Made by a program: the position numbers and the translations under genes. From NCBI GenBank assembly GCA_034432445.1, contig DAOUBX010000124.1:8571-72570 (forward strand): a DNA stretch of 64,000 nt, in the 5' to 3' direction. Numbering within the stretch: the first letter of the stretch is position 1; the number at the start of each line of letters is the position of its first letter. Positions 1 through 64,000 of this stretch are shown piece by piece. The notes under the pieces were generated by a model. The model worked only from the letters and a program-made list of their open reading frames with translations, did not search any database and was not told where the DNA came from. Source of the stretch: Anaerolineales bacterium (GTDB lineage Bacteria > Chloroflexota > Anaerolineae > JAAEKA01).

Positions 1-831
1 TTGAGGCCATAGGTGCGCCGCATCTCTTCGCCGTCCCACGGCAACTCGGCCAGCAGCGCCCGTTCCGACGGAGACGGCGGCCGCACATAATCCATCAAAC
101 CGTCGATCAGCACTTGGCCATCGGCGGTGCGCAACGTGTTCAACGCCTCGACCAGCCGCCAGGCGGCGTTGGGCAGGATGCCGCCGTTGCCGGAATGCGC
201 GTCGGTGTCGGCCGTGCGCACCCGCAGCTCCACGGACAGGATACCCTTGACGCCCAGGTGAACTACCGGCCGGCCCTGGCTGTCCTTGTAACCGAACTCC
301 CACAGACAGCCATCTACGCCCTGCAGCAGGTCGGCGCGCTCAGCCGCGAAGCTGGCCAGGTGCAGGCTGCCCACCTCTTCTTCCCCCTCGATGATGTAAA
401 GCAACCGCAGCGGCAGGGGACCGTTGACTTCCTGATAGGCGCGGATGGCCCACAAGCGTGAGACCAGGTCGCCCTTGTTGTCGGCAGCGCCGCGCGCGAA
501 GAGCTTGCCGTCGCGCAGGGTGGGCTCGAAGGGAGGCGAGGTCCACTCGGCCAGCGGGTCGGGCGGCTGCACGTCATAGTGGTTGTAGATCATGAGCTGC
601 CGTCGCCCGGCACCGCCGCGGCCGATGACAACGGCCGGGCCGTTCTTTTGTGGCGCGACCTCGGTCACCAGGCCGGCCGCCTGGCACAGCGCCAGCACCT
701 TCTGCCGGGCCTCCTCCATGGCCGGGCCGTTCTCGGCCGACACGCTGGGGATACGGCACAGCGCCATTAGGTCGTTCAGCATCGCTGAAGCGTGCTGGTC
801 AACAAAGGCATCGAATTGTTGCCAATTCATC
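1..831 (-). CDS. M20-family metallopeptidase (ArgE/DapE/dipeptidase-like), 5' portion; the 3' end runs off the window start
   Basis: The reverse-strand translation from ATG 829-831 (preceded by a gaggaa RBS) reads MNWQQFDAFVDQH...IYNHYDVQP...ARGAADNKG, which are typical M20 metal-binding motifs. The reading frame stays open to position 1. It is missing from the ORF track because there is no stop codon inside the window. Confidence 0.8.
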
Positions 832-1235
832 AGAAGTTCCTCGCTTTCTCTTTTCCTTCGGGACTGACAGTCCTCTAATCGACGCGACGACGCCCGTCAC
901 GCTCGCAGCCGCTCCATGCTAGGAGCAGGACTGCCAGCCCTCCGGCCGGGGTAATGGTACAGCTAGTGTAGCTTGGTCACGGCGCCCGGTCAACTTTTGT
1001 GACAGTACCTTGGTGGTTTTGCAGTTGAAAGGTGACTACGCAGGCGCCGGGCATTGAGAACCACAACCGGTTTGCAGCTTAAGTCGGCTCTGCGGACACC
1101 CTAGCAAAGGCAAACTCAAGTCCCCGGCACCAACAGCTGAGGCGAATTTGTGGCAATCTCGACCGCTCCTTAAAATACCGCTGTCGCCGTCGTGCATCAC
1201 GCAACCGTACAGCATCGCCGATCCTTAGAGGCCAG

Positions 1236-3161
1236 ATGAACCATCGCTCACCGTCAACTCTGCTCCAGCCCACCGTCGTCGCTTTGGCTTGCCTTCTCCT
1301 CCTGTCCGCATGCGCGCGACCTACATCGTCGACCTCACGCGCCAACACAGCGACGCCCATCCGTGAGACGCTGACTGCGCCGGCGGCATCGCCGACAGCC
1401 GTTGCCGCGCCAACGGTCACACAGCCATCCGCGGTGGCGTCCTCTTTGCCCGCCTTTCCCGGCGCCGAGGGGTTCGGGGCTTCGGCTACCGGCGGCCGGG
1501 GTGGCCGGGTGATCTACGTCACCACCCTCGACCCCGACCCCAACGGGGAGACGCCCGGTTCCCTCAACTGGGCGCTGCGGCAGACCGGCCCGCGGTACAT
1601 CCTCTTCCAGGTCAGCGGCGTGATCCCGGCTGCGGCCAACATCGTGCACGGCGACGTGACCATCGCCGGCCAGACCTCGCCCGGCGGCATCGTCGTGCGC
1701 GGGTTGATCTGCGACGGCCACTACGAGCGCAACACGTGCGACAACGTGATCGTGCGCCACATCCGCTCGCGGCCGGCCAGCCACATGGACGGCAGCATGA
1801 TGGCCCTCGACGACGCGCTGCGGCTGGACGGCATCCACACCTTCATCATAGACCATAGCTCCTTTGCCCACGCCGCCGATGAGGCGGCGCAGATCAGTTG
1901 GGCCTCGAACGGCACCATCCAGAACTCCATCTTCGCCGAGACGGTGGGCGACCACTGGGAGTACGGCGGGATGCTGATGAACTACTCTGCGCCCCATCAC
2001 CCCCAGGACTTCCTCTCCATCCATCACAACCTGTGGTATCGGCTGGGCGGCCGGTTGCCGGAGATCACCTGCGAAACGTCCGCCTATCCCGACGAGCCGG
2101 CCAGCGCCGCCGACTGCGCCGCCCATCCCCTGCGCCTGGAGCTCTCCAACAACCTGCTGTGGGACCCCGGCATCAACATCTGGTACAACTTGCACGTGGA
2201 CGGCGACCCCGACCTGGGCAACTACGCGCTGCACCTCAACTGGGTAAACAACTACATGGCCGCCAACCCGGCGACTTATACCTACGGCATGATCCTGCAC
2301 GCCGTGCTGGACGCGCCGGCCAACCAACTCTACTTTTCCGGCAACCGGATGAACCTCTACCCCTCCTACGCCGATTACGACCTGGCCTACTGCTGCAACG
2401 ACTTCACCGCGCCCGGCGCCAACCCCAACACCGACCTGGGGGTGGCCGTCCGCCGCACGGCCCGGCACGACTTTCCCCCCATCGCCTACACGCCCACGGA
2501 GCAGCTTGTGGCGTACGCGGCGAGCAACGTGGGCGCCTTCCCGCGCGACCCCATGGACCGGCGCTATGTCGCTTCGCTGCTGGCCGAGCAGCTCGACTTC
2601 GGCCTGCCCTACCGCGAGCCGGTGGCCAACGACGCGTTCGACCTGGACTTCGACCCTAACAACCCGCCCGCGTCGCCCCAGGACAGCGACGCGGACGGCA
2701 TGCCCGACGCTTGGGAGACCCAGCACGGGCTGAACCCGAACGCGCCGGACCACAACGGCACGGAGCTGTCGGTGCCGTTCACCGGCGTGCCGGGCTACAC
2801 CAACCTGGAGTGCTACCTGAACTGGCTGTCGGACCGGTTGGCGGCGGGCGCAGCCGCGTCCTCCATCTACCTGCCCCTGATCACTGCGGCCGGCGCCGAG
2901 TTGCACTGGACTACGGACCTCGCCAACTGCTGTTACGCCGTGCACCGCAGCGACGCGCCCCGCTTCGTGCCCTCCGATGCCACGGTGATCGCCGCCGATC
3001 TGCCGGCGGCCACCGATGCCTACCTGGACGCTGCGGCCCACATCGGCGACCCAACGGTGGAGGACTTCTACCTGGTCCGCTCATGCGGCTGCGACGGCTT
3101 TTCGACAGCCGACTCGGAGCGCGTGGGGTATATGGACTTCGCCCTACGGCGAGAAGAGTGA
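1236..3161 (+). CDS. secreted lipoprotein, pectate-lyase-like (PL1-type parallel beta-helix)
   Basis: A lipobox signal (LLLSAC) is followed by FPGAEGFGASATGGRGGRVIYVTT...GSLNWAL...IDHSSF, the canonical pectate-lyase N-terminal motifs. A DSDADGMPDAWETQHGLNPNAPD calcium-binding-like segment lies near the C-terminus. Confidence 0.7.
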   Translation: MNHRSPSTLLQPTVVALACLLLLSACARPTSSTSRANTATPIRETLTAPAASPTAVAAPTVTQPSAVASSLPAFPGAEGFGASATGGRGGRVIYVTTLDPDPNGETPGSLNWALRQTGPRYILFQVSGVIPAAANIVHGDVTIAGQTSPGGIVVRGLICDGHYERNTCDNVIVRHIRSRPASHMDGSMMALDDALRLDGIHTFIIDHSSFAHAADEAAQISWASNGTIQNSIFAETVGDHWEYGGMLMNYSAPHHPQDFLSIHHNLWYRLGGRLPEITCETSAYPDEPASAADCAAHPLRLELSNNLLWDPGINIWYNLHVDGDPDLGNYALHLNWVNNYMAANPATYTYGMILHAVLDAPANQLYFSGNRMNLYPSYADYDLAYCCNDFTAPGANPNTDLGVAVRRTARHDFPPIAYTPTEQLVAYAASNVGAFPRDPMDRRYVASLLAEQLDFGLPYREPVANDAFDLDFDPNNPPASPQDSDADGMPDAWETQHGLNPNAPDHNGTELSVPFTGVPGYTNLECYLNWLSDRLAAGAAASSIYLPLITAAGAELHWTTDLANCCYAVHRSDAPRFVPSDATVIAADLPAATDAYLDAAAHIGDPTVEDFYLVRSCGCDGFSTADSERVGYMDFALRREE

Positions 3162-3389
3162 ACTCGCCCGGTCTGCCAGCGCCACGGGCCAAACTGCAAG
3201 TCCCTCTGGGATGGTTCCCGCTGCCCGGCGCCCAAATCGCCAGCCTGCCGGCGTGATTTACAGACCACGCGCGGCTGTCACGAAAATTGACGGAGATGCT
3301 TCCGCTTCCGTTTTGGCTTTGCGTCCCTTCAGGAGGTATCCCATGCCCAAGTCGACGTCCTTCTCTCTCTCTGTCGAACTGCCATCAGC

Positions 3390-4640
3390 GTGGCTGTTCT
3401 CGTCATCTTGTCGCTTCTGGCCGGCTGGCTCGGCGTTGAACCGCCAAGTCAGGCGCAAGAGGCGCCGACCACCGACCCCGCAGCGGCCGCCGTGCAGCCC
3501 AGCGCGGCCAGCGAAAACTGGATCCGCGTGGGCTACATCGTCTACGCCTACGGCGGTTCCTGGGAGCAGTTCACCCAGCTTTTTGACGGCACCTACACGC
3601 ACATCATCTCTGCCTTCTACATCCCCGACACAGCGAGCAACCTAAGCCCTGACGCCGCTACTGAAACCTTCACGCCGGACCTGCGCGCCCAGGCCCAGTC
3701 TGCGGGATCGAAGGTGATGTTCTCCATCGGCGGCGGCACGGTGCACTACACCGTCTACGTGGCCATCGCTGACGACCCCACCGCGCGGCGGAACTTCATC
3801 AACAACACCATAGGCTTGCTGCAGAACGGGGGTTACGACGGCGTAGACTTCAACTTCGAGGGCTGGGATAGCACCATGGACGAGACGCACCGGGACAAGG
3901 TGCTTGGGCTGATGTCGGACGCCACCATCGCCGTGAAGGACGCCAACCCCGCCTACGTCACGACCTCTACCATCGCTGCGCTCTACTGGATCAACCTGAG
4001 CAACGACTGCAATCTGATCAACTCGCCGCAGATGGACTTCGCTCACCACATGGGCTACTCCTTCGGCGGCGGCCCGAACGGCCCCTGGCGCGCGCCGGGC
4101 ACCATCCAATACGTGTGGCCGGGCACGGAGTACACCGAACGCTCGGTCTACGGCGCACTGACCTATCTGCAGGGCAAGGGCTGCAATATGGCCAAGATCA
4201 CCGGCGGCCTGCCCTGCTACGCCACAAACCAGCAGCCCTGGAACAATGTGCGCAACGCAGCCAACTGGCCCAGTGTCCCCTTGCACCCCGACTACCTGGA
4301 GAAAAAGCACCCCCACGCAGAGGTACTGGGTCAACGACCCCGACGCCGTATCAGCCAAAGTGGCGGCCTACCGCAACTTCGGCTTGGCCGGCGCGATGGT
4401 GTGGCAGGTGGGCCACGAAGGACCGGCGCGCGATCTGAGCGCCGCGCTGGTGGGCGGCGCGCCGCCTCCCACGCCCACGCCCGGCACGCCGACCGCCACG
4501 TCTACGGCTGTACCACCTCCGACGGTAACGCCCACGCCAACCTCTACCGCCACCCCGCCGCCCACCCCGGTGCCGACGCCCACCCCGACCTACACCGTCA
4601 CCCCAACGCGTAGCGCTACGCCGACGCACACAATGACGCC
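3390..4640 (+). CDS. GH18 chitinase-like secreted protein with Pro/Thr-rich linker, interrupted by a frameshift near 4290-4320 (possible pseudogene or sequencing indel)
   Basis: A signal peptide is followed by the GH18 catalytic motif YDGVDFNFEGWD in frame 0 (3390-4613). The GH18 C-terminal motif YWVNDPDAVSAKVAAYRNFGLAGAMVWQ and the PTPTPGTPT...linker are in frame +1 (ORF 4246-5010). The frame switch coincides with the aaaaag/ccccc homopolymer runs at about 4296-4312. Confidence 0.6.
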
Positions 4641-4684
4641 GCTTCGTAGGCTTCGACGACTGCGCGGACGAGCGAACCTGGTCG

Positions 4685-5983
4685 ATGGCGGAGATCGAGG
4701 CGTTGAAAAGCGCAGCTGCGGTCTTGGGCGCGGCCTTTGCCCGTCAGCGCGCAGAGATGGCGGAGCGTCAACAGCGCCTGCTGGCCGAAACCCTGCGCGA
4801 CACCGCCCTGGCCCTCACCAGCACCCTCAGCTTCGAGGAGCTGGTCGATCGCGTGTTGGCCAACGCGCAGCGCTTGGTGCCCAGCGACGCGGCCAGCATC
4901 TTCTTGGTGGAGGGGGATGTGGCGCGCGTGGTGCGCACACGCAGCTATGCCGAGCGCGGACTGGAAGAGATGACGCTGTCCATGGCTTTCCGCATCGCCG
5001 ACAACTATAACCTGGCCACCATGGTCGCCACCCGCCAGCCGTGCATGATCCGCGACGTGTGGGCGGTAGACGGCTGGCTTGACCTGCCCACCTCACACTG
5101 GATAGGCTCGTATTTGGGCGCGCCGATCGAGATAGACGGGGAGGTCATCGGTTTTCTGAATCTGGATTTTGCCGAGCGCGACGCGGTGCCGCCTGAGGGC
5201 CCCCGGCTGTTGCAAGCCTTCGCTGCCCAGGCCGGCGCCGCCTTGGCCAACGCACGGCTTTACCAAGCCCTGGAGGCCCAGGTTGATCGCGCCCGGCAGC
5301 TGACCCTCGACCTGATGCGCGCCCAAGAGGCCGAGCGCCAGGTAGTGGCCCGCGAGCTGCATGACGAGATGGGCCAGGCCTTGACCGCGCTGCAGCTGAA
5401 CTTGGGCGCGCTGCACCGCAGCCTGGCCGGCGCCGCGGACGCCCGCAGCCTGGAGCGCCTGGCCGAGGCGCGCTGGCTGGCCGAAGAGACGCTCGGCCGC
5501 ACGCGCGCGCTATCGCTGGACCTGCGGCCGCCTGCGCTGGACGACCTCGGCCTTGTCCCCGCGGTTCGCTGGTATTTGGATCAGTTCGGTCAACGTAGCG
5601 ATCGAGTGGTGAGCTTTCACGTCAGCGGGGAAGAGCAGCCGATACCTCCGGCTACGGCGCTGGCTCTTTATCGCATTCTGCAAGAAGCCACTACCAACAT
5701 CGGCCGTCATGCGCACGCCGGCCGCGTGGACGTGACGCTGGACTGTGTCGCCGACGCTGTGCGCCTGCAGATCAACGACGACGGGCAGGGCTTCGATCTG
5801 GCGGCCCTGGAAGCGGCCGGCAGCCTGCACCGCAGCTCCGGGCTGCTGGGTATGCGGGAGCGCGCGGCTGCCTTGGGCGGCGAGTGTGTTATCTCTTCGC
5901 AGCCCGGCCATAGCACGCGCGTACACGTGCGTATTCCGGTGGTGGAGACGACACGAATTGTTGCCCATAAGAGTAACGGCTGA
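4685..5983 (+). CDS. GAF-domain sensor histidine kinase (HisKA_3 + HATPase_c, NarL-type partner)
   Basis: It has a GAF-like N-terminal region, the H-box ARELHDEMGQALTAL, and N/G boxes (ILQEATTNIGRHA, DDGQGF, GLLGMRERA). Confidence 0.85.
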   Translation: MAEIEALKSAAAVLGAAFARQRAEMAERQQRLLAETLRDTALALTSTLSFEELVDRVLANAQRLVPSDAASIFLVEGDVARVVRTRSYAERGLEEMTLSMAFRIADNYNLATMVATRQPCMIRDVWAVDGWLDLPTSHWIGSYLGAPIEIDGEVIGFLNLDFAERDAVPPEGPRLLQAFAAQAGAALANARLYQALEAQVDRARQLTLDLMRAQEAERQVVARELHDEMGQALTALQLNLGALHRSLAGAADARSLERLAEARWLAEETLGRTRALSLDLRPPALDDLGLVPAVRWYLDQFGQRSDRVVSFHVSGEEQPIPPATALALYRILQEATTNIGRHAHAGRVDVTLDCVADAVRLQINDDGQGFDLAALEAAGSLHRSSGLLGMRERAAALGGECVISSQPGHSTRVHVRIPVVETTRIVAHKSNG

Positions 5984-6345
5984 TGAAAGTTAAGAAAATG
6001 CTCCGGCAATAGCCGCTTGCGGCGGGTCGCCCCTTATGTGAGCCTGCCCGGCGACACCTGCACTTGCAGCGCAGATGCAAGTGTGAATCGACCGGGCTAT
6101 CAAACGGCGCCCCGTCAACGGGGCTGAAAGACGCGCCATGCACGCGCGAGCCCGTTTCAACGGGCGCTGCTATGTAGCCGGGGAACTTCATTCCCCGGCG
6201 AGATAGCATGAGGGCGAGCTCCGCTCCATTGCCGGAATATTATCTTAAGCTTCATAAGCCGTTACTACGAAGGAGTGGCGCGTGCAGGTACGCATTCCGG
6301 TGGCGGAGACGACACGAATTGCTACGTACAAGAGTAACGGCTGAA
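5921..6345. repeat. Two ~60-bp near-identical direct copies of the kinase gene 3' end (5921-5983 and 6281-6345) flanking a ~300-bp palindrome-rich insert
   Basis: Both copies encode R-V-H/Q-V-R-I-P-V-V/A-E-T-T-R-I...K-S-N-G-stop and are identical at about 50 of 60 nt. The insert between them carries the hairpins CACTTGCAgcgcagaTGCAAGTG, GCCCCGTcaaCGGGGC, GCCCGTTtcaACGGGC and CCGGGGAacttcattCCCCGG. Confidence 0.7.
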
Positions 6346-6367
6346 GCCGTTACTACGAAGGGCACCG

Positions 6368-7015
6368 ATGGCACCTATTCGCGTTTACCTGGTGGATGAC
6401 CACCCCATTGTGCGCAAGGGGCTGCGCGCCCTGCTCGAGGAACAGACCGACATGATGGTGGTCGGCGAGGCGGGCAGCGGACAGCAGGCCGTCAGCGCAG
6501 CGCTGGCCGCGCGGCCGGACGTGGTCGTCATGGACATCAGCATGCCGGACATCAACGGCATCGAGGCCACGCGGCAACTGAGCGGCCAGACGCGGGTGGT
6601 CATCCTGAGCGTGCACAGCAGCCGGGACTACGTTCGGCAGGCGCGGCGCGCCGGCGCTATCGGCTACGTCATCAAGGACGCGGTCTTGACCGACCTAGTA
6701 GCTGCAGTGCGCGCTGCAGCATCCGGCCAAAGCTTCCTCAGCCCCGCTATCTCCACATTGCTCATCGAAGAGTACGTGCGTTATAGCGAACTGGCTGCTG
6801 AATGCGATCCCCTGAATGCCCTCACTCCTCGCAAACGCCAGGTGCTGCAATTGGTAGCCCAGGGTCACACCACCCGTGAGATTGCGGCCCTGCTCACCCT
6901 CAGCCCCAAGACGGTCGAGATCCACCGCGGCAACGCCATGAAGAAGCTGGACCTGCATAGCACAGCCGACGTGGTGCGCTTCGCCCAGCGCCACGGGCTA
7001 TTGGTTGAGCCATAG
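6368..7015 (+). CDS. NarL/FixJ-family response regulator (REC + LuxR-type HTH)
   Basis: The receiver starts VYLVDDHPIVRKGL; the C-terminal LuxR HTH reads LTPRKRQVLQLVAQGHTTREIAALLTLSPKTVEIHR. Confidence 0.9.
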   Translation: MAPIRVYLVDDHPIVRKGLRALLEEQTDMMVVGEAGSGQQAVSAALAARPDVVVMDISMPDINGIEATRQLSGQTRVVILSVHSSRDYVRQARRAGAIGYVIKDAVLTDLVAAVRAAASGQSFLSPAISTLLIEEYVRYSELAAECDPLNALTPRKRQVLQLVAQGHTTREIAALLTLSPKTVEIHRGNAMKKLDLHSTADVVRFAQRHGLLVEP

Positions 7016-7212
7016 ACGCCTCAACCACACCCCAGCGCCCGGTACCTCAACAGAGATCTCTTGCCCGCATGTCGCTAGGGAACTCTGGCAATTTTGCTCG
7101 TCACTAATGCGAATTTGGGGGCAATTGAACGAAAAATAGGGGCCTCCCCTGATGTCCTCCCGCCCTGTGGCAGCGCGATACTGAACCATGGCTTCCGCGC
7201 GGATGGCTCGCC

Positions 7213-7599
7213 ATGCTCAAAGTTCTGATCGTTGATCCCAACCCCTACTTCATTCGCTGCCTACGCGCCATCCTGGCAGCCCGGACGGACCTGATCGTGG
7301 TCGGCGAGGCCTGCAGCGCCGCGGAGGCGCGGGCCAAGGCGCACACCTTGCGTCCAGACCTGGCGTTGGTAGACGTGCGCACGCCGGGGCTGGGCAGCGG
7401 CTTGTATGCTCGTCATTTGAAGCAGTGGCTGCCGGCCGGCAGGATCATCGCCTTGACCGTCTTCGACGCTGCGCCCTACCGCGCCGTCCTGGCCGCCGAC
7501 GGCGTGGATGAGTGCCTGGCCAAGGAGACGTTGGAAGGGGAGCTGCTGCCGACGCTCGCCCGCCTGTTTCCACAGCAGGTGGCGCAGGGCAGAACCTAG
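7213..7599 (+). CDS. stand-alone CheY-like receiver-domain protein
   Basis: The 128-aa protein has VLIVDPNPYF...LALVDVRTPG in a receiver-like fold with no output domain. Confidence 0.6.
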   Translation: MLKVLIVDPNPYFIRCLRAILAARTDLIVVGEACSAAEARAKAHTLRPDLALVDVRTPGLGSGLYARHLKQWLPAGRIIALTVFDAAPYRAVLAADGVDECLAKETLEGELLPTLARLFPQQVAQGRT

Positions 7600-7769
7600 C
7601 ATCGAGCACGAAGGGCGGCCGCCGTCAATCCTGCCCGAGCAACGATCTGCGTTTAGTCGCCTGCCGGATCGCCTGGGCTTGAAGCGCGCAGGGGCACTCC
7701 GGCCTGCAGGCACACCGCACCTTTCTTGGACCCCGCCGGCGAGGGTAATCGGCGCACGAGGAGGTTATC

Positions 7770-10339
7770 ATGAAAACTTCGACCACAGTAATCCGCGTGA
7801 GCCTGGTTGCCGCGTGGCTGGTAGTCGTCTGCTTGCTGGCAGTTCCCAACACAGCGTTTGCGCAGTTCGCAACGCCAACGGTAAATGGCACGATCGCATC
7901 CGGAGAATACGGTACCCACACCGACGGCCAAAACCAGCAGACCAACGGCAGCCAGGTGTGGTACATGACCTGGGACGATACCGACTTATACGTAGGCATC
8001 ACTGGCGCAACATTAGGCGAAGCCGCAATCATCTACCTCGACAAGAACCCGCTTGCGCCGATCAACGGCGGTTCTAACAGCGACGGCACCATCGTGGGCA
8101 ACGCATACGACGGCACGAACTTTGCCGCGTTGCAGTTCCGCGCCGATCTCGTCTTGTACGTCAAGAGCGGGTATCGCGAGTACCGCACTGCCAACGGCTC
8201 CAACGGTTGGTCGAGCGCCACGACCGGGTTCGGGAGCTATGCTGATAGCGGAACTACCCGCGAGTTCTCCATCCCCTGGTCCGTGGTCGGCGGCCGGCCC
8301 AGCTCCTTTGCTTGGTTTGGTTATCTGACCTCCAGCGGCGGCTTCGTGTACGGACAGGTGCCTACCGAAAACAGCGGTGGAACCATTGGCACGTCGGCTC
8401 GGTATGTGCGCTACTACATCGTCAACAACACCGGCGACGGCGCCAGCACCAAGCCTTTCTCGCGCAACAGCTTCGTGTTCAACAGCACGGGCGACGTGAG
8501 CGGCTTTGGCGCTATCTCGGTGTACGACTTCACTATGAACAGCTCCGGGCGCACCCTAACCCGTGGCAGCGGCGCGTGGACGATCACCGGCAGCTTCCGC
8601 GTGGACGCGGGCACCGTGAGCTTTGGCAACACCACCAGCGGCGCCAGCATGTCCGGAGACGTGGTAATCGGCTCTGGCGGCACCCTCACCCTCTCGTCCG
8701 CCATCGGCGGCGACCTGAACGTCGGCGGAAACTGGACCAACAACGGCGCGTTCAACGCCAATAGCCGCCTGGTGACCTTCAACGGCTCCGGCGCGCAGAG
8801 CATTGGCGGGTCGAGCACCACCACCTTCGGCTACCTCGCCATCGCCAGCGGATCGTCCACCACGCTGGCCCAGAACGCCAACGTTTGGAACGACTTCGAG
8901 GTGTACGGGGCCTTCAGCGTGGCCGACAAGACGCTCACGTTGCAGAACGGCACGGACCTGGAGATCAAGAGCGGCGGCTCAGTCAACGGCGGCAGCGGCA
9001 CCATCGTGCTAGAGGGCAACAGCAGCAACAACCCCGACTTCATCAACGCCGGCACCTTCACCGCCGGCACCGGGACGGTCCATTTCAAGGGCCAGAGCAC
9101 GGCCGGAAACTACCGCAACGGCCGCGTCTGGGGCTCCAGCGCCACCGCGTTCAAAAACGTCACCCTCACCTACAACGGCAGCGGTAGCGGGGACGAGGAT
9201 ACCTTTGGCGTGGACTTCTACGACCAGGACAGCCCGGCCGTGCGCGCCACCATCAACGGCGTGCTGGCGCTTAACAGGCGCACCTTCGTCGCCCACGCCG
9301 AGGTCGGCAGATCCGGGGGAAGCTGCTCCGCCTGCGACTGCGGCGCTCCCACCTACGACTCCGGCTCCACCCTGCGCTACAACGACCTGGAATACAAGGA
9401 ATACGAGCCGGACTCGAGTTCGTGTCCCGGCTCGCCGGAGGATAATCCGTTCCAGGTGTTCAGCGAATGGCTGAACGCGACGTCCGGCCACGGCGTGCCC
9501 TACCACGTCACCGTGGGCAGCGACTCGTGGGTCAGCCTCTTCTGCAATCCCGGCACCAACTACCGCGTCAACGGCGACTTCACCGTCGAGGCGGGCGTGG
9601 ATGGCAACAACCTTGGAGGCTCCGGCAGCACGCCCCCCGGCTTCGAGCAGAACGGCTTCACCCTGGGCGAGGTCGGCTTGTCCACGGTAACGGTCATGGG
9701 GGATGTGGTCAACAAAGGCACCTTGAAGCAGTTCGGGCCGGCCATCTACATTGCCCCCGGTAACACTGTCTCTTTTATCAGGATCCAGGACGACGCCTCC
9801 ACGATGAAATACTACGGCCTGGACATCAAGAACATCCATGCCACGCAGAGCATGGAGGTCCCTTTCGTCAAGGTCAGCGGCAACCAGACCACCTGTCCCT
9901 ACTGGGGTGATCCCCCCGACTATCCCTACGGGATAGTCAAGCGCTGTTACTTTGTTATGGCCGTGGGCGTGGGGTTGGATCCGGTAAACTACGAGATCAC
10001 CTTGTACCACGAATACGGTGAGCTGAACGGGTTCGATCCCAGCACTCTATCGCCCTGGCCTGGGAGACGGTCTCAGAGGCAGGCAATGTAGGCTTCCGGG
10101 TGCTGCGCAGCGAGGCCGTGGACGGCGAGCGGGCGCTGCTGGCCTTCGTGCCGGCAGCCGCTCCGGGGAGCACGGCGGGGGCCAGCTACCGCTACGTGGA
10201 CACGACCGCCGCTCCCGGCCGCACCTACTGGTACTGGCTGGAGGACGTGAACACGGCCGGCGGGCACACGCTCCACGGCCCGGTGAGCGCAAGGGCTGCG
10301 CTACGGCTGCGGCTGTGGCTACCGTTGATCAGGCGCTGA
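7770..10339 (+). CDS. large secreted Gly/Ser/Thr/Asn-rich beta-helix/adhesin-like protein with N-terminal CBM9/DOMON-like module; C-terminal tail continues in another frame after a frameshift near 10025-10050
   Basis: It has a signal peptide and a long run of degenerate G/N/T repeats. Frame 0 ends at 10091. Frame 2 (10022-10339) encodes a conserved C-terminal tail ...WETVSEAGNVGFRVLRSEAVDG...YRYVDTTAAPGRTYWYWLEDVNTAGGHTLHGPVSA. Confidence 0.65.
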
Positions 10340-11010
10340 CGCGGCGGTGCAGGCCGGCCTGAGTCGGCCTATCGCTTGAACTCAGGCTTCGGTCGGGCCT
10401 TGACGTCAGACCCGGCTGAAGCCTGAACTCCTGTTGTTTGCTGAAGCCTAGACTCCTGTCGTCTCTCCCTGTCGTCTGCGGCCCTGCAGAGCCCATGCGC
10501 TTGATTACTGCGTTGGCTGCCCCGGCCACGAAGGTGGCCGGGGCGCCTTGCGTCTGGCGGGCGTAGCCTACTCTCCACAGTCCACGAGGCTGACAACGGC
10601 GCAATTGCCCGGCGAACCTCCGCCTCGAACCGGCAGGTCAATGGGACACGGATGAAGGCGGACGAGCGCTGACGCCTTTGGCCTGAGCCGAGGTAACTGC
10701 TCAGGCGTGCCCCTAACCCAGGATTGGAAATCCCTGGCTGACAGTACGAAGGCCCCTCAGGGCCTGGCGGAACGTGTTCCCAGCGGCTGTGGCCGCTCAC
10801 CTGCACCTCGCCTGCGGCCCACCAGTCGCTTCGCTCCTTAAGGCTTCGTTGGCGCAGGCGCAGGTGTCGTGCTGTCAGACGGTGAACACTTGCACCTGCG
10901 ATGCAAGTGCAGGTGTTCCATTCACCGGGCTGAGTAGTTACCCCGAAAGGTCTCAACCGATCTCAAACACACCGGGTCCATTTGACTGCGCTTGCAGAAG
11001 GTAGCGTGCC
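10340..11010. promoter_or_regulatory. 670-bp repeat-rich non-coding leader upstream of the PLD-family gene
   Basis: It contains direct repeats CTGAAGCCTGAACTCCTG (10416-10433) and CTGAAGCCTAGACTCCTG (10441-10458), a CTGTCGTCT pair, and the perfect palindrome TGACGTCA inside a 9-bp-stem inverted repeat. The CACTTGCA...GATGCAAGTG...CCGGGCT motif (10887-10931) is also found at 6061-6098. The 25-mer GGTCTCAACCGAYYTCAAACACACC (10949-10973) is also found at 47945-47969. Confidence 0.5.
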
Positions 11011-13458
11011 ATGCCGGGGAAGCGGATAGCTAGGTGGTTAGGGATCGGCGGCATCGTGCTGCTGATCGTGCTAGCGGCAGTGCTCTTTTTCAGCCAAACT
11101 CAGCGCGGCCAGCCCGCTGCGCCGAGCCAGGCCGCGCCGCTGCCGGTGGTCACGGCGCCGGTGGAGCTGCTGGCCATGCCCGACGCCGGCAGCGCAGCAC
11201 TGCTGCAGGCCATCGACACCGCCGAGAGCAGCATCCGCCTCAAGATCTACCTGATCACCGATGAGGCCGTGGTGGAGGCATTGGGTCGCGCCGTGCAGCG
11301 CGGGGTGAACGTGCGCGTGCTGATCGAGGAGGCGCCCTACGGCGGCGGGGAGACCAACGCGCTGGCGACACAGGCGCTGCAGTCCGCCGGCGTGGACGTG
11401 CGCGGCCGGCCGGGCGTCTTCGTCTACAGTCACGAGAAGAGCCTAGTGGTGGACGACCGCCGCGCCTTCATCATGACGCACAACTTGACCCGCTCTTCCT
11501 TTGAGCGCAACCGAGAGTACGCGGTGATCGTCGACGATCCGGCCGTGGTGACGGAAGTGGCGCGGGTGTTCGACGCCGACTGGGAGCGCATCGAGCCAGA
11601 CCTGAGCGGGGCGCAGCTGGTGTGGAGCCCGGTCAACAGCCGGCCGCGCATCGCCGCCTTGATCGACAGCGCCCGAGTCAGCCTGGACGTGCAGCACACG
11701 TCGCTGCAGGACCCGGAGCTGATCGGCCGGCTGGCCGCCGCAGCCAGGCGCGGCGTCAGCGTGCGCGTGACCACGCCGGCCATCTACGACCCCGCCGAGT
11801 CGGAGTACGGCGCCATCGACGAGCTGTTTGCCGCCGGCGTGGCCATTCGCTTCCTGGACGAGCCCTACGTCCACGCCAAGGCAATGATCGCCGACGGCCG
11901 GCTGGCCATGGTTGGCTCGCAGAACTTGACCACCAACTCGCTGGAGAACAACCGCGAGCTGGGCATTATCTTCGACGACGCGGCCGCGGTGAACCAGTTG
12001 GCCGGTTACTTCCTGCGCGATTGGAACGCCGCCAAGCCGTGGGCCGGCCCGCAGCCCACGGCCACGCTGCCGGCCGGCGACGTCCTGCGCTGGGACCAGG
12101 TCGCCGGCTACGTGGGCCAGACCGTGACCGTCGAAGGCGATGTGATCGACACTTACGACAGCGGCAAGGTCACCTTTCTCAACTTCGACGAGGACCGCAC
12201 CTTCACCGTCGTGATCTTCGCCAGCGCTTACCCGGCCTTTCCTCAGCCGCCGGAGGACCTGTACTATCGCAAGCGGGTGCGGGTCACCGGCCAGATCAAG
12301 CTTTATCAGGACCGGCCGGAGATCATCGTCGAGTCGCCGGAGGCCATCGAAGTGGTGGCGGACCTGCTGGCGACGCGTGGCCAGCCACCGCCTACGCCTC
12401 CGGCCGACGGCGTGATCGACTGGCGCGAGGCCGGCCAGTACATCGGCCAACGGCTGGCCGTCGAGGGCGACGTCGTGCGCGTCTATAACAGCGGCAAGGC
12501 CGCCTTCCTCAACTTCGCGCAGGACTACCGCGGCCAGTTCTCGGTCGTGATCTTCGCCTCCGACTTCGACCGGTGGCCGCAGCCGCCCGAGCAGGTCTAC
12601 CTAGGCCAACGCGTGCGGGTGTCGGGCAAGATCAAGGAGTACCAGGGCGCGCCGGAGATCGTGGTCGAGTCGCCGGAGCAGATCGACATCCTGGGCCCGG
12701 CGGCAACGGCCACGCCGGATGCCGTGGCAGCCGAGCGGTCGGCGCCGGTCGACCTCGCCATCACCGTCCCGCCCACGGCCACCCTGCCCATCTCGTCCAC
12801 CGCAGCCATCACGCCCACCGCCAACCCCACACCCGCCGCCACGGCTACGCCGCTTCCGGTCATCCCCTGGCAGCAGGCCGCGGCCTACGAGGGCCAGGAG
12901 GCCACGGTGGAGGGCGTGGTGGTGGACAGCTACAAGTCCAACTCGGTGATCTTCCTCAACTTCAGCGAAGACCGCAGCGCCTTCAAGGCCGTGATCTTCC
13001 GCCGCGATTGGAGCAAGTGGCCGCAGTCGCCGGAGCTGCTGCTGCGGGGCGCAACGGTGCGCGTCAGCGGGCCGGTGCAGCTCTACCAGGGCGCGCCGGA
13101 GATCATCGTCGACGACCCGGCGCAGATCGAGGTCGTTGCCCCGCCGCCCACGCCCGCCGCGCCGCCGCCCTCGGCGCCCGTCCCCTGGCAAGAGGCGGCC
13201 GCCTACGCAGGTCAACGCGTCACGGTCGAGGGCGTGGTGGTGGACACCTACAAGTCGGACAAGGTGATCTTCCTCAACTTCGGCCCCCGCCGCAGCGACT
13301 TCAAGGTCGTGATCTTCGCCAGCGCCTGGGATCGTTGGCCGCAAACGCCCGATGCGCTCTACGACGGCAAGCGCCTGCACGTCACCGGCCAGGTCAAGCT
13401 CTACAACGGCGCGCCGGAGATCATCGTGGACGAGCCGGGGCAGATCGGTGAGCGGTGA
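11011..13458 (+). CDS. membrane-anchored phospholipase-D-family (2x HKD) protein with four C-terminal tandem OB-fold (BOF/tRNA_anti-like) repeats; putative extracellular nuclease
   Basis: An N-terminal TM helix is followed by two HxKx4D motifs (HEKSLVVD, HAKAMIAD...GSQN). Four ~95-aa repeats W..A.Y.GQ.VTVEG.V...Y.S.K..FLNF...F..VIF...WPQ.P..Y.G..V.V.G.I..YQGAPEI.V..P.QI are separated by PT-rich linkers. Confidence 0.75.
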   Translation: MPGKRIARWLGIGGIVLLIVLAAVLFFSQTQRGQPAAPSQAAPLPVVTAPVELLAMPDAGSAALLQAIDTAESSIRLKIYLITDEAVVEALGRAVQRGVNVRVLIEEAPYGGGETNALATQALQSAGVDVRGRPGVFVYSHEKSLVVDDRRAFIMTHNLTRSSFERNREYAVIVDDPAVVTEVARVFDADWERIEPDLSGAQLVWSPVNSRPRIAALIDSARVSLDVQHTSLQDPELIGRLAAAARRGVSVRVTTPAIYDPAESEYGAIDELFAAGVAIRFLDEPYVHAKAMIADGRLAMVGSQNLTTNSLENNRELGIIFDDAAAVNQLAGYFLRDWNAAKPWAGPQPTATLPAGDVLRWDQVAGYVGQTVTVEGDVIDTYDSGKVTFLNFDEDRTFTVVIFASAYPAFPQPPEDLYYRKRVRVTGQIKLYQDRPEIIVESPEAIEVVADLLATRGQPPPTPPADGVIDWREAGQYIGQRLAVEGDVVRVYNSGKAAFLNFAQDYRGQFSVVIFASDFDRWPQPPEQVYLGQRVRVSGKIKEYQGAPEIVVESPEQIDILGPAATATPDAVAAERSAPVDLAITVPPTATLPISSTAAITPTANPTPAATATPLPVIPWQQAAAYEGQEATVEGVVVDSYKSNSVIFLNFSEDRSAFKAVIFRRDWSKWPQSPELLLRGATVRVSGPVQLYQGAPEIIVDDPAQIEVVAPPPTPAAPPPSAPVPWQEAAAYAGQRVTVEGVVVDTYKSDKVIFLNFGPRRSDFKVVIFASAWDRWPQTPDALYDGKRLHVTGQVKLYNGAPEIIVDEPGQIGER

Positions 13459-13470
13459 ACAGTGAACGGT

Positions 13471-13512
13471 GAACGGGGGGGGAATATGCGGAGACTATTT
13501 GCCCCCCCGTTC
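13471..13512 (+). terminator. G8/C7 hairpin immediately downstream of the PLD-family gene stop
   Basis: GAACGGGGGGGG-19 nt-CCCCCCCGTTC forms an 11-bp stem. There is no U-tract. Confidence 0.4.
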
Positions 13513-13560
13513 CGCGCCTTCAAAGGCTTTCCCATCGGCCAGGACGAGGCGATCAATGGC
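13505..13560 (+). repeat. fragment copy (about 87% identity over about 45 nt) of the ~180-bp element that is complete at 14083-14262
   Basis: ttccgcgccttcaaaggctttcccatcggccaggacgaggcgatc here versus ttccgcgccatcgaaggcttccccatcagcgaggacgaggccatc at 14207-14251. Confidence 0.55.
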
Positions 13561-13658
13561 CCACCGGTGCGTCAATAGCCGGCGTGGCTGCGCAGACGTG
13601 CGGCGACCGGCAAGCTTGGCTTCAAATCGAGGCGGTGTCTTAATCGCCTTGACGACCA

Positions 13659-14009
13659 ATGGACATCAGCCACAAAAAAGGTACTGCGATGTTGTCACCC
13701 GAAGATCGTAGCGTAGCGAGAGCCTTCAAACGTCGCCTGCAACGAATCAGCCCCGTGTTGGACATGCGGGTCTATGGCTCACGCGCGCGCGGCGATGCCG
13801 CCCCAGACTCGGACCTGGACATTTATATCGAGATGGAGAGCGTCACACCTCAACTGCGCCGCCAAATCAGCGAGTTGGCCTGGGAGGTTGGCTTGGAGCT
13901 GGATCGGGTGATCTCGACCTTGGTGGTGACGCGTGAGCAGTTGGAGCATGGCCCGATGGGCGTCAATCCGATCATCCTCAACGTCCAGGCGGAGGGAGTG
14001 TCGCTGTGA
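13659..14009 (+). CDS. minimal nucleotidyltransferase (MNT/MntA-like, NTP_transf_2)
   Basis: The 116-aa protein has the GSRARGDAAPDSDLDI motif (GS-x9-DxD). Confidence 0.8.
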   Translation: MDISHKKGTAMLSPEDRSVARAFKRRLQRISPVLDMRVYGSRARGDAAPDSDLDIYIEMESVTPQLRRQISELAWEVGLELDRVISTLVVTREQLEHGPMGVNPIILNVQAEGVSL

Positions 14010-14350
14010 ACGAAGATCAGCTGCGCGACCTGCTGCGTTACCGTATGCGCCAGGCTGACGATAGCCTCCGCTCTCAATCGCACGCCATGCCCCAACAACT
14101 CCCCCTCCTCGCCGAAGAACGCGCTACCTACATCACTCAACGCGACGACACTGAGCGCACAGACGCCGTCGAGCGCCTGCGCGCCAAGCTGTTCGCCCCC
14201 ACCTTCCGCGCCATCGAAGGCTTCCCCATCAGCGAGGACGAGGCCATCCTGGCGCTGTCCGACCCACCGCACTACACCGCCTGTCCCACTCCCCTTCTGC
14301 CGCAGATCGTCGATCGCCGGAGGAGGGAACGAGCTTGGGCGTTGGTCTGA
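14006..14350 (+). CDS. small ORF overlapping the MNT stop (GTGA); possible MNT partner, but no clear HEPN Rx4-6H motif; spans the repeated ~180-bp element
   Basis: There is a 4-nt overlap with the upstream gene. The protein is low-complexity at both ends. Residues 29-87 are encoded by the element repeated at 13505 and 15400. Confidence 0.35.
   Translation: MNEDQLRDLLRYRMRQADDSLRSQSHAMPQQLPLLAEERATYITQRDDTERTDAVERLRAKLFAPTFRAIEGFPISEDEAILALSDPPHYTACPTPLLPQIVDRRRRERAWALV
14083..14262 (+). repeat. ~180-bp element (complete copy) recurring downstream of each TA cassette
   Basis: It begins cgccATGccccaacaactcccc and ends gcgctgtccgac. Partial copies are found at 13505-13560 and 15400-15535. Confidence 0.55.
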
Positions 14351-14363
14351 TCGGTGCTATAAT
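14335..14363 (+). promoter_or_regulatory. sigma70-like promoter for the AbiE-like pair
   Basis: TTGGGC-17 nt-TATAAT lies 50 nt upstream of ATG 14414. Confidence 0.4.
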
Positions 14364-14413
14364 CCGTCTGCCGGCAGCCGCGCCGGTATCCCAGAAGCAA
14401 ACGCCGATCAGCC

Positions 14414-14716
14414 ATGACTAGCGCCAGCATCCCCGGCGGCCTGTGGCCGCACTTCCAGGAATACGATCCCGCTCACTTGGACCGCGACCAGGACGCCGAC
14501 CTGATCATCCAGCGCACCCTGGAGTATGGCACGTGGGAGGAGGTCCGCTGGCTGTTGGCGACCTACGGCGTAGAGCGCACGCGCCAGTTCCTGCGCCTGC
14601 ACGGTGAGCGGCTGCTGTCGGCTGCGGCTTTCACCTACTGGCGCAAGCTGCTGGGTGTGCGGCGTTGGCGCCGTTCGCCGTTTGCGCAGGAGGCCCGGCA
14701 GGTATGGCCCTATTGA
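14414..14716 (+). CDS. small protein upstream of and overlapping the AbiEii-family gene; putative cognate antitoxin/partner
   Basis: The 100-aa protein has the W..FQEYD...LDRDQDADLIIQRTLEYGTWEEVRWL motif. Its stop overlaps the start of the next gene by 13 nt. Confidence 0.5.
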   Translation: MTSASIPGGLWPHFQEYDPAHLDRDQDADLIIQRTLEYGTWEEVRWLLATYGVERTRQFLRLHGERLLSAAAFTYWRKLLGVRRWRRSPFAQEARQVWPY

Positions 14717-15378
14717 CGCCCCACTGGGAGGCGCTGACACCCGACACGCGCGCAGCGTTCCACCTGGCCGCCGGACTGCCTTTCATCCGGCGCTACTACC
14801 TGGCCGGTGGCACGGGGCTGGCGTTGCACCTCGGCCATCGCTTTTCGGTCGATCTCAACTTCTTCTCCCCTGCCGCCGATGCCGTCGGGCCGGACGAACG
14901 TGCAGCAATGCAAGCGGCTTTTGCCAATCCGTCTTTGGTCATCACCCACGACAAGGACATGACCTTCGTCGCCACCTGGCAGGGCGTGGGGATTAGCTTC
15001 TTCCGGCTTGCGCTCTATCCGTTGGTGCAGGAGCCGCTCTTGCTGGAGGGCGTGCCGGTTGCCACCGTCGAGGAGATCGGCGCAATGAAGTTGGCGGCCA
15101 TCATGGCGCGGGGAACGCGTAAGGACTATGTCGATCTGTACTTCATCTTGCAGCGCACGCCGCTAGAGCGCCTGTTCGAGGTGGCGACTGTCAAGTATGC
15201 TCCGGTGCGCGCCTTTGCCGTCAGCGCCGTGCGCGCCATGACCTACTTCGTCGACGCTGAGGCCACCCCGATGCCCCAGATGATCGCACGCGCGTCGTGG
15301 ACAACCATCAAACGCTTCCTGGAACGCCAAGCCTTGGAGGCCGGCCGCCAGCACTTGGAAGACTTGTGGCCACAATAG
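14704..15378 (+). CDS. AbiEii/AbiGii-family nucleotidyltransferase (type IV TA toxin family, DUF1814)
   Basis: YLAGGTGLALHLGHRFSVDLNFF and KLAAIMARGTRKDYVDLYFIL match the family signature. Start chosen at ATG 14704 (MALLTPHWEAL); the ORF-track start at 14665 is less likely. Confidence 0.75.
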   Translation: MALLTPHWEALTPDTRAAFHLAAGLPFIRRYYLAGGTGLALHLGHRFSVDLNFFSPAADAVGPDERAAMQAAFANPSLVITHDKDMTFVATWQGVGISFFRLALYPLVQEPLLLEGVPVATVEEIGAMKLAAIMARGTRKDYVDLYFILQRTPLERLFEVATVKYAPVRAFAVSAVRAMTYFVDAEATPMPQMIARASWTTIKRFLERQALEAGRQHLEDLWPQ

Positions 15379-15399
15379 GCTCGTTGCCGGCCGCGCGTG

Positions 15400-15535
15400 C
15401 TTCCGCCATGCCTCACCAACTCCCCTCCTCGCCGAAGAACGCGCCACCTACACCACCCCACGCGACGAGACCGACCGCGCGGCCGCCATCGAACGCCTGC
15501 GCGCCAGGCTGGCCGACCCCACCTTCTGCATCATG
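15400..15535 (+). repeat. decayed third copy of the ~180-bp element (1-nt and 25-nt deletions relative to 14083-14262)
   Basis: atgcctcaccaactcccctcctcgccgaagaacgcgccacctac...gaggccatcctggcgctgtccgcc aligns with copy 2 but is out of frame. Confidence 0.6.
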
Positions 15536-15654
15536 AGGCCATCCTGGCGCTGTCCGCCCCGCTGTACGGATGGGCGCTGCCGGAGCGACTGCCAGGCTGG
15601 CCGGCAGGCTAACAGCGCTAGTCCTCAGCCTTTGACCGATCAGCCCACAGCAAT

Positions 15655-17004
<1,350 letters not shown>

Positions 17005-17214
17005 GGGGACTAGCAGCGACGCAGGCAGGTCGCTCTCCTGCCACCCGCTGGTGATGGGCTACATGGCTGGCGGTTCCCTGGCCGGCCGCCTGTGCCGCGA
17101 GCAGCACTCTGGCCTCGGCTAACCGTGACGCCGTCAAGCGCCCGGGGGCCCGCCGACGATTCGTTTATTCGTGCCCCTATTCGTGGTAGTCCTCAACTGA
17201 GCTGAGGTGTCAAG

Positions 17215-17628
17215 ATGGCCGTACAACAAGTGACGATTCGTCTGCCCGAAACCCTGTATCATCAGGTCAAAGCACGCGCCCGACGCACGCAGCGCACGAT
17301 CGAAGATGAAGTGGCGGCTGTGGTTGCAGCAGCGTTACCGGAGCTAGGCGACCTTCCGCATCCGAGCTCCGACGAGATGGAGCAGATGGCTTTAATGACC
17401 GATCACGAGTTGTGGCAGGCGGCCCGAGCCACGATGACAGTGACCGAGAGTCGGCGTATGCAAGCGTTCTTGCTCAAGCGTCAAGGAGAAGGACTATCTC
17501 TAGATCAGGAGGCTGAAGCAGAGCAACTTGTGCGGCGCCAGGAGCGACTGGTGCTGATCCGCGCCCGGGCGGCGGCATTGCTGAAGCAGCGCGGGCATGA
17601 TGTGGCAGACCTGATGAAGCTCCAATGA
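17215..17628 (+). CDS. ribbon-helix-helix (CopG-like) protein with helical C-terminal domain paralogous to the 17830 protein
   Basis: The N-terminus VTIRLPETLYHQVKARARRTQRTIEDEV is RHH-like. The C-terminus AFLLKRQGEGLSLDQEAEAEQL...LIRARAAALL aligns with SWLLEANRERQLSPQEEEELDHY...LSLLKAKA of the next gene. Confidence 0.5.
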   Translation: MAVQQVTIRLPETLYHQVKARARRTQRTIEDEVAAVVAAALPELGDLPHPSSDEMEQMALMTDHELWQAARATMTVTESRRMQAFLLKRQGEGLSLDQEAEAEQLVRRQERLVLIRARAAALLKQRGHDVADLMKLQ

Positions 17629-17733
17629 GTCGTGCTGGTCAACGCAAGGCGCTTGTAGATCGAGGCAGGATGGTATCCCGCCGGGGAGGTCGGAGGCGTG
17701 ATCAAGTTCATACCCAAAGCAGGGTGGAGACAG

Positions 17734-17766
17734 TTGACTTGACCAGACAAAGATGAGTGCTATAAT
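17734..17766 (+). promoter_or_regulatory. near-consensus sigma70 promoter (TTGACC-16 nt-TATAAT) in an AT-rich patch
   Basis: ttgacTTGACCagacaaagatgagtgcTATAATgacg lies 60 nt upstream of the 17830 start. Confidence 0.5.
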
Positions 17767-17829
17767 GACGTTAAGCCATACTGGGTTTTACGGACGGCAG
17801 CTGACCTGCGGATAGAACCGGAGCAACAC

Positions 17830-18081
17830 GTGACAACTACAGCATACTCCTTGCCTTTTTATGAGCAAGTGCTGGAATTCCTGGCGTCTGGGCCATCTTC
17901 CCAGGAAATCATGGCCTACAAGCCGCCAAAGGCGGCGCAAGCGCGCTTTAGCTGGTTGCTAGAGGCGAATCGAGAGCGCCAGTTGAGCCCTCAGGAGGAG
18001 GAGGAGCTCGATCACTACATTGCTATGGATCGCATGCTCTCTCTCCTCAAGGCCAAGGCTTCCACACGACTGGAGCAGTAA
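17830..18081 (+). CDS. small helical protein, paralogue of the 17215 C-terminal domain; candidate antitoxin/immunity partner of the HNH nuclease
   Basis: The 83-aa protein is 9 nt upstream of the HNH gene. Confidence 0.45.
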   Translation: MTTTAYSLPFYEQVLEFLASGPSSQEIMAYKPPKAAQARFSWLLEANRERQLSPQEEEELDHYIAMDRMLSLLKAKASTRLEQ

Positions 18082-18089
18082 CCAAACCC

Positions 18090-18521
18090 ATGGCTCAGGT
18101 TTCCGCTCAGCTCCGCAACTTTGTTGCGGCCCGCGCCATGGAAAGCTGCGAATACTGCCTGATACATGCCGCCTACACAGCTTTTGCGCATGAGGTTGAT
18201 CACGTCATTGCACGTAAGCATGGTGGGGCCACTGAGCCAGATAACCTTGCCTTTGCCTGCGCCCAGTGTAATCGCTTCAAAGGGAGCGACATTGCAGCAC
18301 CGGACCCAGTGAGCGGAGACATTGTCACTCTTTACAACCCAAGAACGATGAATTGGGGGGACCACTTTCGCTTGGATGAGCCGCGCATCATTCCTCTTAC
18401 TGCCTCAGGCCGAGCGACGGAACGCTTGCTCCAACTCAACCAGATCGATCGCCTGTTGCTGCGCAAGGAGTTGCTGGTCAAAGGGCGCTATCCGTTCTTT
18501 GCCGCCGGACACGCACACTAG
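18090..18521 (+). CDS. HNH endonuclease
   Basis: CEYC...HEVDHVIARKHGG...NLAFACAQCNRFKG is the HNH motif with its Cys ligands. Confidence 0.8.
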   Translation: MAQVSAQLRNFVAARAMESCEYCLIHAAYTAFAHEVDHVIARKHGGATEPDNLAFACAQCNRFKGSDIAAPDPVSGDIVTLYNPRTMNWGDHFRLDEPRIIPLTASGRATERLLQLNQIDRLLLRKELLVKGRYPFFAAGHAH

Positions 18522-18745
18522 GCATGCGATGACACCGTGGCTCGCCGGATCAGGCAACACATCCTCTGGCTCCGGCGACCGAGCGGCGCAATTGCAGGGC
18601 AAAGCGATTGTGTGCTACAATCAATGTCGGCAGGCGGTGCTCGAGAACACGGACGATACAGGCGCATACCATCGCCGTGGTTGAACTCTCCCCCTGCGCA
18701 CTAGCACAACTTCTGCCGACATCGTCAGGCTTCTGATGCTCTGCG

Positions 18746-19123
18746 TTGCGCGCAATAGGAGAGCTTATGGCTGTCTTGATGCAAGAATTACCAAGGCTGG
18801 GCAAGCTCGAAGTTGACGTCAAAGTGACTGCCGACGTCAACGTCACGGCCTTTTCAGCTCGCCAAAAGGTCGATAGCTTTGTGCTCAGCGAAATTAGCTA
18901 CATGATGCACGCTGGCGATCCAACGCTGGTTTTGGCCGACCACATCCTGTGGCGGGTGCCAGTCGTGTTGTCGCAAACGTCGCGCGGCGATGTCGGTGAA
19001 GTGGGGCACATCGATGTAGACATCGAAACGGGCCAATTGCTGGTTACACCTCAGATCGTTGCGGAGATCGAGACTCGTGCCGCAGCCATTGTTGAACGTT
19101 CCTCATCGCCAACAACAATCTGA
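18746..19123 (+). CDS. hypothetical protein (start uncertain; alternative Met at MAVLMQEL)
   Basis: The ORF overlaps the downstream peptidase gene; no recognisable motif. Confidence 0.35.
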   Translation: MRAIGELMAVLMQELPRLGKLEVDVKVTADVNVTAFSARQKVDSFVLSEISYMMHAGDPTLVLADHILWRVPVVLSQTSRGDVGEVGHIDVDIETGQLLVTPQIVAEIETRAAAIVERSSSPTTI

Positions 19124-19535
19124 CGGCGATTGCTTGGCCGCCTACGCAGCCATGGTGCTCAGCTACTGGGGACGCGAGATTTCTTACAGCTCGCTCTTGC
19201 GGCTGTTGCAGGTGCAACCTTATGGCGCACCCGCAGGCAACATCCGATTGCTGTCTAGTCTCGGTCTACGTGTCACCTATAGTACAACCAACCTGGCAGG
19301 CCTGCAATCGCTCCTCGATCAGGACAGTCCCGTAATCGTTTCCGTACGCACTGGGGAGTTGCCATACTGGGCCTACACGACCGATCATGCTGTCGTTGTA
19401 GTTGGATACGATGAAGGACACGTATACGTCAACGACCCTGACAGGTCCGAGTCTCCGATTATGGTATCAAGGGGTGACTTCGAGCTGGCGTGGCTAGAGC
19501 GCGACTACGCCTTTGCGTTGATCAAGCCGACCTGA
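19059..19535 (+). CDS. papain-like cysteine peptidase, C39-like (Peptidase_C39_2/BtrH-like)
   Basis: [20 protein letters not shown] carries the Gln/Cys active-site motif; [19 protein letters not shown] supplies the His. Confidence 0.6.
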
Positions 19536-19539
19536 TCCC

Positions 19540-20775
19540 ATGACTGCACCCATGTCCCACGACATCGAACGCCTCATCCGCCCCGAGCTGGCCACCATGC
19601 AGCCCTACACGCCCATCCACCCCTTCGAGGTGGTGAGCCAGCGGCTGGGCCGGCCGCCGGAGCAGATCGTCAAGCTGGACGCCAACGAGAACCCCTACGG
19701 CCCCTCCCCGCGCGCCGTGGCGGCCATGGCCGGCTACCCCTGGCTGCACATCTACCCCGACCCGCAGAGCACGGAGCTGCGCGCCGCGCTGGCCGACTAC
19801 ACCGGCGTCCCGGCCGAGCGCATCCTGGCCGGCAGCGGGGCGGACGAGCTGATCGACCTGCTGGGCCGGCTGCTCTTGGCCCCCGGCGACGCCCTGATCG
19901 ACTGCCCGCCCACCTTCGGCATGTACGCCTTCTGCGCGGCGGTCAACGGCGCCTGTCGCATCGACGTGCCGCGGCGGGCCGATTTCTCCGTCGACGTGGA
20001 CGCCATCGAGCGCATCATGGACGCCGAATCGGACGGCGGCTACGACGAGTGGGCGTGGCTGGACAACGTGCAGGTCGATTGTGGGGAGGGGGCTCACTAC
20101 GTCTCCTCCGAGGATGGCTATTCGACCCGCGGACAGCATGGTTTTCCCCGGCCCAAGCTGCTCTTCCTCTGCTCTCCCAACAACCCGGACGGCGGGCTGC
20201 TGGCGCCGGCCGATCTCGAGCGCCTGCTGCGCCTGCCGCTGGTGGTCGTGGTAGACGAGGCCTACATCGAGTTCGCCCGGCCGGGTGCGTCCTTTGTCCC
20301 CTGGACGGCCGAGCACGACAACTTGGTGATCCTGCGCACCTTCAGCAAGTGGGCGGGGCTGGGCGGGCTGCGCGTGGGCTATGGCGTGTTTCCCCCGGCC
20401 ATCATCGAGCAGCTTTGGAAGATCAAGCAACCCTACAACGTCAACGTGGCCGGCAGCCGCGCCGCTATCGCCTCGCTGGCCGACCGCAATTACCTCCTGG
20501 GCAACGTGGCCAAGCTAGTAGCCGAGCGGGAGCGGCTCTACGCCGAGCTGGCCCGCTTCGACTTCCTCCAGCCTGTGCCCGGCAGCCAGAGCAACTTCAT
20601 CCTCTGCCGCGTCGTCGGCCGCGACGCCCGCCAGCTCAAGCTCGACCTGGAACAGCAGGGCGTGCTGGTGCGTCACTTCGCCAAGCCCGGCGTGGACAAC
20701 TGTGTCCGCATCAGCGTGGGCCGGCCGGAACAAACTGATGTGCTGCTAGAGGCGTTAGCCAGAGTTGGCCTGTAA
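19540..20775 (+). CDS. hisC: histidinol-phosphate aminotransferase (with an ~50-aa insertion)
   Basis: …[12 protein letters not shown]…[12 protein letters not shown]…[18 protein letters not shown]… contains the PLP-lysine motif. Confidence 0.9.
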
Positions 20776-20822
20776 CCCCCTCATCGCTCGTCTTCGCGCT
20801 CGATCTCAGGTACAGATAGCCC

Positions 20823-20984
20823 CTAACAGATCTTTCTGGCGAGCTTGTCGGGTATCTTGCTGTGGCGCGGCACCGCTTCGATTTGGCCGGTCAGGGGATT
20901 GACCCACAGCGAGTGCGACCGTCCCTCCCGCTTCAGGTAACACCCATGCCTGCGCAAGTGGCGCAACAGCTCGTGGAGTTTCAT
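20823..20984 (-). CDS. hicA: HicA-family mRNA interferase toxin (53 aa; not in ORF track)
   Basis: The reverse translation reads MKLHELLRHLRRHGCYLKREGRSHSLWVNPLTGQIEAVPRHSKIPDKLARKIC. Its start overlaps the hicB stop (ATGA). Confidence 0.75.
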   Translation of the reverse strand: MKLHELLRHLRRHGCYLKREGRSHSLWVNPLTGQIEAVPRHSKIPDKLARKIC

Positions 20985-21196
20985 CCGACGGTGACCGTAG
21001 CCCGGATGGCTTCGTTCGGGACGCCGCGCAGGCCGTCTTCCCGGCGGTCGGACAAGATCAGGTCAACTGCGTCAGCCAGGCTCTGCAGACACTCTTCGTA
21101 GGTGCGCCCAAGGCCGTTGGCGCCGGAGATCTCCAGACAATAGGCGACGTACCACGGTCCATCCCGTTCGACAATGGCAGTGAACTCATTTTTCAT
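20981..21196 (-). CDS. hicB: HicB-family antitoxin (UPF0150)
   Basis: MKNEFTAIVERDGPWYVAYCLEISGANGLGRTYEECLQSLADAV matches the HicB N-terminal fold. Confidence 0.75.
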   Translation of the reverse strand: MKNEFTAIVERDGPWYVAYCLEISGANGLGRTYEECLQSLADAVDLILSDRREDGLRGVPNEAIRATVTVG

Positions 21197-21298
21197 GGTC
21201 TTTGTTCCTTAGCAAGAAACTAGTCAAGCGCTGCTAGTGCGATTATACTTGAGTTCAGCAGTCGGGCAAAGGCAGGCCAAAGCACAGGACGACCGAGA

Positions 21299-21889
21299 AT
21301 GATCACACGGCAGGCAACCATCTCCCGCACCACCAAAGAAACCTCCATCGAGCTCAGTCTGGCCATCGACGGCAACGGCCAGGCCGACGTGCACACCGGC
21401 ATCGGCTTCTACGATCACATGCTGACGCTGTTCGCCGGCCACGGGTTGTTCGACCTGCGCGTGGCGGCCAGCGGCGATTTGCACGTGGACGAGCACCACA
21501 CGGCCGAGGACGTGGCCATCTGCCTGGGCCAGGCGCTGGACCGGGCGCTGGGCGACCGCGCCGGCATTGTGCGCACGGCCCACAGCTACGTGCCCATGGA
21601 CGAGGCGCTGGGCTTCGTCGCCGTGGACCTGGGCGGCCGGCCCTACTGCGTCTTCGACGCCGACTGGCGCACGCCGCGGCTCGGCGGGCTGGGCACCGAC
21701 CTCATCGGCCACATCTTCGAGACGCTGGCCGTGCATGGCCGGCTCAACCTGCACGCGCGCGTGCTCTACGCCCGCAACGACCACCACGCCTGCGAGGCGC
21801 TCTTCAAGGCGCTAGGCCGCGCCCTGGACGCGGCCACGCAGATCGATCCCCGTCGTCACGGGGTGCCATCCACGAAAGGCACGCTCTGA
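21299..21889 (+). CDS. hisB: imidazoleglycerol-phosphate dehydratase (monofunctional)
   Basis: …[14 protein letters not shown]…[15 protein letters not shown]…[11 protein letters not shown]…. Confidence 0.9.
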
Positions 21890-22512
21890 TGGTCCCAACA
21901 TTGCCGCCGTCCCCTTCGTCCCCTCCCTCACCGACCGGCGGCGCAGCCCCAATCTACAGCGGTCAATGGCTGGCCTGGCCCGATGTCCGTGACTACCGCG
22001 CCGCGCAACTGGGCGACATCCTGGCCGAGCGGCTGGTGTGGTCCGCAACAGCCGGCCTGTTACACCGCGGCGGTGTGACCATCGCCGGCCCGGCCTACAT
22101 CTGGTTTCGCTTTTGGCTGCCGCGTGACAGCCAGGTGGTGGAAAAATACTTCGACGCCCAAGGACAGACGCTGGGCATGCAAATCGACGTGTGCATGCCG
22201 TTGGCAGCTCTCCCCGTCCACCTGCGCACCGGCCCGTTTGCCGCCGCCAAAGAGCCGCTGGCCGGCTGGTTTACCACCAACTTGCTCCTAGACATCTGGA
22301 TCACCGCCGATGGCCAGGTGACTGTGCGCAACGAGGCCGCGTTTGAGCAGGCGGTGCGCGCGGGCGCGCTGAGCGAGGCAGAGGCGGCTTGGGCCGAGGA
22401 GCGGGTGCGCACGCTGACCTCGGCCATCGCCCGGCGTCGCTTTCCGCCGGCGCTGGTGCGCAACTGGCAGGTCGACTTGCGCAGAATTCAGGAGACCCTA
22501 TCACCCTCATGA
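21889..22512 (+). CDS. DUF402-like (FomD/Ntdp-fold) protein, translationally coupled to hisB and hisH
   Basis: ATGA-type overlaps at both ends (21887-21891 and 22509-22512). The pattern YIWFRFW...YFDAQG...MQIDVCMP...NLLLDIWITADGQVTVRNEAAFEQAVRAGALSEAEAAWA resembles the DUF402 core, but the acidic DLDLD/DEDE positions are only partly conserved. Confidence 0.4.
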   Translation: MVPTLPPSPSSPPSPTGGAAPIYSGQWLAWPDVRDYRAAQLGDILAERLVWSATAGLLHRGGVTIAGPAYIWFRFWLPRDSQVVEKYFDAQGQTLGMQIDVCMPLAALPVHLRTGPFAAAKEPLAGWFTTNLLLDIWITADGQVTVRNEAAFEQAVRAGALSEAEAAWAEERVRTLTSAIARRRFPPALVRNWQVDLRRIQETLSPS

Positions 22513-23159
22513 TCGCAATCATCGACTACGGCATCGGCAACTTGCGCAGCGTGGAAAAGGCCTTCGTGCACGTCGGCGCCGACGCGCGGCTGACGGCCGA
22601 TCCCGCCGCGATCCGCTCTGCCGCCGGCGTCGTTCTGCCGGGGGTGGGCGCGTTTGGCGCCTGCGCGTTGGGCTTGCGCCGCGCCGAGTACGACGCCCTG
22701 GTGCTGGAATTGGCGGCCGCCGGCCGGCCGCTGCTCGGCATCTGCGTGGGCATGCAGCTTCTCTTCGAGGAGAGCGAGGAGATGGGCCGGCATGCGGGTC
22801 TGGGCTTGTTGCCCGGCCGCGTGCTACGCTTTCCGGAGGGACAGGTAGACTCAGCCGGTGCGCGCCTCAAGGTGCCGCAGATCGGCTGGAACCAGCTTTG
22901 GCACGACGAGAGCGACCCCTTGCTGGCCGGTGTGCCCAGCGGCAGCTACGCTTACTTCGTCCACTCCTACTACTGCGCGCCGGCGAACCCGGCCGATGTG
23001 GTTGCCACGACGGACTACGGCTTCCCCTACGCCTCCGTAGTCCATCGAGACAACCTGTGGGGCGTGCAGTTCCACCCCGAGAAAAGCCACACCGTAGGGT
23101 TGAGGATCCTGCGCAACTTTGTGGACGCGGTAATCGCTGATCGATTTGCCGACAGCTAA
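22509..23159 (+). CDS. hisH: imidazole glycerol phosphate synthase, glutamine amidotransferase subunit
   Basis: MIAIIDYGIGNLRSV…GICVGMQLLFE…VQFHPEKS carries the Cys-His-Glu triad motifs. Confidence 0.9.
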   Translation: MIAIIDYGIGNLRSVEKAFVHVGADARLTADPAAIRSAAGVVLPGVGAFGACALGLRRAEYDALVLELAAAGRPLLGICVGMQLLFEESEEMGRHAGLGLLPGRVLRFPEGQVDSAGARLKVPQIGWNQLWHDESDPLLAGVPSGSYAYFVHSYYCAPANPADVVATTDYGFPYASVVHRDNLWGVQFHPEKSHTVGLRILRNFVDAVIADRFADS

Positions 23160-23203
23160 TCTTGCGGTTATACTCCCCCAGGTAGGCACGGATTCCGCGC
23201 GAG

Positions 23204-24064
23204 GTGGTTGGCGACTTGAGCTCACGCCCTTCATTGACCGATGTGCTGAAGGCCGGCATCCTGCGGCCGCCCAAACGACCGGCGACGCTGGCTGGCCCAA
23301 CTGCGCCAACGCCGCTCAAGCAGCGTTTGCAGGCTTTCCAAATCGAGCTGCTGACCGCGGACTACACCGACTTCACCAGCCAGCCCCGCTACAAAGCGCT
23401 GCTGCACTTTTTCTTCAGCGCGCTCTACGCGCCGCAGGACTTCAGCCTGCGCAACGCCTCCTTCCGCACGCTGCACGACTGGCTGGTGAGCCTGATCGGC
23501 CATGACCCGGTGCGCGTGCTGGCGCAGGCCATCGAGCTCAACGACCTCACCGAGTCGCTGGACGACGACATGGTGATCGCCCTGCGCACCCTGGGGGTGA
23601 GCGACGCCCTCACCGTGGACGAGTGGGAGCGCGCCTATCGCCTGGTGGATCGCCGCAGCGACCGCATCCGCCAGGTCGAGATGCTGGTGCAGATCGGCAA
23701 AGTGCTGGATCAAGTGGCGGCCGTGCCGTTTGTAGACGTGCAGCTGCGCGCCGTGCGGCCGGCCGTGGCGCTGGTTGGCTGGGAGCACGTGATCGACTTC
23801 CTGGTGGAGGGCTACCGGGCCATTCGCACGGCCCGGCCCATCGACCAAGCGTTGAACGCGATCCACGAGCGCGAGCTGGCGCGCATCGATCGGCTGCTGC
23901 CCGCTGATCAGCCGCGTGCGACTGCTAGGCTGTTTTCTCCCACTCCTGCGGCCGATGACAGCACGAACGCCTTGCGCAGCAACGACGGCGCAGACGCCGC
24001 GCGATCGGCCGGTAGCGCCTACGCCACAATATCCGACAGGGACAAGGATATCCCCACACCATGA
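23204..24064 (+). CDS. hypothetical protein (GTG start uncertain); stop overlaps the start of the next gene (ATGA)
   Basis: The ORF shows coding-like GC3 bias and is translationally coupled to the M24 peptidase gene. Confidence 0.4.
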   Translation: MVGDLSSRPSLTDVLKAGILRPPKRPATLAGPTAPTPLKQRLQAFQIELLTADYTDFTSQPRYKALLHFFFSALYAPQDFSLRNASFRTLHDWLVSLIGHDPVRVLAQAIELNDLTESLDDDMVIALRTLGVSDALTVDEWERAYRLVDRRSDRIRQVEMLVQIGKVLDQVAAVPFVDVQLRAVRPAVALVGWEHVIDFLVEGYRAIRTARPIDQALNAIHERELARIDRLLPADQPRATARLFSPTPAADDSTNALRSNDGADAARSAGSAYATISDRDKDIPTP

Positions 24065-25299
24065 AACAAGACCTCGATCGCCTGATGACAGATCGCAACC
24101 TGGCGGCCGCCGTGGCGCTAGGCAGCACGCTGGAGAGCCCGACGATCTACTACCTCACCGGCGGCGTGAAGCTGGAGGGCGCGGTGATCATCCTGCGCCC
24201 CGGCCAGCGCGGTGTGCTGATCCACAGCCCCATGGAGCGCGACGGCGCAGCCCTGACCGGCCTGGAATGCCAGCCGGCCAGCCGCTGGGACCTCGCCGCC
24301 ATCGCCAAGGAGCACAACGGCGACCTGTTGGCCGCGCGCGCCGAACAGCTCCGCCGCATGCTGGCCGACCACGGCATCCACAGCGGCCGCATTGGCTTCT
24401 ACGGCCACGGCGAGATCGGCCAGGCGCACGCCCTGCTGCAAAAGCTGGCGTCGATCATGCCCGACGCCGAGATCGCCGTGGAGTTTCAGGACGACCTGTT
24501 CACCACGGCGCGCATCACCAAGGACGAGGCCGAGATCGCGCTGCTGGCCGATGTGGCCCGCCGCGCCGATGCAGTCGTGGCCGCCGTGGCCGATATGCTC
24601 AGCAGCCGACCGGTGGCCGCGGGCAACCACCTGCTGGCGCCGGACGGCGAGCCGTTGACCGTCGGCCATGTCAAGGCTTTCATTCGCGCGGAGTGCTCGC
24701 GACACCAGCTCGAGCAGCCGGGCGACAACATCTTCGCCCTGGCTGGGGACGCCGGCGTGCCGCACAACCAGGGCAACCCGGCCGACGTGCTGACGCTGGG
24801 CACACCGATCATCTTCGACTTCTTCCCGCGGCCGGTGGGCGGCGGCTACTTCCACGACATGACCCGCACGTGGTGCCTCGGGCACGCGCCGGCTGCTGTC
24901 GAGACGGCCTACGAGCAGGTGATGACGATCTTCAACCAGGTGATGGCCAACCTGCGCGCCGGCGAGCTGTGCGCCAGCTATCAGGTGATGACCTGCGACT
25001 ACTTCGCCGGCCAGGGCCATCCGACCATCCTGTCCGACCCGACCACGCAGGTGGGCTACGTGCACGGCCTGGCGCACGGCATCGGCTTGGAGATCCACGA
25101 GGCGCCTAACTTTCGCGCCGTGGCCGGCAACACAGCGACCATCCAGCCCGGCATGGTGTTCACCGTCGAGCCGGGGCTGTACTACCCCGAGCGCGGCTAC
25201 GGCGTGCGCGTCGAGGACACGGTCTATTGCGATGCCGCAGGCGGCTTTCACAGCCTGACCCCTTTCTCGAAGGACTTGATCTTGCCCGTGCGTCGGTAA
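24061..25299 (+). CDS. M24-family metallopeptidase (Xaa-Pro aminopeptidase/creatinase-like)
   Basis: …[19 protein letters not shown]…[15 protein letters not shown]…EPGLY… provides the metal-ligand motifs. Confidence 0.8.
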
Positions 25300-25306
25300 G
25301 CCGCCT

Positions 25307-26884
25307 ATGCAGCTCGCTTCAGGCCAACTCACCCAGGCAATCGAACCAGACACAACGCCCGCGGTCGCTCGACCCCGGCTGATCAGCATCTTGCTGGCCG
25401 CGGGGATCGTGTCGGCGGTCGTGGGCAGCCTGGCGACGCTGGTCTGGGGGTACGTGGCTACAGCCGCCGTAGTCACCGTGGCAGTGGACGGCCTGCCGGT
25501 GACGGTGCGCACCCACGAGGCCACGGTGGGCAGCTTGCTGGCCGAGATGGAGGTCACGCTGCAGCCGGAAGACCGGGTGTCGCCGCCGCTGGACACCCCT
25601 CTGCCCACGGGAACCGGCCGCCAGCCGCTCAACGTCAACATTCAGCGCGCCCGGCCGCTTTTGTTCGACGGCGACAGCCGCCTGCGCACCCTGCGCACGC
25701 ATGCCGCCACCCTCAGCGTGGCGCTGGCTGAGGCCGGCATCAGCCTGGGCCCGGCCGACGAGGTCGCCGTGAACGGCCAACCGGCGCGACCTGACACGCC
25801 GCTGCCCGCGCCGATCGTGCAGCAGTTTGCCAGCCGGCCCAGGGTGCGGCCCGTGTACCCGTGGCGGCAGACGACCGTTGCGCCGCTGACCGTGTCCGTG
25901 CGCCGCGCCGTGCCGTTGACACTGGACGAGGGCGGTCCGCCACTGACCGTGTGGACCACGGCCACAACGGTGGGCGAGGCGCTGGCGCGCGAGGGCATGC
26001 TCTTCTATGCCGGCGACCGCGTGCAGCCGGGCCTGGGCACACCGCTGTCGGCCGGGCTACGCGTCGAGATCCGTCGCTCGAAGCCGGTGACGATCCAGAC
26101 CAAGCAGGACGCCCTCTCCACGCGCACACTGGCCGACACGGTCGCCGATTTCCTCAGCGAACACGGGCTGGTGCTGAGCGGGCTGGACCGCGTCGAGCCG
26201 GCCCTGGCGACGCCGCTCACGGACAACCTGCGCATCCGCCTCACGCGCGTCGAGCATGCGTATGAGATCGAGGAAGACGTGACGCGCTACGCTACGGTGT
26301 GGGAGCCCGACCCCGAGAGCGAGATCGACACGGCGCGGCTGGATCAGGAGGGCGTCAACGGCATCACACGCCATCGCTATCTGGTGGTGCTGGAGGACGG
26401 CGCGCCGATCACGCGCACCCTGCAGGACACGTGGCTGGCGCAGCAGCCGATCACGCGCACCTTCAAGTACGGCACCAAGATCGTGCTGCGCGAGCTGGAG
26501 ACGCCCGACGGGCCTCTCACCTACTGGCGTAAGATCCGCATGTATGCCACATCCTATTCGCCCGCGCGCTCCGGTGTGTCGCCCGACAAGGCTTACTACG
26601 GCCGTACACGCCTGGGCCTACCCGTGCGCAAGGGCCTGGTGGCGGTCGACCCGAGCGTGGTGGCCTTGCGAACGCAGCTCTATGTGCCCGGCTACGGCCC
26701 GGCGCTGGCAGCCGACACCGGCAGCGGGGTCGATGGCCGCTGGATCGACCTGGGCTTCACCGACGACGAATACGTGCCCTGGCACCGCTGCGTCGACGTT
26801 TACCTGCTTGGGCCGCCGCCGCCGTCCTACCTGATCACCTATCGGCTGCCGAGCTATCCCAACGCCCCCTGCCTGCGCAACTAA
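25307..26884 (+). CDS. YabE-like cell-wall protein (DUF348 repeats + G5 + 3D/MltA-like domain)
   Basis: An N-terminal TM is followed by repeated ~60-aa DUF348-like units. The C-terminus YGRTRLGLPVRKGLVAVDPSVV...YVPGYGPALAADTGSGVDGRWIDLGF is a 3D domain. Confidence 0.7.
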   Translation: MQLASGQLTQAIEPDTTPAVARPRLISILLAAGIVSAVVGSLATLVWGYVATAAVVTVAVDGLPVTVRTHEATVGSLLAEMEVTLQPEDRVSPPLDTPLPTGTGRQPLNVNIQRARPLLFDGDSRLRTLRTHAATLSVALAEAGISLGPADEVAVNGQPARPDTPLPAPIVQQFASRPRVRPVYPWRQTTVAPLTVSVRRAVPLTLDEGGPPLTVWTTATTVGEALAREGMLFYAGDRVQPGLGTPLSAGLRVEIRRSKPVTIQTKQDALSTRTLADTVADFLSEHGLVLSGLDRVEPALATPLTDNLRIRLTRVEHAYEIEEDVTRYATVWEPDPESEIDTARLDQEGVNGITRHRYLVVLEDGAPITRTLQDTWLAQQPITRTFKYGTKIVLRELETPDGPLTYWRKIRMYATSYSPARSGVSPDKAYYGRTRLGLPVRKGLVAVDPSVVALRTQLYVPGYGPALAADTGSGVDGRWIDLGFTDDEYVPWHRCVDVYLLGPPPPSYLITYRLPSYPNAPCLRN

Positions 26885-26995
26885 CGCGCTGGCACGGGAG
26901 CACGATGTTGCTGAGGTCTATCCGTTCTGGCCGCCTCCGCTGCGACAGGCCCTCGCGGCCAAGCAAGCCGATCCGGCCGTGATCACGACGCTTTC

Positions 26996-29900
26996 ATGAC
27001 ACCATCGCCTGTTGACGCACGCCATTCCAGCCGCTGGCTGGTCACGTTGCTGCTGCTGTTCATCCTGCTGGCCGGCTTTGCCCTGCGCGTGTTCCACGTG
27101 GACTACGCCGACGGCCAGTTGCCCCATCCCGACGAACGGTCGACCGTCGCCTTCTACGCGCCGACCATCCGCTGGCCGGCCGAGGGCATCAGCCCGCTGG
27201 ACAAGCGCCAATCGCCGTTGAACCCGTTGTGGAGCGTGGAACGACAGGAGCGGCGCAGCTACACCTACGGTCACTTTCCGCTCTATCTGCTCGTCCTCAC
27301 CGCCAACGCGGCGCACGAGCTGGCGCCGGTCGCCGAACGGCTGGGCGCCTCGCCGGAGCTGGTGCAAAGGCTGCGCACGGCCAACGGGGTGCCGGGCTTC
27401 GCCGTGGTCGGCCGGGTGATCATGGCCGTGGCCGACACGGCCACCGTGCTGCTGATCTTCTTGCTGGCCGACCGCATCTACGGCCGACGGCGTGGGCGCT
27501 GGTGGCCCGGCCTGCTGGCCGCTGCCTTCTCGGCCTTCACCGTGCTGCAAATCCAGCTCAGCCACTTTTTCGCCGTCGACCCGATCAGCACGACGTTTAC
27601 GGTGTTGGCGCTGTACGGCGCGCTGCGCATGGTGGAGGCGGGGCGGGGGAGCGGAAAGGAAGGAAAAGAAGGAAAGAAGGGAAACGGAGGGAAAGAGGGA
27701 AAGGAGGGCACTGGCGGGCGCGGCGGGGCTGGCGCGGCTTGGGCGGTGGTGTGCGGGATTGGCGCGGGGTTGGCGATTGCCTCCAAGTTCAGCGCGCTGC
27801 CGATCTTGGCGGCGCCGGTGGTGGCCGGCTTTCTGATCTGGTGGCGCGCACGCCGGGCCGAGCCGGAGGTCGACGAGGAGCGCGCCGGCCTGGGCGCAGC
27901 GCTGCTGTGGCCGCTGCTGGCGCTGGGCGTGGCCGTGCTCACGTTTGTCGTCACCTCGCCCTTTGCCATCCTCGATTGGGCGAATTTCCGCCAGGCTGTG
28001 TTGGTGGAACAGGGCGCGATGGTGCAGGGCAAGGCCGACTTCCCCTTTACGCGGCAGTATCGCGGCACGCTGCCCTACCTATATTTCATCGAGCAGCAAA
28101 TCCGCTGGGGCATCGGCTGGCCGCTGGGCATCCTGGCCTTTGCGGGCCTGGCCTGGGCACTGCTCAAGCTCCTCATCGGTCGCGGCGAGGACGGCGAGAT
28201 CGTCATCCTGAGCTGGATCGTGCCCTACTTCGGCCTGACCGGCCTCTTCCTGGCCAAGTTCATGCGCTACATGGTCCCGGTGACGCCGCTGCTGATGGTT
28301 TTTGCTGCCGGCCTGGTGGCGGCGATTTGGTATGGCGAGGTGTTGGGAAGGCGGGAGCGGAGGCAAAGGAAGGAAACGCGGGAAAGTAGGGAAACGAAGG
28401 AAACCAGGGAAATGAGGGAAAGCGGGGAAAGGGAAGGAATGAAGGGGGCGGAAGAGGGAGAGCTGGCGCTGCTCACGGTGGACGACAGCGCGCCGTCGTC
28501 GGCGAGTGTGCCGGAGCCAGAAGCGCTGTCCCCGGCCGGCGAGCCGGAACCCACCTCACCCCCTGCCGACTACCAACCACCGCTCACCGCTGACCGTTCA
28601 CCGGCCACCGTTCACCGTTCACCGGCCACCGTTCACCGTTCACCGGTCACCGGTCACCGATCACCGGTCACCGTTCACCGTTCACCGGCCACCCTCCGCC
28701 GCGCCCTCGCCTTCGCCATCGCCGCCATCGCCCTGCTCGGCGCGCTCTTCTGGTCCCTGGCCTACGTCAACGGCGTCTACAACAACACGCATCCCTGGAT
28801 CAAGGCCAGCCGCTGGATCTACGCCAACGTGCCCGACGGCTCGACCATTGCCTGGGAGCAGTGGGACGACTCGCTGCCCTACGATCTGCCGGAGCCGAAC
28901 TCCAACCGCGGTCGCTATCGCTTCATCGACTGGGGCCCCTTCGAGGAGGACCGCGCCGAGAAGTTCGAGTGGCTCAAGAGCACGTTGCGCACCGCCGACT
29001 ACCTCGTGCTGTCCTCCAACCGCATCTACGGCGCCGTGGACAACCTACCGGAGCGCTATCCGCTCACCAACCGCTACTACGAGCTGCTCTTCGACGGTCA
29101 ACTGGGCTACGAGCTGGCGCTGAAGGAGGAGAACCGGCCCAATCTCTTCGGCATCGTGGTCGACGACGAGCACGCCGACGAGAGCTTCACCCTCTACGAC
29201 CATCCCACGGTACACGTCTTCCGCAAGGTGCGCGACCTGAGCGACGCCGAGTGGGACGCGCTGCTGGGCGGCAGTTGGGAGGGCGCCCAAGCGTGGTACG
29301 TGGGTGAGCCGCTGCTGATCAGCCGCATCTTCGCCTTGTTCGGCGACGAACAGGGACAGCCCGCCCCGCGCGAGCCCGGCCCCGGCGAGGGACGCAGCCT
29401 GCTGCTGGATCGGCCGCTGGACGAGCTGCCGGTGGTGCAGGATTTCCGCTGGAACGGCCTCGCCAGCCGGTCTCCCCTGCTCGCAGCCCTGGGCTGGTGG
29501 CTGGCCATCAGCGTAATCGGCCTGGCGGCGTGGCCGATCAGCTTTGCCCTGTTCACCAACCTGCGCGACCGAGGGTTTCTGCTCGCGCGCAGCCTGGGCT
29601 GGCTGATCATGGGCTGGGTGGTGTGGATGGCCGCCAGCCTGCGCATCGGCCGCAACGCCTTGCCGTTCATCGTGGCCGCGCTGCTCGGCATGGCAGCCGT
29701 GTCCATCCTCCTCTGGCGACGCAACCGCGACGAGATGGGCGCCTTCGTGCGGGTGCACAAGCGCATTTTGCTGTTCGGCGAGGCGCTGTTCGCCCTCGCC
29801 TACGCTTTCTTCGTTCTGATCCGCCTCTTCAACCCCGACATCTGGCAGCCCTGGAACGGCGGCGAGAAGTTCATGGAGTTCGCCTTCCTCAACGCCATCC

Positions 29901-32257
29901 TGCGCAGCGCCTACATGCCGCCCATCGACCCTTACTTCGCCGGCGGCACCATCAACTACTACTACTACGGCCACTACCTGGTCAACCTGCTGGTCAAGCT
30001 CACCGGCATCTGGTCGTCCGTGGCCTTCAACCTGGCCATCCCCACCGTGTTCGCGCTGACGGTAGCCAACGTGTTCAGCCTGGGCTATAACCTCGCCGGC
30101 CGGATGAAGCGGGCGCCGGGTGGCGCCGAACGGCCCCACGCCGGCCCTGGGCCAGAGGCGGCGCCGGCTGCCCCCCTCCAGGCCGGCGCCAGCTCGGCTC
30201 GGTTAGAAGAGCCGGACTTACCCCGCAGCGCAGAAATCACCGACGACCAACCACCGATCACCGATCACCGATCACCGTTCACCGATCCGGGGTCACCGTT
30301 CACCGATCCGGGGTCACCGATCACCGATCACCGTTCACCGTTCACCGACCACCGCCTGCTGCGCCCGCGCTGGCTGTGGCACGGGGTGAGCGGCGCGCTG
30401 TTGGCAGTGTTCTTCGTGGCGCTGCTGGGCAACGTGGACGGCGGCGGGCAGGTCCTGCGCAGCCTGGCGCAGCAGTCCCCCAGCAGCTTCAGCAGCAACC
30501 TGCCCGGCGTGCAGACGGCGGTGCGCGCGCTCAGCGGCTTCTGGCATGTGGCGACCACAGCGGCCACCCTGCCCGGCTACCGCTATTGGGACCCCAGCCG
30601 CGTGATCCCCTATACGATCAACGAGTTCCCCTACTGGAGCTTCCTCTTCGCCGACCTGCATCCGCACATGATCGCCATCCCGTTCACGGTGCTCTTCCTG
30701 GCCCTGGCTTACAACTTGCTGGCCGGCTATGGGCAGGGGACGGCGTTGCCGGCGAGCCGTGCTTCCCGGCGGCAGCAGGTCAGCTATTGGCTGCGCAGGC
30801 TGACGGGCAATGGGCTGTACGTAGCGATGGCTCTCAACCTGGGCGCGCTGGCCGTGATCAACACCTGGGACCTGCCCACCTATTTCGGCCTGGCCGTGTT
30901 GGCCTGGCTGGTGCGCGAGTGGCGGTCAGGGCAGTTCAGCGCCGCGCCTGGCCGCGCCCTGCTGCGCACCTTGCTCTTCGCCGGCGGCCTGGGCGTCCTG
31001 TCCATTGCCCTCTACCTGCCCTTCTTCCAGCACTACCAGCCCCTGGCCAGCAGCGGCGTCGGCATCGTCAAAACCAAGACCGAGCTGGGCCTCTGGCTGA
31101 ACATGTGGGGCTTCCTCTTCTTCGCTGCGCTCACGTTCGTTCTGGTTGAGCTGCGCCGCCGACCGCCCAGCCGGTGGCCCGAGGATCCGGCCATCGTGCG
31201 TTGGCTGCGCTTAGCACTGGATCACTTCGCCCGGCTCGGCCGAGCCTTGGCTTTGAGCAAGGCCGGCAGTGTCCGCTTAGGATCAGTGGCCACGACAGCG
31301 CTGCTTCTGCTGGCGGTCGGGCTGCTGGCAACGGCGGCGCTGTGGCTCCTGGGCTTCAAGGTGCCGGCGTTGCTGGTGTTGCCGTTGGCCGCGGCCGGTC
31401 TGCTGCTCTTGCGGCGCAGCGCCACCCCCGAAAACCTGTTCATCGCCATCCTGACCTTCACCGGTCTGCTGGTGCTGCTCGGCGTGGAGTTCGTGTACCT
31501 CAAGGACCACCTGCAGGGCGGCGACTGGCGGCGCATGAATACCCTGTTCAAGTTCTACATCCAGGTGTGGGTCATGCTGGCGCTGGCCGGCGGGGTAGCC
31601 TTGCCGCGCATCTGGGACTTCGTCCAGGGACGCTGGCGGCGCGGCTGGCGCATCGCCTGGTCCGTGGCGTTCGGCTGGCTGCTGCTGCTTTCCCTGGCCT
31701 TTCCGCTCTTTGGCACGCCGGCGCGGCTGGACGACCGCTTCCCGCCGGAAAACGGCCGGCCCCCCATCAGCACGCTGGACGGCATGGCCTACATGGAGCC
31801 GGGCACGTACACCTGGCACCCTGACCCGCAACAAGCGCCCAACACGCGCATCGAGCTGCGCCATGACTACGACGCCCTGCGCTGGCTGCTCGACAACGTG
31901 GAAGGTGCGCCGGTCGTGGCCGAGGCCGTGATCGGCTACTACCGCGAGGGCGGCCTGCGTGTGGCCAGCTTCACCGGCTTTCCCACCTTGCTCGGCTTTC
32001 ACCAGGAGGGGGAGCAGCGCTACGGCTGGCAAACCGGGCCACGCCGCGGCCGGGCCGAGGAGTTTTGGACCACCGTCGATCCGCAACGCGCCCAACAGCT
32101 CATCAACGAGCTGGACATCGACTACATCTACGTCGGCCAGCTCGAGCGCATCGTCTACTCGCCTGAAGCCCTGGCTAAGTTCGACCAGCTCGTGCAACAG
32201 GGCGTGCTGGAGATCGTCTACCGCAACGACGGCGTGGTCATCTATCGCGTGCTGTAG
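26996..32257 (+). CDS. giant polytopic membrane protein, Chlor_Arch_YYY (TIGR03662/DUF2298) two-copy class with PMT/GT-C-like N-terminal region
   Basis: There are dozens of TM helices. The first YYY motif is SYTYGHFPLYLL and the second is INYYYYGHYLVNLL, next to EKFMEFAFLNAILRS. Low-complexity insertions are present (KEGKEG..., RESRETKETRE..., HRSPVTV... repeats). Confidence 0.8.
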   Translation: MTPSPVDARHSSRWLVTLLLLFILLAGFALRVFHVDYADGQLPHPDERSTVAFYAPTIRWPAEGISPLDKRQSPLNPLWSVERQERRSYTYGHFPLYLLVLTANAAHELAPVAERLGASPELVQRLRTANGVPGFAVVGRVIMAVADTATVLLIFLLADRIYGRRRGRWWPGLLAAAFSAFTVLQIQLSHFFAVDPISTTFTVLALYGALRMVEAGRGSGKEGKEGKKGNGGKEGKEGTGGRGGAGAAWAVVCGIGAGLAIASKFSALPILAAPVVAGFLIWWRARRAEPEVDEERAGLGAALLWPLLALGVAVLTFVVTSPFAILDWANFRQAVLVEQGAMVQGKADFPFTRQYRGTLPYLYFIEQQIRWGIGWPLGILAFAGLAWALLKLLIGRGEDGEIVILSWIVPYFGLTGLFLAKFMRYMVPVTPLLMVFAAGLVAAIWYGEVLGRRERRQRKETRESRETKETREMRESGEREGMKGAEEGELALLTVDDSAPSSASVPEPEALSPAGEPEPTSPPADYQPPLTADRSPATVHRSPATVHRSPVTGHRSPVTVHRSPATLRRALAFAIAAIALLGALFWSLAYVNGVYNNTHPWIKASRWIYANVPDGSTIAWEQWDDSLPYDLPEPNSNRGRYRFIDWGPFEEDRAEKFEWLKSTLRTADYLVLSSNRIYGAVDNLPERYPLTNRYYELLFDGQLGYELALKEENRPNLFGIVVDDEHADESFTLYDHPTVHVFRKVRDLSDAEWDALLGGSWEGAQAWYVGEPLLISRIFALFGDEQGQPAPREPGPGEGRSLLLDRPLDELPVVQDFRWNGLASRSPLLAALGWWLAISVIGLAAWPISFALFTNLRDRGFLLARSLGWLIMGWVVWMAASLRIGRNALPFIVAALLGMAAVSILLWRRNRDEMGAFVRVHKRILLFGEALFALAYAFFVLIRLFNPDIWQPWNGGEKFMEFAFLNAILRSAYMPPIDPYFAGGTINYYYYGHYLVNLLVKLTGIWSSVAFNLAIPTVFALTVANVFSLGYNLAGRMKRAPGGAERPHAGPGPEAAPAAPLQAGASSARLEEPDLPRSAEITDDQPPITDHRSPFTDPGSPFTDPGSPITDHRSPFTDHRLLRPRWLWHGVSGALLAVFFVALLGNVDGGGQVLRSLAQQSPSSFSSNLPGVQTAVRALSGFWHVATTAATLPGYRYWDPSRVIPYTINEFPYWSFLFADLHPHMIAIPFTVLFLALAYNLLAGYGQGTALPASRASRRQQVSYWLRRLTGNGLYVAMALNLGALAVINTWDLPTYFGLAVLAWLVREWRSGQFSAAPGRALLRTLLFAGGLGVLSIALYLPFFQHYQPLASSGVGIVKTKTELGLWLNMWGFLFFAALTFVLVELRRRPPSRWPEDPAIVRWLRLALDHFARLGRALALSKAGSVRLGSVATTALLLLAVGLLATAALWLLGFKVPALLVLPLAAAGLLLLRRSATPENLFIAILTFTGLLVLLGVEFVYLKDHLQGGDWRRMNTLFKFYIQVWVMLALAGGVALPRIWDFVQGRWRRGWRIAWSVAFGWLLLLSLAFPLFGTPARLDDRFPPENGRPPISTLDGMAYMEPGTYTWHPDPQQAPNTRIELRHDYDALRWLLDNVEGAPVVAEAVIGYYREGGLRVASFTGFPTLLGFHQEGEQRYGWQTGPRRGRAEEFWTTVDPQRAQQLINELDIDYIYVGQLERIVYSPEALAKFDQLVQQGVLEIVYRNDGVVIYRVL
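28581..28700 (+). repeat. in-frame tandem heptamer repeats (CACCGTT/CACCGGT/CACCGAT) encoding (H/D)RSP(A/V)T(V/G) units inside the YYY gene
   Basis: caccgttcaccggccaccgttcaccgttcaccggtcaccggtcaccgatcaccggtcaccgttcaccgttcaccggccacc. Confidence 0.85.
30251..30352 (+). repeat. second in-frame heptamer-repeat block (CACCGAT/CACCGTT with a GATCCGGGGTCACCGTT variant) inside the same gene
   Basis: It encodes PPITDHRSPFTDPGSPFTDPGSPITDHRSPFTDHR. Confidence 0.85.
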
Positions 32258-32263
32258 TGTGCG

Positions 32264-32290
32264 CACCACGATCTTGGAAGATCGTGGTAC
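32264..32290 (+). terminator. 10-bp perfect stem hairpin just after the YYY-1 stop
   Basis: CCACGATCTTggaAGATCGTGG; there is no U-tract. Confidence 0.35.
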
Positions 32291-32356
32291 AAGCGCGATG
32301 CTCGCAGGCTCTACCATCAACCAATCTACCAATCTGCTCTACCAACCCACCCATCC

Positions 32357-35089
32357 ATGTTGCCACTCCTTGCCTTCTGGCTCATCACTCAGTTGTTCAC
32401 CCTAGCCGCGTGGCCGCTGGCCTGGCGGCTGTTCGCAGCCTTGCCCAGCCGCGGCTATGCCCTGGCCAAGCCGCTGGGGCTGCTCCTGGTCACCTACGTG
32501 CTGTGGCTGGCCGGTAGCCTGGGCTTCCTGCGCAACAGCGCGGGCGGCATCCTCTTCAGCTGGGTCGTTGTGGCGGCGGTCTCGCTGTGGCTAGGCCGGG
32601 CTGGTTGGCAGCGCGACGCAACCGGCCGACGGCCCTGGTTGGTCTGGCTGGCGGCCAACAAGCGGCTGATAGTCGTCACCGAGCTGCTGTTCTTCGTCGC
32701 GTTGGCCGGCTGGGCACTGGTGCGCAGCTACAGCCCGGAGATCACCACGGCCGGCGGCGAGAAGTTCATGGAGCTGACCTTTCTCAACGGCATCCTGCGC
32801 AGCGAGCAGTTCCCCCCCCTCGACCCCTGGCTCTCCGGCTTTGCCATTAGCTACTACTACTTCGGCTACGTCATGCTGGCTGCGCTCACGCGGCTCAGCG
32901 GGCTGGCTGCCGGCGTCGCCTTCAACGTCGGCCTGGCCACGTGGTTTGCCCTGACACTGACGGCCGCCTTCGGCGTCGCCTTTGACATGGCCGCTGCGCT
33001 CCTGGCCCGCGCTTCCGTTCCACCCGCCGCCGCGGCCTCCCAATCTCCCAATCTACCACCTTCCCAATCTCCCAGTCCACCCGCCACTGCGGCGTCCCCC
33101 TCCGCCTACGTTGCCGGCCTGCTCGGCGCGCTCTTCGTCGGCGTGGTGAGCAACCTGGTAGGCTTTCTCGAGTCGCTGCACAACCTGGGCGTGGGCCCGC
33201 TGGCCTTCTGGCGCTGGCTGGACATCAAAGACCTGAACTGCCTGGGCGGGGCGACCTACACCGAGCCGATCGCCAACTGCCCCAGCCCTGGCGGCCTGCT
33301 ACCCGACCGTTTCTTCTGGTGGTGGCGCGCCAGCCGCGTGATCAACGATCGCGATCTGTTAGGCCACGCCGTGGAAGTGATCGACGAGTTCCCCTTCTTC
33401 AGCTTTCTGCTCGGCGACATGCATCCGCACGTGCTGGCGCTTCCCTTCGTGCTGCTGGCCGTCGGTCTGGCGTTGGCGCTGGTGCTGCGCGGGGGAGAGG
33501 AAAAGCTGGGAAAGGAGGGAAAGGAAGGAAACGTGGGCCGAGCGGGCGTCCATCGAGAAGGCGGCGTAGCAGGACTGTCACCGGCCACCGGCCACCGGTC
33601 ACCGGTTACCGGTCACCGGTCTCCGGTCACCGGCCTCCTCAGCGCCTTCCCCCTGGGCGCGGTCGGCTTCGTGCTCTACGCTCTCTGCCTGGGCGGGCTG
33701 GCCTTCCTGAACACGTGGGACTTTCCCATCTACGTCTTCTTGGTGACCTTGGCGCTGGGCGCAGGGTTGGCCTGGCGGCAGGGCGGGCTGAGCTGGGGTG
33801 TGGCCGGACGGGCGCTGCTGGGCGGTTTTGCCCTGGGCGTGGCCGGCGTCGTGCTGTACCTGCCCTTCTACATCGGCTTCCAATCACAGGCCGGCGGCAT
33901 CCTGCCCAATTTCATCTTCCCCACCCGGCTGGCGCAGTTCTTGGTCATGTTCGGGCCGTTGTTGGCAGCCGCAATCTTCTTGTTGCTCGCCCTGAGCACT
34001 GACCGCCGCAACGTGCTGCGGAGCTGGCTGCGCTTCTTTTTGCTAACCGTGCTTGCGCCCATCGCCTTTCTGCTGATCATGCTCATCGTCGGCGTGGCCA
34101 CGCCCGGCGGCCAGGAGCTCATCAGCCGGCTGCGCGACCTGCCCGTGGTGCGCGAGCAAGTGGGCGACGCCTCGCTGGGACAGATCGTTGCGCAAGTGCT
34201 CAGGCTGCGTCTCGGCAGCCCGTGGACCTACCTGCTGCTCGCCGGCCTGCTCGCCTGGGTGCTCGCCTTGCTGGCCCTGTGGGTGCGCGCCTTGGCCAGC
34301 CCCCAACGCCAAGACACCCAATCTACCACTTCACCAAATCTACCAGTCCACCACTCCCCTCCCGTCGCCTTCGCGCTGTTGGCCCTCCTCACCGCCTTTT
34401 TGCTCACGTTCAGCGTGGAGTTCGTCTACCTGCGCGACACCTTTGGTGTGCGCATGAACACGGTGTTCAAGTTCTACTACCAGGCCTGGGTGTTGCTGGC
34501 GCTGGTGGCGGCCTTCGCCGTGGTCTATCTGGCCCACTTTGCCGGCCGCTGGCTGCGCGGCGTGGGGTTGACCGTCATCGGCCTGTTGACGGTCGCCGGG
34601 CTGTTCTACCCCGTGTTTGCCACCTACACCCGCGCTGAGCAGTTCGCGCGGCCGCCTACGCTCGACGGCACGGCCTACCTGGCGCGCGATAACCCCGACG
34701 ACGCAGCCGCCATCGCGTGGCTGCGCGCCAACGTGCCGGGCACGGCCACCGTGCTAGAAGCTCCCGGCGGTTCCTACTCGTACTTCGGCCGCATCTCCGC
34801 CCAGACCGGCCTGCCCACCTTGCTCGGTTGGGACGGACACGAGCTCCAGTGGCGCGGCAACACGGTCGAGCAAGACAAGCGACGGCCCGACATCGACCGC
34901 ATCTACCGCAACGCCCAGGGCGCCGAGCTGCAGCGGCTGCTCGAGACCTGGCAGATCGACTACGTGATGGTCGGCGAGCTGGAGCGGCAGACCTATGGCA
35001 TTTCGCCGCAGTCCGAAGCGCGTTTTGCCCGCGCCATGGACCTGGTGTACGATGGCGGTACTGTGCGCATCTACCGGCGTCGCGGCTAA
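32357..35089 (+). CDS. polytopic membrane protein, Chlor_Arch_YYY (TIGR03662/DUF2298) single-copy class
   Basis: EKFMELTFLNGILRSEQFPPLDPWLSGFAISYYYFGYVMLAAL. It carries the same kinds of simple-sequence insertions (KEGKEG, HRSPVTG x2, SQSPNLPP). Confidence 0.8.
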   Translation: MLPLLAFWLITQLFTLAAWPLAWRLFAALPSRGYALAKPLGLLLVTYVLWLAGSLGFLRNSAGGILFSWVVVAAVSLWLGRAGWQRDATGRRPWLVWLAANKRLIVVTELLFFVALAGWALVRSYSPEITTAGGEKFMELTFLNGILRSEQFPPLDPWLSGFAISYYYFGYVMLAALTRLSGLAAGVAFNVGLATWFALTLTAAFGVAFDMAAALLARASVPPAAAASQSPNLPPSQSPSPPATAASPSAYVAGLLGALFVGVVSNLVGFLESLHNLGVGPLAFWRWLDIKDLNCLGGATYTEPIANCPSPGGLLPDRFFWWWRASRVINDRDLLGHAVEVIDEFPFFSFLLGDMHPHVLALPFVLLAVGLALALVLRGGEEKLGKEGKEGNVGRAGVHREGGVAGLSPATGHRSPVTGHRSPVTGLLSAFPLGAVGFVLYALCLGGLAFLNTWDFPIYVFLVTLALGAGLAWRQGGLSWGVAGRALLGGFALGVAGVVLYLPFYIGFQSQAGGILPNFIFPTRLAQFLVMFGPLLAAAIFLLLALSTDRRNVLRSWLRFFLLTVLAPIAFLLIMLIVGVATPGGQELISRLRDLPVVREQVGDASLGQIVAQVLRLRLGSPWTYLLLAGLLAWVLALLALWVRALASPQRQDTQSTTSPNLPVHHSPPVAFALLALLTAFLLTFSVEFVYLRDTFGVRMNTVFKFYYQAWVLLALVAAFAVVYLAHFAGRWLRGVGLTVIGLLTVAGLFYPVFATYTRAEQFARPPTLDGTAYLARDNPDDAAAIAWLRANVPGTATVLEAPGGSYSYFGRISAQTGLPTLLGWDGHELQWRGNTVEQDKRRPDIDRIYRNAQGAELQRLLETWQIDYVMVGELERQTYGISPQSEARFARAMDLVYDGGTVRIYRRRG
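33577..33634 (+). repeat. in-frame heptamer repeats (CACCGGY) inside YYY-2
   Basis: caccggccaccggccaccggtcaccggttaccggtcaccggtctccggtcaccgg encodes ATGHRSPVTGHRSPVTG. Confidence 0.85.
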
Positions 35090-35101
35090 GCAGTCAGTTC
35101 C

Positions 35102-35152
35102 CCCCTACCCAGTTCCCCGGAAACTTCGAGTTTCCGGGGAACTGGGTAGGGG
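35102..35152 (+). repeat. near-perfect 23-bp-arm palindrome between YYY-2 and the next gene
   Basis: CCCTACCCAGTTCCCCGGAAACTtcgAGTTTCCGGGGAACTGGGTAGGG. Confidence 0.8.
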
Positions 35153-35170
35153 CAACGGCACGATAGCAAC

Positions 35171-36931
35171 ATGACTCCCACCACAGCAACCTTAGGTACT
35201 TACACCGCCCGGCGCTCCCTCCTGGCCTGGCTCACCATGGAGCGTATGGGCTATGGGCTGGCGCTGCTGATAGCGGCCGGCCTGCGCTTGACGGTCTTGG
35301 GCCAGCAGCCGTTCACCCCTGGCGAGGCGACGCAAGCCTGGACCGCCGTGGCGTGGACGCGTGGCCTGGAGACGCTGCCGCCCGCCGGCAGCAGCCCCCT
35401 CCTGCTCAGCCTGCACTATTTCACCTTCCTGTTGCTCGACGCCACCGAGGCCTGGGCGCGCTTTTGGCCTGCGCTGGCCGGTGCGTTGATGGTGCTGCTG
35501 CCTTGGGCTTTGCGCCGTGAGCTGGGCCGGCCGGCCGCGCTGACCGCGGCGCTTGTGCTGGCCATCTCCACCGTGCTCTCCTTTTGGAGCCGCAGCGCCA
35601 CGGGCGAGAGCTTTGCCTTTGCTGCGACCCTGGCGCTGCTTGTTTGCCTGATTGGCATGCAACGGCCCGGCGGGCAGCGCTGGGCCGGCTGGGCTGCCGC
35701 GGCATTGGCTGTGCTGCTCATGTCGGCGCCGGTGGCCTATTCTGCGCTGCTGGCGCTGATCCCCTTGACCGTGATTGCGTGGCGCGGCCGGCAGGCTTTC
35801 GCCGCAAGCGAAGCAGCGCGGCCGGCGTGGCTACAAGCCGGGCTGGTCTTGCTCGTTTTGCTCATCCTAGGCTCCACGGCGTTTCTGACGCAGCCGTCGG
35901 GCCTGGCCGCGCTGGCCGACCTGCCGGCGGTCTGGCTGAACCAGTGGACCCAGGCCAGCGGCTACAGCCTGACCAGCCTGCTGCTGCAGCTCGTGCTCGA
36001 CGAGGCGTTCCTCCTGGTGGTGGGCATTGCCGGGCTGGCCGTGGGGCTTTGGCGCCGCCACCCCTTGGCCCCTGGGCTGGGGGCCTGGCTGTTGGTTGGC
36101 CTGCTCGTGCTGTTGCGCCCCGGCCGCAGCCCTGCCGACCTCGGGGTGTTGGCCGTGCCCTTGGCCCTGCTGGGTGGCCTGGCTCTGTCCGAGTTTGCCT
36201 CCTATTTTCGGCGTACGGTCGTGCGCAGCCAGCCCTGGGAAGGATTTGTGCTCTTCCTCGTTGGCGTCGCGCTGCTGGGCTTCACCGCCATTTGGCTGGC
36301 CGACTACGCCGGCTCCAACCAGGCCGCAACAGACAGGGGCTTTCTCTGGTACGCCTTGTTAGGCATCGGCCTGCTGCTGGCCCTGCTTATCTTCTATGCC
36401 CTGTGGTTCGGCCGCGCGGTCACGCTGGCCACGGCGACGCTGCTCCTGTTGTTGGCCCTGCTCTTGCCCAGCCTGCGCGCCGCCTGGGAGATGACGCACA
36501 ACGTGGATGGGCTGCGCTGGGGGTCCCTGCTGCACACCACGGGCGCCGCCGATGGCCCCAACCTGCCCCCCTTCCTGGCCCAGCTCACGGCGCAAGACCG
36601 GCCCTACGGCGGCGACCTGCGCGATCTGGCTGTGTCCTTAGTCGCCCCACCGGGCACCCCGCCCTCGCCGCTCCTGCGCTGGTATCTGCGCGACGCCAAG
36701 GTGACCGAGGTTCCGGGCGCAAGCGAGAACAGCCGCATCATCGTCGCCCTGGCCGACGCGCCCCTGCCCCTCAGCGACGCCTACAGCGGCCGCAGCTTTC
36801 GTCTCGCTCAAAGCTGGACGCCCGTCGGCTTGAAAGGCGGCGCGCTGTGGCGTTGGCTGATCTTTGGTCACTACGGCCAACCGTTGCAACAAGAGCGCGC
36901 CGTCGTGTGGGTGCGTCAGACCGGCCAGTAG
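35171..36931 (+). CDS. polytopic membrane protein, TIGR03663-like (GT-C fold, PMT/ArnT-like N-terminal similarity), YYY-associated
   Basis: The protein has multiple TM helices with GT-C-like loop spacing. It is adjacent to the TIGR03662 genes in the arrangement typical for this family. Confidence 0.6.
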   Translation: MTPTTATLGTYTARRSLLAWLTMERMGYGLALLIAAGLRLTVLGQQPFTPGEATQAWTAVAWTRGLETLPPAGSSPLLLSLHYFTFLLLDATEAWARFWPALAGALMVLLPWALRRELGRPAALTAALVLAISTVLSFWSRSATGESFAFAATLALLVCLIGMQRPGGQRWAGWAAAALAVLLMSAPVAYSALLALIPLTVIAWRGRQAFAASEAARPAWLQAGLVLLVLLILGSTAFLTQPSGLAALADLPAVWLNQWTQASGYSLTSLLLQLVLDEAFLLVVGIAGLAVGLWRRHPLAPGLGAWLLVGLLVLLRPGRSPADLGVLAVPLALLGGLALSEFASYFRRTVVRSQPWEGFVLFLVGVALLGFTAIWLADYAGSNQAATDRGFLWYALLGIGLLLALLIFYALWFGRAVTLATATLLLLLALLLPSLRAAWEMTHNVDGLRWGSLLHTTGAADGPNLPPFLAQLTAQDRPYGGDLRDLAVSLVAPPGTPPSPLLRWYLRDAKVTEVPGASENSRIIVALADAPLPLSDAYSGRSFRLAQSWTPVGLKGGALWRWLIFGHYGQPLQQERAVVWVRQTGQ

Positions 36932-37043
36932 CGCCAACGCATCACCCGGAGAACAGGATGCCCGGTCGAGCTGTTCTGCCAGCTCTGGCGGTTCACGCTC
37001 CACCTGCTTTCCGTGCCTTCAGTTCAATCGACAATCAACAACC

Positions 37044-40000
37044 ATGAACGACACGTTACGTCAACCCGAAATCCCGCAGACCCAAGACCCGTCAGCCGAG
37101 CCGAGCTGGCTCGACCGCTCGCTGGCCACCCTTTTCACCTGGAACGTCGAAAAGATCGCCTGGCTGGTGCTGCTGGCCGTGGCGCTCGTGATCCGCCTGG
37201 TGGACATCGGGGCGCGCACGGCCAGCCATGACGAAAGCGAACACGCCTGGTTCGCCTATAACCTGTTCGCCGGCAAGGGCTATGAACACAACCCCATCTA
37301 CCATGGGCCGTTCATCTACCACGTCATGGCCCTGTTTTACCTGCTCTTCGGCGACGGCGACGTCACAGCGCGCGTGCCTACGGCGCTCTTTGGTTTCGGC
37401 ATCGTGGCGCTGATGTGGCCGGCGCGGCGCTGGCTGGGCAAATACGGCGCCTTCTTTGCCGCGCTGCTGATCACCTTCTCGCCTGCGCTGTTGCACTATT
37501 CCCGCCACACCCGCCACGACATCTACGAGATCTTCTGGGCGCTTGCATTCATCATCTGCACGTTCCGCTACCTGGAGTACGACGCGCAACGGCCAGCCAA
37601 GTGGCTGTATCTGATCGCCGCCGGCCTTTCGTTGGCGCTGGCCAGCAAAGAGGATGCGTTCATCCACGGCGCGCTGCTGGGCGGCTTTCTGGTGCTCTTC
37701 ATCGCCTATCGCTGGCTACTCTGGCGGCTCAACCCCGATCACCCGGCCGAGGAGCGCGAGGCGCCGCTGAGCGGCGCGCGCCCGCGGGACTGGGCCGTGC
37801 TGGCCGGCATCCTGGCGCTCTCGCTGGTCGGCGCGCTCTTCGTGCGCCTCACCGGCCTGACCAGCGGCACCTACAACAGCAGCGGCGCGGCCGGCGCGCT
37901 GCAGACTGTGCTCCGCCTGCTGCCGATGATTGCGCCGCCGGCCGCGGCGGTCGGCCTGGCGGTCTGGTACATCCGCAAGCGGGAGGCCACAGCGGATGCA
38001 CCTCTGACCTTCAGCTCCGCCACCGACGTCGCCGTGCTGCTGGCGACACTGATCCTGCCCTGGGCATCGCCACTGTTCATCCGCCTGCTGGGCTACGATC
38101 CGCTGGACTACAACTTCCCCGGCGGCATCCTCAGCTCACTGTCGGTGGTGCTGGCGGTCGCAGGCATGGCCGCAGCGATCGGTATCCTATGGAACCGCCG
38201 GCGCTGGCTGATCGCCGCCGGCATCTTCTATGCCATCTTCATCATTCTCTTCACGACCTTCTTCACCAACGGCAAGGGCTGGGCTACGGGGCTGGTAGGC
38301 TCGCTGGGCTACTGGCTGTCGCAACAGGGCGTGGCGCGCGGCTCGCAGCCCTGGTACTACTACGCCTTGATCACGCCCCTCTACGAGTTCCTGCCCATCC
38401 TGCTCACCATCCCGGTGCTGTGGCGCGCCTTCATGCGTCGCAACCTCACCAGCCTGGTGTTGCTTGCGCTCGTGGTGGCGTTCTCGGCCGGCGCCCTCAT
38501 CGCCAACGCAGCCATGCGCAGCGATCCGGCGTCGCTGCCAAGCGGTCTGCACAAGACGCTGGCCCATGGCGCCGTGATGCTCGCCATCCTAGCGACAGCT
38601 TGGGGCGGCTTGATCCGCTTCCCCGGCCGCCGGCAGGCCTTTCTGGCCTTCTTGCCCATGTTCGTCGTCGGCAGTTGGGGCATCTACTCCTGGGCCGGCG
38701 AGAAAATGCCCTGGCTGGTGGCCAGCATTACCCTGCCGATGTGCATCGCCGGCGGTTGGTGGCTGGGGCAGGTGGTAGAGCGCGTGGACTGGGCGGCCGT
38801 GCGCGCCAAGGGCGGCGTCTGGATCGCCGTGCTGGTGCTGCCGCTGCTGGCGGCTCTCGCCGCCCTGTTGGGCAGCCGGCCGTTCCAGGACCGCACGATT
38901 GCCGGCCTCAGCGAGACCAGCCAATGGTTTGGCGCGCTGCTTGTCGCCGCCGTTGCCCTTGCCCTGATCGTCTGGCTGGGGCAGCGGCTGGGCTGGCCCA
39001 ACACGCGGCGTATCATCGGCCTGACGCTTACCGCGCTGTTGGGAATCTGGATGCTGCGCACCACCTACATGCTCAACTTCATCAACTATGACTTCGTGAG
39101 CGAGTACCTGTTCTATGCCCACGCCTCACCCGACCCCAAGATGGTCATGCGCAACCTGGCGGATATGAGCCGACGCACCGTGGGCGACAAACAGCTCAAG
39201 ATCGCCTACGACGACGACTCCTCGTGGCCGTTCAACTGGTATCTGCGCGACTGGCCGAACGCCGTCTACTTCGGCGCCAACCCCACGCGGGAGGTCATGC
39301 AGGACGCGCCGGCCGTGCTGGTGGGCGACAAGAACCTCGACAAAGCCCGCCCTTACCTGCAACGCGACTACTACGAGTTCCGCCACCGGCTGATCTGGTG
39401 GCCAGACGAGAGCTACAAGAGCGTCACCTGGGAGAAGATCAAAGCCGGCATCACCGATCCCATCAAGCGCAAGGAGTTCCTGGACGCCGTGCTGTGGCGC
39501 GAATACCGCACGCCGATGTCGGAATGGCCGTTGGTGCATCGTTTCAGCTTGTTTGTGCGCAAGGACGTCGCCAACCAACTGTGGGACTTCGGCGCGCAGC
39601 CGGCCACTGCGCCGGCCTTTGTCGATCCCTACGAAAAAGGGCTGCGCCAGATAGCCGCCTATCAGACCATCGGCAGCGGCCCAGGCGCGGCGCCCGGCCT
39701 GCTCAACCTGCCGCGCAACGTCGCCGTTAGTGACGACGGCGCATTCCTCGTAGCCGACAGCGGCAACCATCGTATTCAGGTGTTCGCTCCTGACGGCAGC
39801 CTCGTCACCCAATGGGGCAGCTCCTGCGAACTGTACACCGCTGACCTGCCGGGCTGTGTCGATCCCGACGGGGCCGGCCCGCTGGAACTGGGCGACGGCC
39901 AGATGCGCGAGCCGTGGGGCATTGCCGTCGGGCCGCAAGGCAACATCTATGTCGCCGACACATGGAACCATCGCATCCTGGTGTTCGACCGCGCGGCCAA

Positions 40001-40631
40001 GCAGCTGGCCAAATGGGGCACGTTTGCTACGACCAACGGCGAAGCTGTCGGCGGAGAAAGCGCCTTCTGGGGCCCGCGCGGGCTGGCCATCGATGGGGCC
40101 GGCAACGTCTTCGTGGCCGACACCGGCAACAAGCGCATTCAGGTCTTCGACGCTGCGGGCGCGTTCCTGGGCCAGTTCGGCGGCGGAGGCGTGGTCGAAG
40201 GGCGCTTCGACGAGCCGGTCGGACTGGCGCTGATCCCGCGCCCCAATGGTGAGCCCGGCGGCACGCTGTTCGTGGCCGACACGTGGAACCGCCGTGTGCA
40301 GAAGTTCGAGGTCACGTTTGATGAATTCGCCGAAGGCGCGCCCAGCTTCACCTTCCTCAAAGAGTGGCCCATCGAGGGCTGGTCGAGCCAAAGCATCGTC
40401 AACAAGCCGTTCCTGGCTACAGACGGCAGCCGGTTGTACGTCACCGATCCGGAGAACTGGCGCGTGCTGGTCTTCGACCCGGACGGCAACTTCAAAGCCA
40501 CCTTTGGCAGCTATGGCAGCGACACGCAAAGCTTTGCGCTGCCGGTAGGCATTGCCGTTACGCCCAATGGCGACGTAGCGGTCGTGGACTCCGACAACCA
40601 CCGCCTGCTGGTGTTCCCGCCGGTGGACTAG
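37044..40631 (+). CDS. TIGR03663-like GT-C-fold membrane protein fused to C-terminal NHL-repeat beta-propeller
   Basis: The N-terminal membrane domain (…DESEHAWFAYNLFAGKGYEHNPIYHGPFIYH…) is PMT-like. The C-terminus has at least five NHL-type repeats (LVADSGNHRIQVF, YVADTWNHRILVF, FVADTGNKRIQVF, FVADTWNRRVQKF, VVDSDNHRLLVF). Start chosen at ATG 37044 (MNDTLRQ). Confidence 0.7.
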   Translation: MNDTLRQPEIPQTQDPSAEPSWLDRSLATLFTWNVEKIAWLVLLAVALVIRLVDIGARTASHDESEHAWFAYNLFAGKGYEHNPIYHGPFIYHVMALFYLLFGDGDVTARVPTALFGFGIVALMWPARRWLGKYGAFFAALLITFSPALLHYSRHTRHDIYEIFWALAFIICTFRYLEYDAQRPAKWLYLIAAGLSLALASKEDAFIHGALLGGFLVLFIAYRWLLWRLNPDHPAEEREAPLSGARPRDWAVLAGILALSLVGALFVRLTGLTSGTYNSSGAAGALQTVLRLLPMIAPPAAAVGLAVWYIRKREATADAPLTFSSATDVAVLLATLILPWASPLFIRLLGYDPLDYNFPGGILSSLSVVLAVAGMAAAIGILWNRRRWLIAAGIFYAIFIILFTTFFTNGKGWATGLVGSLGYWLSQQGVARGSQPWYYYALITPLYEFLPILLTIPVLWRAFMRRNLTSLVLLALVVAFSAGALIANAAMRSDPASLPSGLHKTLAHGAVMLAILATAWGGLIRFPGRRQAFLAFLPMFVVGSWGIYSWAGEKMPWLVASITLPMCIAGGWWLGQVVERVDWAAVRAKGGVWIAVLVLPLLAALAALLGSRPFQDRTIAGLSETSQWFGALLVAAVALALIVWLGQRLGWPNTRRIIGLTLTALLGIWMLRTTYMLNFINYDFVSEYLFYAHASPDPKMVMRNLADMSRRTVGDKQLKIAYDDDSSWPFNWYLRDWPNAVYFGANPTREVMQDAPAVLVGDKNLDKARPYLQRDYYEFRHRLIWWPDESYKSVTWEKIKAGITDPIKRKEFLDAVLWREYRTPMSEWPLVHRFSLFVRKDVANQLWDFGAQPATAPAFVDPYEKGLRQIAAYQTIGSGPGAAPGLLNLPRNVAVSDDGAFLVADSGNHRIQVFAPDGSLVTQWGSSCELYTADLPGCVDPDGAGPLELGDGQMREPWGIAVGPQGNIYVADTWNHRILVFDRAAKQLAKWGTFATTNGEAVGGESAFWGPRGLAIDGAGNVFVADTGNKRIQVFDAAGAFLGQFGGGGVVEGRFDEPVGLALIPRPNGEPGGTLFVADTWNRRVQKFEVTFDEFAEGAPSFTFLKEWPIEGWSSQSIVNKPFLATDGSRLYVTDPENWRVLVFDPDGNFKATFGSYGSDTQSFALPVGIAVTPNGDVAVVDSDNHRLLVFPPVD

Positions 40632-40662
40632 AGGCGCCTCGCCCGTTAGGAGGTAATCGACT

Positions 40663-42297
40663 GTGATCGCACTGCTCGCCAAGGAGCCGTTGCTGCTCCT
40701 GTTCCTCGTATCCGCGGTCGGCTATCTGATCGGCCGCATCAAAGTCAAGGGCATCAGCCTGGGCATCGCCGCCGTGCTCTTTGTGGGCCTGGCGGTCGGC
40801 GCGGTCGACCCTGCGCTCAAGCTGCCGGCGATCATCTTCCAGATCGGCCTGGTCGTCTTCGTCTACACCATCGGCTTGAGCGCCGGCCCGGGCTTCTTTG
40901 CCTCGTTCAAGCGCGGCGGCTTGCGCGACAACCTCTTCGTGCTCGCCATGCTGATCTTCGCCGCAGCCGTGGCTATCGTCGGCCACCTGCTGCTGAACCA
41001 GGCCCCCACCATCACCGCCGGAATGTACGCCGGCAGCCTGACCAACACGCCTGCGCTGGCCAGTGTCGTGGAGTCGGTATCTGCGGCTGCCTCGCCGGAG
41101 CTGCGCAACACCGTCGCCGCCGAGCCGGTCGTCGGTTACTCGGTTGCGTACCCGATGGGCGTGTTGGGGCCGATCCTGATGCTCTTCCTCCTGCAGAAGC
41201 TGTGGCGCATCGACTACCGCCGCGACGCCGAGCGCGTGCGCGGGGTGCACCTAGTCGAGCAGGAGATCTACAACCGCACGGCGCGGGTCACGAACCCGGC
41301 AGTCACCGGTGTGCCGTTGGATCAGCTCGTGCGGCAGCAGGGGTGGGACGTCGTCTTCACGCGCATCAAGCGCGATGGACAGCTATTCCTGGCCGACGGC
41401 AGCACCCGCCTGGCAGCCGGCGACCTCGTGAGCCTGATCGGCACACCAGAGGCCGTGGACAAGGTCTTGGCGGCCCTGGGCCAGCTCTCCTCCGAGCACC
41501 TGGAGTACGACCGCAGCGAGTACGACTTTCGCCGTGTCTTCGTCTCCAACGAAAAGCTGGCCGGCCGCCGGCTGGGCGACCTCGACCTGGTCCGGCAGTA
41601 CGGTGCATTGGTCACCCGCGTGCGCCGCGGCGACATCGACTTCCTGGCCCACGGCAACACCGTGATCGAGCTGGGCGATCGGGTGCGCATCGTGGCCCCC
41701 CGCGCCAACATGAAGGCCATCAGCGAGCTCTTCGGCGACTCTTACAAGCACCTGAGCGAGATCAACCTGCTCTCCTTTGGCCTGGGCCTGACCCTGGGGC
41801 TGCTCGTTGGGCTGATCCCTATCCCCTTCTTCGGCGGCATCACCCTCAAGCTGGGCCTGGCGGGCGGGCCGCTCGTGGTGGGTCTGATCCTGGGCGCGCT
41901 GCGTCGCACCGGCCCGGTGCTCTGGACTCTCCCATATAGCGCCAATCTAACGCTGCGCCAGTTCGGCTTGACGCTGCTGCTGGCGGCCATCGGCGTGAAC
42001 GCCGGCCGCACCTTTGTCGAAACGCTGGGGCAGGGCGGTGGTGTGCAGCTCTTCCTGGCCGGCGCCGCTGTCAGCGTCAGCACTGCGCTGCTAGCCTTGC
42101 TGATCGGCTACCGGCTGCTCAAGATCCCCTTTGGCGTGTTGACGGGCATGCTGGCCGGCTTGCACACGCAGCCGGCAGTGCTGGGTTTCGCCACCGAACA
42201 ATCGGAAAACGAGCTTCCCAACGTTGGCTATGCCTTGGTGTTCCCGATCGCAACCATCGGCAAGATCATCATCGCCCAGCTCTTGCTGCGGCTTTAG
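40663..42297 (+). CDS. YidE/YbjL-family (AAE) transporter with two TrkA-C/RCK_C domains
   Basis: It is a 544-aa protein with two 5-6-TM halves separated by cytoplasmic RCK_C-like segments. Confidence 0.75.
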   Translation: MIALLAKEPLLLLFLVSAVGYLIGRIKVKGISLGIAAVLFVGLAVGAVDPALKLPAIIFQIGLVVFVYTIGLSAGPGFFASFKRGGLRDNLFVLAMLIFAAAVAIVGHLLLNQAPTITAGMYAGSLTNTPALASVVESVSAAASPELRNTVAAEPVVGYSVAYPMGVLGPILMLFLLQKLWRIDYRRDAERVRGVHLVEQEIYNRTARVTNPAVTGVPLDQLVRQQGWDVVFTRIKRDGQLFLADGSTRLAAGDLVSLIGTPEAVDKVLAALGQLSSEHLEYDRSEYDFRRVFVSNEKLAGRRLGDLDLVRQYGALVTRVRRGDIDFLAHGNTVIELGDRVRIVAPRANMKAISELFGDSYKHLSEINLLSFGLGLTLGLLVGLIPIPFFGGITLKLGLAGGPLVVGLILGALRRTGPVLWTLPYSANLTLRQFGLTLLLAAIGVNAGRTFVETLGQGGGVQLFLAGAAVSVSTALLALLIGYRLLKIPFGVLTGMLAGLHTQPAVLGFATEQSENELPNVGYALVFPIATIGKIIIAQLLLRL

Positions 42298-42332
42298 CGC
42301 CCCGCAGAGGCGTGCGCTGCCGACGCTTGGAC

Positions 42333-42398
42333 GACTGAAGTCGTCACTACGAAGAGGCTGCTCGTATGGCCGGCGCCCGGGTAGTGGCGACTTCAGTC
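42333..42398. terminator. bidirectional hairpin between convergent genes
   Basis: GACTGAAGTCGTCACTAC-30 nt-GTAGTGGCGACTTCAGTC forms an 18-bp stem with one mismatch. Confidence 0.5.
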
Positions 42399-42408
42399 GC
42401 TCTGCGGA

Positions 42409-45400
42409 TCACTGCATCGTGCGATACACGGTGTTGACCAGGAGCCGCTGGCCTTCAGCCGTCATGGTGGCCGGGCCGTCCTGGAAACCCCATAGCATCC
42501 ACTGGCCGTTCTCCATGATCAGATTGGCGTACCGGTCGTCGTTGTCCTGCCGGCCGAAGACCAGGACGCCCGTCGGCTGGTTGCCGAGGAAGATATCCAC
42601 GCGGGGGCTGGAGCGTTCGTAGAGCGTCATCCGTCGCACATCGCGCAGATCGAACTCGTAGGGGTAGCGCCAGATCGCGTCGGTCTGGTTCCCAGGTCGA
42701 ATGGCCACGCCGCTGCTGTGCGCGCCGTTGGCATAGCCGATGTCCAGCCCCAGCCGGCCGAAGAACGCGTAACCACCCTCGCCCAGCCCCAGCACAGGCC
42801 GCTTGTAGCGCAGGATGTGGCGCAGCGCCTCCTCGGTTCCCCAGCGGTTCAACGAACCCGTGTCCGGGCCAACGACGACCAACCGGTAGCGCTGCAGGTC
42901 AAGCGACGGCACGCTGTTGACATGGGCCAGATCGATCACCATGCCGTTGTCGTCGATCAACGCCTTGTAGCGTAGCGCAGTCTGAACGTCGTCGGCGTGC
43001 ACGTACAGGGCGCGCGGCCGCAGGTGGAAGCTGACGTTCTTGAACAGGGTGAAGGGGCGTCCCAGCCGATCTTGGCCCACCGCCGCCCCACGCACGGCAT
43101 AGGGCCCGGCCGCAAAGCCTTGCCAGAAGAAATTGGCATAGATGCCGTCGTCTTTCTTCCCATCGCCGTGCTGTCCGTCGTCCAGCAATGGGAGCGACAC
43201 GGGCTCGCCGCCGCCGGGGCCAAAGATGTTGACCGTCACCAGCTGGTCGGGCAGCGGTCTGCCGGCCTGGCTGAGAAAGCCGATCAGGTGCACAGGGGCG
43301 CCAGTGGCCAGCTCGCGGGCCGGCGTGCCCACCAACAACTGGAAGCTCACCTCCGTCTTGGCGCTGGCCCAGAGCACGAATTCATTGTCCTTGCGGGTGT
43401 CTAGGTACTCCAGCGCAACCCGCCAGACGCCCGGTGCGGGATCGGGGATGATGCACGTCTCGTGCGTAGGATCCGTGCGGCAGAACCTGTTCGTGTCAGG
43501 TCGTTGCGGATCATAGCGATACACGACGCCGTTCGGATCGGTCACGATCAGCCGCAGTCGGTTGTTGTACAGCGACCAGTTGACGGCCAGGGTCAGCCGC
43601 TTCAGGCCCTCCGGCACCTCCAACCGCCACGCGCGCGGCGCGCTGCCGTCGGTGCGGCCATGCTCCTGCAACAGCCGGCTCTCGCCCAGCATATCCTCGG
43701 CGATGGTCTTGTAGATGTCGCCCAGGCGGTTGGGCAGGGTCTGCGGCCAAGAGGCGTTGCCGCTGCCCGCAGCAGTCGCCGTGTCTTCGAGCGCTTTGGC
43801 CACGCCTTCCTCGGTGACCGCAAAGAAGTCGCCGCCGTTTTCCCCGGCAATGGTCTGCACCAGGGCATGGAAACCGGCGCTGGCCGGACCGACCGCAATG
43901 CCGTCGATGATCGTGTTGGTCGGTTCGATGACGCCCCTGACAGCCGCGGTGTCGTACAGCGGATCGACGTTCTCCATGCCATCGGTCAGCAGCACGATGC
44001 GATCGGCGACGCTGTAGTCGGCCGGAGCCGCAGTGACCTGCGCCTGGCCGGCCAGCAAGCCCTTGCCGATGGCCGTCATACCGCCCGGCGTGAACGCGTC
44101 CACGGCTGCCTTGGCCGCGTTCAGCTCCGGTGTCAGCGGGCTGTCGGACACCAGGGTGATCGGATAAGGGGTGGAGGCGTTGGTACTGAAGCCAACAACG
44201 GCGATGCGGTCAGCGGGCAACGACTGATCGATGAACAGGCGAGCGGCGTTCTTGGCCGCGGCCATCTTGTCGTACTCCGACATGCTGCCAGAGTGATCGA
44301 CGACGATGGCCCGATCGGTGACCTCGCGCTCGGTGAAAAGGATGGCGCGCGTCTCCGTGTCCGCGCCGTAGCCATTCCATGTCACGGTCAGGTCGTATTT
44401 GCTGCCGGCGCTGTAGACGCCGGCCTGCGGCCGCACGTTCAGGAAGAAGCGATCGCCCACCGGCAAACCGCTGATTACTGCCGCGGCCGTGCCGCCTACC
44501 TGCACCTGGAAGTCAGCCGCAGTGGCGTCGGCCAGTGAGCTGGCGCCGCCGCTACTGGCGTTGGCCTCGAGCACCACCAAAACCACGTTGGGGTTGACCG
44601 GATCGCCGGCCTCAGCCACGTTGCCGGTCTGCGGGGAGACGATGTTCAGTTGGCGGAAATCGCCCGCCAGGCTATAGCGCTGAGCATTGCCGTTGGGCAG
44701 AGCAAAGCGGGTGACCGTGATCGTCCACACGCCTGGCGCCGGATTGGGTACCTGCACCTGCTCCACGTTGTTGAGCCGGTCCACGCCGCGGGTGGCAGGC
44801 AGCACATGGGTGGCACGCACAATGGGATCGGCGAGGCCGGTGTCCTGGTTGCTGGCGTTGAAGGTGCTGTTGTTGCGCGGCAACGCAGGCAACACCCAAG
44901 GTCGCCAGATCGTGCCGTCCGGCGCCTGCAAGGTTAGGTCGAGGTCGTTGACCAACTGCGCGGCCTGGATGCCCAGCATCGGATTGCCCGGCTCGTCGTC
45001 CCACACCAGCGTGAATTTCAGCTCGGCGCGGCCAGGCGTCACCTGGACGGTGTAGGTGTCGGTGGGATCGGCCGGGCTGACCGTGCCTTCGACGAAGTTG
45101 CGGGCGCGAATAGCGGCCACGGCGCGACGGGCGTTGACCCGGCCGTAACCGGTCGACCAATCGGGGCCGGCGTGGAAGATCACCGGTTGACCGCTGTCGG
45201 GGTCGTTCCACCCATACTCGACGAAACCGGGTTGCGCCGGCTCGTGCACGAGGTCGGTGGCGGTCTGGATCAACAACGCCTTGATCGTGGAGTTGTATGG
45301 GCGGCCTGCGCTGGGATAGGTCTGGTGGAACTGCTCGGTCATCAAGGCTGCAATGCCGCTCACGGCCGGCGCGGCCATCGAGGTGCCACACTTCGAGACG

Positions 45401-47541
45401 TAGCCCTGCGAGTCGTGATCCGTGGACATCATGCAGCCGGTGGCTGCCACGTCAGGCTTCAACCGGCCATCCCATGTCGGTCCGCGGCTGCTGGTCTGGC
45501 GCAGGTTTTGCGTGCCGGGGTTGAGAGATCCGACCGTCAGCGAGTTCTTGGCCGGGCTAAGGATCGAGTAATAGCCGCGCGGCCCACTGGTGGGATCGGC
45601 ATCGCCGCTGGGCAAGGTGGCCGTGGTGCAATACTGAGCCGCAATGCCTTGGTTGGCAGCCGCCCACACGATGGTATGGCGCGGGATGGCGGTGGTCCCA
45701 TCGGTGAGCTCGCCGCGCGCCAACCGGTCAACGGTCTGCGCGGTTGAGTCGTAGCTGCCGCAGGTCATCACATAGGAGTGGTTGCTGACCTCCATGCCAT
45801 GGGTGTTGACGGCCTCGTTCATTACGCCGGCGTCCCACCCGCCATAAGGCGCAAGACGCACGTTCGGCGCCATGCCGCGCAGTTGGAAGGGCGTGCAGCT
45901 GGCGTAGGGGCAGTTGGTCTGGCTGTTGACGCCGCTGGCGCCGATAATGCCGGCGACGTGCGTGCCATGGCCGTTGTCGTCATTCTGCGTGCGCAGCAGG
46001 CGGCCGGCGAAATCGTTGTGATCGAAGCCGGCAGCCTCGACGCCCGAATCGAACACCCCGACGACCACACCCGTGCCGTCCATGCCGGCGTAGAAGGCCG
46101 GGTTGACGCCGGTGTTGACGTTCTGCACGGCATCGACATCCAGGTCGTTGCGGGCGACATCGTTGAGCAGACGCAGAGGCGCAGGCCCTTCCTCGATCCA
46201 ACTGATGCGGTCCTCCTGGCTCAGCGCCGCAATGCGGTCGGCTGGCATGACCAGAGCCCAGGTTTGATTGGCAAAGGGGGAGGCGTTGCCATAGCGGGCC
46301 AGGATTGTACGGGCTTCGCCCGCCGACACATCGGCGAAGAAGGTAACCAGCAGCTTGACGGTGTTGGCCGTGTCTTTGGCCCAAGGCTCAAAGTTGCCTG
46401 CCAACACCTTGGGATCCACGCGATCCTGCGGCAACACCTGCCCCAGCCAGCGCACCAGCGCAGCAAAGGCCGGATCTTCCAGCCGCGGGCGGGGTGCGGT
46501 CACCGAGGCCGTGTAGAGGGTGTCGCCGACGAAGCGATCCAGCGTGACGCCCAAATCGCTGAGCACGGCGCGCTCACGCTCGCTCGGCTGGCGATAGAGC
46601 TGCACGAAGCCATGCAAGTTTGGCAGCGTGGTACTCCCCAGCGCTTGCAAGAAGTCAGGATCAACGCCCGCCGGCGGCGTGAAGGTGCGGGAACGCAGGG
46701 CCAGCTCCAGACCCTGGCTCTGGAACGACATGGCGTTGATGAACAGGTCTCGCCCTGTGGCGGTCATGGCGGCGGGCGCAGCGTTGAAGCCCCACAACAG
46801 GTAGCGAGACTGCACCTGGACGATGGGGAACGGGCTGGCGGCGCCGGCCAGCGAGGCCAAACGCACGCCGTCGGGCAGCCGTTCGGCCAGAGGGATGGCA
46901 ATTGCAGGCTGTTCGCTTTGGTAGAGCCGCAGTTGGCCGTTGCCGGGGATGCTGATCGGCCGCGGCGTCGTGTAGAAACGCTGGCTATCGCCGAAGTCGG
47001 CAACCTGGACGACGGCCGACTGCGTGCGTTGGCCGTTGGGATAGCCGATTTCCAGGCCAAGGCGGCCAAAGAAGGCGTGACCGCCTGCGCCAATGCCCAC
47101 GACCGGCAAGCCCGAAGCCTGCACCGCTTCCAGCAAACCTGGCTCAGGCTGCCACGTGCCATCAGCGCCCGTGTCAGACCCGATCACGATCAGATCGTAC
47201 TGGCGGAAATCGGGGATGGCGGTGAGAGCGGCTGTTTGTGCGGCACCGCTGCCGACGGCAACCAGCGGCAACCGCACCTTGAAGCGGCGATCGCCCGGCG
47301 TGCCGACGCGCACGGCCTGAGCGCTGTAGCCGTTGGCGTTGAGGAGGTCGACGAAGGATTGCGCCGCGGCGGCATCGGTAGTGTACAGGAGAGCCACGCG
47401 CACAGGGCCCTCAGTCTGGGCAGCGACCGGAGCAGGCGGCGCCAGAGGGCCGAGCAAACTCATCAGCATGGTCAAGGCGAGCAACAGCGAGAGGCTGCGC
47501 AGCCTTTTGACGGTTGGGAGCGAGCGACGGTGAGTTCTCAC
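42409..47541 (-). CDS. 1710-aa secreted subtilisin-like serine protease (S8) with vWA domain and paralogous ~250-aa domains at both termini
   Basis: The protein has a signal peptide and an S8 triad (GVFDSG; HGTHVAGIIG; GTSMAAPAVSGIAAL). The vWA MIDAS motif is VVDHSGSMS. The N-terminal and C-terminal domains both end in …L(L/M)WGF…T(A/M)T(A/E)G(R/Q)(D/R)L(F/L)(I/V)N. Confidence 0.8.
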   Translation of the reverse strand: MRTHRRSLPTVKRLRSLSLLLALTMLMSLLGPLAPPAPVAAQTEGPVRVALLYTTDAAAAQSFVDLLNANGYSAQAVRVGTPGDRRFKVRLPLVAVGSGAAQTAALTAIPDFRQYDLIVIGSDTGADGTWQPEPGLLEAVQASGLPVVGIGAGGHAFFGRLGLEIGYPNGQRTQSAVVQVADFGDSQRFYTTPRPISIPGNGQLRLYQSEQPAIAIPLAERLPDGVRLASLAGAASPFPIVQVQSRYLLWGFNAAPAAMTATGRDLFINAMSFQSQGLELALRSRTFTPPAGVDPDFLQALGSTTLPNLHGFVQLYRQPSERERAVLSDLGVTLDRFVGDTLYTASVTAPRPRLEDPAFAALVRWLGQVLPQDRVDPKVLAGNFEPWAKDTANTVKLLVTFFADVSAGEARTILARYGNASPFANQTWALVMPADRIAALSQEDRISWIEEGPAPLRLLNDVARNDLDVDAVQNVNTGVNPAFYAGMDGTGVVVGVFDSGVEAAGFDHNDFAGRLLRTQNDDNGHGTHVAGIIGASGVNSQTNCPYASCTPFQLRGMAPNVRLAPYGGWDAGVMNEAVNTHGMEVSNHSYVMTCGSYDSTAQTVDRLARGELTDGTTAIPRHTIVWAAANQGIAAQYCTTATLPSGDADPTSGPRGYYSILSPAKNSLTVGSLNPGTQNLRQTSSRGPTWDGRLKPDVAATGCMMSTDHDSQGYVSKCGTSMAAPAVSGIAALMTEQFHQTYPSAGRPYNSTIKALLIQTATDLVHEPAQPGFVEYGWNDPDSGQPVIFHAGPDWSTGYGRVNARRAVAAIRARNFVEGTVSPADPTDTYTVQVTPGRAELKFTLVWDDEPGNPMLGIQAAQLVNDLDLTLQAPDGTIWRPWVLPALPRNNSTFNASNQDTGLADPIVRATHVLPATRGVDRLNNVEQVQVPNPAPGVWTITVTRFALPNGNAQRYSLAGDFRQLNIVSPQTGNVAEAGDPVNPNVVLVVLEANASSGGASSLADATAADFQVQVGGTAAAVISGLPVGDRFFLNVRPQAGVYSAGSKYDLTVTWNGYGADTETRAILFTEREVTDRAIVVDHSGSMSEYDKMAAAKNAARLFIDQSLPADRIAVVGFSTNASTPYPITLVSDSPLTPELNAAKAAVDAFTPGGMTAIGKGLLAGQAQVTAAPADYSVADRIVLLTDGMENVDPLYDTAAVRGVIEPTNTIIDGIAVGPASAGFHALVQTIAGENGGDFFAVTEEGVAKALEDTATAAGSGNASWPQTLPNRLGDIYKTIAEDMLGESRLLQEHGRTDGSAPRAWRLEVPEGLKRLTLAVNWSLYNNRLRLIVTDPNGVVYRYDPQRPDTNRFCRTDPTHETCIIPDPAPGVWRVALEYLDTRKDNEFVLWASAKTEVSFQLLVGTPARELATGAPVHLIGFLSQAGRPLPDQLVTVNIFGPGGGEPVSLPLLDDGQHGDGKKDDGIYANFFWQGFAAGPYAVRGAAVGQDRLGRPFTLFKNVSFHLRPRALYVHADDVQTALRYKALIDDNGMVIDLAHVNSVPSLDLQRYRLVVVGPDTGSLNRWGTEEALRHILRYKRPVLGLGEGGYAFFGRLGLDIGYANGAHSSGVAIRPGNQTDAIWRYPYEFDLRDVRRMTLYERSSPRVDIFLGNQPTGVLVFGRQDNDDRYANLIMENGQWMLWGFQDGPATMTAEGQRLLVNTVYRTMQ

Positions 47542-48104
47542 AGGTCAGTTCCTTTCCATGTTGTGCAAAACTGTTGTCGTTTGGCGTCGCATCCGTAGCT
47601 ACTCAGGCTGGTGCGGCAGAGAGACTACGCACGGCGAGGCCGACTACAGCGCTTGAAAAGACGGTGTGGTGGGGCGTAGGTTAGGTCTACACCTGGGCCA
47701 GCGACTCCGCAAGCCCTGGGCAAGGTTGCTGCTCTCACTCATGTTTAACGCTTTTGCGCATCACCTCTGCGGCACAACCCGCCAGCCACCACAATCCGCG
47801 CGATCAGGGAGCAGACGCGTGGCAAGCGTATGTGTCCAAAGCTGGTTGAGCGCCAGACCCTTCGAGGTTCCTTGGTTGCTCACGCAGCGCCGCAAAAGCA
47901 GTTGCTGTGTCGATCGCGAGGCACCGTAAGCACAGACACCCAAGGGTCTCAACCGACTTCAAACACACCCATTTCAGTCTTGGGGCACGAACCCCTTTGG
48001 GTCGTGGGCTAACGGCGCGTGACAGTCACGCGTTGAGAGACTTGAAGGGTTTGCCTGAACCAGAGCATCTATGATAGACTCCATGCCCGTGCGTTGACCA
48101 CTGC

Positions 48105-48563
48105 TTGCGGAGGTTTGCCATGTCGTCATCAGAAGCACATCACCCCACCCCCACCGCTGCTGCCGAGATCATCACCGTTCGCCCTGATGCCGAAGTGCTG
48201 TCGCGCCAGCAGCTCCCCTATTTCGTTGGCATCTCCCAGGACACGGCTGGCGCTACCGGTATTTCCCTGAACCTGATCGTCATTCCCCCGGGCGGCGCGG
48301 CCGCGCCGCACATCCACCAAGGCTACGAAACGGCCATCTATATCCTGGAGGGCCAGGTGCGCACCTTGTACGGCCCCGGTCTGCGTCAGGAAACCATCAA
48401 CCAGGCCGGTGATTTCCTGTTCATCCCGGCAAATGTGCCTCACCAGCCGATCAACTTGAGCAGTACACAGCCTGCCAAGGCTCTGGTGGCGCGCAACGAC
48501 CCCAACGAACAAGAAAGCGTCGTCATCTACAACCCCGCGGCCGAGGCGGATGCCGCAGGATGA
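48105..48563 (+). CDS. cupin-domain protein
   Basis: G(x)5HxH(x)nE…PxGxxH-type cupin motifs are present ([16 protein letters not shown]…[12 protein letters not shown]). Confidence 0.65.
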
Positions 48564-49072
48564 GCGACCTGCCTCAGGTAACCATCTACACCGACGGCGG
48601 TGCGCTGGGCAACCCGGGCCCCGGCGGCTATGGTGTGGTCATGCTCTACAAGGGCCACCGCAAGGAGCTCTCTGGCGGGTATCGGTTGACCACGAACAAC
48701 CGCATGGAGTTGATGGCCGTCATTCGCGCCTTGGAGGCGCTGAACACGCGCTGCGCGGTGACGCTCTACACCGACTCGCGCTACGTGGCCGACAGCATCA
48801 ACTTGGGCTGGGCCAAGCGCTGGCGCGCCAATGGCTGGCGCAAGAACAAGAGCGAGCCGGCGCTCAACCCCGACCTGTGGGAGCGCGTGCTCGACTTGCT
48901 GGAGCAGCACGACGTGCGCGTGGTGTGGGTCAGGGGCCACGCGGGCACACCGGAGAACGAGCGCTGCGATCAGCTCTCGGTGGCCGCAGCGCGGCAGCCC
49001 AACCTTCCGGCCGACGAGATCTACGAAGCCAGCAACCCTACGCCGGGCCCGACCAAGAACTGGATGACGTAG
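48560..49072 (+). CDS. rnhA: ribonuclease HI
   Basis: [17 protein letters not shown]…NNRMEL…YTDSRYV…WVRGHAG carries the DEDD residues. The start overlaps the cupin stop (ATGA). Confidence 0.85.
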
Positions 49073-49117
49073 GACGGCGGATGGCCAAGCCGGCGAGGCG
49101 GAAAGGAACGACAAGCG

Positions 49118-49501
49118 ATGGAATACTTTCTGACCAGCGTTGATCAAAGCGGGCGAGCGTTCAAGGAACGGTTTACCGATTTGGGCGCTGTTGCTGCGCG
49201 CGCCGTCGAGTTATTCGCTGCGGCGTCGTCCACAGGTCAACGCCAGCCAACCGCCATCACCGACACGGGCGATCGACTGCTGCTGGGTCGGGCTGAGATC
49301 GCCCGGCTGGCAACCATCGTTGACAAATCTTCGCCCGTGGGAGACCAGATCGCGCAGCGCGTGTTCGGAGACCTCGATGCTGCCACGCTGGACGAGCTGT
49401 GTCGCTGGTTGCTTTTCCGGCTGCGGACTGCGGGGGTCGGCGCCCAACAGCGTCTGCACGTCATCAGCGCGATCCTGGATGCGGTCACGCCGGATGCTTA
49501 G
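49118..49501 (+). CDS. hypothetical protein
   Basis: 127-aa ORF with coding-like GC3 bias and no recognisable motif. Confidence 0.35.
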   Translation: MEYFLTSVDQSGRAFKERFTDLGAVAARAVELFAAASSTGQRQPTAITDTGDRLLLGRAEIARLATIVDKSSPVGDQIAQRVFGDLDAATLDELCRWLLFRLRTAGVGAQQRLHVISAILDAVTPDA

Positions 49502-49560
49502 CAACGACAAAGACCGCGCCGTTGGTCTCGCCGATGCGACTCTGTGGTATCCGCAGAGGT

Positions 49561-49750
49561 AACTACTCAGCCATAGGTGCCGGGCATTTGGATTCTAACC
49601 TAAAAGTCGCTCGGGCCGGTCTCCGACCGTGCCCGCCGCGCTTTCATTGACGGTTGTGCGCCCAGCGCATGGGCATCTGGTTTGCAAGCGTGTCTGCGAA
49701 GCCAACCTAGGTCGCAAATCGCCTACAAATGCCCGGCACCTGAGCAGTTA
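49561..49750. mobile_element. candidate MITE-like element or long structured RNA: ~25-bp imperfect terminal inverted repeats around a ~135-nt core
   Basis: The left arm is TAACTACTCAGccatagGTGCCGGGCATTTG (49561-49590). The right arm CAAATGCCCGGCACCTGAGCAGTTA (49726-49750) is its reverse complement except for the 6-nt insert. Confidence 0.35.
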
Positions 49751-49848
49751 CGCGCAGAGAAAGAATGTGCCGGTGAGCGATCTGAGCGCACCACGTGGAT
49801 TCGCTCGCTCTATCAGTCCATTTCGTTGCGTAACCTGCAGGAGGACGT

Positions 49849-50805
49849 ATGCTTCAGCATAACCCCCCACGACGGAGCGTACTTGCCTCGGTGTTTGTCG
49901 CCGTAGTGCTGTTGGCGCTGGCGCTCTTTCAGTCTGTGTCGGCCGCTGCGACTGCGCCCCAGTCCACCGGTCCGGAACGGTGCGCTGTCTGTCATCGCGC
50001 TGAAACCCAGGACTGGCAGAACTCGCCCCACGCGCAAGCCATCGACCCGCTTCATCATGATGCCTTGATCCGGGAATGCAACACTGCGGCGGGCGAAGAT
50101 TGCACCTGTTTGACCTGCCACACCACCAACTTCGACACCACTACCGAGCAATTTGCCACAGCCGGTGTCACCTGTGAGGCGTGCCACGGCGCCTATGTGG
50201 AAGGCCACCCGGAAAACGGCGTGATGCAGCTGAGCGTAGACTCGTCGGTGTGCAGCAATTGCCACGTGGACACCTATGAGGATTGGCGGCAGACACCCCA
50301 CGCGCAGGCCGGGGTCCAGTGCATCGGTTGCCATCGCTCCCATTCACAAGATCTACGCCTGCAAGACGAGGTGTTGTGCAGATCCTGCCACCGCGACAGA
50401 CTGGAAGACCCTGGTCACGTGGCTCACACCCGCACCGGCGTTAACTGCATCGACTGTCACACAACGCCGTCGGCCACCCATGGTGTAGCCCAAGCCGCCG
50501 CAGAGGGCGGCAATGCCCCCGTCCACGACTTCACCGTGGTTACTGACGTGTGTGCTGAGTGTCACCAGGACATGTTTCGCACCGCAAGCAGCGCAACAGC
50601 CCAGCAGGCATTCTACATCAGTGGCCCACCTGCAACCGTCAGCGAGGCTGCGACGGTGGTGGCTGCGGAAGCAAACCGACGCTGGCTGCAGAGCGCTACG
50701 GCCATCAGCTTCGGGCTAGGGCTGGGCATCGGTGGCATGGGTGGCATTGTATTCGTCCTCATCGTGGCGTTCATTCTGCAGCGACAACGGAGCGCCAAGA
50801 TATGA
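49849..50805 (+). CDS. membrane-anchored octahaem c-type cytochrome (NrfB-like)
   Basis: A signal peptide is followed by eight CxxCH motifs (CAVCH, CLTCH, CEACH, CSNCH, CIGCH, CRSCH, CIDCH, CAECH). There is a C-terminal TM helix. Confidence 0.85.
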   Translation: MLQHNPPRRSVLASVFVAVVLLALALFQSVSAAATAPQSTGPERCAVCHRAETQDWQNSPHAQAIDPLHHDALIRECNTAAGEDCTCLTCHTTNFDTTTEQFATAGVTCEACHGAYVEGHPENGVMQLSVDSSVCSNCHVDTYEDWRQTPHAQAGVQCIGCHRSHSQDLRLQDEVLCRSCHRDRLEDPGHVAHTRTGVNCIDCHTTPSATHGVAQAAAEGGNAPVHDFTVVTDVCAECHQDMFRTASSATAQQAFYISGPPATVSEAATVVAAEANRRWLQSATAISFGLGLGIGGMGGIVFVLIVAFILQRQRSAKI

Positions 50806-51719
50806 GCACCCGCAAAGATACCTCCTCCCGCCGTGAGTTTCTCAAAACCGCCGGCGCTGGTGTTGCAACCTGGGTCATTGCCGGCGTTGCCGCCGACCCG
50901 GCTCAGGCCAGCAGCGAGCCAGCGTCAGACGCCTATGGGATGTTGATTGACGTCACACGCTGCACGGGCTGCAACTCATGCGCGTTGGCCTGCAAGGAGA
51001 CCAATGCGCTTCCGGATCCTGAGACCGTGCCTATCAAGCTGGACAGCGGCGCCTATTCCTACGTCGACGAACGCGAGGCCGCGATTGCTGCTTATCAGCG
51101 CCAATCCCAGTTTGTGAAGCGCCAGTGCATGCACTGTGTGCATCCGGCCTGCGCTTCAGCCTGCACAGTGGGCGCGCTGCACAAGACGCCTGCAGGCCCC
51201 GTGGTCTATGACAGTCACAAGTGCATTGGCTGCCGTTATTGCCAGTACGCCTGTCCGTTCGGTGTGCCCACTTTTGACTGGAACAATCCTTTGGGGCTGA
51301 TCCACAAGTGCCAGATGTGCGTCGAACGGCTGGCGCAAGGGGAGAAACCGGCCTGCGTGGCGGCCTGTCCGGCCGGTGCCATTCAGTTTGGATCGCGGCA
51401 GGAGTTGCTCAACCGGGCGCATGCCCAGATCGCCAGCAACCCGGGCCGTTACATCGACCACGTGTATGGTGAGCACGAAGCCGGTGGCACGTCGGTTCTC
51501 TACCTGGCCGGTGTTCCCTTTGCCAGCCTTGGCCTGCCCGAGCTTGGCCCTGAGCCGATCTCGCGCTACGCGGAACCCGTGATGCGCGCCACGCCGTTCG
51601 TGGCTGCCACGGTAGCTTCAATGGCCGTGGCGCTCAACTGGCTAATGAAACGGCGTGAGCTTCATATGGCAGAAGTAGAAGCAGACGCCGTCAGGCAGGA
51701 TGGAGGAACACGGCAATGA
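50802..51719 (+). CDS. Tat-exported 4x[4Fe-4S] ferredoxin-type subunit (NrfC/HybA/PsrB-like) with C-terminal TM anchor
   Basis: The twin-arginine signal is SRREFLK. Four cysteine clusters are present (CTGCNSCALAC, CMHCVHPACASAC, CIGCRYCQYACP, CQMCVERL…CVAACP). Start at ATG 50802, overlapping the cytochrome stop. Confidence 0.8.
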   Translation: MSTRKDTSSRREFLKTAGAGVATWVIAGVAADPAQASSEPASDAYGMLIDVTRCTGCNSCALACKETNALPDPETVPIKLDSGAYSYVDEREAAIAAYQRQSQFVKRQCMHCVHPACASACTVGALHKTPAGPVVYDSHKCIGCRYCQYACPFGVPTFDWNNPLGLIHKCQMCVERLAQGEKPACVAACPAGAIQFGSRQELLNRAHAQIASNPGRYIDHVYGEHEAGGTSVLYLAGVPFASLGLPELGPEPISRYAEPVMRATPFVAATVASMAVALNWLMKRRELHMAEVEADAVRQDGGTRQ

Positions 51720-52888
51720 CCACGAGCATCGTCACAGAACGCAAACCGGCCACAGACATTGGGCTGCCGGCTTTGGATAGCGGGATCGTCGTTGTCTTGT
51801 TGGCCTTGCTCACACTCGTCGGTGTCGTAGCCGGCGTTGTCCGTCTTCTCTTGGGTCTAGGGCCCACGACCAACCTGTCAGACGCTTACACGTGGGGCAT
51901 TTGGATCGGCTTCGACTTCACCCTCATCGCATTTGCCGGCGCAGGCTTCACCATGGCGTTCATTGTCCACGTCCTGCGCCAGCATCAGTACGGCGACGCA
52001 GTACGCCCCGCTATTCTGACCGGCCTGCTGGGCTATGTGGCTGTGCTTCTGCTTCTGGTCCTTGACCTGGGCCGCCCGGATCGTTTCTACAACTTCCTCT
52101 TGTATTGGAACGTCCACTCGCCCCTGTTTGAGATCAGCTGGTGCATCCTGCTCTACACAACGGTGCTGGTGATCGAGAGCAGCCCCTTCGCTCTGGAACG
52201 CTTGCAGCGGCACAAGCTGCTCCGGCTGGCCTTCAAGGTGCTGTTGCCCGTGTCAATCGTGGGCGTCATGCTGTCCACTCTGCATCAGTCCACCCTGGGC
52301 ACGCTCTACCTGAACATGCCACACCGGCTCCACCCCTTGTGGTTCACGCCTATCTTGTCTCTCTTGTTCTTCGTCTCCTCGGTCATGTCCGGCCTCAGCA
52401 TGGCGATCCTGGTGTACATGGCCGCAGCGCGCATCACCGGCCGTCCGATCAAAGAGGCGATCGTGCTGGGGTTGAGCCGCATTGTGGGCTGGGTCAGCGT
52501 TCTCTATGTGGCGCTAAAGGTTGCCGATCTGGCAATTGCCGGTGAACTCTCTCTGCTGTGGAACTCCGGCGTGCTTGGTTGGCTGATGGTGTTGGAACTG
52601 GCGGTTTTCGCTGCGTTGCCTGCGCTCTTGCTGTTGATGCCACGCTTGCGCTCCCGTCGCAGCGTGCAGATCGGCGCCCCCTTGCTCATTCTAGCCGGCG
52701 TGTTGTTGAACCGCTTCAGCGCCACGATGTTCGCCCAGAAGCTGCCGCCAGGAACCACCTACGTCCCCCACTGGCTGGAATGGCTATCGACTATCGGTGT
52801 CCTGGCCGGAGTCGCCCTGGCGTGGTATTTTGGTGTACGCTACTTAGTGATCTTCGACAGCCAGGCGGAGGCTAAGTATCACACGTAG
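51716..52888 (+). CDS. NrfD/PsrC/HybB-like integral membrane quinone-interacting subunit
   Basis: The 390-aa protein has about 10 TM helices. Its start overlaps the stop of the Fe-S gene. Confidence 0.75.
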   Translation: MTTSIVTERKPATDIGLPALDSGIVVVLLALLTLVGVVAGVVRLLLGLGPTTNLSDAYTWGIWIGFDFTLIAFAGAGFTMAFIVHVLRQHQYGDAVRPAILTGLLGYVAVLLLLVLDLGRPDRFYNFLLYWNVHSPLFEISWCILLYTTVLVIESSPFALERLQRHKLLRLAFKVLLPVSIVGVMLSTLHQSTLGTLYLNMPHRLHPLWFTPILSLLFFVSSVMSGLSMAILVYMAAARITGRPIKEAIVLGLSRIVGWVSVLYVALKVADLAIAGELSLLWNSGVLGWLMVLELAVFAALPALLLLMPRLRSRRSVQIGAPLLILAGVLLNRFSATMFAQKLPPGTTYVPHWLEWLSTIGVLAGVALAWYFGVRYLVIFDSQAEAKYHT

Positions 52889-52978
52889 ACAGTGCCTGCC
52901 AAGCAGCAACAGGGAGTGCGGCGGAGTTAGGCCGGCGTGCCAACGTTGGCTAGCCGCGTAGAGCGCGTAGAGATGGCA

Positions 52979-53021
52979 AAAGACCTCTTGCTCCGGCCCA
53001 ATGCCGGGGCAAGAGGTCTTC
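52979..53021. terminator. bidirectional hairpin between convergent genes
   Basis: AAAGACCTCTTGCtccggcccaatgccggGGCAAGAGGTCTT forms a 13-bp stem. Confidence 0.5.
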
Positions 53022-53027
53022 TTGCAC

Positions 53028-55328
53028 CTATTCCTCCAGCAATTGCAACCATTCTCCGCCCAGATCGGCCCAGCGCGCGCCGTAGAAGATGTGATCTTGC
53101 CCGCTAGGCGCACGATAGACAAGATCGACGGTCGTGTACGAGCGGCGCAGTGATCCCAGATTGCCCACCCATGTTACGGCGTTGTCGTCGAGCGGCCGGT
53201 CGTGATCGATGTGCATGCGCAGGGCATAATGGCGGAGGCTGCCCTCCTTGAGCATATCGGGGGACCACAGCCGGCTTTCCACATGTTGATTGCCGAGGTT
53301 GTGGAACTTGAACAGCGGATCGGCGCCGTTTTCGCGCACTTCGACCACTTCTAGCCCGGAGCGTGGCAGCTCCACGCGCAGCAGGCTGGCCCAATCGTCG
53401 GGTAAGCTCTCGCAGGGTACGCTGCGGTAGAAGAGGTCTTTGCCATAGCGATTGCGAAAGACCAGGTCGCAGTGCAGCCCGTTGCTGGTCATGTATACCG
53501 CTTCCACACCCATGTTGCCGCGCCACCGGATGCGTCGGTTGGACGGCAAGGTCTCCACCGTGGCGCCTGGAGGGGGGGCGCACTCAAAGAGCGGGTCCCA
53601 CGCGGCGCTGACCCAGCTGACAGCCACAGCAAAGAACACATGGGAGATCTTGCCCGCTTCGTCGCGGAAAAGCAAATCACATTTAACGCGGCCGCGCTGG
53701 TCGTAAACCTCGTTGGTGCGGTAGATGCGCCACAGGCCCATTCGGCCATGCCACCGCGCCAGATGGTTGAGATCATCCATGCGCTGGCGGATCGCCAAGT
53801 AGTTCTTGATCGCGTACAGCCACACGCTGGTGGCGGTCTGTTCCGATGCCTGGCTCTCGCGGTTGGTGCGCAGGTCGATCACGCGGAAGTACTCTGTGTC
53901 GCCGCGCAAGGTCTGGCCGACGATTTCCACGCCCGACTTAGGCTGTTCGATGCCGGGCGCCAACAACCGCACCTGGCCATCGGTGGGCATAGACCGGCTG
54001 GCATACTCGTCATCGGCGTGCAGCATGTCGATGATATCAGCATGAGTGGCCAGCACCGTTTTGCCGCCGCGGCGCACATAGATCGACTTAACCCCGTCTT
54101 GCACCAGAAAACAGGGCTTGCGCTGCATTTCCTGCACTTCGATCTGCACGACGTCTTGCCCCTCATACTTGAGGATGTCTACTGACCACTCCGGCTGAGG
54201 AAAGACGCTCTCGCTGATGGCTGTTTGGAAGGCGCGCATGTCGCTCGACGCATCGGCGACTCCTTGCACCGGCACGTCAGGATCAGGGTCCAGCCCCAGA
54301 TAGATGATGCCGCCGCCGCTGTTGGCTAAAGCTACCACGTGCTGGCAGGTTTCGGTCAGGTTATCGATGCAATTCGGGCAGAGGACGTGGTGATCGGAAG
54401 GGCCAGCCGTGCGTGCATCGGTAATGCGGTTGAACTGTGTCACATCGGAGACGTAGGGCACGCGCACGCGGTGGAAGTCGTTGCTGCGCAGCAGGTCGCG
54501 CAGCGCCTCGAAGGTGGGCTCTGGCAGCAGCATCTCCGTTGGACGGTCGCCAATGCCCCAGCGCCGCATCTGGGCGCCGGGGTCTTGCACCAGGCGATGG
54601 GCGTCGGAGCTTTGGATGCAATGCATGCGCCGCTCATAGCCCAGGTTAGTGCCGTCATACCAGCGCGGGCTGGCGAACCCCTGCAGGTGGGTGCTGTGAA
54701 AACCAGCGAACTCCAAGGCATCCAGATAGGGGCTTTGAGTAGCGCCTACGCGCGCAGCGCCGGTGGGCAGGTTGTTGGCAAATGCCAGCACGCCCGTGGG
54801 CGCGTTAATATGTGCGGCAATGGCAATGCCGCCGGCGTCATGAATGATTTTGTAGGATTCGAGATGGGCGCGCGTGCCGGGCAGCGAGGTCGTGCCCAGG
54901 TGCATCTTGTCGTAAGGTACGCCGAGCTCGTTGAGCACTGCTTTGATGTGCGAGATGCAGTCGGGCATCTTGGGCGAAAACAGGCCCAACACGTGAGAGC
55001 CAAAACTGGTGGTCAGCTCAAAGCCTGGCAGCAAAGTAATCTTGGCAAGAAGTCTTCTGTATTCGTTGAGCTCGGCTTGCTCTTGTTCGTTCAGCCGTCC
55101 ACGTGCTTCCAGACGCTCCAAGAATTCGATCTCGTCGAAAATCGCCTCGTAGCCGGCGATGGTGTTGTGATCCGTCAATGCTATGATGTCTAACCCGCGT
55201 CGCTCTGCCTCTCGAAGAATGTCCAGGTAAGTCACATCTTTGTCTACGTAATCTTCAGAGGCAGGCGTATGGATATGCAAGTCAACCCGACACCACCGCA
55301 TCGCCTGCTGTTCTGCCTCTTTTTCCAT
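53028..55328 (-). CDS. 766-aa multidomain protein: N-terminal PHP phosphoesterase domain (TrpH/YciV-like) + AlbA_2/Schlafen-core-like putative DNA-binding domain + three C-terminal ~80-aa repeats (WxGxxG…DLxFR)
   Basis: PHP motifs VDLHIHTP, ALTDHNT, GFELTT, AAHINAP and SSDAHRL are present. The AlbA_2 core is HVVALANSGGGIIYLGLDPD…IYVRRGGKT. The repeats are WHGRMG…CDLLFRDEAG, WRGNMG…CDLVFRNRYG and WVGNLG…VDLVYRAPSG. Confidence 0.7.
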   Translation of the reverse strand: MEKEAEQQAMRWCRVDLHIHTPASEDYVDKDVTYLDILREAERRGLDIIALTDHNTIAGYEAIFDEIEFLERLEARGRLNEQEQAELNEYRRLLAKITLLPGFELTTSFGSHVLGLFSPKMPDCISHIKAVLNELGVPYDKMHLGTTSLPGTRAHLESYKIIHDAGGIAIAAHINAPTGVLAFANNLPTGAARVGATQSPYLDALEFAGFHSTHLQGFASPRWYDGTNLGYERRMHCIQSSDAHRLVQDPGAQMRRWGIGDRPTEMLLPEPTFEALRDLLRSNDFHRVRVPYVSDVTQFNRITDARTAGPSDHHVLCPNCIDNLTETCQHVVALANSGGGIIYLGLDPDPDVPVQGVADASSDMRAFQTAISESVFPQPEWSVDILKYEGQDVVQIEVQEMQRKPCFLVQDGVKSIYVRRGGKTVLATHADIIDMLHADDEYASRSMPTDGQVRLLAPGIEQPKSGVEIVGQTLRGDTEYFRVIDLRTNRESQASEQTATSVWLYAIKNYLAIRQRMDDLNHLARWHGRMGLWRIYRTNEVYDQRGRVKCDLLFRDEAGKISHVFFAVAVSWVSAAWDPLFECAPPPGATVETLPSNRRIRWRGNMGVEAVYMTSNGLHCDLVFRNRYGKDLFYRSVPCESLPDDWASLLRVELPRSGLEVVEVRENGADPLFKFHNLGNQHVESRLWSPDMLKEGSLRHYALRMHIDHDRPLDDNAVTWVGNLGSLRRSYTTVDLVYRAPSGQDHIFYGARWADLGGEWLQLLEE

Positions 55329-55551
55329 AAGGAATCTCCTGGCTTTGGTCTTTGCGGCTTTATGCGATTGTACTGAATTTTGCTGCCAGAATAAGTAACC
55401 TACCTCCTTCTGCGGCCAAGTGGTCTGTCAAGTCCTATTTGCGTCCAGGTGTTGGCTTTCCACAGGTGCTTACATCGTCACGCCAGTCCACCGCAGTCGC
55501 CGGCTGGCGCCGGCACACCGGTCTGCTGCGGCGGCGCTGACGGATGGCATA

Positions 55552-56109
55552 TCATATCACTGCGCGCAAGCGGGTGTAGGTCTCTTCCAGCGTTTCAGGA
55601 ATGGTGCGCGTTTCGCTTACAGTGGTCATGAAGCTTGTGTCGGCGGTCCAGCGTGGCACAATGTGAATGTGGACGTGGGCTGCGATTCCTGCGCCTGCCA
55701 CCTTGCCCAAGTTGACGCCGACGTTGAAGCCCTCCGGCTGCATGGCAGCTCGCAGCGCCGCCAGCCCTCTGTTGACCAACAGCATCAATTCCAGCAACGT
55801 TTCCGGCGGCAGGTCTTCCAGGCTAGGCACGTGGGCGTAGGGCACAATGAGCAGATGGCCGTTGTTGTAGGGATAACGATTGAGGGTGATATAGGCCGTT
55901 TGCCCACGCAGTAGAACGTGCTGGGTGTTGTCATCGCCCTGCGCGATCTTGTCGCAAAAGACGCAACCCTGCGTTTTCGGGCCCAGAATGTACTCCATCC
56001 GCCAAGGCGTCCACAAATGGTCCAAGGGGGTGTCTCCTGGCACTATGTTTAACGCAATTTGGCGCAAAGCCGTACTGCCGAGACGGTCATTTTTCCAAGC
56101 GCCAGGCAT
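55552..56109 (-). CDS. HIT-family (histidine triad) nucleotide hydrolase/transferase
   Basis: The HVHIHIVPR histidine triad is present together with a CxxC N-terminal motif. Confidence 0.7.
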   Translation of the reverse strand: MPGAWKNDRLGSTALRQIALNIVPGDTPLDHLWTPWRMEYILGPKTQGCVFCDKIAQGDDNTQHVLLRGQTAYITLNRYPYNNGHLLIVPYAHVPSLEDLPPETLLELMLLVNRGLAALRAAMQPEGFNVGVNLGKVAGAGIAAHVHIHIVPRWTADTSFMTTVSETRTIPETLEETYTRLRAVI

Positions 56110-56287
56110 GTGGGATGCAGGCTCAAGGGCCCGACGCCTTCGGGCTGCATCGCTCCTGCGCCTTTTTTACGAACGCCCCGCGCGGCTGCGCGTGTGGCGC
56201 AAGTGTACCAGAAAGGCAAGACGTCGTCAAGTGAGTGCGAGCCGTCCTGGCCACTGATTGCCAGCAGGCTGCACGCCCTGTGTCGCT

Positions 56288-57481
56288 TCAGCGATCACGA
56301 GCGGGCATCCACTGGGTGTGCGCTTGCGCCTGCGCCGCTTCGTAGACCAACCGAACAGGCACGCCGTAGGCCTCGGCCAGGCGGCGGCAATCCTCGAACT
56401 CCGGCATCGCTCCCGCAATCTCCGCGCCCAGTCGTTTCAGCTTGACTTGTACCGGGCCGTACTCGGTGTCCACTGTGCGCAGCTCCCGGCCGGCCTCGTG
56501 TCGCCACACCGCATGGACGCGCACGCCCAGCGTTGTCGTCTCGCGCAGGATCAGCTCGGCTAGGCTGACTTCCTGCTCAGGAAACGCCAGGGCGCTCAGG
56601 ATGACCGCGGGCCGCCCCTTTTTCATCTGGATGGGCGTGAGCCACACGTCGCGCGCGCCGGCGGCAAACAAACGCTGGCTGACCGCCTGGTAGAGCTCAG
56701 GGTTCATGTCGTCGATGTTGGTGTCGATCTGGACCATGCGCGGCGCAGGCAAACCGTCTGTCTCATCCGCCTCGCCAAGCCACAGACGAGCTACGTTCGG
56801 CCAGGACAGATCGCGCTGTCCGGCGCCGTAGCCGATGCGCTGCACGCGCATGGCCGGCTGGCGGAACACAGCATGCTGAGCCAGCAGGGCGGCGCCGGTG
56901 GGCGTCACCAATTCGCCGGGGCCGGGCGCGGGCCGTGTGGGCGCTTGGACGCTGGCCAGGATCTCCAACGTGGCCGGAGCGGGCAAGGGCAGCGCACCAT
57001 GGGCCGACTGGGTCCAGCCCGGCCCCAGCGGCACAGACGAGGCGTAGAGGGCGGTGATGCCCAGCGCATGCAGCCCGGCGGCTACGCCGACGATGTCCAC
57101 GATGGCGTCCAGCGCGCCGACCTCGTGAAAGTGAATGTCCTCCAGCGGCAGACCATGCACCTTGGCCTCAGCCGCGGCCAGCCGCGTGAACGTCGCAACG
57201 GCAGCGCTGCGCACCGGCACCGGCAGGTCGCTGGCTTCGATCAGCGTCCGTATCTCGCTCAGGCCGCGGTGATGGTGTGTCTCGGTGGTCTCGACCGTGA
57301 CAAGGGTAGCGGCCAGCGGCCCGCGCAGCACCCGGTCGGCCTGCACCGCCCAGGAACCAGAGGGCAGCGGCAGCCGGCTCAGGCTGGCCAGCAAGGCTTC
57401 CACGGACCAGCCGGCATCGACTAGACAGCCCAAAAACATATCGCCGGACAAGCCGGATGGAAGGTCGAGGTAGGCGATCAT
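56288..57481 (-). CDS. larC: nickel-pincer cofactor nickel insertion protein LarC (DUF111)
   Basis: MIAYLDLPSGLSGDMFLGCL… and the full-length organisation match the LarC family. Confidence 0.75.
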   Translation of the reverse strand: MIAYLDLPSGLSGDMFLGCLVDAGWSVEALLASLSRLPLPSGSWAVQADRVLRGPLAATLVTVETTETHHHRGLSEIRTLIEASDLPVPVRSAAVATFTRLAAAEAKVHGLPLEDIHFHEVGALDAIVDIVGVAAGLHALGITALYASSVPLGPGWTQSAHGALPLPAPATLEILASVQAPTRPAPGPGELVTPTGAALLAQHAVFRQPAMRVQRIGYGAGQRDLSWPNVARLWLGEADETDGLPAPRMVQIDTNIDDMNPELYQAVSQRLFAAGARDVWLTPIQMKKGRPAVILSALAFPEQEVSLAELILRETTTLGVRVHAVWRHEAGRELRTVDTEYGPVQVKLKRLGAEIAGAMPEFEDCRRLAEAYGVPVRLVYEAAQAQAHTQWMPARDR

Positions 57482-57482
57482 G

Positions 57483-57598
57483 GCAATGGTTAACGGTCAA
57501 TGGTTAACGGTCAATGGTTAACGGTTAACGGTCGATGGAAGCGACTCTGCTCACCGTTCACTGTCTACCGATCACCGTTTACTGCTCACAGCACCAGC
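57483..57598. repeat. intergenic tandem repeats (TGGTTAACGGTCAA x3, then GTGAACG/GTGATCG heptamers) between larC and larE
   Basis: caatggttaacggtcaatggttaacggtcaatggttaacggttaacggtcgatgg…caccgttcactgtctaccgatcaccgtttactgctcac; same heptamer family as inside the YYY genes. Confidence 0.8.
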
Positions 57599-58434
57599 GG
57601 AATCGGCGCGGCGTGTCCGTTGGCGCCGCTGAGCGACCCGCTGCGGAATCCGGCCAGATCGAGGGTGACGAAGCGATAGCCGGCGGCGGTCACGCCGTCC
57701 AGGATCGACCGGCGCAGCTCGACGGCGCGCAGCAGGTCTTCGACGGGCAGCTCGATGCGGGCAACTTCGCCGTGGTGGCGCACACGGAACTGGCGGAAGC
57801 CGAGCGCCACGAGCACGTCCTCGGCGGCTTCGATCTGGCGCAGCAGCTGGGGCGTAATAGGCGTGCCCTGTGGCACGCGCGAGGACAGGCAGGCCATGGC
57901 CGGCTTGTCCCACACGGAAAGTCCCAAATCCTGTGCCAGCCGGCGCACCTCGGCCTTGGTCAGCCCGGCTTCGACCAGCGGCGAGCGCACGCCGTGTTCG
58001 CGCGCCGCAGCCATGCCGGGCCGAAAATCGCCCAGGTCGCTAGCGTTGTTGCCATCGACGATGGCGCGCCAGCCCTCGGCTGCCGCGATGGCGCGCAGGT
58101 GGCTGTGCAACTCCGACTTGCAGAAATAGCAGCGATCGGCCGCGTTGGCCGCGTAGCGCGGGTCTAGAACTTCCTCGGTGTTGATCAAGCGGTAGGGCCA
58201 GTGCTGCTCTTCGGCCAACCGGACTGCGCTGCGCAGCTCGCGCCTGGGGTAGCTGGGAGACACGCCGATGCAGGCCAAGGCGCGATCGCCCAGCTCCTGG
58301 TGCGCCACTGCCATCACCAGCGCGCTGTCCACGCCGCCGGAATAGGCGACCAACACTGAGCCGCACTCCCGCAACACCTGCCGCAACGCCGCCAGCTTGG
58401 CCGTCAACGCATCATCCCATGCCATTGCGCTCAT
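57586..58434 (-). CDS. larE: ATP-dependent sacrificial sulfur transferase LarE (PP-loop ATP pyrophosphatase)
   Basis: The PP-loop is SGGVDS, and CYFCK and the conserved Cys are present. Start chosen at the MSAMAWDD Met (58434); the ORF-track start at 58512 would overlap larB. Confidence 0.7.
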   Translation of the reverse strand: MSAMAWDDALTAKLAALRQVLRECGSVLVAYSGGVDSALVMAVAHQELGDRALACIGVSPSYPRRELRSAVRLAEEQHWPYRLINTEEVLDPRYAANAADRCYFCKSELHSHLRAIAAAEGWRAIVDGNNASDLGDFRPGMAAAREHGVRSPLVEAGLTKAEVRRLAQDLGLSVWDKPAMACLSSRVPQGTPITPQLLRQIEAAEDVLVALGFRQFRVRHHGEVARIELPVEDLLRAVELRRSILDGVTAAGYRFVTLDLAGFRSGSLSGANGHAAPIPLVL

Positions 58435-58453
58435 TGCCCTCCTTCTCACCAAT

Positions 58454-59212
58454 CTACCGCTCCGCCATCCCAGCATTGATGCGCGCGGCCAGAAAGCCGG
58501 CGCCAAAGCCATTGTCGATGTTCACCACGGCCACGCCCGCGGCGCAACTGTTGAGCATCGCCAGCAAGGCCGCCAGTCCGCCGAAGCTGGCGCCGTAGCC
58601 GACCGACGTGGGCACGGCGATCACCGGCGCAGCCACCAAGCCGCCGATCACGCTGGCCAGCGCGCCCTCCATGCCGGCCACCACGACCACGACCTTGGCC
58701 GCCTGCAAGATGGGCAGGTGCGGCAGCAGCCGATGCAAGCCGGCCACGCCGACGTCGTAGATGCGCTCCACGCTGTGACCCATCAGGTCGAGGGTTAGGG
58801 CAGCCTCCTCGGCCACGGGTAGGTCGCTCGTACCCGCGGCGGCGATCACGACGCCCGGCTTGCGCGGCCGGTCGGGTTGGCGGTCCAGCCAGATGGCGCG
58901 CGCAGCTTCATGGAACTGCAAGTCAGGCGTCTGGCCGCGCGCCGTCTCGAACTGCGCGCGCGTGGCGCGCGTGCCCAGAACTTGTGCGCTGCGCGCCGCC
59001 AGTTGCGCCAGAATCTGCGCCACCTGCTCGTTGCTCTTGCCGGGGCAGTAGACCACCTCGGGAAATCCCCAACGCAAAGCGCGGTGGCTGTCCAGGGTGG
59101 CAAAACCCAGTTCTTCGTAGGGTAAAGCGCGCAGGGCTTGCACGGCTTGGTCAACGGGCGTCTGCCCACCGGCAACCGCTTCCAGCAGTTGACGGATGCT
59201 GTTCTCATCCAT
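58454..59212 (-). CDS. larB: nickel-pincer cofactor biosynthesis protein LarB (PurE-like carboxylase/hydrolase)
   Basis: MDENSIRQLLEAVAGGQ…PEVVYCPGKS…PurE-like C-terminal half. Start chosen at Met 59212. Confidence 0.7.
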   Translation of the reverse strand: MDENSIRQLLEAVAGGQTPVDQAVQALRALPYEELGFATLDSHRALRWGFPEVVYCPGKSNEQVAQILAQLAARSAQVLGTRATRAQFETARGQTPDLQFHEAARAIWLDRQPDRPRKPGVVIAAAGTSDLPVAEEAALTLDLMGHSVERIYDVGVAGLHRLLPHLPILQAAKVVVVVAGMEGALASVIGGLVAAPVIAVPTSVGYGASFGGLAALLAMLNSCAAGVAVVNIDNGFGAGFLAARINAGMAER

Positions 59213-59278
59213 GCGAGCTAGGATAGCTGATTTGTCCCCCGATGTCAAAGCTGTTCCTCCCCTCATGGCTCTTGTGGT

Positions 59279-60466
59279 TCACGCAGCCAACGGATAACGG
59301 CCAAACTCTTCCACTGCGTCTACCATGGCCAGGATGTTCTCCGCCGGCACGTCGTTCATGATCGTGTGCACCGAGGCCACCATGTAGCCGCCGCCGGGGC
59401 CGAGCAGGTTGATGACGCGGCGCACCTCTTCGCGCACCGCAGCGGGCGTGCCGTGCGGCAGGATGTGGTGCGTGTCGATGGCCCCGCAGAAGACCATGTT
59501 TCTCCCGTACTGTTTCTTCAACTCGGCCAGGTTGGCCATGCGGCCGGCTGAGGTCTGGATCGGGTTGAGGATGTCGACGCCTATCTCGATGAAGTCCGGG
59601 ATCAGGTCGAACACATCGCCGTCGGTGTGGAAGAAGACCTTGGCGTGGGTGCGCTCCTTGATGAAGGCGATGAACTCGGCGTGCAGCGGCTTGAGCAGCC
59701 GGCGGTACATGCGCGGGGAGATCAGCAGCCCGCTCTGCATGCCTAGGTCGTCGCCGATCTTGATGATGTCGATCAGGTCGCCGCACTCGGCCAGAAAGTG
59801 GCCCATCAGCGTCTTGCACAGGTCGGTGATCTTGCGCAACAAGGCTGCGGCGAACTCCGGCTCGGTCGCCATGTGCATCAGGAACTTGTCCATGCCCTGC
59901 ATGGCGTGGGCGCGCTCGAAGGGGAAGAGTAGCCAGGGCGTGGCCATGATGGCGTACTCGCCTTCGTTGACAAGTTGCTGCGCCTGCATGCGCACATGGG
60001 CAACGCGTGTGGGGTCGTCCATGTCCGGCCAGGGATAGCGCTCGATCTCCTCGATGGTGGTGGCGTTGGCCAGGGGATGCACACCGGGGAACCAAGAGCC
60101 GTCCTCCATCTCGCGCTGGCCGCTGCCCCATGAGTCGACAAAGGGCGCATGAGGCGGCCGCCGGCGATTGCGCTCCAGCACCTCCGCCGGCTCCAGGTCC
60201 AGCACCCCGCGCACATCGCTGTGCAGTCGGCGCATGGTGGTCTCGTCGATGGCCGCCGTGCCCAGCTCTGGCCACTCGTAGATGTAGTTGTCCGGTGCGT
60301 CGATGCCCAACAGCCGCTTCAGCTCACGGTAAGGCTTCATCTTGATGCCGGTGGCGTTGCTCACGCCGATGCAGATCGGCACGCGATCGGGTTCTTCGTG
60401 GTTGATGGCTGCAAGGACACGGTCCCGTGGTTTCATCGCACTCAGCCTCGAAAGAAAGGACTCCAC
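59279..60466 (-). CDS. uroporphyrinogen-decarboxylase-family (URO-D/MtaA-like) protein
   Basis: A full-length URO-D-like TIM-barrel pattern is present (…RVPICIG…FHTDGDVFDLIPDFIEIGVD…). Confidence 0.6.
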   Translation of the reverse strand: MESFLSRLSAMKPRDRVLAAINHEEPDRVPICIGVSNATGIKMKPYRELKRLLGIDAPDNYIYEWPELGTAAIDETTMRRLHSDVRGVLDLEPAEVLERNRRRPPHAPFVDSWGSGQREMEDGSWFPGVHPLANATTIEEIERYPWPDMDDPTRVAHVRMQAQQLVNEGEYAIMATPWLLFPFERAHAMQGMDKFLMHMATEPEFAAALLRKITDLCKTLMGHFLAECGDLIDIIKIGDDLGMQSGLLISPRMYRRLLKPLHAEFIAFIKERTHAKVFFHTDGDVFDLIPDFIEIGVDILNPIQTSAGRMANLAELKKQYGRNMVFCGAIDTHHILPHGTPAAVREEVRRVINLLGPGGGYMVASVHTIMNDVPAENILAMVDAVEEFGRYPLAA

Positions 60467-60579
60467 AGCTCACTTGCAGCAACGCCGGCAGAACCGGGAG
60501 TCCACGGAATGGATACCGTCGCAAGGTTCCCACGAGTTCCAGTGAGTTCCTACAAGTTCCGATGGGATCCTGGACGCTT

Positions 60580-61899
60580 CTAATCCTTCGTATACGGCTG
60601 GCCGTCGGCCGCCGGCGCCACCGTCCTGCCGACCACACCGGCCAGCACGATCATGGTCACCAGGTAGGGCAAGATCAGTAGCCACTCGGAGGGAATGGGT
60701 ACCTGGGTCTTGCCCAACACCTGTAAGCGCGCCTGCAAAGCGTCGGCGAAGCCAAAGATCAGCGACGCACCGTAGGCCCCGAACGGCGTCCAGCGGCCGA
60801 AGATCATGGCAGCCAGGCCGATGAAGCCCTTGCCAGCCGTGATGGCCTCGTCGAAACGGCCCACCGAGCCGATGGTGAAGTAGGATCCGCCGATGCCGGC
60901 GATCATGGCGCCGATGATGACGTTCACGTAGCGGATCTTGAACACATTGACGCCCAGGGTGTCGGCGGCGCGGGGGTGTTCACCGACGGCGCGTGTGCGC
61001 AGGCCCCAGCGGGTGTAGAACAGCATGAAGTGAATGGCAATGACCGTGACGAAGAGGATGTAGACGATCGGCGTCTGGTTGAAGAAGACCGGCCCGAGGA
61101 TCGGAATCTGCGACAGCCCGGGAATGGCGACCTTGGGGAACACACCGCCGGAGTTCAGCGCAGGGATGGGCTGCAAAAAGCGCTGGCTGATAAAGCTGGT
61201 GATGCCCAAGGCAAAGATGTTGATGGCCGTGCCGGCAATGATCTGATCAACCCGGAAGTGGATGGCCATGATCGCCAAAAACACACCCAGGATGCCGCTG
61301 GCGATGACTGCGCTGACCAGCCCGAGCCAGAGACTGCCGCTGACGCTGGCGAAGATAACCGCCACCATGGCGCCGGTCAGCATCATACCCTCGATGGCGA
61401 TGTTGACAACGCCTGATCGCTCACACATCACGCCGCTCATGGCGCCGAAGGCGATGGGTGTGGCTGCCGCCACGGTGAAGGTGAGAATCCCCAGCAAGTT
61501 GATGGACTTGTCGCGCACCGCCCAGACCAGGAAGGCAAAGACGAACAGCAGCGCCACGAAGCCGAGGACCAGCACGACCCGCTTGAAACCGCGGATGATC
61601 TGGTAGAGCCCCAGCACGCCGACAATGGCAGCCAGCACGATCAGTGTCTGGTAGGTGGGCAGCACCCAATCGGGCAATTCCAGCACCTTCTCCTTGGTGG
61701 TTGGATTGAGTTTGAAGGTGCTCTCCATGCCCGGTGCGCTGTTGCGCACGAAGAAAAAGAAGATGGCAGCGGCTACCAGTAGGAAGAACACGCCATAGGC
61801 AATGGCCTTGCGCCGCGCGCGGCGTGCCGCATAGGAGCCCACTGAAGCAATTGGAGCTGTAGTTACGGCCATAACGATTACCTCTCTCGCAACTGGCAA
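60580..61899 (-). CDS. ABC transporter permease (sugar/nucleoside, BMP-type system)
   Basis: About 10 TM helices and a permease EAA-like loop. Confidence 0.7.
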   Translation of the reverse strand: MPVAREVIVMAVTTAPIASVGSYAARRARRKAIAYGVFFLLVAAAIFFFFVRNSAPGMESTFKLNPTTKEKVLELPDWVLPTYQTLIVLAAIVGVLGLYQIIRGFKRVVLVLGFVALLFVFAFLVWAVRDKSINLLGILTFTVAAATPIAFGAMSGVMCERSGVVNIAIEGMMLTGAMVAVIFASVSGSLWLGLVSAVIASGILGVFLAIMAIHFRVDQIIAGTAINIFALGITSFISQRFLQPIPALNSGGVFPKVAIPGLSQIPILGPVFFNQTPIVYILFVTVIAIHFMLFYTRWGLRTRAVGEHPRAADTLGVNVFKIRYVNVIIGAMIAGIGGSYFTIGSVGRFDEAITAGKGFIGLAAMIFGRWTPFGAYGASLIFGFADALQARLQVLGKTQVPIPSEWLLILPYLVTMIVLAGVVGRTVAPAADGQPYTKD

Positions 61900-61916
61900 C
61901 TAACCATTGACAATTG

Positions 61917-63188
61917 TTACGATCCCCATCCCTTGGTAAACACCGGTCCTTCTTGCACCGTTGTCTTGCGTAGGCGATAGATGGCACGGATGATCTCCGG
62001 CGCGGCGATGAAGACGATCACCAGGGCGATGACGATCGTGATGATGTCCACCGGGATCTGTGCCACCGACTGCATGCGGGTGGCGCCGTTCTTCAGCGTG
62101 CCGAAGAGCAAGGCGGCCAGCAACACGCCCACGGGGTGGTTCCTGCCCAGCAGCGCCAGCGCAATGGCGTCGAAGCCCATGCCGGCGGAGAAGCCGACGC
62201 CGACCCAGCGGTCCACGGCCAACGTTTGTACCATACCGGCCGTGCCCGCCAGCGAGCCGCTGATGGCCATGATGACGATCCACAGTCGCTTGACGTTGAT
62301 GCCGCTATAGCGGGCCGCCCTGGGGTTGGCGCCCACCATGCGTATCTGAAAGCCCAGCGTAGATTTATATAGGAGCCACCAGACCAACCAGACCGCAAAG
62401 AGGGCCAGGAAAAAGCCGGCGTGGAAGCGGTTGCCCGGCGTATCGAAGAACCGAGGAATCCAAGCCGTTGGCAGCACCGGCGGCGTGACCGGCACATCGG
62501 GTCGCGCCATGGGACCGCCCACCTTGAGCAGCCAGGAGCTCAAGATGATGGCAATCCAGTTCATCATGATGCTGTTGATCACCTCATGGGCGCCAGTGTA
62601 GGCTTTCAGTGCGCCGACGATGGCCGCCCAGATTGCCCCGCCGGCGATACCGGCCAGCATGGCCAAGGGGAGGTGTACGAGCCAGGGCAAGCCTGTAACC
62701 TTGAAGCCGATGTAGACCGAGCACAGCGCGCCCACCAGCATTTGGCCCTCGCCGCCGATGTTGAACAGGCCACCCTGAAAGGCAAAGGCCACGGCCAGGC
62801 CGGCGAAGATATAGGGCACGGATTGGGTGAGGCTCTCGGCCAAGGGCACCAGGGCGATAGACAGTTGTTGCGTGCCTTCTCCGCGCAGCATGGCGCCGAT
62901 GCCCTGGATGATTCCGCCGATGTTTAGGGAACCGTTGAACATGGCGCCGTAAGCCTTGCCCACCGTCTGCACCGTCAGACGCAGCGTGCCCAGGGGGTCG
63001 TCAAAGAAGTGTAACCAGGCGTTGACGACGTCCTTGTCGGTGATCAAGATCAGGATCGCGCCGATTACCAGCGCGGTGAAAACAGCCAACACGGGGTAGA
63101 GAATCGCATCCCCAATCCGGGCGCTTTTGACCTTGGGGGGAGTGTCTTGTGCAGCGGTGGAGGCAACGGGCGTGGTCGTTTCGGTCAT
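61917..63188 (-). CDS. ABC transporter permease (sugar/nucleoside type)
   Basis: Polytopic; paired with the adjacent permease and ATPase genes. Confidence 0.7.
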   Translation of the reverse strand: MTETTTPVASTAAQDTPPKVKSARIGDAILYPVLAVFTALVIGAILILITDKDVVNAWLHFFDDPLGTLRLTVQTVGKAYGAMFNGSLNIGGIIQGIGAMLRGEGTQQLSIALVPLAESLTQSVPYIFAGLAVAFAFQGGLFNIGGEGQMLVGALCSVYIGFKVTGLPWLVHLPLAMLAGIAGGAIWAAIVGALKAYTGAHEVINSIMMNWIAIILSSWLLKVGGPMARPDVPVTPPVLPTAWIPRFFDTPGNRFHAGFFLALFAVWLVWWLLYKSTLGFQIRMVGANPRAARYSGINVKRLWIVIMAISGSLAGTAGMVQTLAVDRWVGVGFSAGMGFDAIALALLGRNHPVGVLLAALLFGTLKNGATRMQSVAQIPVDIITIVIALVIVFIAAPEIIRAIYRLRKTTVQEGPVFTKGWGS

Positions 63189-63228
63189 AACATTGCTCCT
63201 CGAATGACCTGCAGATGAATGGGGCCCC

Positions 63229-64000
63229 TTACGTGACGATCTCGCGTTCCTTGGTCACCGACCGAGGCGCGTTGGCCAGCGCCTCTTCCAGGCAGTTGCC
63301 GGCCATCATCAGCCCCACTTGTTCCTTGGACACGTCGTCGGCGTTGACTACCGCCGTGAACTTTCCCTTGAACATGACGGCAATGCGGTCGGAAAGGCCC
63401 ATGATTTCGTCGAGCTCAGCCGAGACCAGCAACACGGCGGTGCCTTCATCGCGTTTGTGCACCAGTTGCTTGTGAATGAACTCAATCGAACCGACGTCCA
63501 ACCCGCGCGTGGGTTGATTCGCAATCAACAGCTTGATCGGCCGGTTCAGCTCGCGTGCTACGATCACCTTTTGTTGGTTACCGCCGGAGAGGTTAGAGAC
63601 GGGTACAGCGGCGCTGGGTGTGCGGATGTCGAACTGCTGGATCAAACCATTGGCCTGGTCGATAATGGCCTGTCGGTTCACGACCATGCCTTTGGCAAAG
63701 GGTGGACGATAAAAGGTGTTGATGACGAGATTGTCGTGCACCGGGAACGGCAGCACCAGACCATCTGCTTGCCGGTCTTCTGGGATGTGCGATACGCCGC
63801 ACTCGGTGATGACGCGCGGGCTGGCGTTGGTCACGTCTCGGCCGTTGATGAGCACCTTGCCGTCCTGCACGGTGCGCAGACCGGTCAGCGCCTCCACCAG
63901 CTCAGTCTGGCCGTTGCCCTGCACGCCGGCCACGCCCACGATCTCGCCGGCGTGGACCTCCAGACTGGCGCCATCCACGGCCACTTGCAGACGGTTGTCC
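63229..64000 (-). CDS. ABC transporter ATP-binding protein, second (C-terminal) ABC domain; the 5' part lies beyond the window end
   Basis: Signature LSGGNQQKV, a Walker B site and a D-loop are present, with the degenerate Walker A typical of RbsA/MglA second halves. The ORF stays open to position 64000. Confidence 0.75.
   Translation of the reverse strand, partial: DNRLQVAVDGASLEVHAGEIVGVAGVQGNGQTELVEALTGLRTVQDGKVLINGRDVTNASPRVITECGVSHIPEDRQADGLVLPFPVHDNLVINTFYRPPFAKGMVVNRQAIIDQANGLIQQFDIRTPSAAVPVSNLSGGNQQKVIVARELNRPIKLLIANQPTRGLDVGSIEFIHKQLVHKRDEGTAVLLVSAELDEIMGLSDRIAVMFKGKFTAVVNADDVSKEQVGLMMAGNCLEEALANAPRSVTKEREIVT

Follow-up and report, generated by a model that had tools for sequence, protein, structure and literature searches.

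Short tandem repeats, probably tolerated passengers, in the loops of two DUF2298 membrane proteins of an Anaerolineales bacterium

Introduction

Prokaryotic long simple-sequence repeats (SSRs) are tandem arrays of 5-11-nt units in which heptamers dominate, as set out in those parts of PMC4692102 and PMC4679880 that report Mrazek et al. 2007, and in large, high-GC genomes heptamers are the most over-represented long SSRs (PMC4692102, PMC4679880). In the TAACTGA repeats, one orientation carries stops in all frames, and the translatable one is found in variable loops (PMC4692102, PMC4679880).

Here we describe arrays of 7-, 8- and 9-nt units in the window, by which we mean the whole 64-kb stretch of Anaerolineales DNA that was analysed, part of a Caldilineales-like Chloroflexota MAG. 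Its two DUF2298 genes carry eight arrays in frame: three of the (CACCGNT)n heptamer, three of a purine-rich 9-nt unit and two, both decayed, of the octamer (CCAATCTN)n. Probably, these belong to a lineage-wide long-SSR family with 7-, 8- and 9-nt units that selection has filtered into permissive loops, where they are tolerated passengers and not on/off switches.

Results

Three repeat families in and around two membrane-protein genes

Array coordinates were obtained with Tandem Repeats Finder (TRF) and regular-expression searches. Across the window, TRF reported period 7 at 4.4-17 copies, period 8 at 3.4-4.8 copies and period 9 at about 4-8 copies. A sequence-only reading of this DNA had reported three kinds of repeat here; all of its arrays proved to be real and within a few bases of where it had put them, and our translations (HRSPATV/HRSPVTG, KEGKEG, RETKETRE and SQSPNLP) match those it gave. 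Its third kind, described there as a CCAATCTMCCA unit, is in fact built from the octamer CCAATCTN, an intact copy of which encodes NLPIYQST. Three tandem CACCGNT units with at most 2 mismatches matched 30 times against 0.01 expected, and CCAATCTNCCAATCT matched 3 times against 0.15 expected, so that both the heptamer and the octamer are far more abundant than chance or shuffled sequence would give. The 64 kb contain five heptamer loci and three octamer loci, and both families also adjoin genes elsewhere in the window. Intergenic copies had been claimed for all of the repeats, which holds for the heptamer and the octamer; for the purine kind, a purine scan found no intergenic copy in the window.

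Gene 1 (26996-32257, + strand; taken from the ORF list and its translation) encodes a 1753-aa polytopic membrane protein with a membrane domain at its N terminus and, at aa 871-1528, a DUF2298 ('YYY') domain (Pfam PF10060, E 5e-128). A related contig, L002, has a syntenic orthologue that is also 1753 aa long. Four arrays lie in gene 1 (purine arrays 1 and 2, heptamer arrays 1 and 2), all read on the + strand. Purine array 1 (27645-27710; 9/18/27-nt periods; TRF and purine scan) encodes GKEGKEGKKGNGGKEGKEG in the loop at aa 217-239, between hydrophobic segments 141-159 and 244-262, and the same site in the L002 orthologue has unrelated sequence. Purine array 2 (28345-28464; 9/18/27-nt periods) encodes RRERRQRKETRESRETKETREMRESGEREG at aa 450-490, just past a transmembrane (TM) segment, in a loop where L002 has an 84-nt x2.9 repeat instead. 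Heptamer array 1 (28578-28693) consists of about 16.6 CACCGNT units read as (HRSPATV/HRSPVTG)n at aa 528-566 and ends 3 codons ahead of the next TM segment. Heptamer array 2 (30236-30356), with about 17 units of which two are mutated to CCGGGGT, encodes ITDHRSPFTDPGSPFTDPGSPITDHRSPFTDH in a loop of the DUF2298 domain at aa 1081-1121; this loop, with (CACCGNT)17 here, is occupied by a 36-nt x3.9 repeat in L002 and by (TGGTCAA)x18.4 in the orthologue on contig L121.

Gene 2 (32357-35089, + strand) encodes a 910-aa DUF2298 paralogue (Pfam PF10060, E 2e-113) with a GT-C-like fold, for which 6534 homologues were retrieved. Its AlphaFold model has a pTM of 0.75, and a Foldseek search with this model returned the DPY19 C-mannosyltransferase (E 3e-5) and the C-terminal domain of AglB. 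The four arrays of gene 2, all on the + strand, are a pair of octamer remnants, purine array 3 and heptamer array 3. The first remnant (33037-33085) encodes SQSPNLPPSQSPSPP in the loop at aa 227-243, where orthologues have NLPIYQST repeats and L002 has (CCAATCTA)x10. The second (34313-34353) encodes DTQSTTSPNLPVHH in the loop at aa 653-666, where orthologues have PIYQSTN and 39-nt repeats with copy numbers that differ between strains. Purine array 3 (33491-33533; 9-nt period) encodes GGEEKLGKEGKEGN directly past TM segment 359-377, in a region that is gap-rich in the alignment and where orthologues have KETSRQVDK from a (GGAGACAA)n octamer. Heptamer array 3 (33577-33634), with 8 units that are mainly CACCGGT or CACCGGC, encodes SPATGHRSPVTGHRSPVTG just 5' of TM segment 433-451.

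The 99-nt spacer between the two genes contains a further octamer array (32310-32335, + strand) of about 3 CCAATCTN units, with degenerate copies to about 32350. It lies in the sense orientation, 22 nt 5' of the gene 2 ATG. The leader is very G-poor and has no Shine-Dalgarno match, and its predicted fold has a sole hairpin at 32262-32290 that leaves the repeat leader unpaired.

Loop placement, orientation and codon content

By hydropathy, all eight coding arrays (8/8) lie between hydrophobic segments. In gene 2, AlphaFold pLDDT falls below 50 at residues 224-240, 392-420 and 647-665, and the coding arrays of this 910-aa protein are in low-confidence coil of the model and in gap-rich columns of a 26-orthologue alignment.

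Orientation is equally uniform. CACCGNT and CCAATCTN are free of stop codons in every frame, and their complements contain TGA or TAG in each unit (tandem ANCGGTG always contains TGA), so that all three frames are closed within three units. Only the open orientation is found inside ORFs, reading CACCGNT on the + strand (the coding strand here) in all three coding heptamer arrays of the window (3/3), and likewise in both arrays of the Caldilineales contig L048. The stop-bearing orientation is found over two stop codons and 5' of the larC start.

The codons of the arrays bear on whether the encoded peptides are themselves what is kept. HRSPxT, KEG and NLPIYQST could be selected modules, retained as charged cytoplasmic anchors beside TM helices, as flexible spacers, or as Ser/Thr/Pro-rich acceptor sites for neighbouring PMT-like glycosyltransferases. 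The arrays do abut TM boundaries, with the Lys/Arg-rich ones directly following a helix, and the locus encodes four GT-C/PMT-like proteins. A single HRSPVT-like unit is also found before the same TM helix in many orthologues of 65-80% identity, and its persistence down to only about 65% identity could reflect selection on the motif. Of the 13 Ser codons in the arrays, however, 11 are TCA, which accounts for 3.6% of those outside; the arrays have a GC3 of 0.68, compared with 0.89 for the rest of the two genes, and degenerate single HRSP units in orthologues retain CAC CGN TCA CCG in 9 of 10 cases. Conserved units thus hold the rare, heptamer-derived TCA serine with no drift to preferred synonymous codons, and from these sequences the motif appears to be passed on as DNA rather than as peptide. 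The same DNA units also occur in non-coding sequence and in cytosolic enzymes, unrelated repeats replace them in the same loops of orthologues, and the peptides are predicted to be disordered. Selection on the peptides therefore seems extremely improbable as the reason for the arrays.

Non-coding copies lie at gene edges

Two sites of the heptamer had been taken as lying wholly outside genes, which holds only in part. The array at 13446-13476 (- strand; about 4.4 units, CACCGNT on the - strand and CGGTGAA on the + strand) supplies the TGA stop of the PLD/OB-fold gene at 11011-13458 and is followed by a G7...C7 hairpin. The second site is the larE-larC spacer, all 104 nt of which is occupied by two arrays (57484-57590) that touch both the larE stop and the larC start. 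One of them (57484-57538, - strand; GGTTAAC/GGTCAAT on the + strand and CCGTTAA/CCATTGA on the coding - strand) extends to 2 nt ahead of the larC start codon and has its longest exact repeats at period 14 (x3.0). The other (57551-57590, + strand) is a degenerate CACCGTT-like array, GTGAACG-like on the coding (-) strand, which is the inverted partner of the first and overlaps the larE stop codon. The non-coding copies of the window thus cluster at gene edges, namely the stop of the gene at 11011-13458, the larE stop, the larC start and the gene 2 start.

A hairpin or terminator role for the inverted pair and the stop-proximal array was considered and dropped, as their folds resemble those of shuffled sequences: neither the RNA of the larE-larC spacer (z = -1.5, not significantly stabler) nor that of the 13446 array (z = -1.1) folds better than shuffles. 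Rfam gave no match anywhere in the window. As single-stranded DNA, heptamer array 3 forms a hairpin (z = -4.3), arrays 1 and 2 have no significant hairpin, and array 2 is less well folded than its shuffles; DNA structure was rejected as a general explanation of the heptamers, since only the CACCGGT-rich array 3 folds significantly. The purine arrays were also considered as inverted partners of the heptamers and ruled out, the sequences not being complementary.

Purity, frame and turnover of the arrays

The period-7 arrays had been put forward as potential sites of slipped-strand phase variation. As contingency loci, they would turn the glycosyltransferase-like genes off and on in a subpopulation through changes of one unit. 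A 7-nt unit shifts the frame by one and the alternative frames after each array close within 10-263 codons, so that a single unit gained or lost would cut the protein short. Gene 2 has a GT-C-like fold, and enzymes of the GT-C type work on the cell envelope, which phase variation typically targets. Truncation is not a clean switch, however, and the arrays start in mid-gene, at codons 528 and 1081 of 1753 in gene 1 and at codon 407 of 910 in gene 2, neither in a promoter nor in the 5' part of the ORF. They are also impure. The three coding heptamer arrays mix four unit variants, with an interruption every 2-3 units, and no perfect period-7 run exceeds 2.9, 3.7 and 2.9 units in arrays 1, 2 and 3, respectively. 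The longest exact self-matches of the two long arrays are found at the frame-preserving period of 21 nt (33 nt in array 1, where the longest at period 7 is 13 nt, and 27 nt in array 2).

Comparison among strains and relatives gave a similar picture. A near-identical Logan contig differs from the window by 25 substitutions and 0 indels over 14.7 kb, including four arrays (all of the gene 2 arrays), and heptamer array 3 is unchanged in it. Both long arrays are ends of Logan contigs: L120, 100% identical to the window up to its break, stops within heptamer array 1 (window 28622), and L001 begins within heptamer array 2 (30325). Such breaks of short-read contigs could be taken as a sign of variable length, but they are accounted for by repeated k-mers. 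An exact 28-mer flanking heptamer array 3 was absent from the JGI metagenome collection, and each of the two window proteins is the sole member of its 90% identity cluster.

Further from the window, the L002 orthologues have highly conserved TM cores (76% identity overall), yet each repeat loop carries different repeats. The loops do change length between strains without loss of frame: where strains of relatives share 99-100% protein identity, whole 13-aa (39-nt) units account for nearly all of the difference. Whole-unit change between such strains was seen for the 39-nt repeats only, and array differences at species level are large. Nearly all of the full-length orthologues examined are intact ORFs. 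One split gene (P0125/P0127) was considered as a repeat-mediated frameshift and rejected, its break lying outside any repeat. In one relative, the gene 1 orthologue (L121/L125) runs into an 18.4-unit, 95%-perfect (TGGTCAA) array in one frame and comes out of it in another. This array is 56 nt from the contig end, which makes the frame mismatch indistinguishable from misassembly, and it is probably too long and too pure for short reads to resolve its copy number. The same repeats are moreover found in the housekeeping proteins GlyRS and PBP1A of relatives, where switching would be lethal. In total, the impure, mid-gene arrays, the 21-nt exact repeats, the indel-free near-strain and the intact orthologues do not support phase variation, and we regard a role as contingency loci as very improbable.

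The same families in unrelated genes of relatives

The arrays are not confined to this locus, as the same families are dispersed in relatives, with many further loci on related Caldilineales contigs. The Caldilineales MAG SKYG74 has HRSPFT heptamer arrays in frame in both adenylation domains of one non-ribosomal peptide synthetase (NRPS), the Caldilineales NRPS (L048) also contains an in-frame (ATCAGTG)n array encoding LSVISDQ, and one 6.6-kb Caldilineales contig has 8 heptamer arrays. In-frame copies were confirmed with Pfam in GlyRS, SHMT-GcvT, FtsX, a histidine kinase, an HdrA-like protein, PBP1A and PMT_2 of relatives. The octamer was found at at least 120 metagenome loci, 0 of them DUF2298 and about 20% interior to ORFs. 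Among 135 octamer arrays (134 from metagenome contigs and one of the window's own), about 57% lie just 5' of a long ORF, in the same orientation as in the gene 2 leader.

Two wider searches say less about this lineage. (CACCGNT)n matches in a genome collection extend across many phyla (21 of 117 loci in Gemmatimonadota and 8 of 117 in Chloroflexota), a spread that may be ordinary background, and since the scan had no control heptamer, taxonomic breadth is not evidence for a special unit. At the protein level, a synthetic HRSPxT repeat query returned only 38 short hypothetical ORFs of 59-120 aa, which are probably miscalled intergenic arrays and uninformative on large proteins.

The recurrence of the same units in loops that are not homologous between the two paralogues, and in relatives' unrelated proteins, would also be expected if arrays were delivered as discrete units, often as hairpin-forming inverted pairs, by a transposition-like or templated-repair process and then decayed in place, in the manner of the Rickettsia palindromic elements (RPEs), which lie in frame in many Rickettsia genes according to the portion of PMC10969869 that treats them. 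An inverted-orientation array lies within 200 nt upstream of 14 of 90 octamer arrays and downstream of 0 of 90, and together with the inverted heptamer pair of the larE-larC spacer this hints at composite units rather than simple growth in situ. Other short palindromic elements are likewise intergenic in the window and in frame in genes of relatives. The 18-mer AAGCCGTTACTACGAAGG is intergenic at 6256 and 6344 and has five copies inside the L048 NRPS, and CGGTCGGAGACCGGCC, at 49614, is by back-translation consistent with the core of RSETGPS/RSGDRP loop repeats. Against delivery as units, neither conserved element ends nor terminal inverted repeats nor target-site duplications were seen, each site has its own array length and mix of units, and 76 of the 90 octamer arrays have no inverted partner. 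The inverted spacer folds no better than shuffles, only one of the three coding heptamer arrays is structured, and the internal 21-nt and 14-nt duplications show local growth. Insertion of this kind is, in our estimation, unlikely.

Discussion

Growth of a dispersed SSR family and its filtering into loops

The alternative offered by the sequence-only reading, that the arrays are footprints of a repeat-spreading process tolerated in loops, is supported by the placement of all eight coding arrays (8/8) in loops, by the presence of the families in unrelated proteins and by the different repeats in homologous loops. As we picture it, the tolerated passengers would come from families dispersed through the genomes of the Caldilineales/Anaerolineae lineage, whose arrays would lengthen and shorten by replication slippage; we infer this growth, like the genome-wide density, from the 64 kb and its relatives. 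New loci could be seeded either de novo from a chance dimer or by copying from another locus. The usual site would be beside genes, either in a leader, immediately 5' of the start codon, or overlapping or following a stop codon, a gene-adjacent placement that is demonstrated for the octamer family and for the non-coding copies of the window. Copies that enter coding sequence would then pass three filters: a stop-free orientation; a net length that is a multiple of three, as suggested by the 21-nt triple units of the two long coding arrays against 14 nt in the intergenic array; and a position in disordered, alignment-variable loops between transmembrane helices. The outcome would be low-complexity linkers rich in Pro, Gly, Arg, Ser, Thr and Glu that turn over quickly between species and are passengers, or at most a source of loop-length variation, in two GT-C-type membrane proteins.

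Slippage alone leaves the recurrence of the same few units at independent, non-homologous loci unexplained. A more speculative proposal, to which we likewise assign a low probability, is an active, orientation-aware repeat-seeding process in this Chloroflexota lineage that would place modules of 7-8-nt tandem repeats, sometimes as inverted pairs of fixed polarity, both in mRNA leaders and in loops permissive for insertion in numerous proteins, among them the essential GlyRS and PBP1A and the adenylation domains of NRPSs. It would be the SSR counterpart of the Rickettsia palindromic elements, and the G-poor leader copies would perhaps serve as unstructured, Shine-Dalgarno-independent ribosome landing sites. 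If such a process is true, SSR arrays would be a systematic source of new linker sequence; if seeding is active and not passive, free-living bacteria would have a new way of evolving protein linkers.

The arrays illustrate how long-SSR growth, a genome-wide mutational process, may leak into coding sequence, with the filters for survival (stop-free orientation, multiple-of-three length, disordered loop) on display. For the uncharacterised DUF2298/GT-C family, they serve as a natural guide to the loops that tolerate insertion. In practice, the repeats break short-read assemblies, can cause apparent frameshifts in MAG gene calls and yield spurious short 'hypothetical proteins', and the low-complexity insertions disturb alignments and domain calls in Chloroflexota proteins.

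Comparison with known repeat systems

Among phase-variable contingency loci, the 7-bp repeats of hmw1A in Haemophilus influenzae (PMC8262952) resemble the heptamer arrays in having a unit that is not a multiple of three, so that a one-unit change shifts the frame. Contingency tracts are long and perfect, are placed in the promoter or close to the 5' end of the ORF and are polymorphic in length between ON and OFF states (PMC8262952), whereas the arrays here are interrupted every few units and mid-gene, and the longest exact repeats of arrays 1 and 2 preserve the frame.

The Rickettsia palindromic elements (Ogata et al. 2000, as relayed in part of PMC10969869) are alike in forming dispersed families that lie in frame in many unrelated genes, including housekeeping genes, at sites compatible with the fold, and that are also intergenic. 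As that account describes them, RPEs are discrete palindromes of about 100-150 bp with conserved sequence, whereas here the repeats are tandem arrays of 7-9-nt units with variable length and no defined ends, and inverted pairs are only a minority.

The TAACTGA repeats of marine Beggiatoaceae, cyanobacteria and some Bacteroidetes (MacGregor 2015, PMC4679880) are closer. There, too, the stop-closing orientation lies at gene boundaries, often just 5' of a start or over an upstream ORF's end, and the translatable orientation lies inside ORFs in variable surface loops, as with LSVISYQ in an RpoC-like protein (PMC4679880). Arrays of both kinds mix related units, and assemblies break at both (PMC4679880). 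The nearest unit is the (ATCAGTG)n of L048, one base from TCAGTTA. The window units, by contrast, are neither TAACTGA nor one-base variants of it, the phylum differs, and the coding arrays run to 8-17 units here and 2-6 there (PMC4679880); the octamer of the gene 2 leader is in the translatable and not the stop-bearing orientation.

Prokaryotic long SSRs as a class, including the cyanobacterial STRR heptamers and the GGGNATC repeats of Xanthomonas and Nostoc, are compared here as far as the relevant parts of PMC4692102 and PMC4679880 describe them. In those descriptions, the units cited differ from CACCGNT, GGTCAAT/GGTTAAC and CCAATCTN, which cannot form G-quadruplexes, and the families are under-represented in coding sequence, whereas three of the five heptamer loci of the window are inside ORFs. 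The likeness is otherwise broad. The arrays of the window are tandem repeats of units within the 5-11-nt range, the heptamers are arranged head to tail in a large, high-GC genome of a non-pathogen, many loci appear to share one unit family, and copy number seems to differ between relatives. Their non-coding copies prefer gene edges, and in both cases copies cluster at up to about 50 nt from start and stop codons and may overlap the stops.

Repeat arrays in two glycosyltransferase-like genes

All arrays described in the sequence-only reading were recovered, within a few bases of where it had placed them, using Tandem Repeats Finder together with regular-expression and mismatch-tolerant searches, and translation yielded the peptides it had described. 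CACCGNT heptamer arrays occur at 28578-28693 and 30236-30356 in gene 1 (26996-32257, + strand, 1753 aa) and at 33577-33634 in gene 2 (32357-35089, + strand, 910 aa), and purine-rich arrays of the 9-nt type at 27645-27710 and 28345-28464 (gene 1) and 33491-33533 (gene 2). The third proposed kind is also real, but its unit is the octamer CCAATCTN, present at 32310-32335 in the spacer before gene 2 and, in decayed form, at 33037-33085 and 34313-34353 within it. In the window, runs of three CACCGNT units, with no more than two mismatches allowed, were observed 30 times, compared to 0.01 expected from shuffles, and the octamer pair three times, compared to 0.15 expected. Repeats make up 8.2% of the sequence of the two genes and encode chiefly Pro, Gly, Arg, Ser, Thr and Glu.

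The claim that the same repeats also lie in intergenic DNA did not hold for the purine-rich nonamers, which have zero intergenic copies within the 64-kb window. Of the heptamer arrays thought to lie outside genes, the one at 13446-13476 overlaps a genuine PLD/OB-fold gene and supplies its TGA stop, and those at 57484-57590 are indeed intergenic and additionally form an inverted pair that fills the larE-larC spacer, contacting the larE stop and ending 2 nt short of the larC start. That start (57481) is preceded only by heptamer repeats. A 318-nt x1.8 tandem repeat reported by Tandem Repeats Finder at 12863-13447 reflects OB-fold domains present more than once in the PLD-like nuclease gene; it is an ordinary domain duplication with no relation to the simple-sequence repeats (SSRs). 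In the spacer between genes 1 and 2 (32258-32356), a strong hairpin (32262-32290) directly follows the gene-1 stop, and the gene-2 leader contains very little G, consists largely of octamer units up to the ATG and has no Shine-Dalgarno-like sequence before it.

Both genes match PF10060 (DUF2298). The AlphaFold model of gene 2 (pTM 0.75) resembles the GT-C C-mannosyltransferase DPY19 (E 3e-5) and the C-terminal domain of the oligosaccharyltransferase AglB, and two more PMT-like GT-C genes lie downstream. Given these domain, model and neighborhood matches, the "giant membrane proteins" are glycosyltransferase-like enzymes of a glycosylation-type gene cluster. The window has a G+C content of 59-70%, and its closest DUF2298 relatives come from metagenome-assembled genomes (MAGs) labelled Caldilineales, Anaerolineae or Chloroflexota; protein identity is 100% for an NCBI/Logan entry, 81% for a JGI contig and 73% for a Caldilineales MAG.

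Placement in loops and turnover among relatives

Each of the eight coding arrays sits in a stretch between hydrophobic segments, with no overlap. In the gene-2 model, the arrays fall in segments (residues 224-240, 392-420 and 647-665) that have pLDDT below 50 and no secondary structure, and in an alignment of 26 orthologues these positions fall in gap-rich, unconserved columns. The purine array of gene 2 (GGGAAAGGAGGGAAAGGAAGGAAAC) is also strongly Shine-Dalgarno-like (33508-33535) and is directly followed by an in-frame GTG (33533-33535), such that translation might conceivably also start internally and yield the C-terminal half of the protein.

A syntenic JGI metagenome contig (L002) carries orthologues of both genes, with gene 1 again 1753 aa in length. 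Overall identity to the window is 76%, with highly conserved transmembrane cores and differences in all repeat-bearing loops: an 84-nt x2.9 repeat replaces the second purine array and the first heptamer array of gene 1, a 36-nt x3.9 repeat replaces the second heptamer array, and the gene-2 loops hold (CCAATCTA)x10 and (ACCGATC)x4.6. In a third relative (L121/L125, the species of the Caldilineales MAG SKYG74), the loop of the second heptamer array holds (TGGTCAA)x18.4, a unit found in the window in the intergenic array at 57484. As the window, L002 and L121 all differ here, one loop carries three repeat families in three related genomes. HRSP-type arrays of other orthologues occupy a loop that has no repeats in the window, and the two window paralogues carry the same families in non-homologous loops; these arrays are independent events and not shared paralogue ancestry.

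Between gene-2 orthologues of 99-100% identity, almost the only differences are complete 13-aa (39-nt) units, gained or lost in frame in the loop that carries the 34313 octamer remnant in the window (P0009 compared to P0123, and P0032/P0130/P0133 compared to P0131/P0132; +2 x ARSGDRPEQDAEA and -1 x RSETGPSVKSAGL). This is direct evidence of strain-level, in-frame copy-number change in these loops. In another relative (L124), the spacers around the orthologous locus are nearly filled with intergenic SSR arrays (4768-4913, 6896-6962 and 7072-7236); a 15-mer x9.7 begins where the gene-2 orthologue stops, (GGTGAGC)x9.4 extends over the stop of the next gene and (CACCACTC)x20.6 extends to the following start codon.

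Evidence against phase variation

The sequence-only reading had raised the possibility that the coding heptamer arrays act as slipped-strand phase-variation switches, and the evidence is against this. Perfect period-7 runs reach only 2.9-3.7 units, the arrays are located mid-gene, and a near-strain Logan contig (SRR32105349) shows 25 substitutions but no indels relative to the window over 14.7 kb that include four arrays. The loops of relatives do vary between strains, almost only by the whole 39-nt units and hence in frame. One case is suggestive of switching: across the near-perfect (95%) 18-unit TGGTCAA array in the gene-1 orthologue of L121/L125 (57-201), the reading frame differs on either side. 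This array lies 56 nt from the contig end and the contig of a second assembly (L126) begins inside it, and the frame change may reflect a genuine out-of-frame allele or an assembly error in copy number. Logan contigs from SRR32105349 break in the window's arrays, one ending in the first heptamer array (28622) and one beginning in the second (30325). Up to its break, one of these contigs matches the window at 100% identity; the breaks are due to repeated k-mers and are uninformative on length heterogeneity. The 1753-aa gene is consequently fragmented in this assembly, and in practice such array-induced breaks put gene calling at risk in this Chloroflexota lineage.

Repeat families beyond the locus

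A giant NRPS of SKYG74 carries in-frame HRSPFT heptamer arrays in both adenylation domains, in addition to (ATCAGTG)n, which is translated as LSVISDQ, and in-frame repeats of greater length, and a 6.6-kb contig of another Caldilineales MAG holds eight heptamer arrays. When metagenomes were scanned for runs of about three CCAATCTA units, at least 120 loci matched, mostly of 60-70% G+C and with no DUF2298 gene among the matches listed. When octamer positions were counted over 135 arrays (134 from metagenome contigs plus one from the window), approximately 57% lay just 5' of a long open reading frame in sense orientation, the arrangement of the window copy upstream of gene 2, and approximately 20% were interior to long open frames, again among the matches listed. 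In-frame STNLPIYQ insertions were confirmed, by Pfam assignment, in GlyRS, PBP1A, an SHMT-GcvT fusion, an FtsX permease, a histidine kinase, an HdrA-like protein and a PMT_2 protein. From these sequences, the repeat families appear to be lineage-wide and not gene-specific. Arrays of at least four CACCGNT units were also found in many phyla in a genome-collection scan; 21 of these 117 loci are in Gemmatimonadota and about a dozen in Streptomyces, and this breadth may be no more than background. Outside Caldilineales, the units of one such array usually share the same N, and many of the arrays are found directly upstream of a long open reading frame in sense orientation.

Inheritance, filtering and seeding of the arrays

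Serine is encoded by TCA in 11 of 13 array codons, compared to 3.6% of Ser codons elsewhere in genes 1 and 2, GC3 is 0.68 in the arrays compared to 0.89 outside, and nine of ten degenerate single HRSP units at five orthologous loci keep CAC CGN TCA CCG. Because of this codon bias, low GC3 and retained sequence, there is evidence that the motif is inherited as DNA and is probably not selected as peptide.

Tandem CACCGNT and tandem CCAATCTN contain a stop codon in no frame, and each unit of their complements contains TGA or TAG; since neither 7 nor 8 is divisible by three, three complement units close all three frames. In keeping with this, the coding arrays are all in the open orientation, and the stop-bearing orientation occurs over two stop codons and before the larC start. 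The longest exact self-matches of the two gene-1 heptamer arrays have period 21 (33 and 27 nt) rather than period 7 (13 and 19 nt), and that of the intergenic array has period 14. A period-21 preference is what selection for frame-preserving slippage would predict, in a small sample. Coding copies would thus be filtered by stop-free orientation and by length, with frame-preserving slippage retained.

The alternative offered in the sequence-only reading, a repeat-spreading process tolerated in loops, agrees with the loop placement and with the presence of these families in unrelated genes of relatives. We consider seeding of the arrays by a copy-in mechanism improbable, although several observations speak for it. 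An inverted-orientation array, scored as two or more occurrences of the reverse-complement motif AGAYTGG no more than 200 nt away, was present upstream of 14 of 90 octamer arrays (L128-L247) and downstream of 0 of 90, among the matches listed; the larE-larC spacer is likewise an inverted pair. This polarity is not accounted for by simple slippage. Inverted units inside open reading frames have the TAG mutated, for example to GGAAGATT or GTAGACTGG, and are read as VDW.

Two other short intergenic elements of the window recur in frame in relatives' genes, which also favors copy-in. The exact 18-mer AAGCCGTTACTACGAAGG occurs at 6256-6273 and 6344-6361, the latter preceded by a perfect hairpin (GTAACGGCT-GA-AGCCGTTAC), and occurs five times in frame in the SKYG74 NRPS (L048 5967-6296) as EAVTTKD within a 156-nt repeat. 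A 67-nt repeat (85% identical) links 5917-5983, overlapping the stop of the open reading frame at 4685-5983, with 6278-6344, upstream of the second 18-mer copy. The second element, CGGTCGGAGACCGGCC, with a palindrome-like core (49614-49629, - strand), is consistent by back-translation with the core of in-frame 39-nt RSETGPSVKSAGL repeats in orthologous DUF2298 loops and, allowing for an additional base (confirmed in L002 DNA), with that of the 36-nt ARSGDRPQQEGE repeats. Its single copy is only weakly above chance, with at least one match in 14 of 100 shuffles at the same mismatch level.

Comparison with known repeat systems

Among long SSRs of large, high-GC genomes, heptamers are the most over-represented (PMC4692102), and the families described, which include cyanobacterial STRR and the GGGNATC repeats of Xanthomonas and Nostoc, cluster no more than 50 nt from start and stop codons. 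The window repeats share their anatomy with TAACTGA repeats, known from Beggiatoaceae and cyanobacteria (PMC4679880), in which one orientation carries stops in all frames at gene boundaries and the other is translated inside variable loops. Rickettsia palindromic elements (PMC10969869) likewise occur in frame in many unrelated genes, but the window repeats differ from them in lacking a discrete element structure. From comparison with these three systems, the window repeats would belong to the long-SSR kind, and their in-frame occupancy is unusually extensive.
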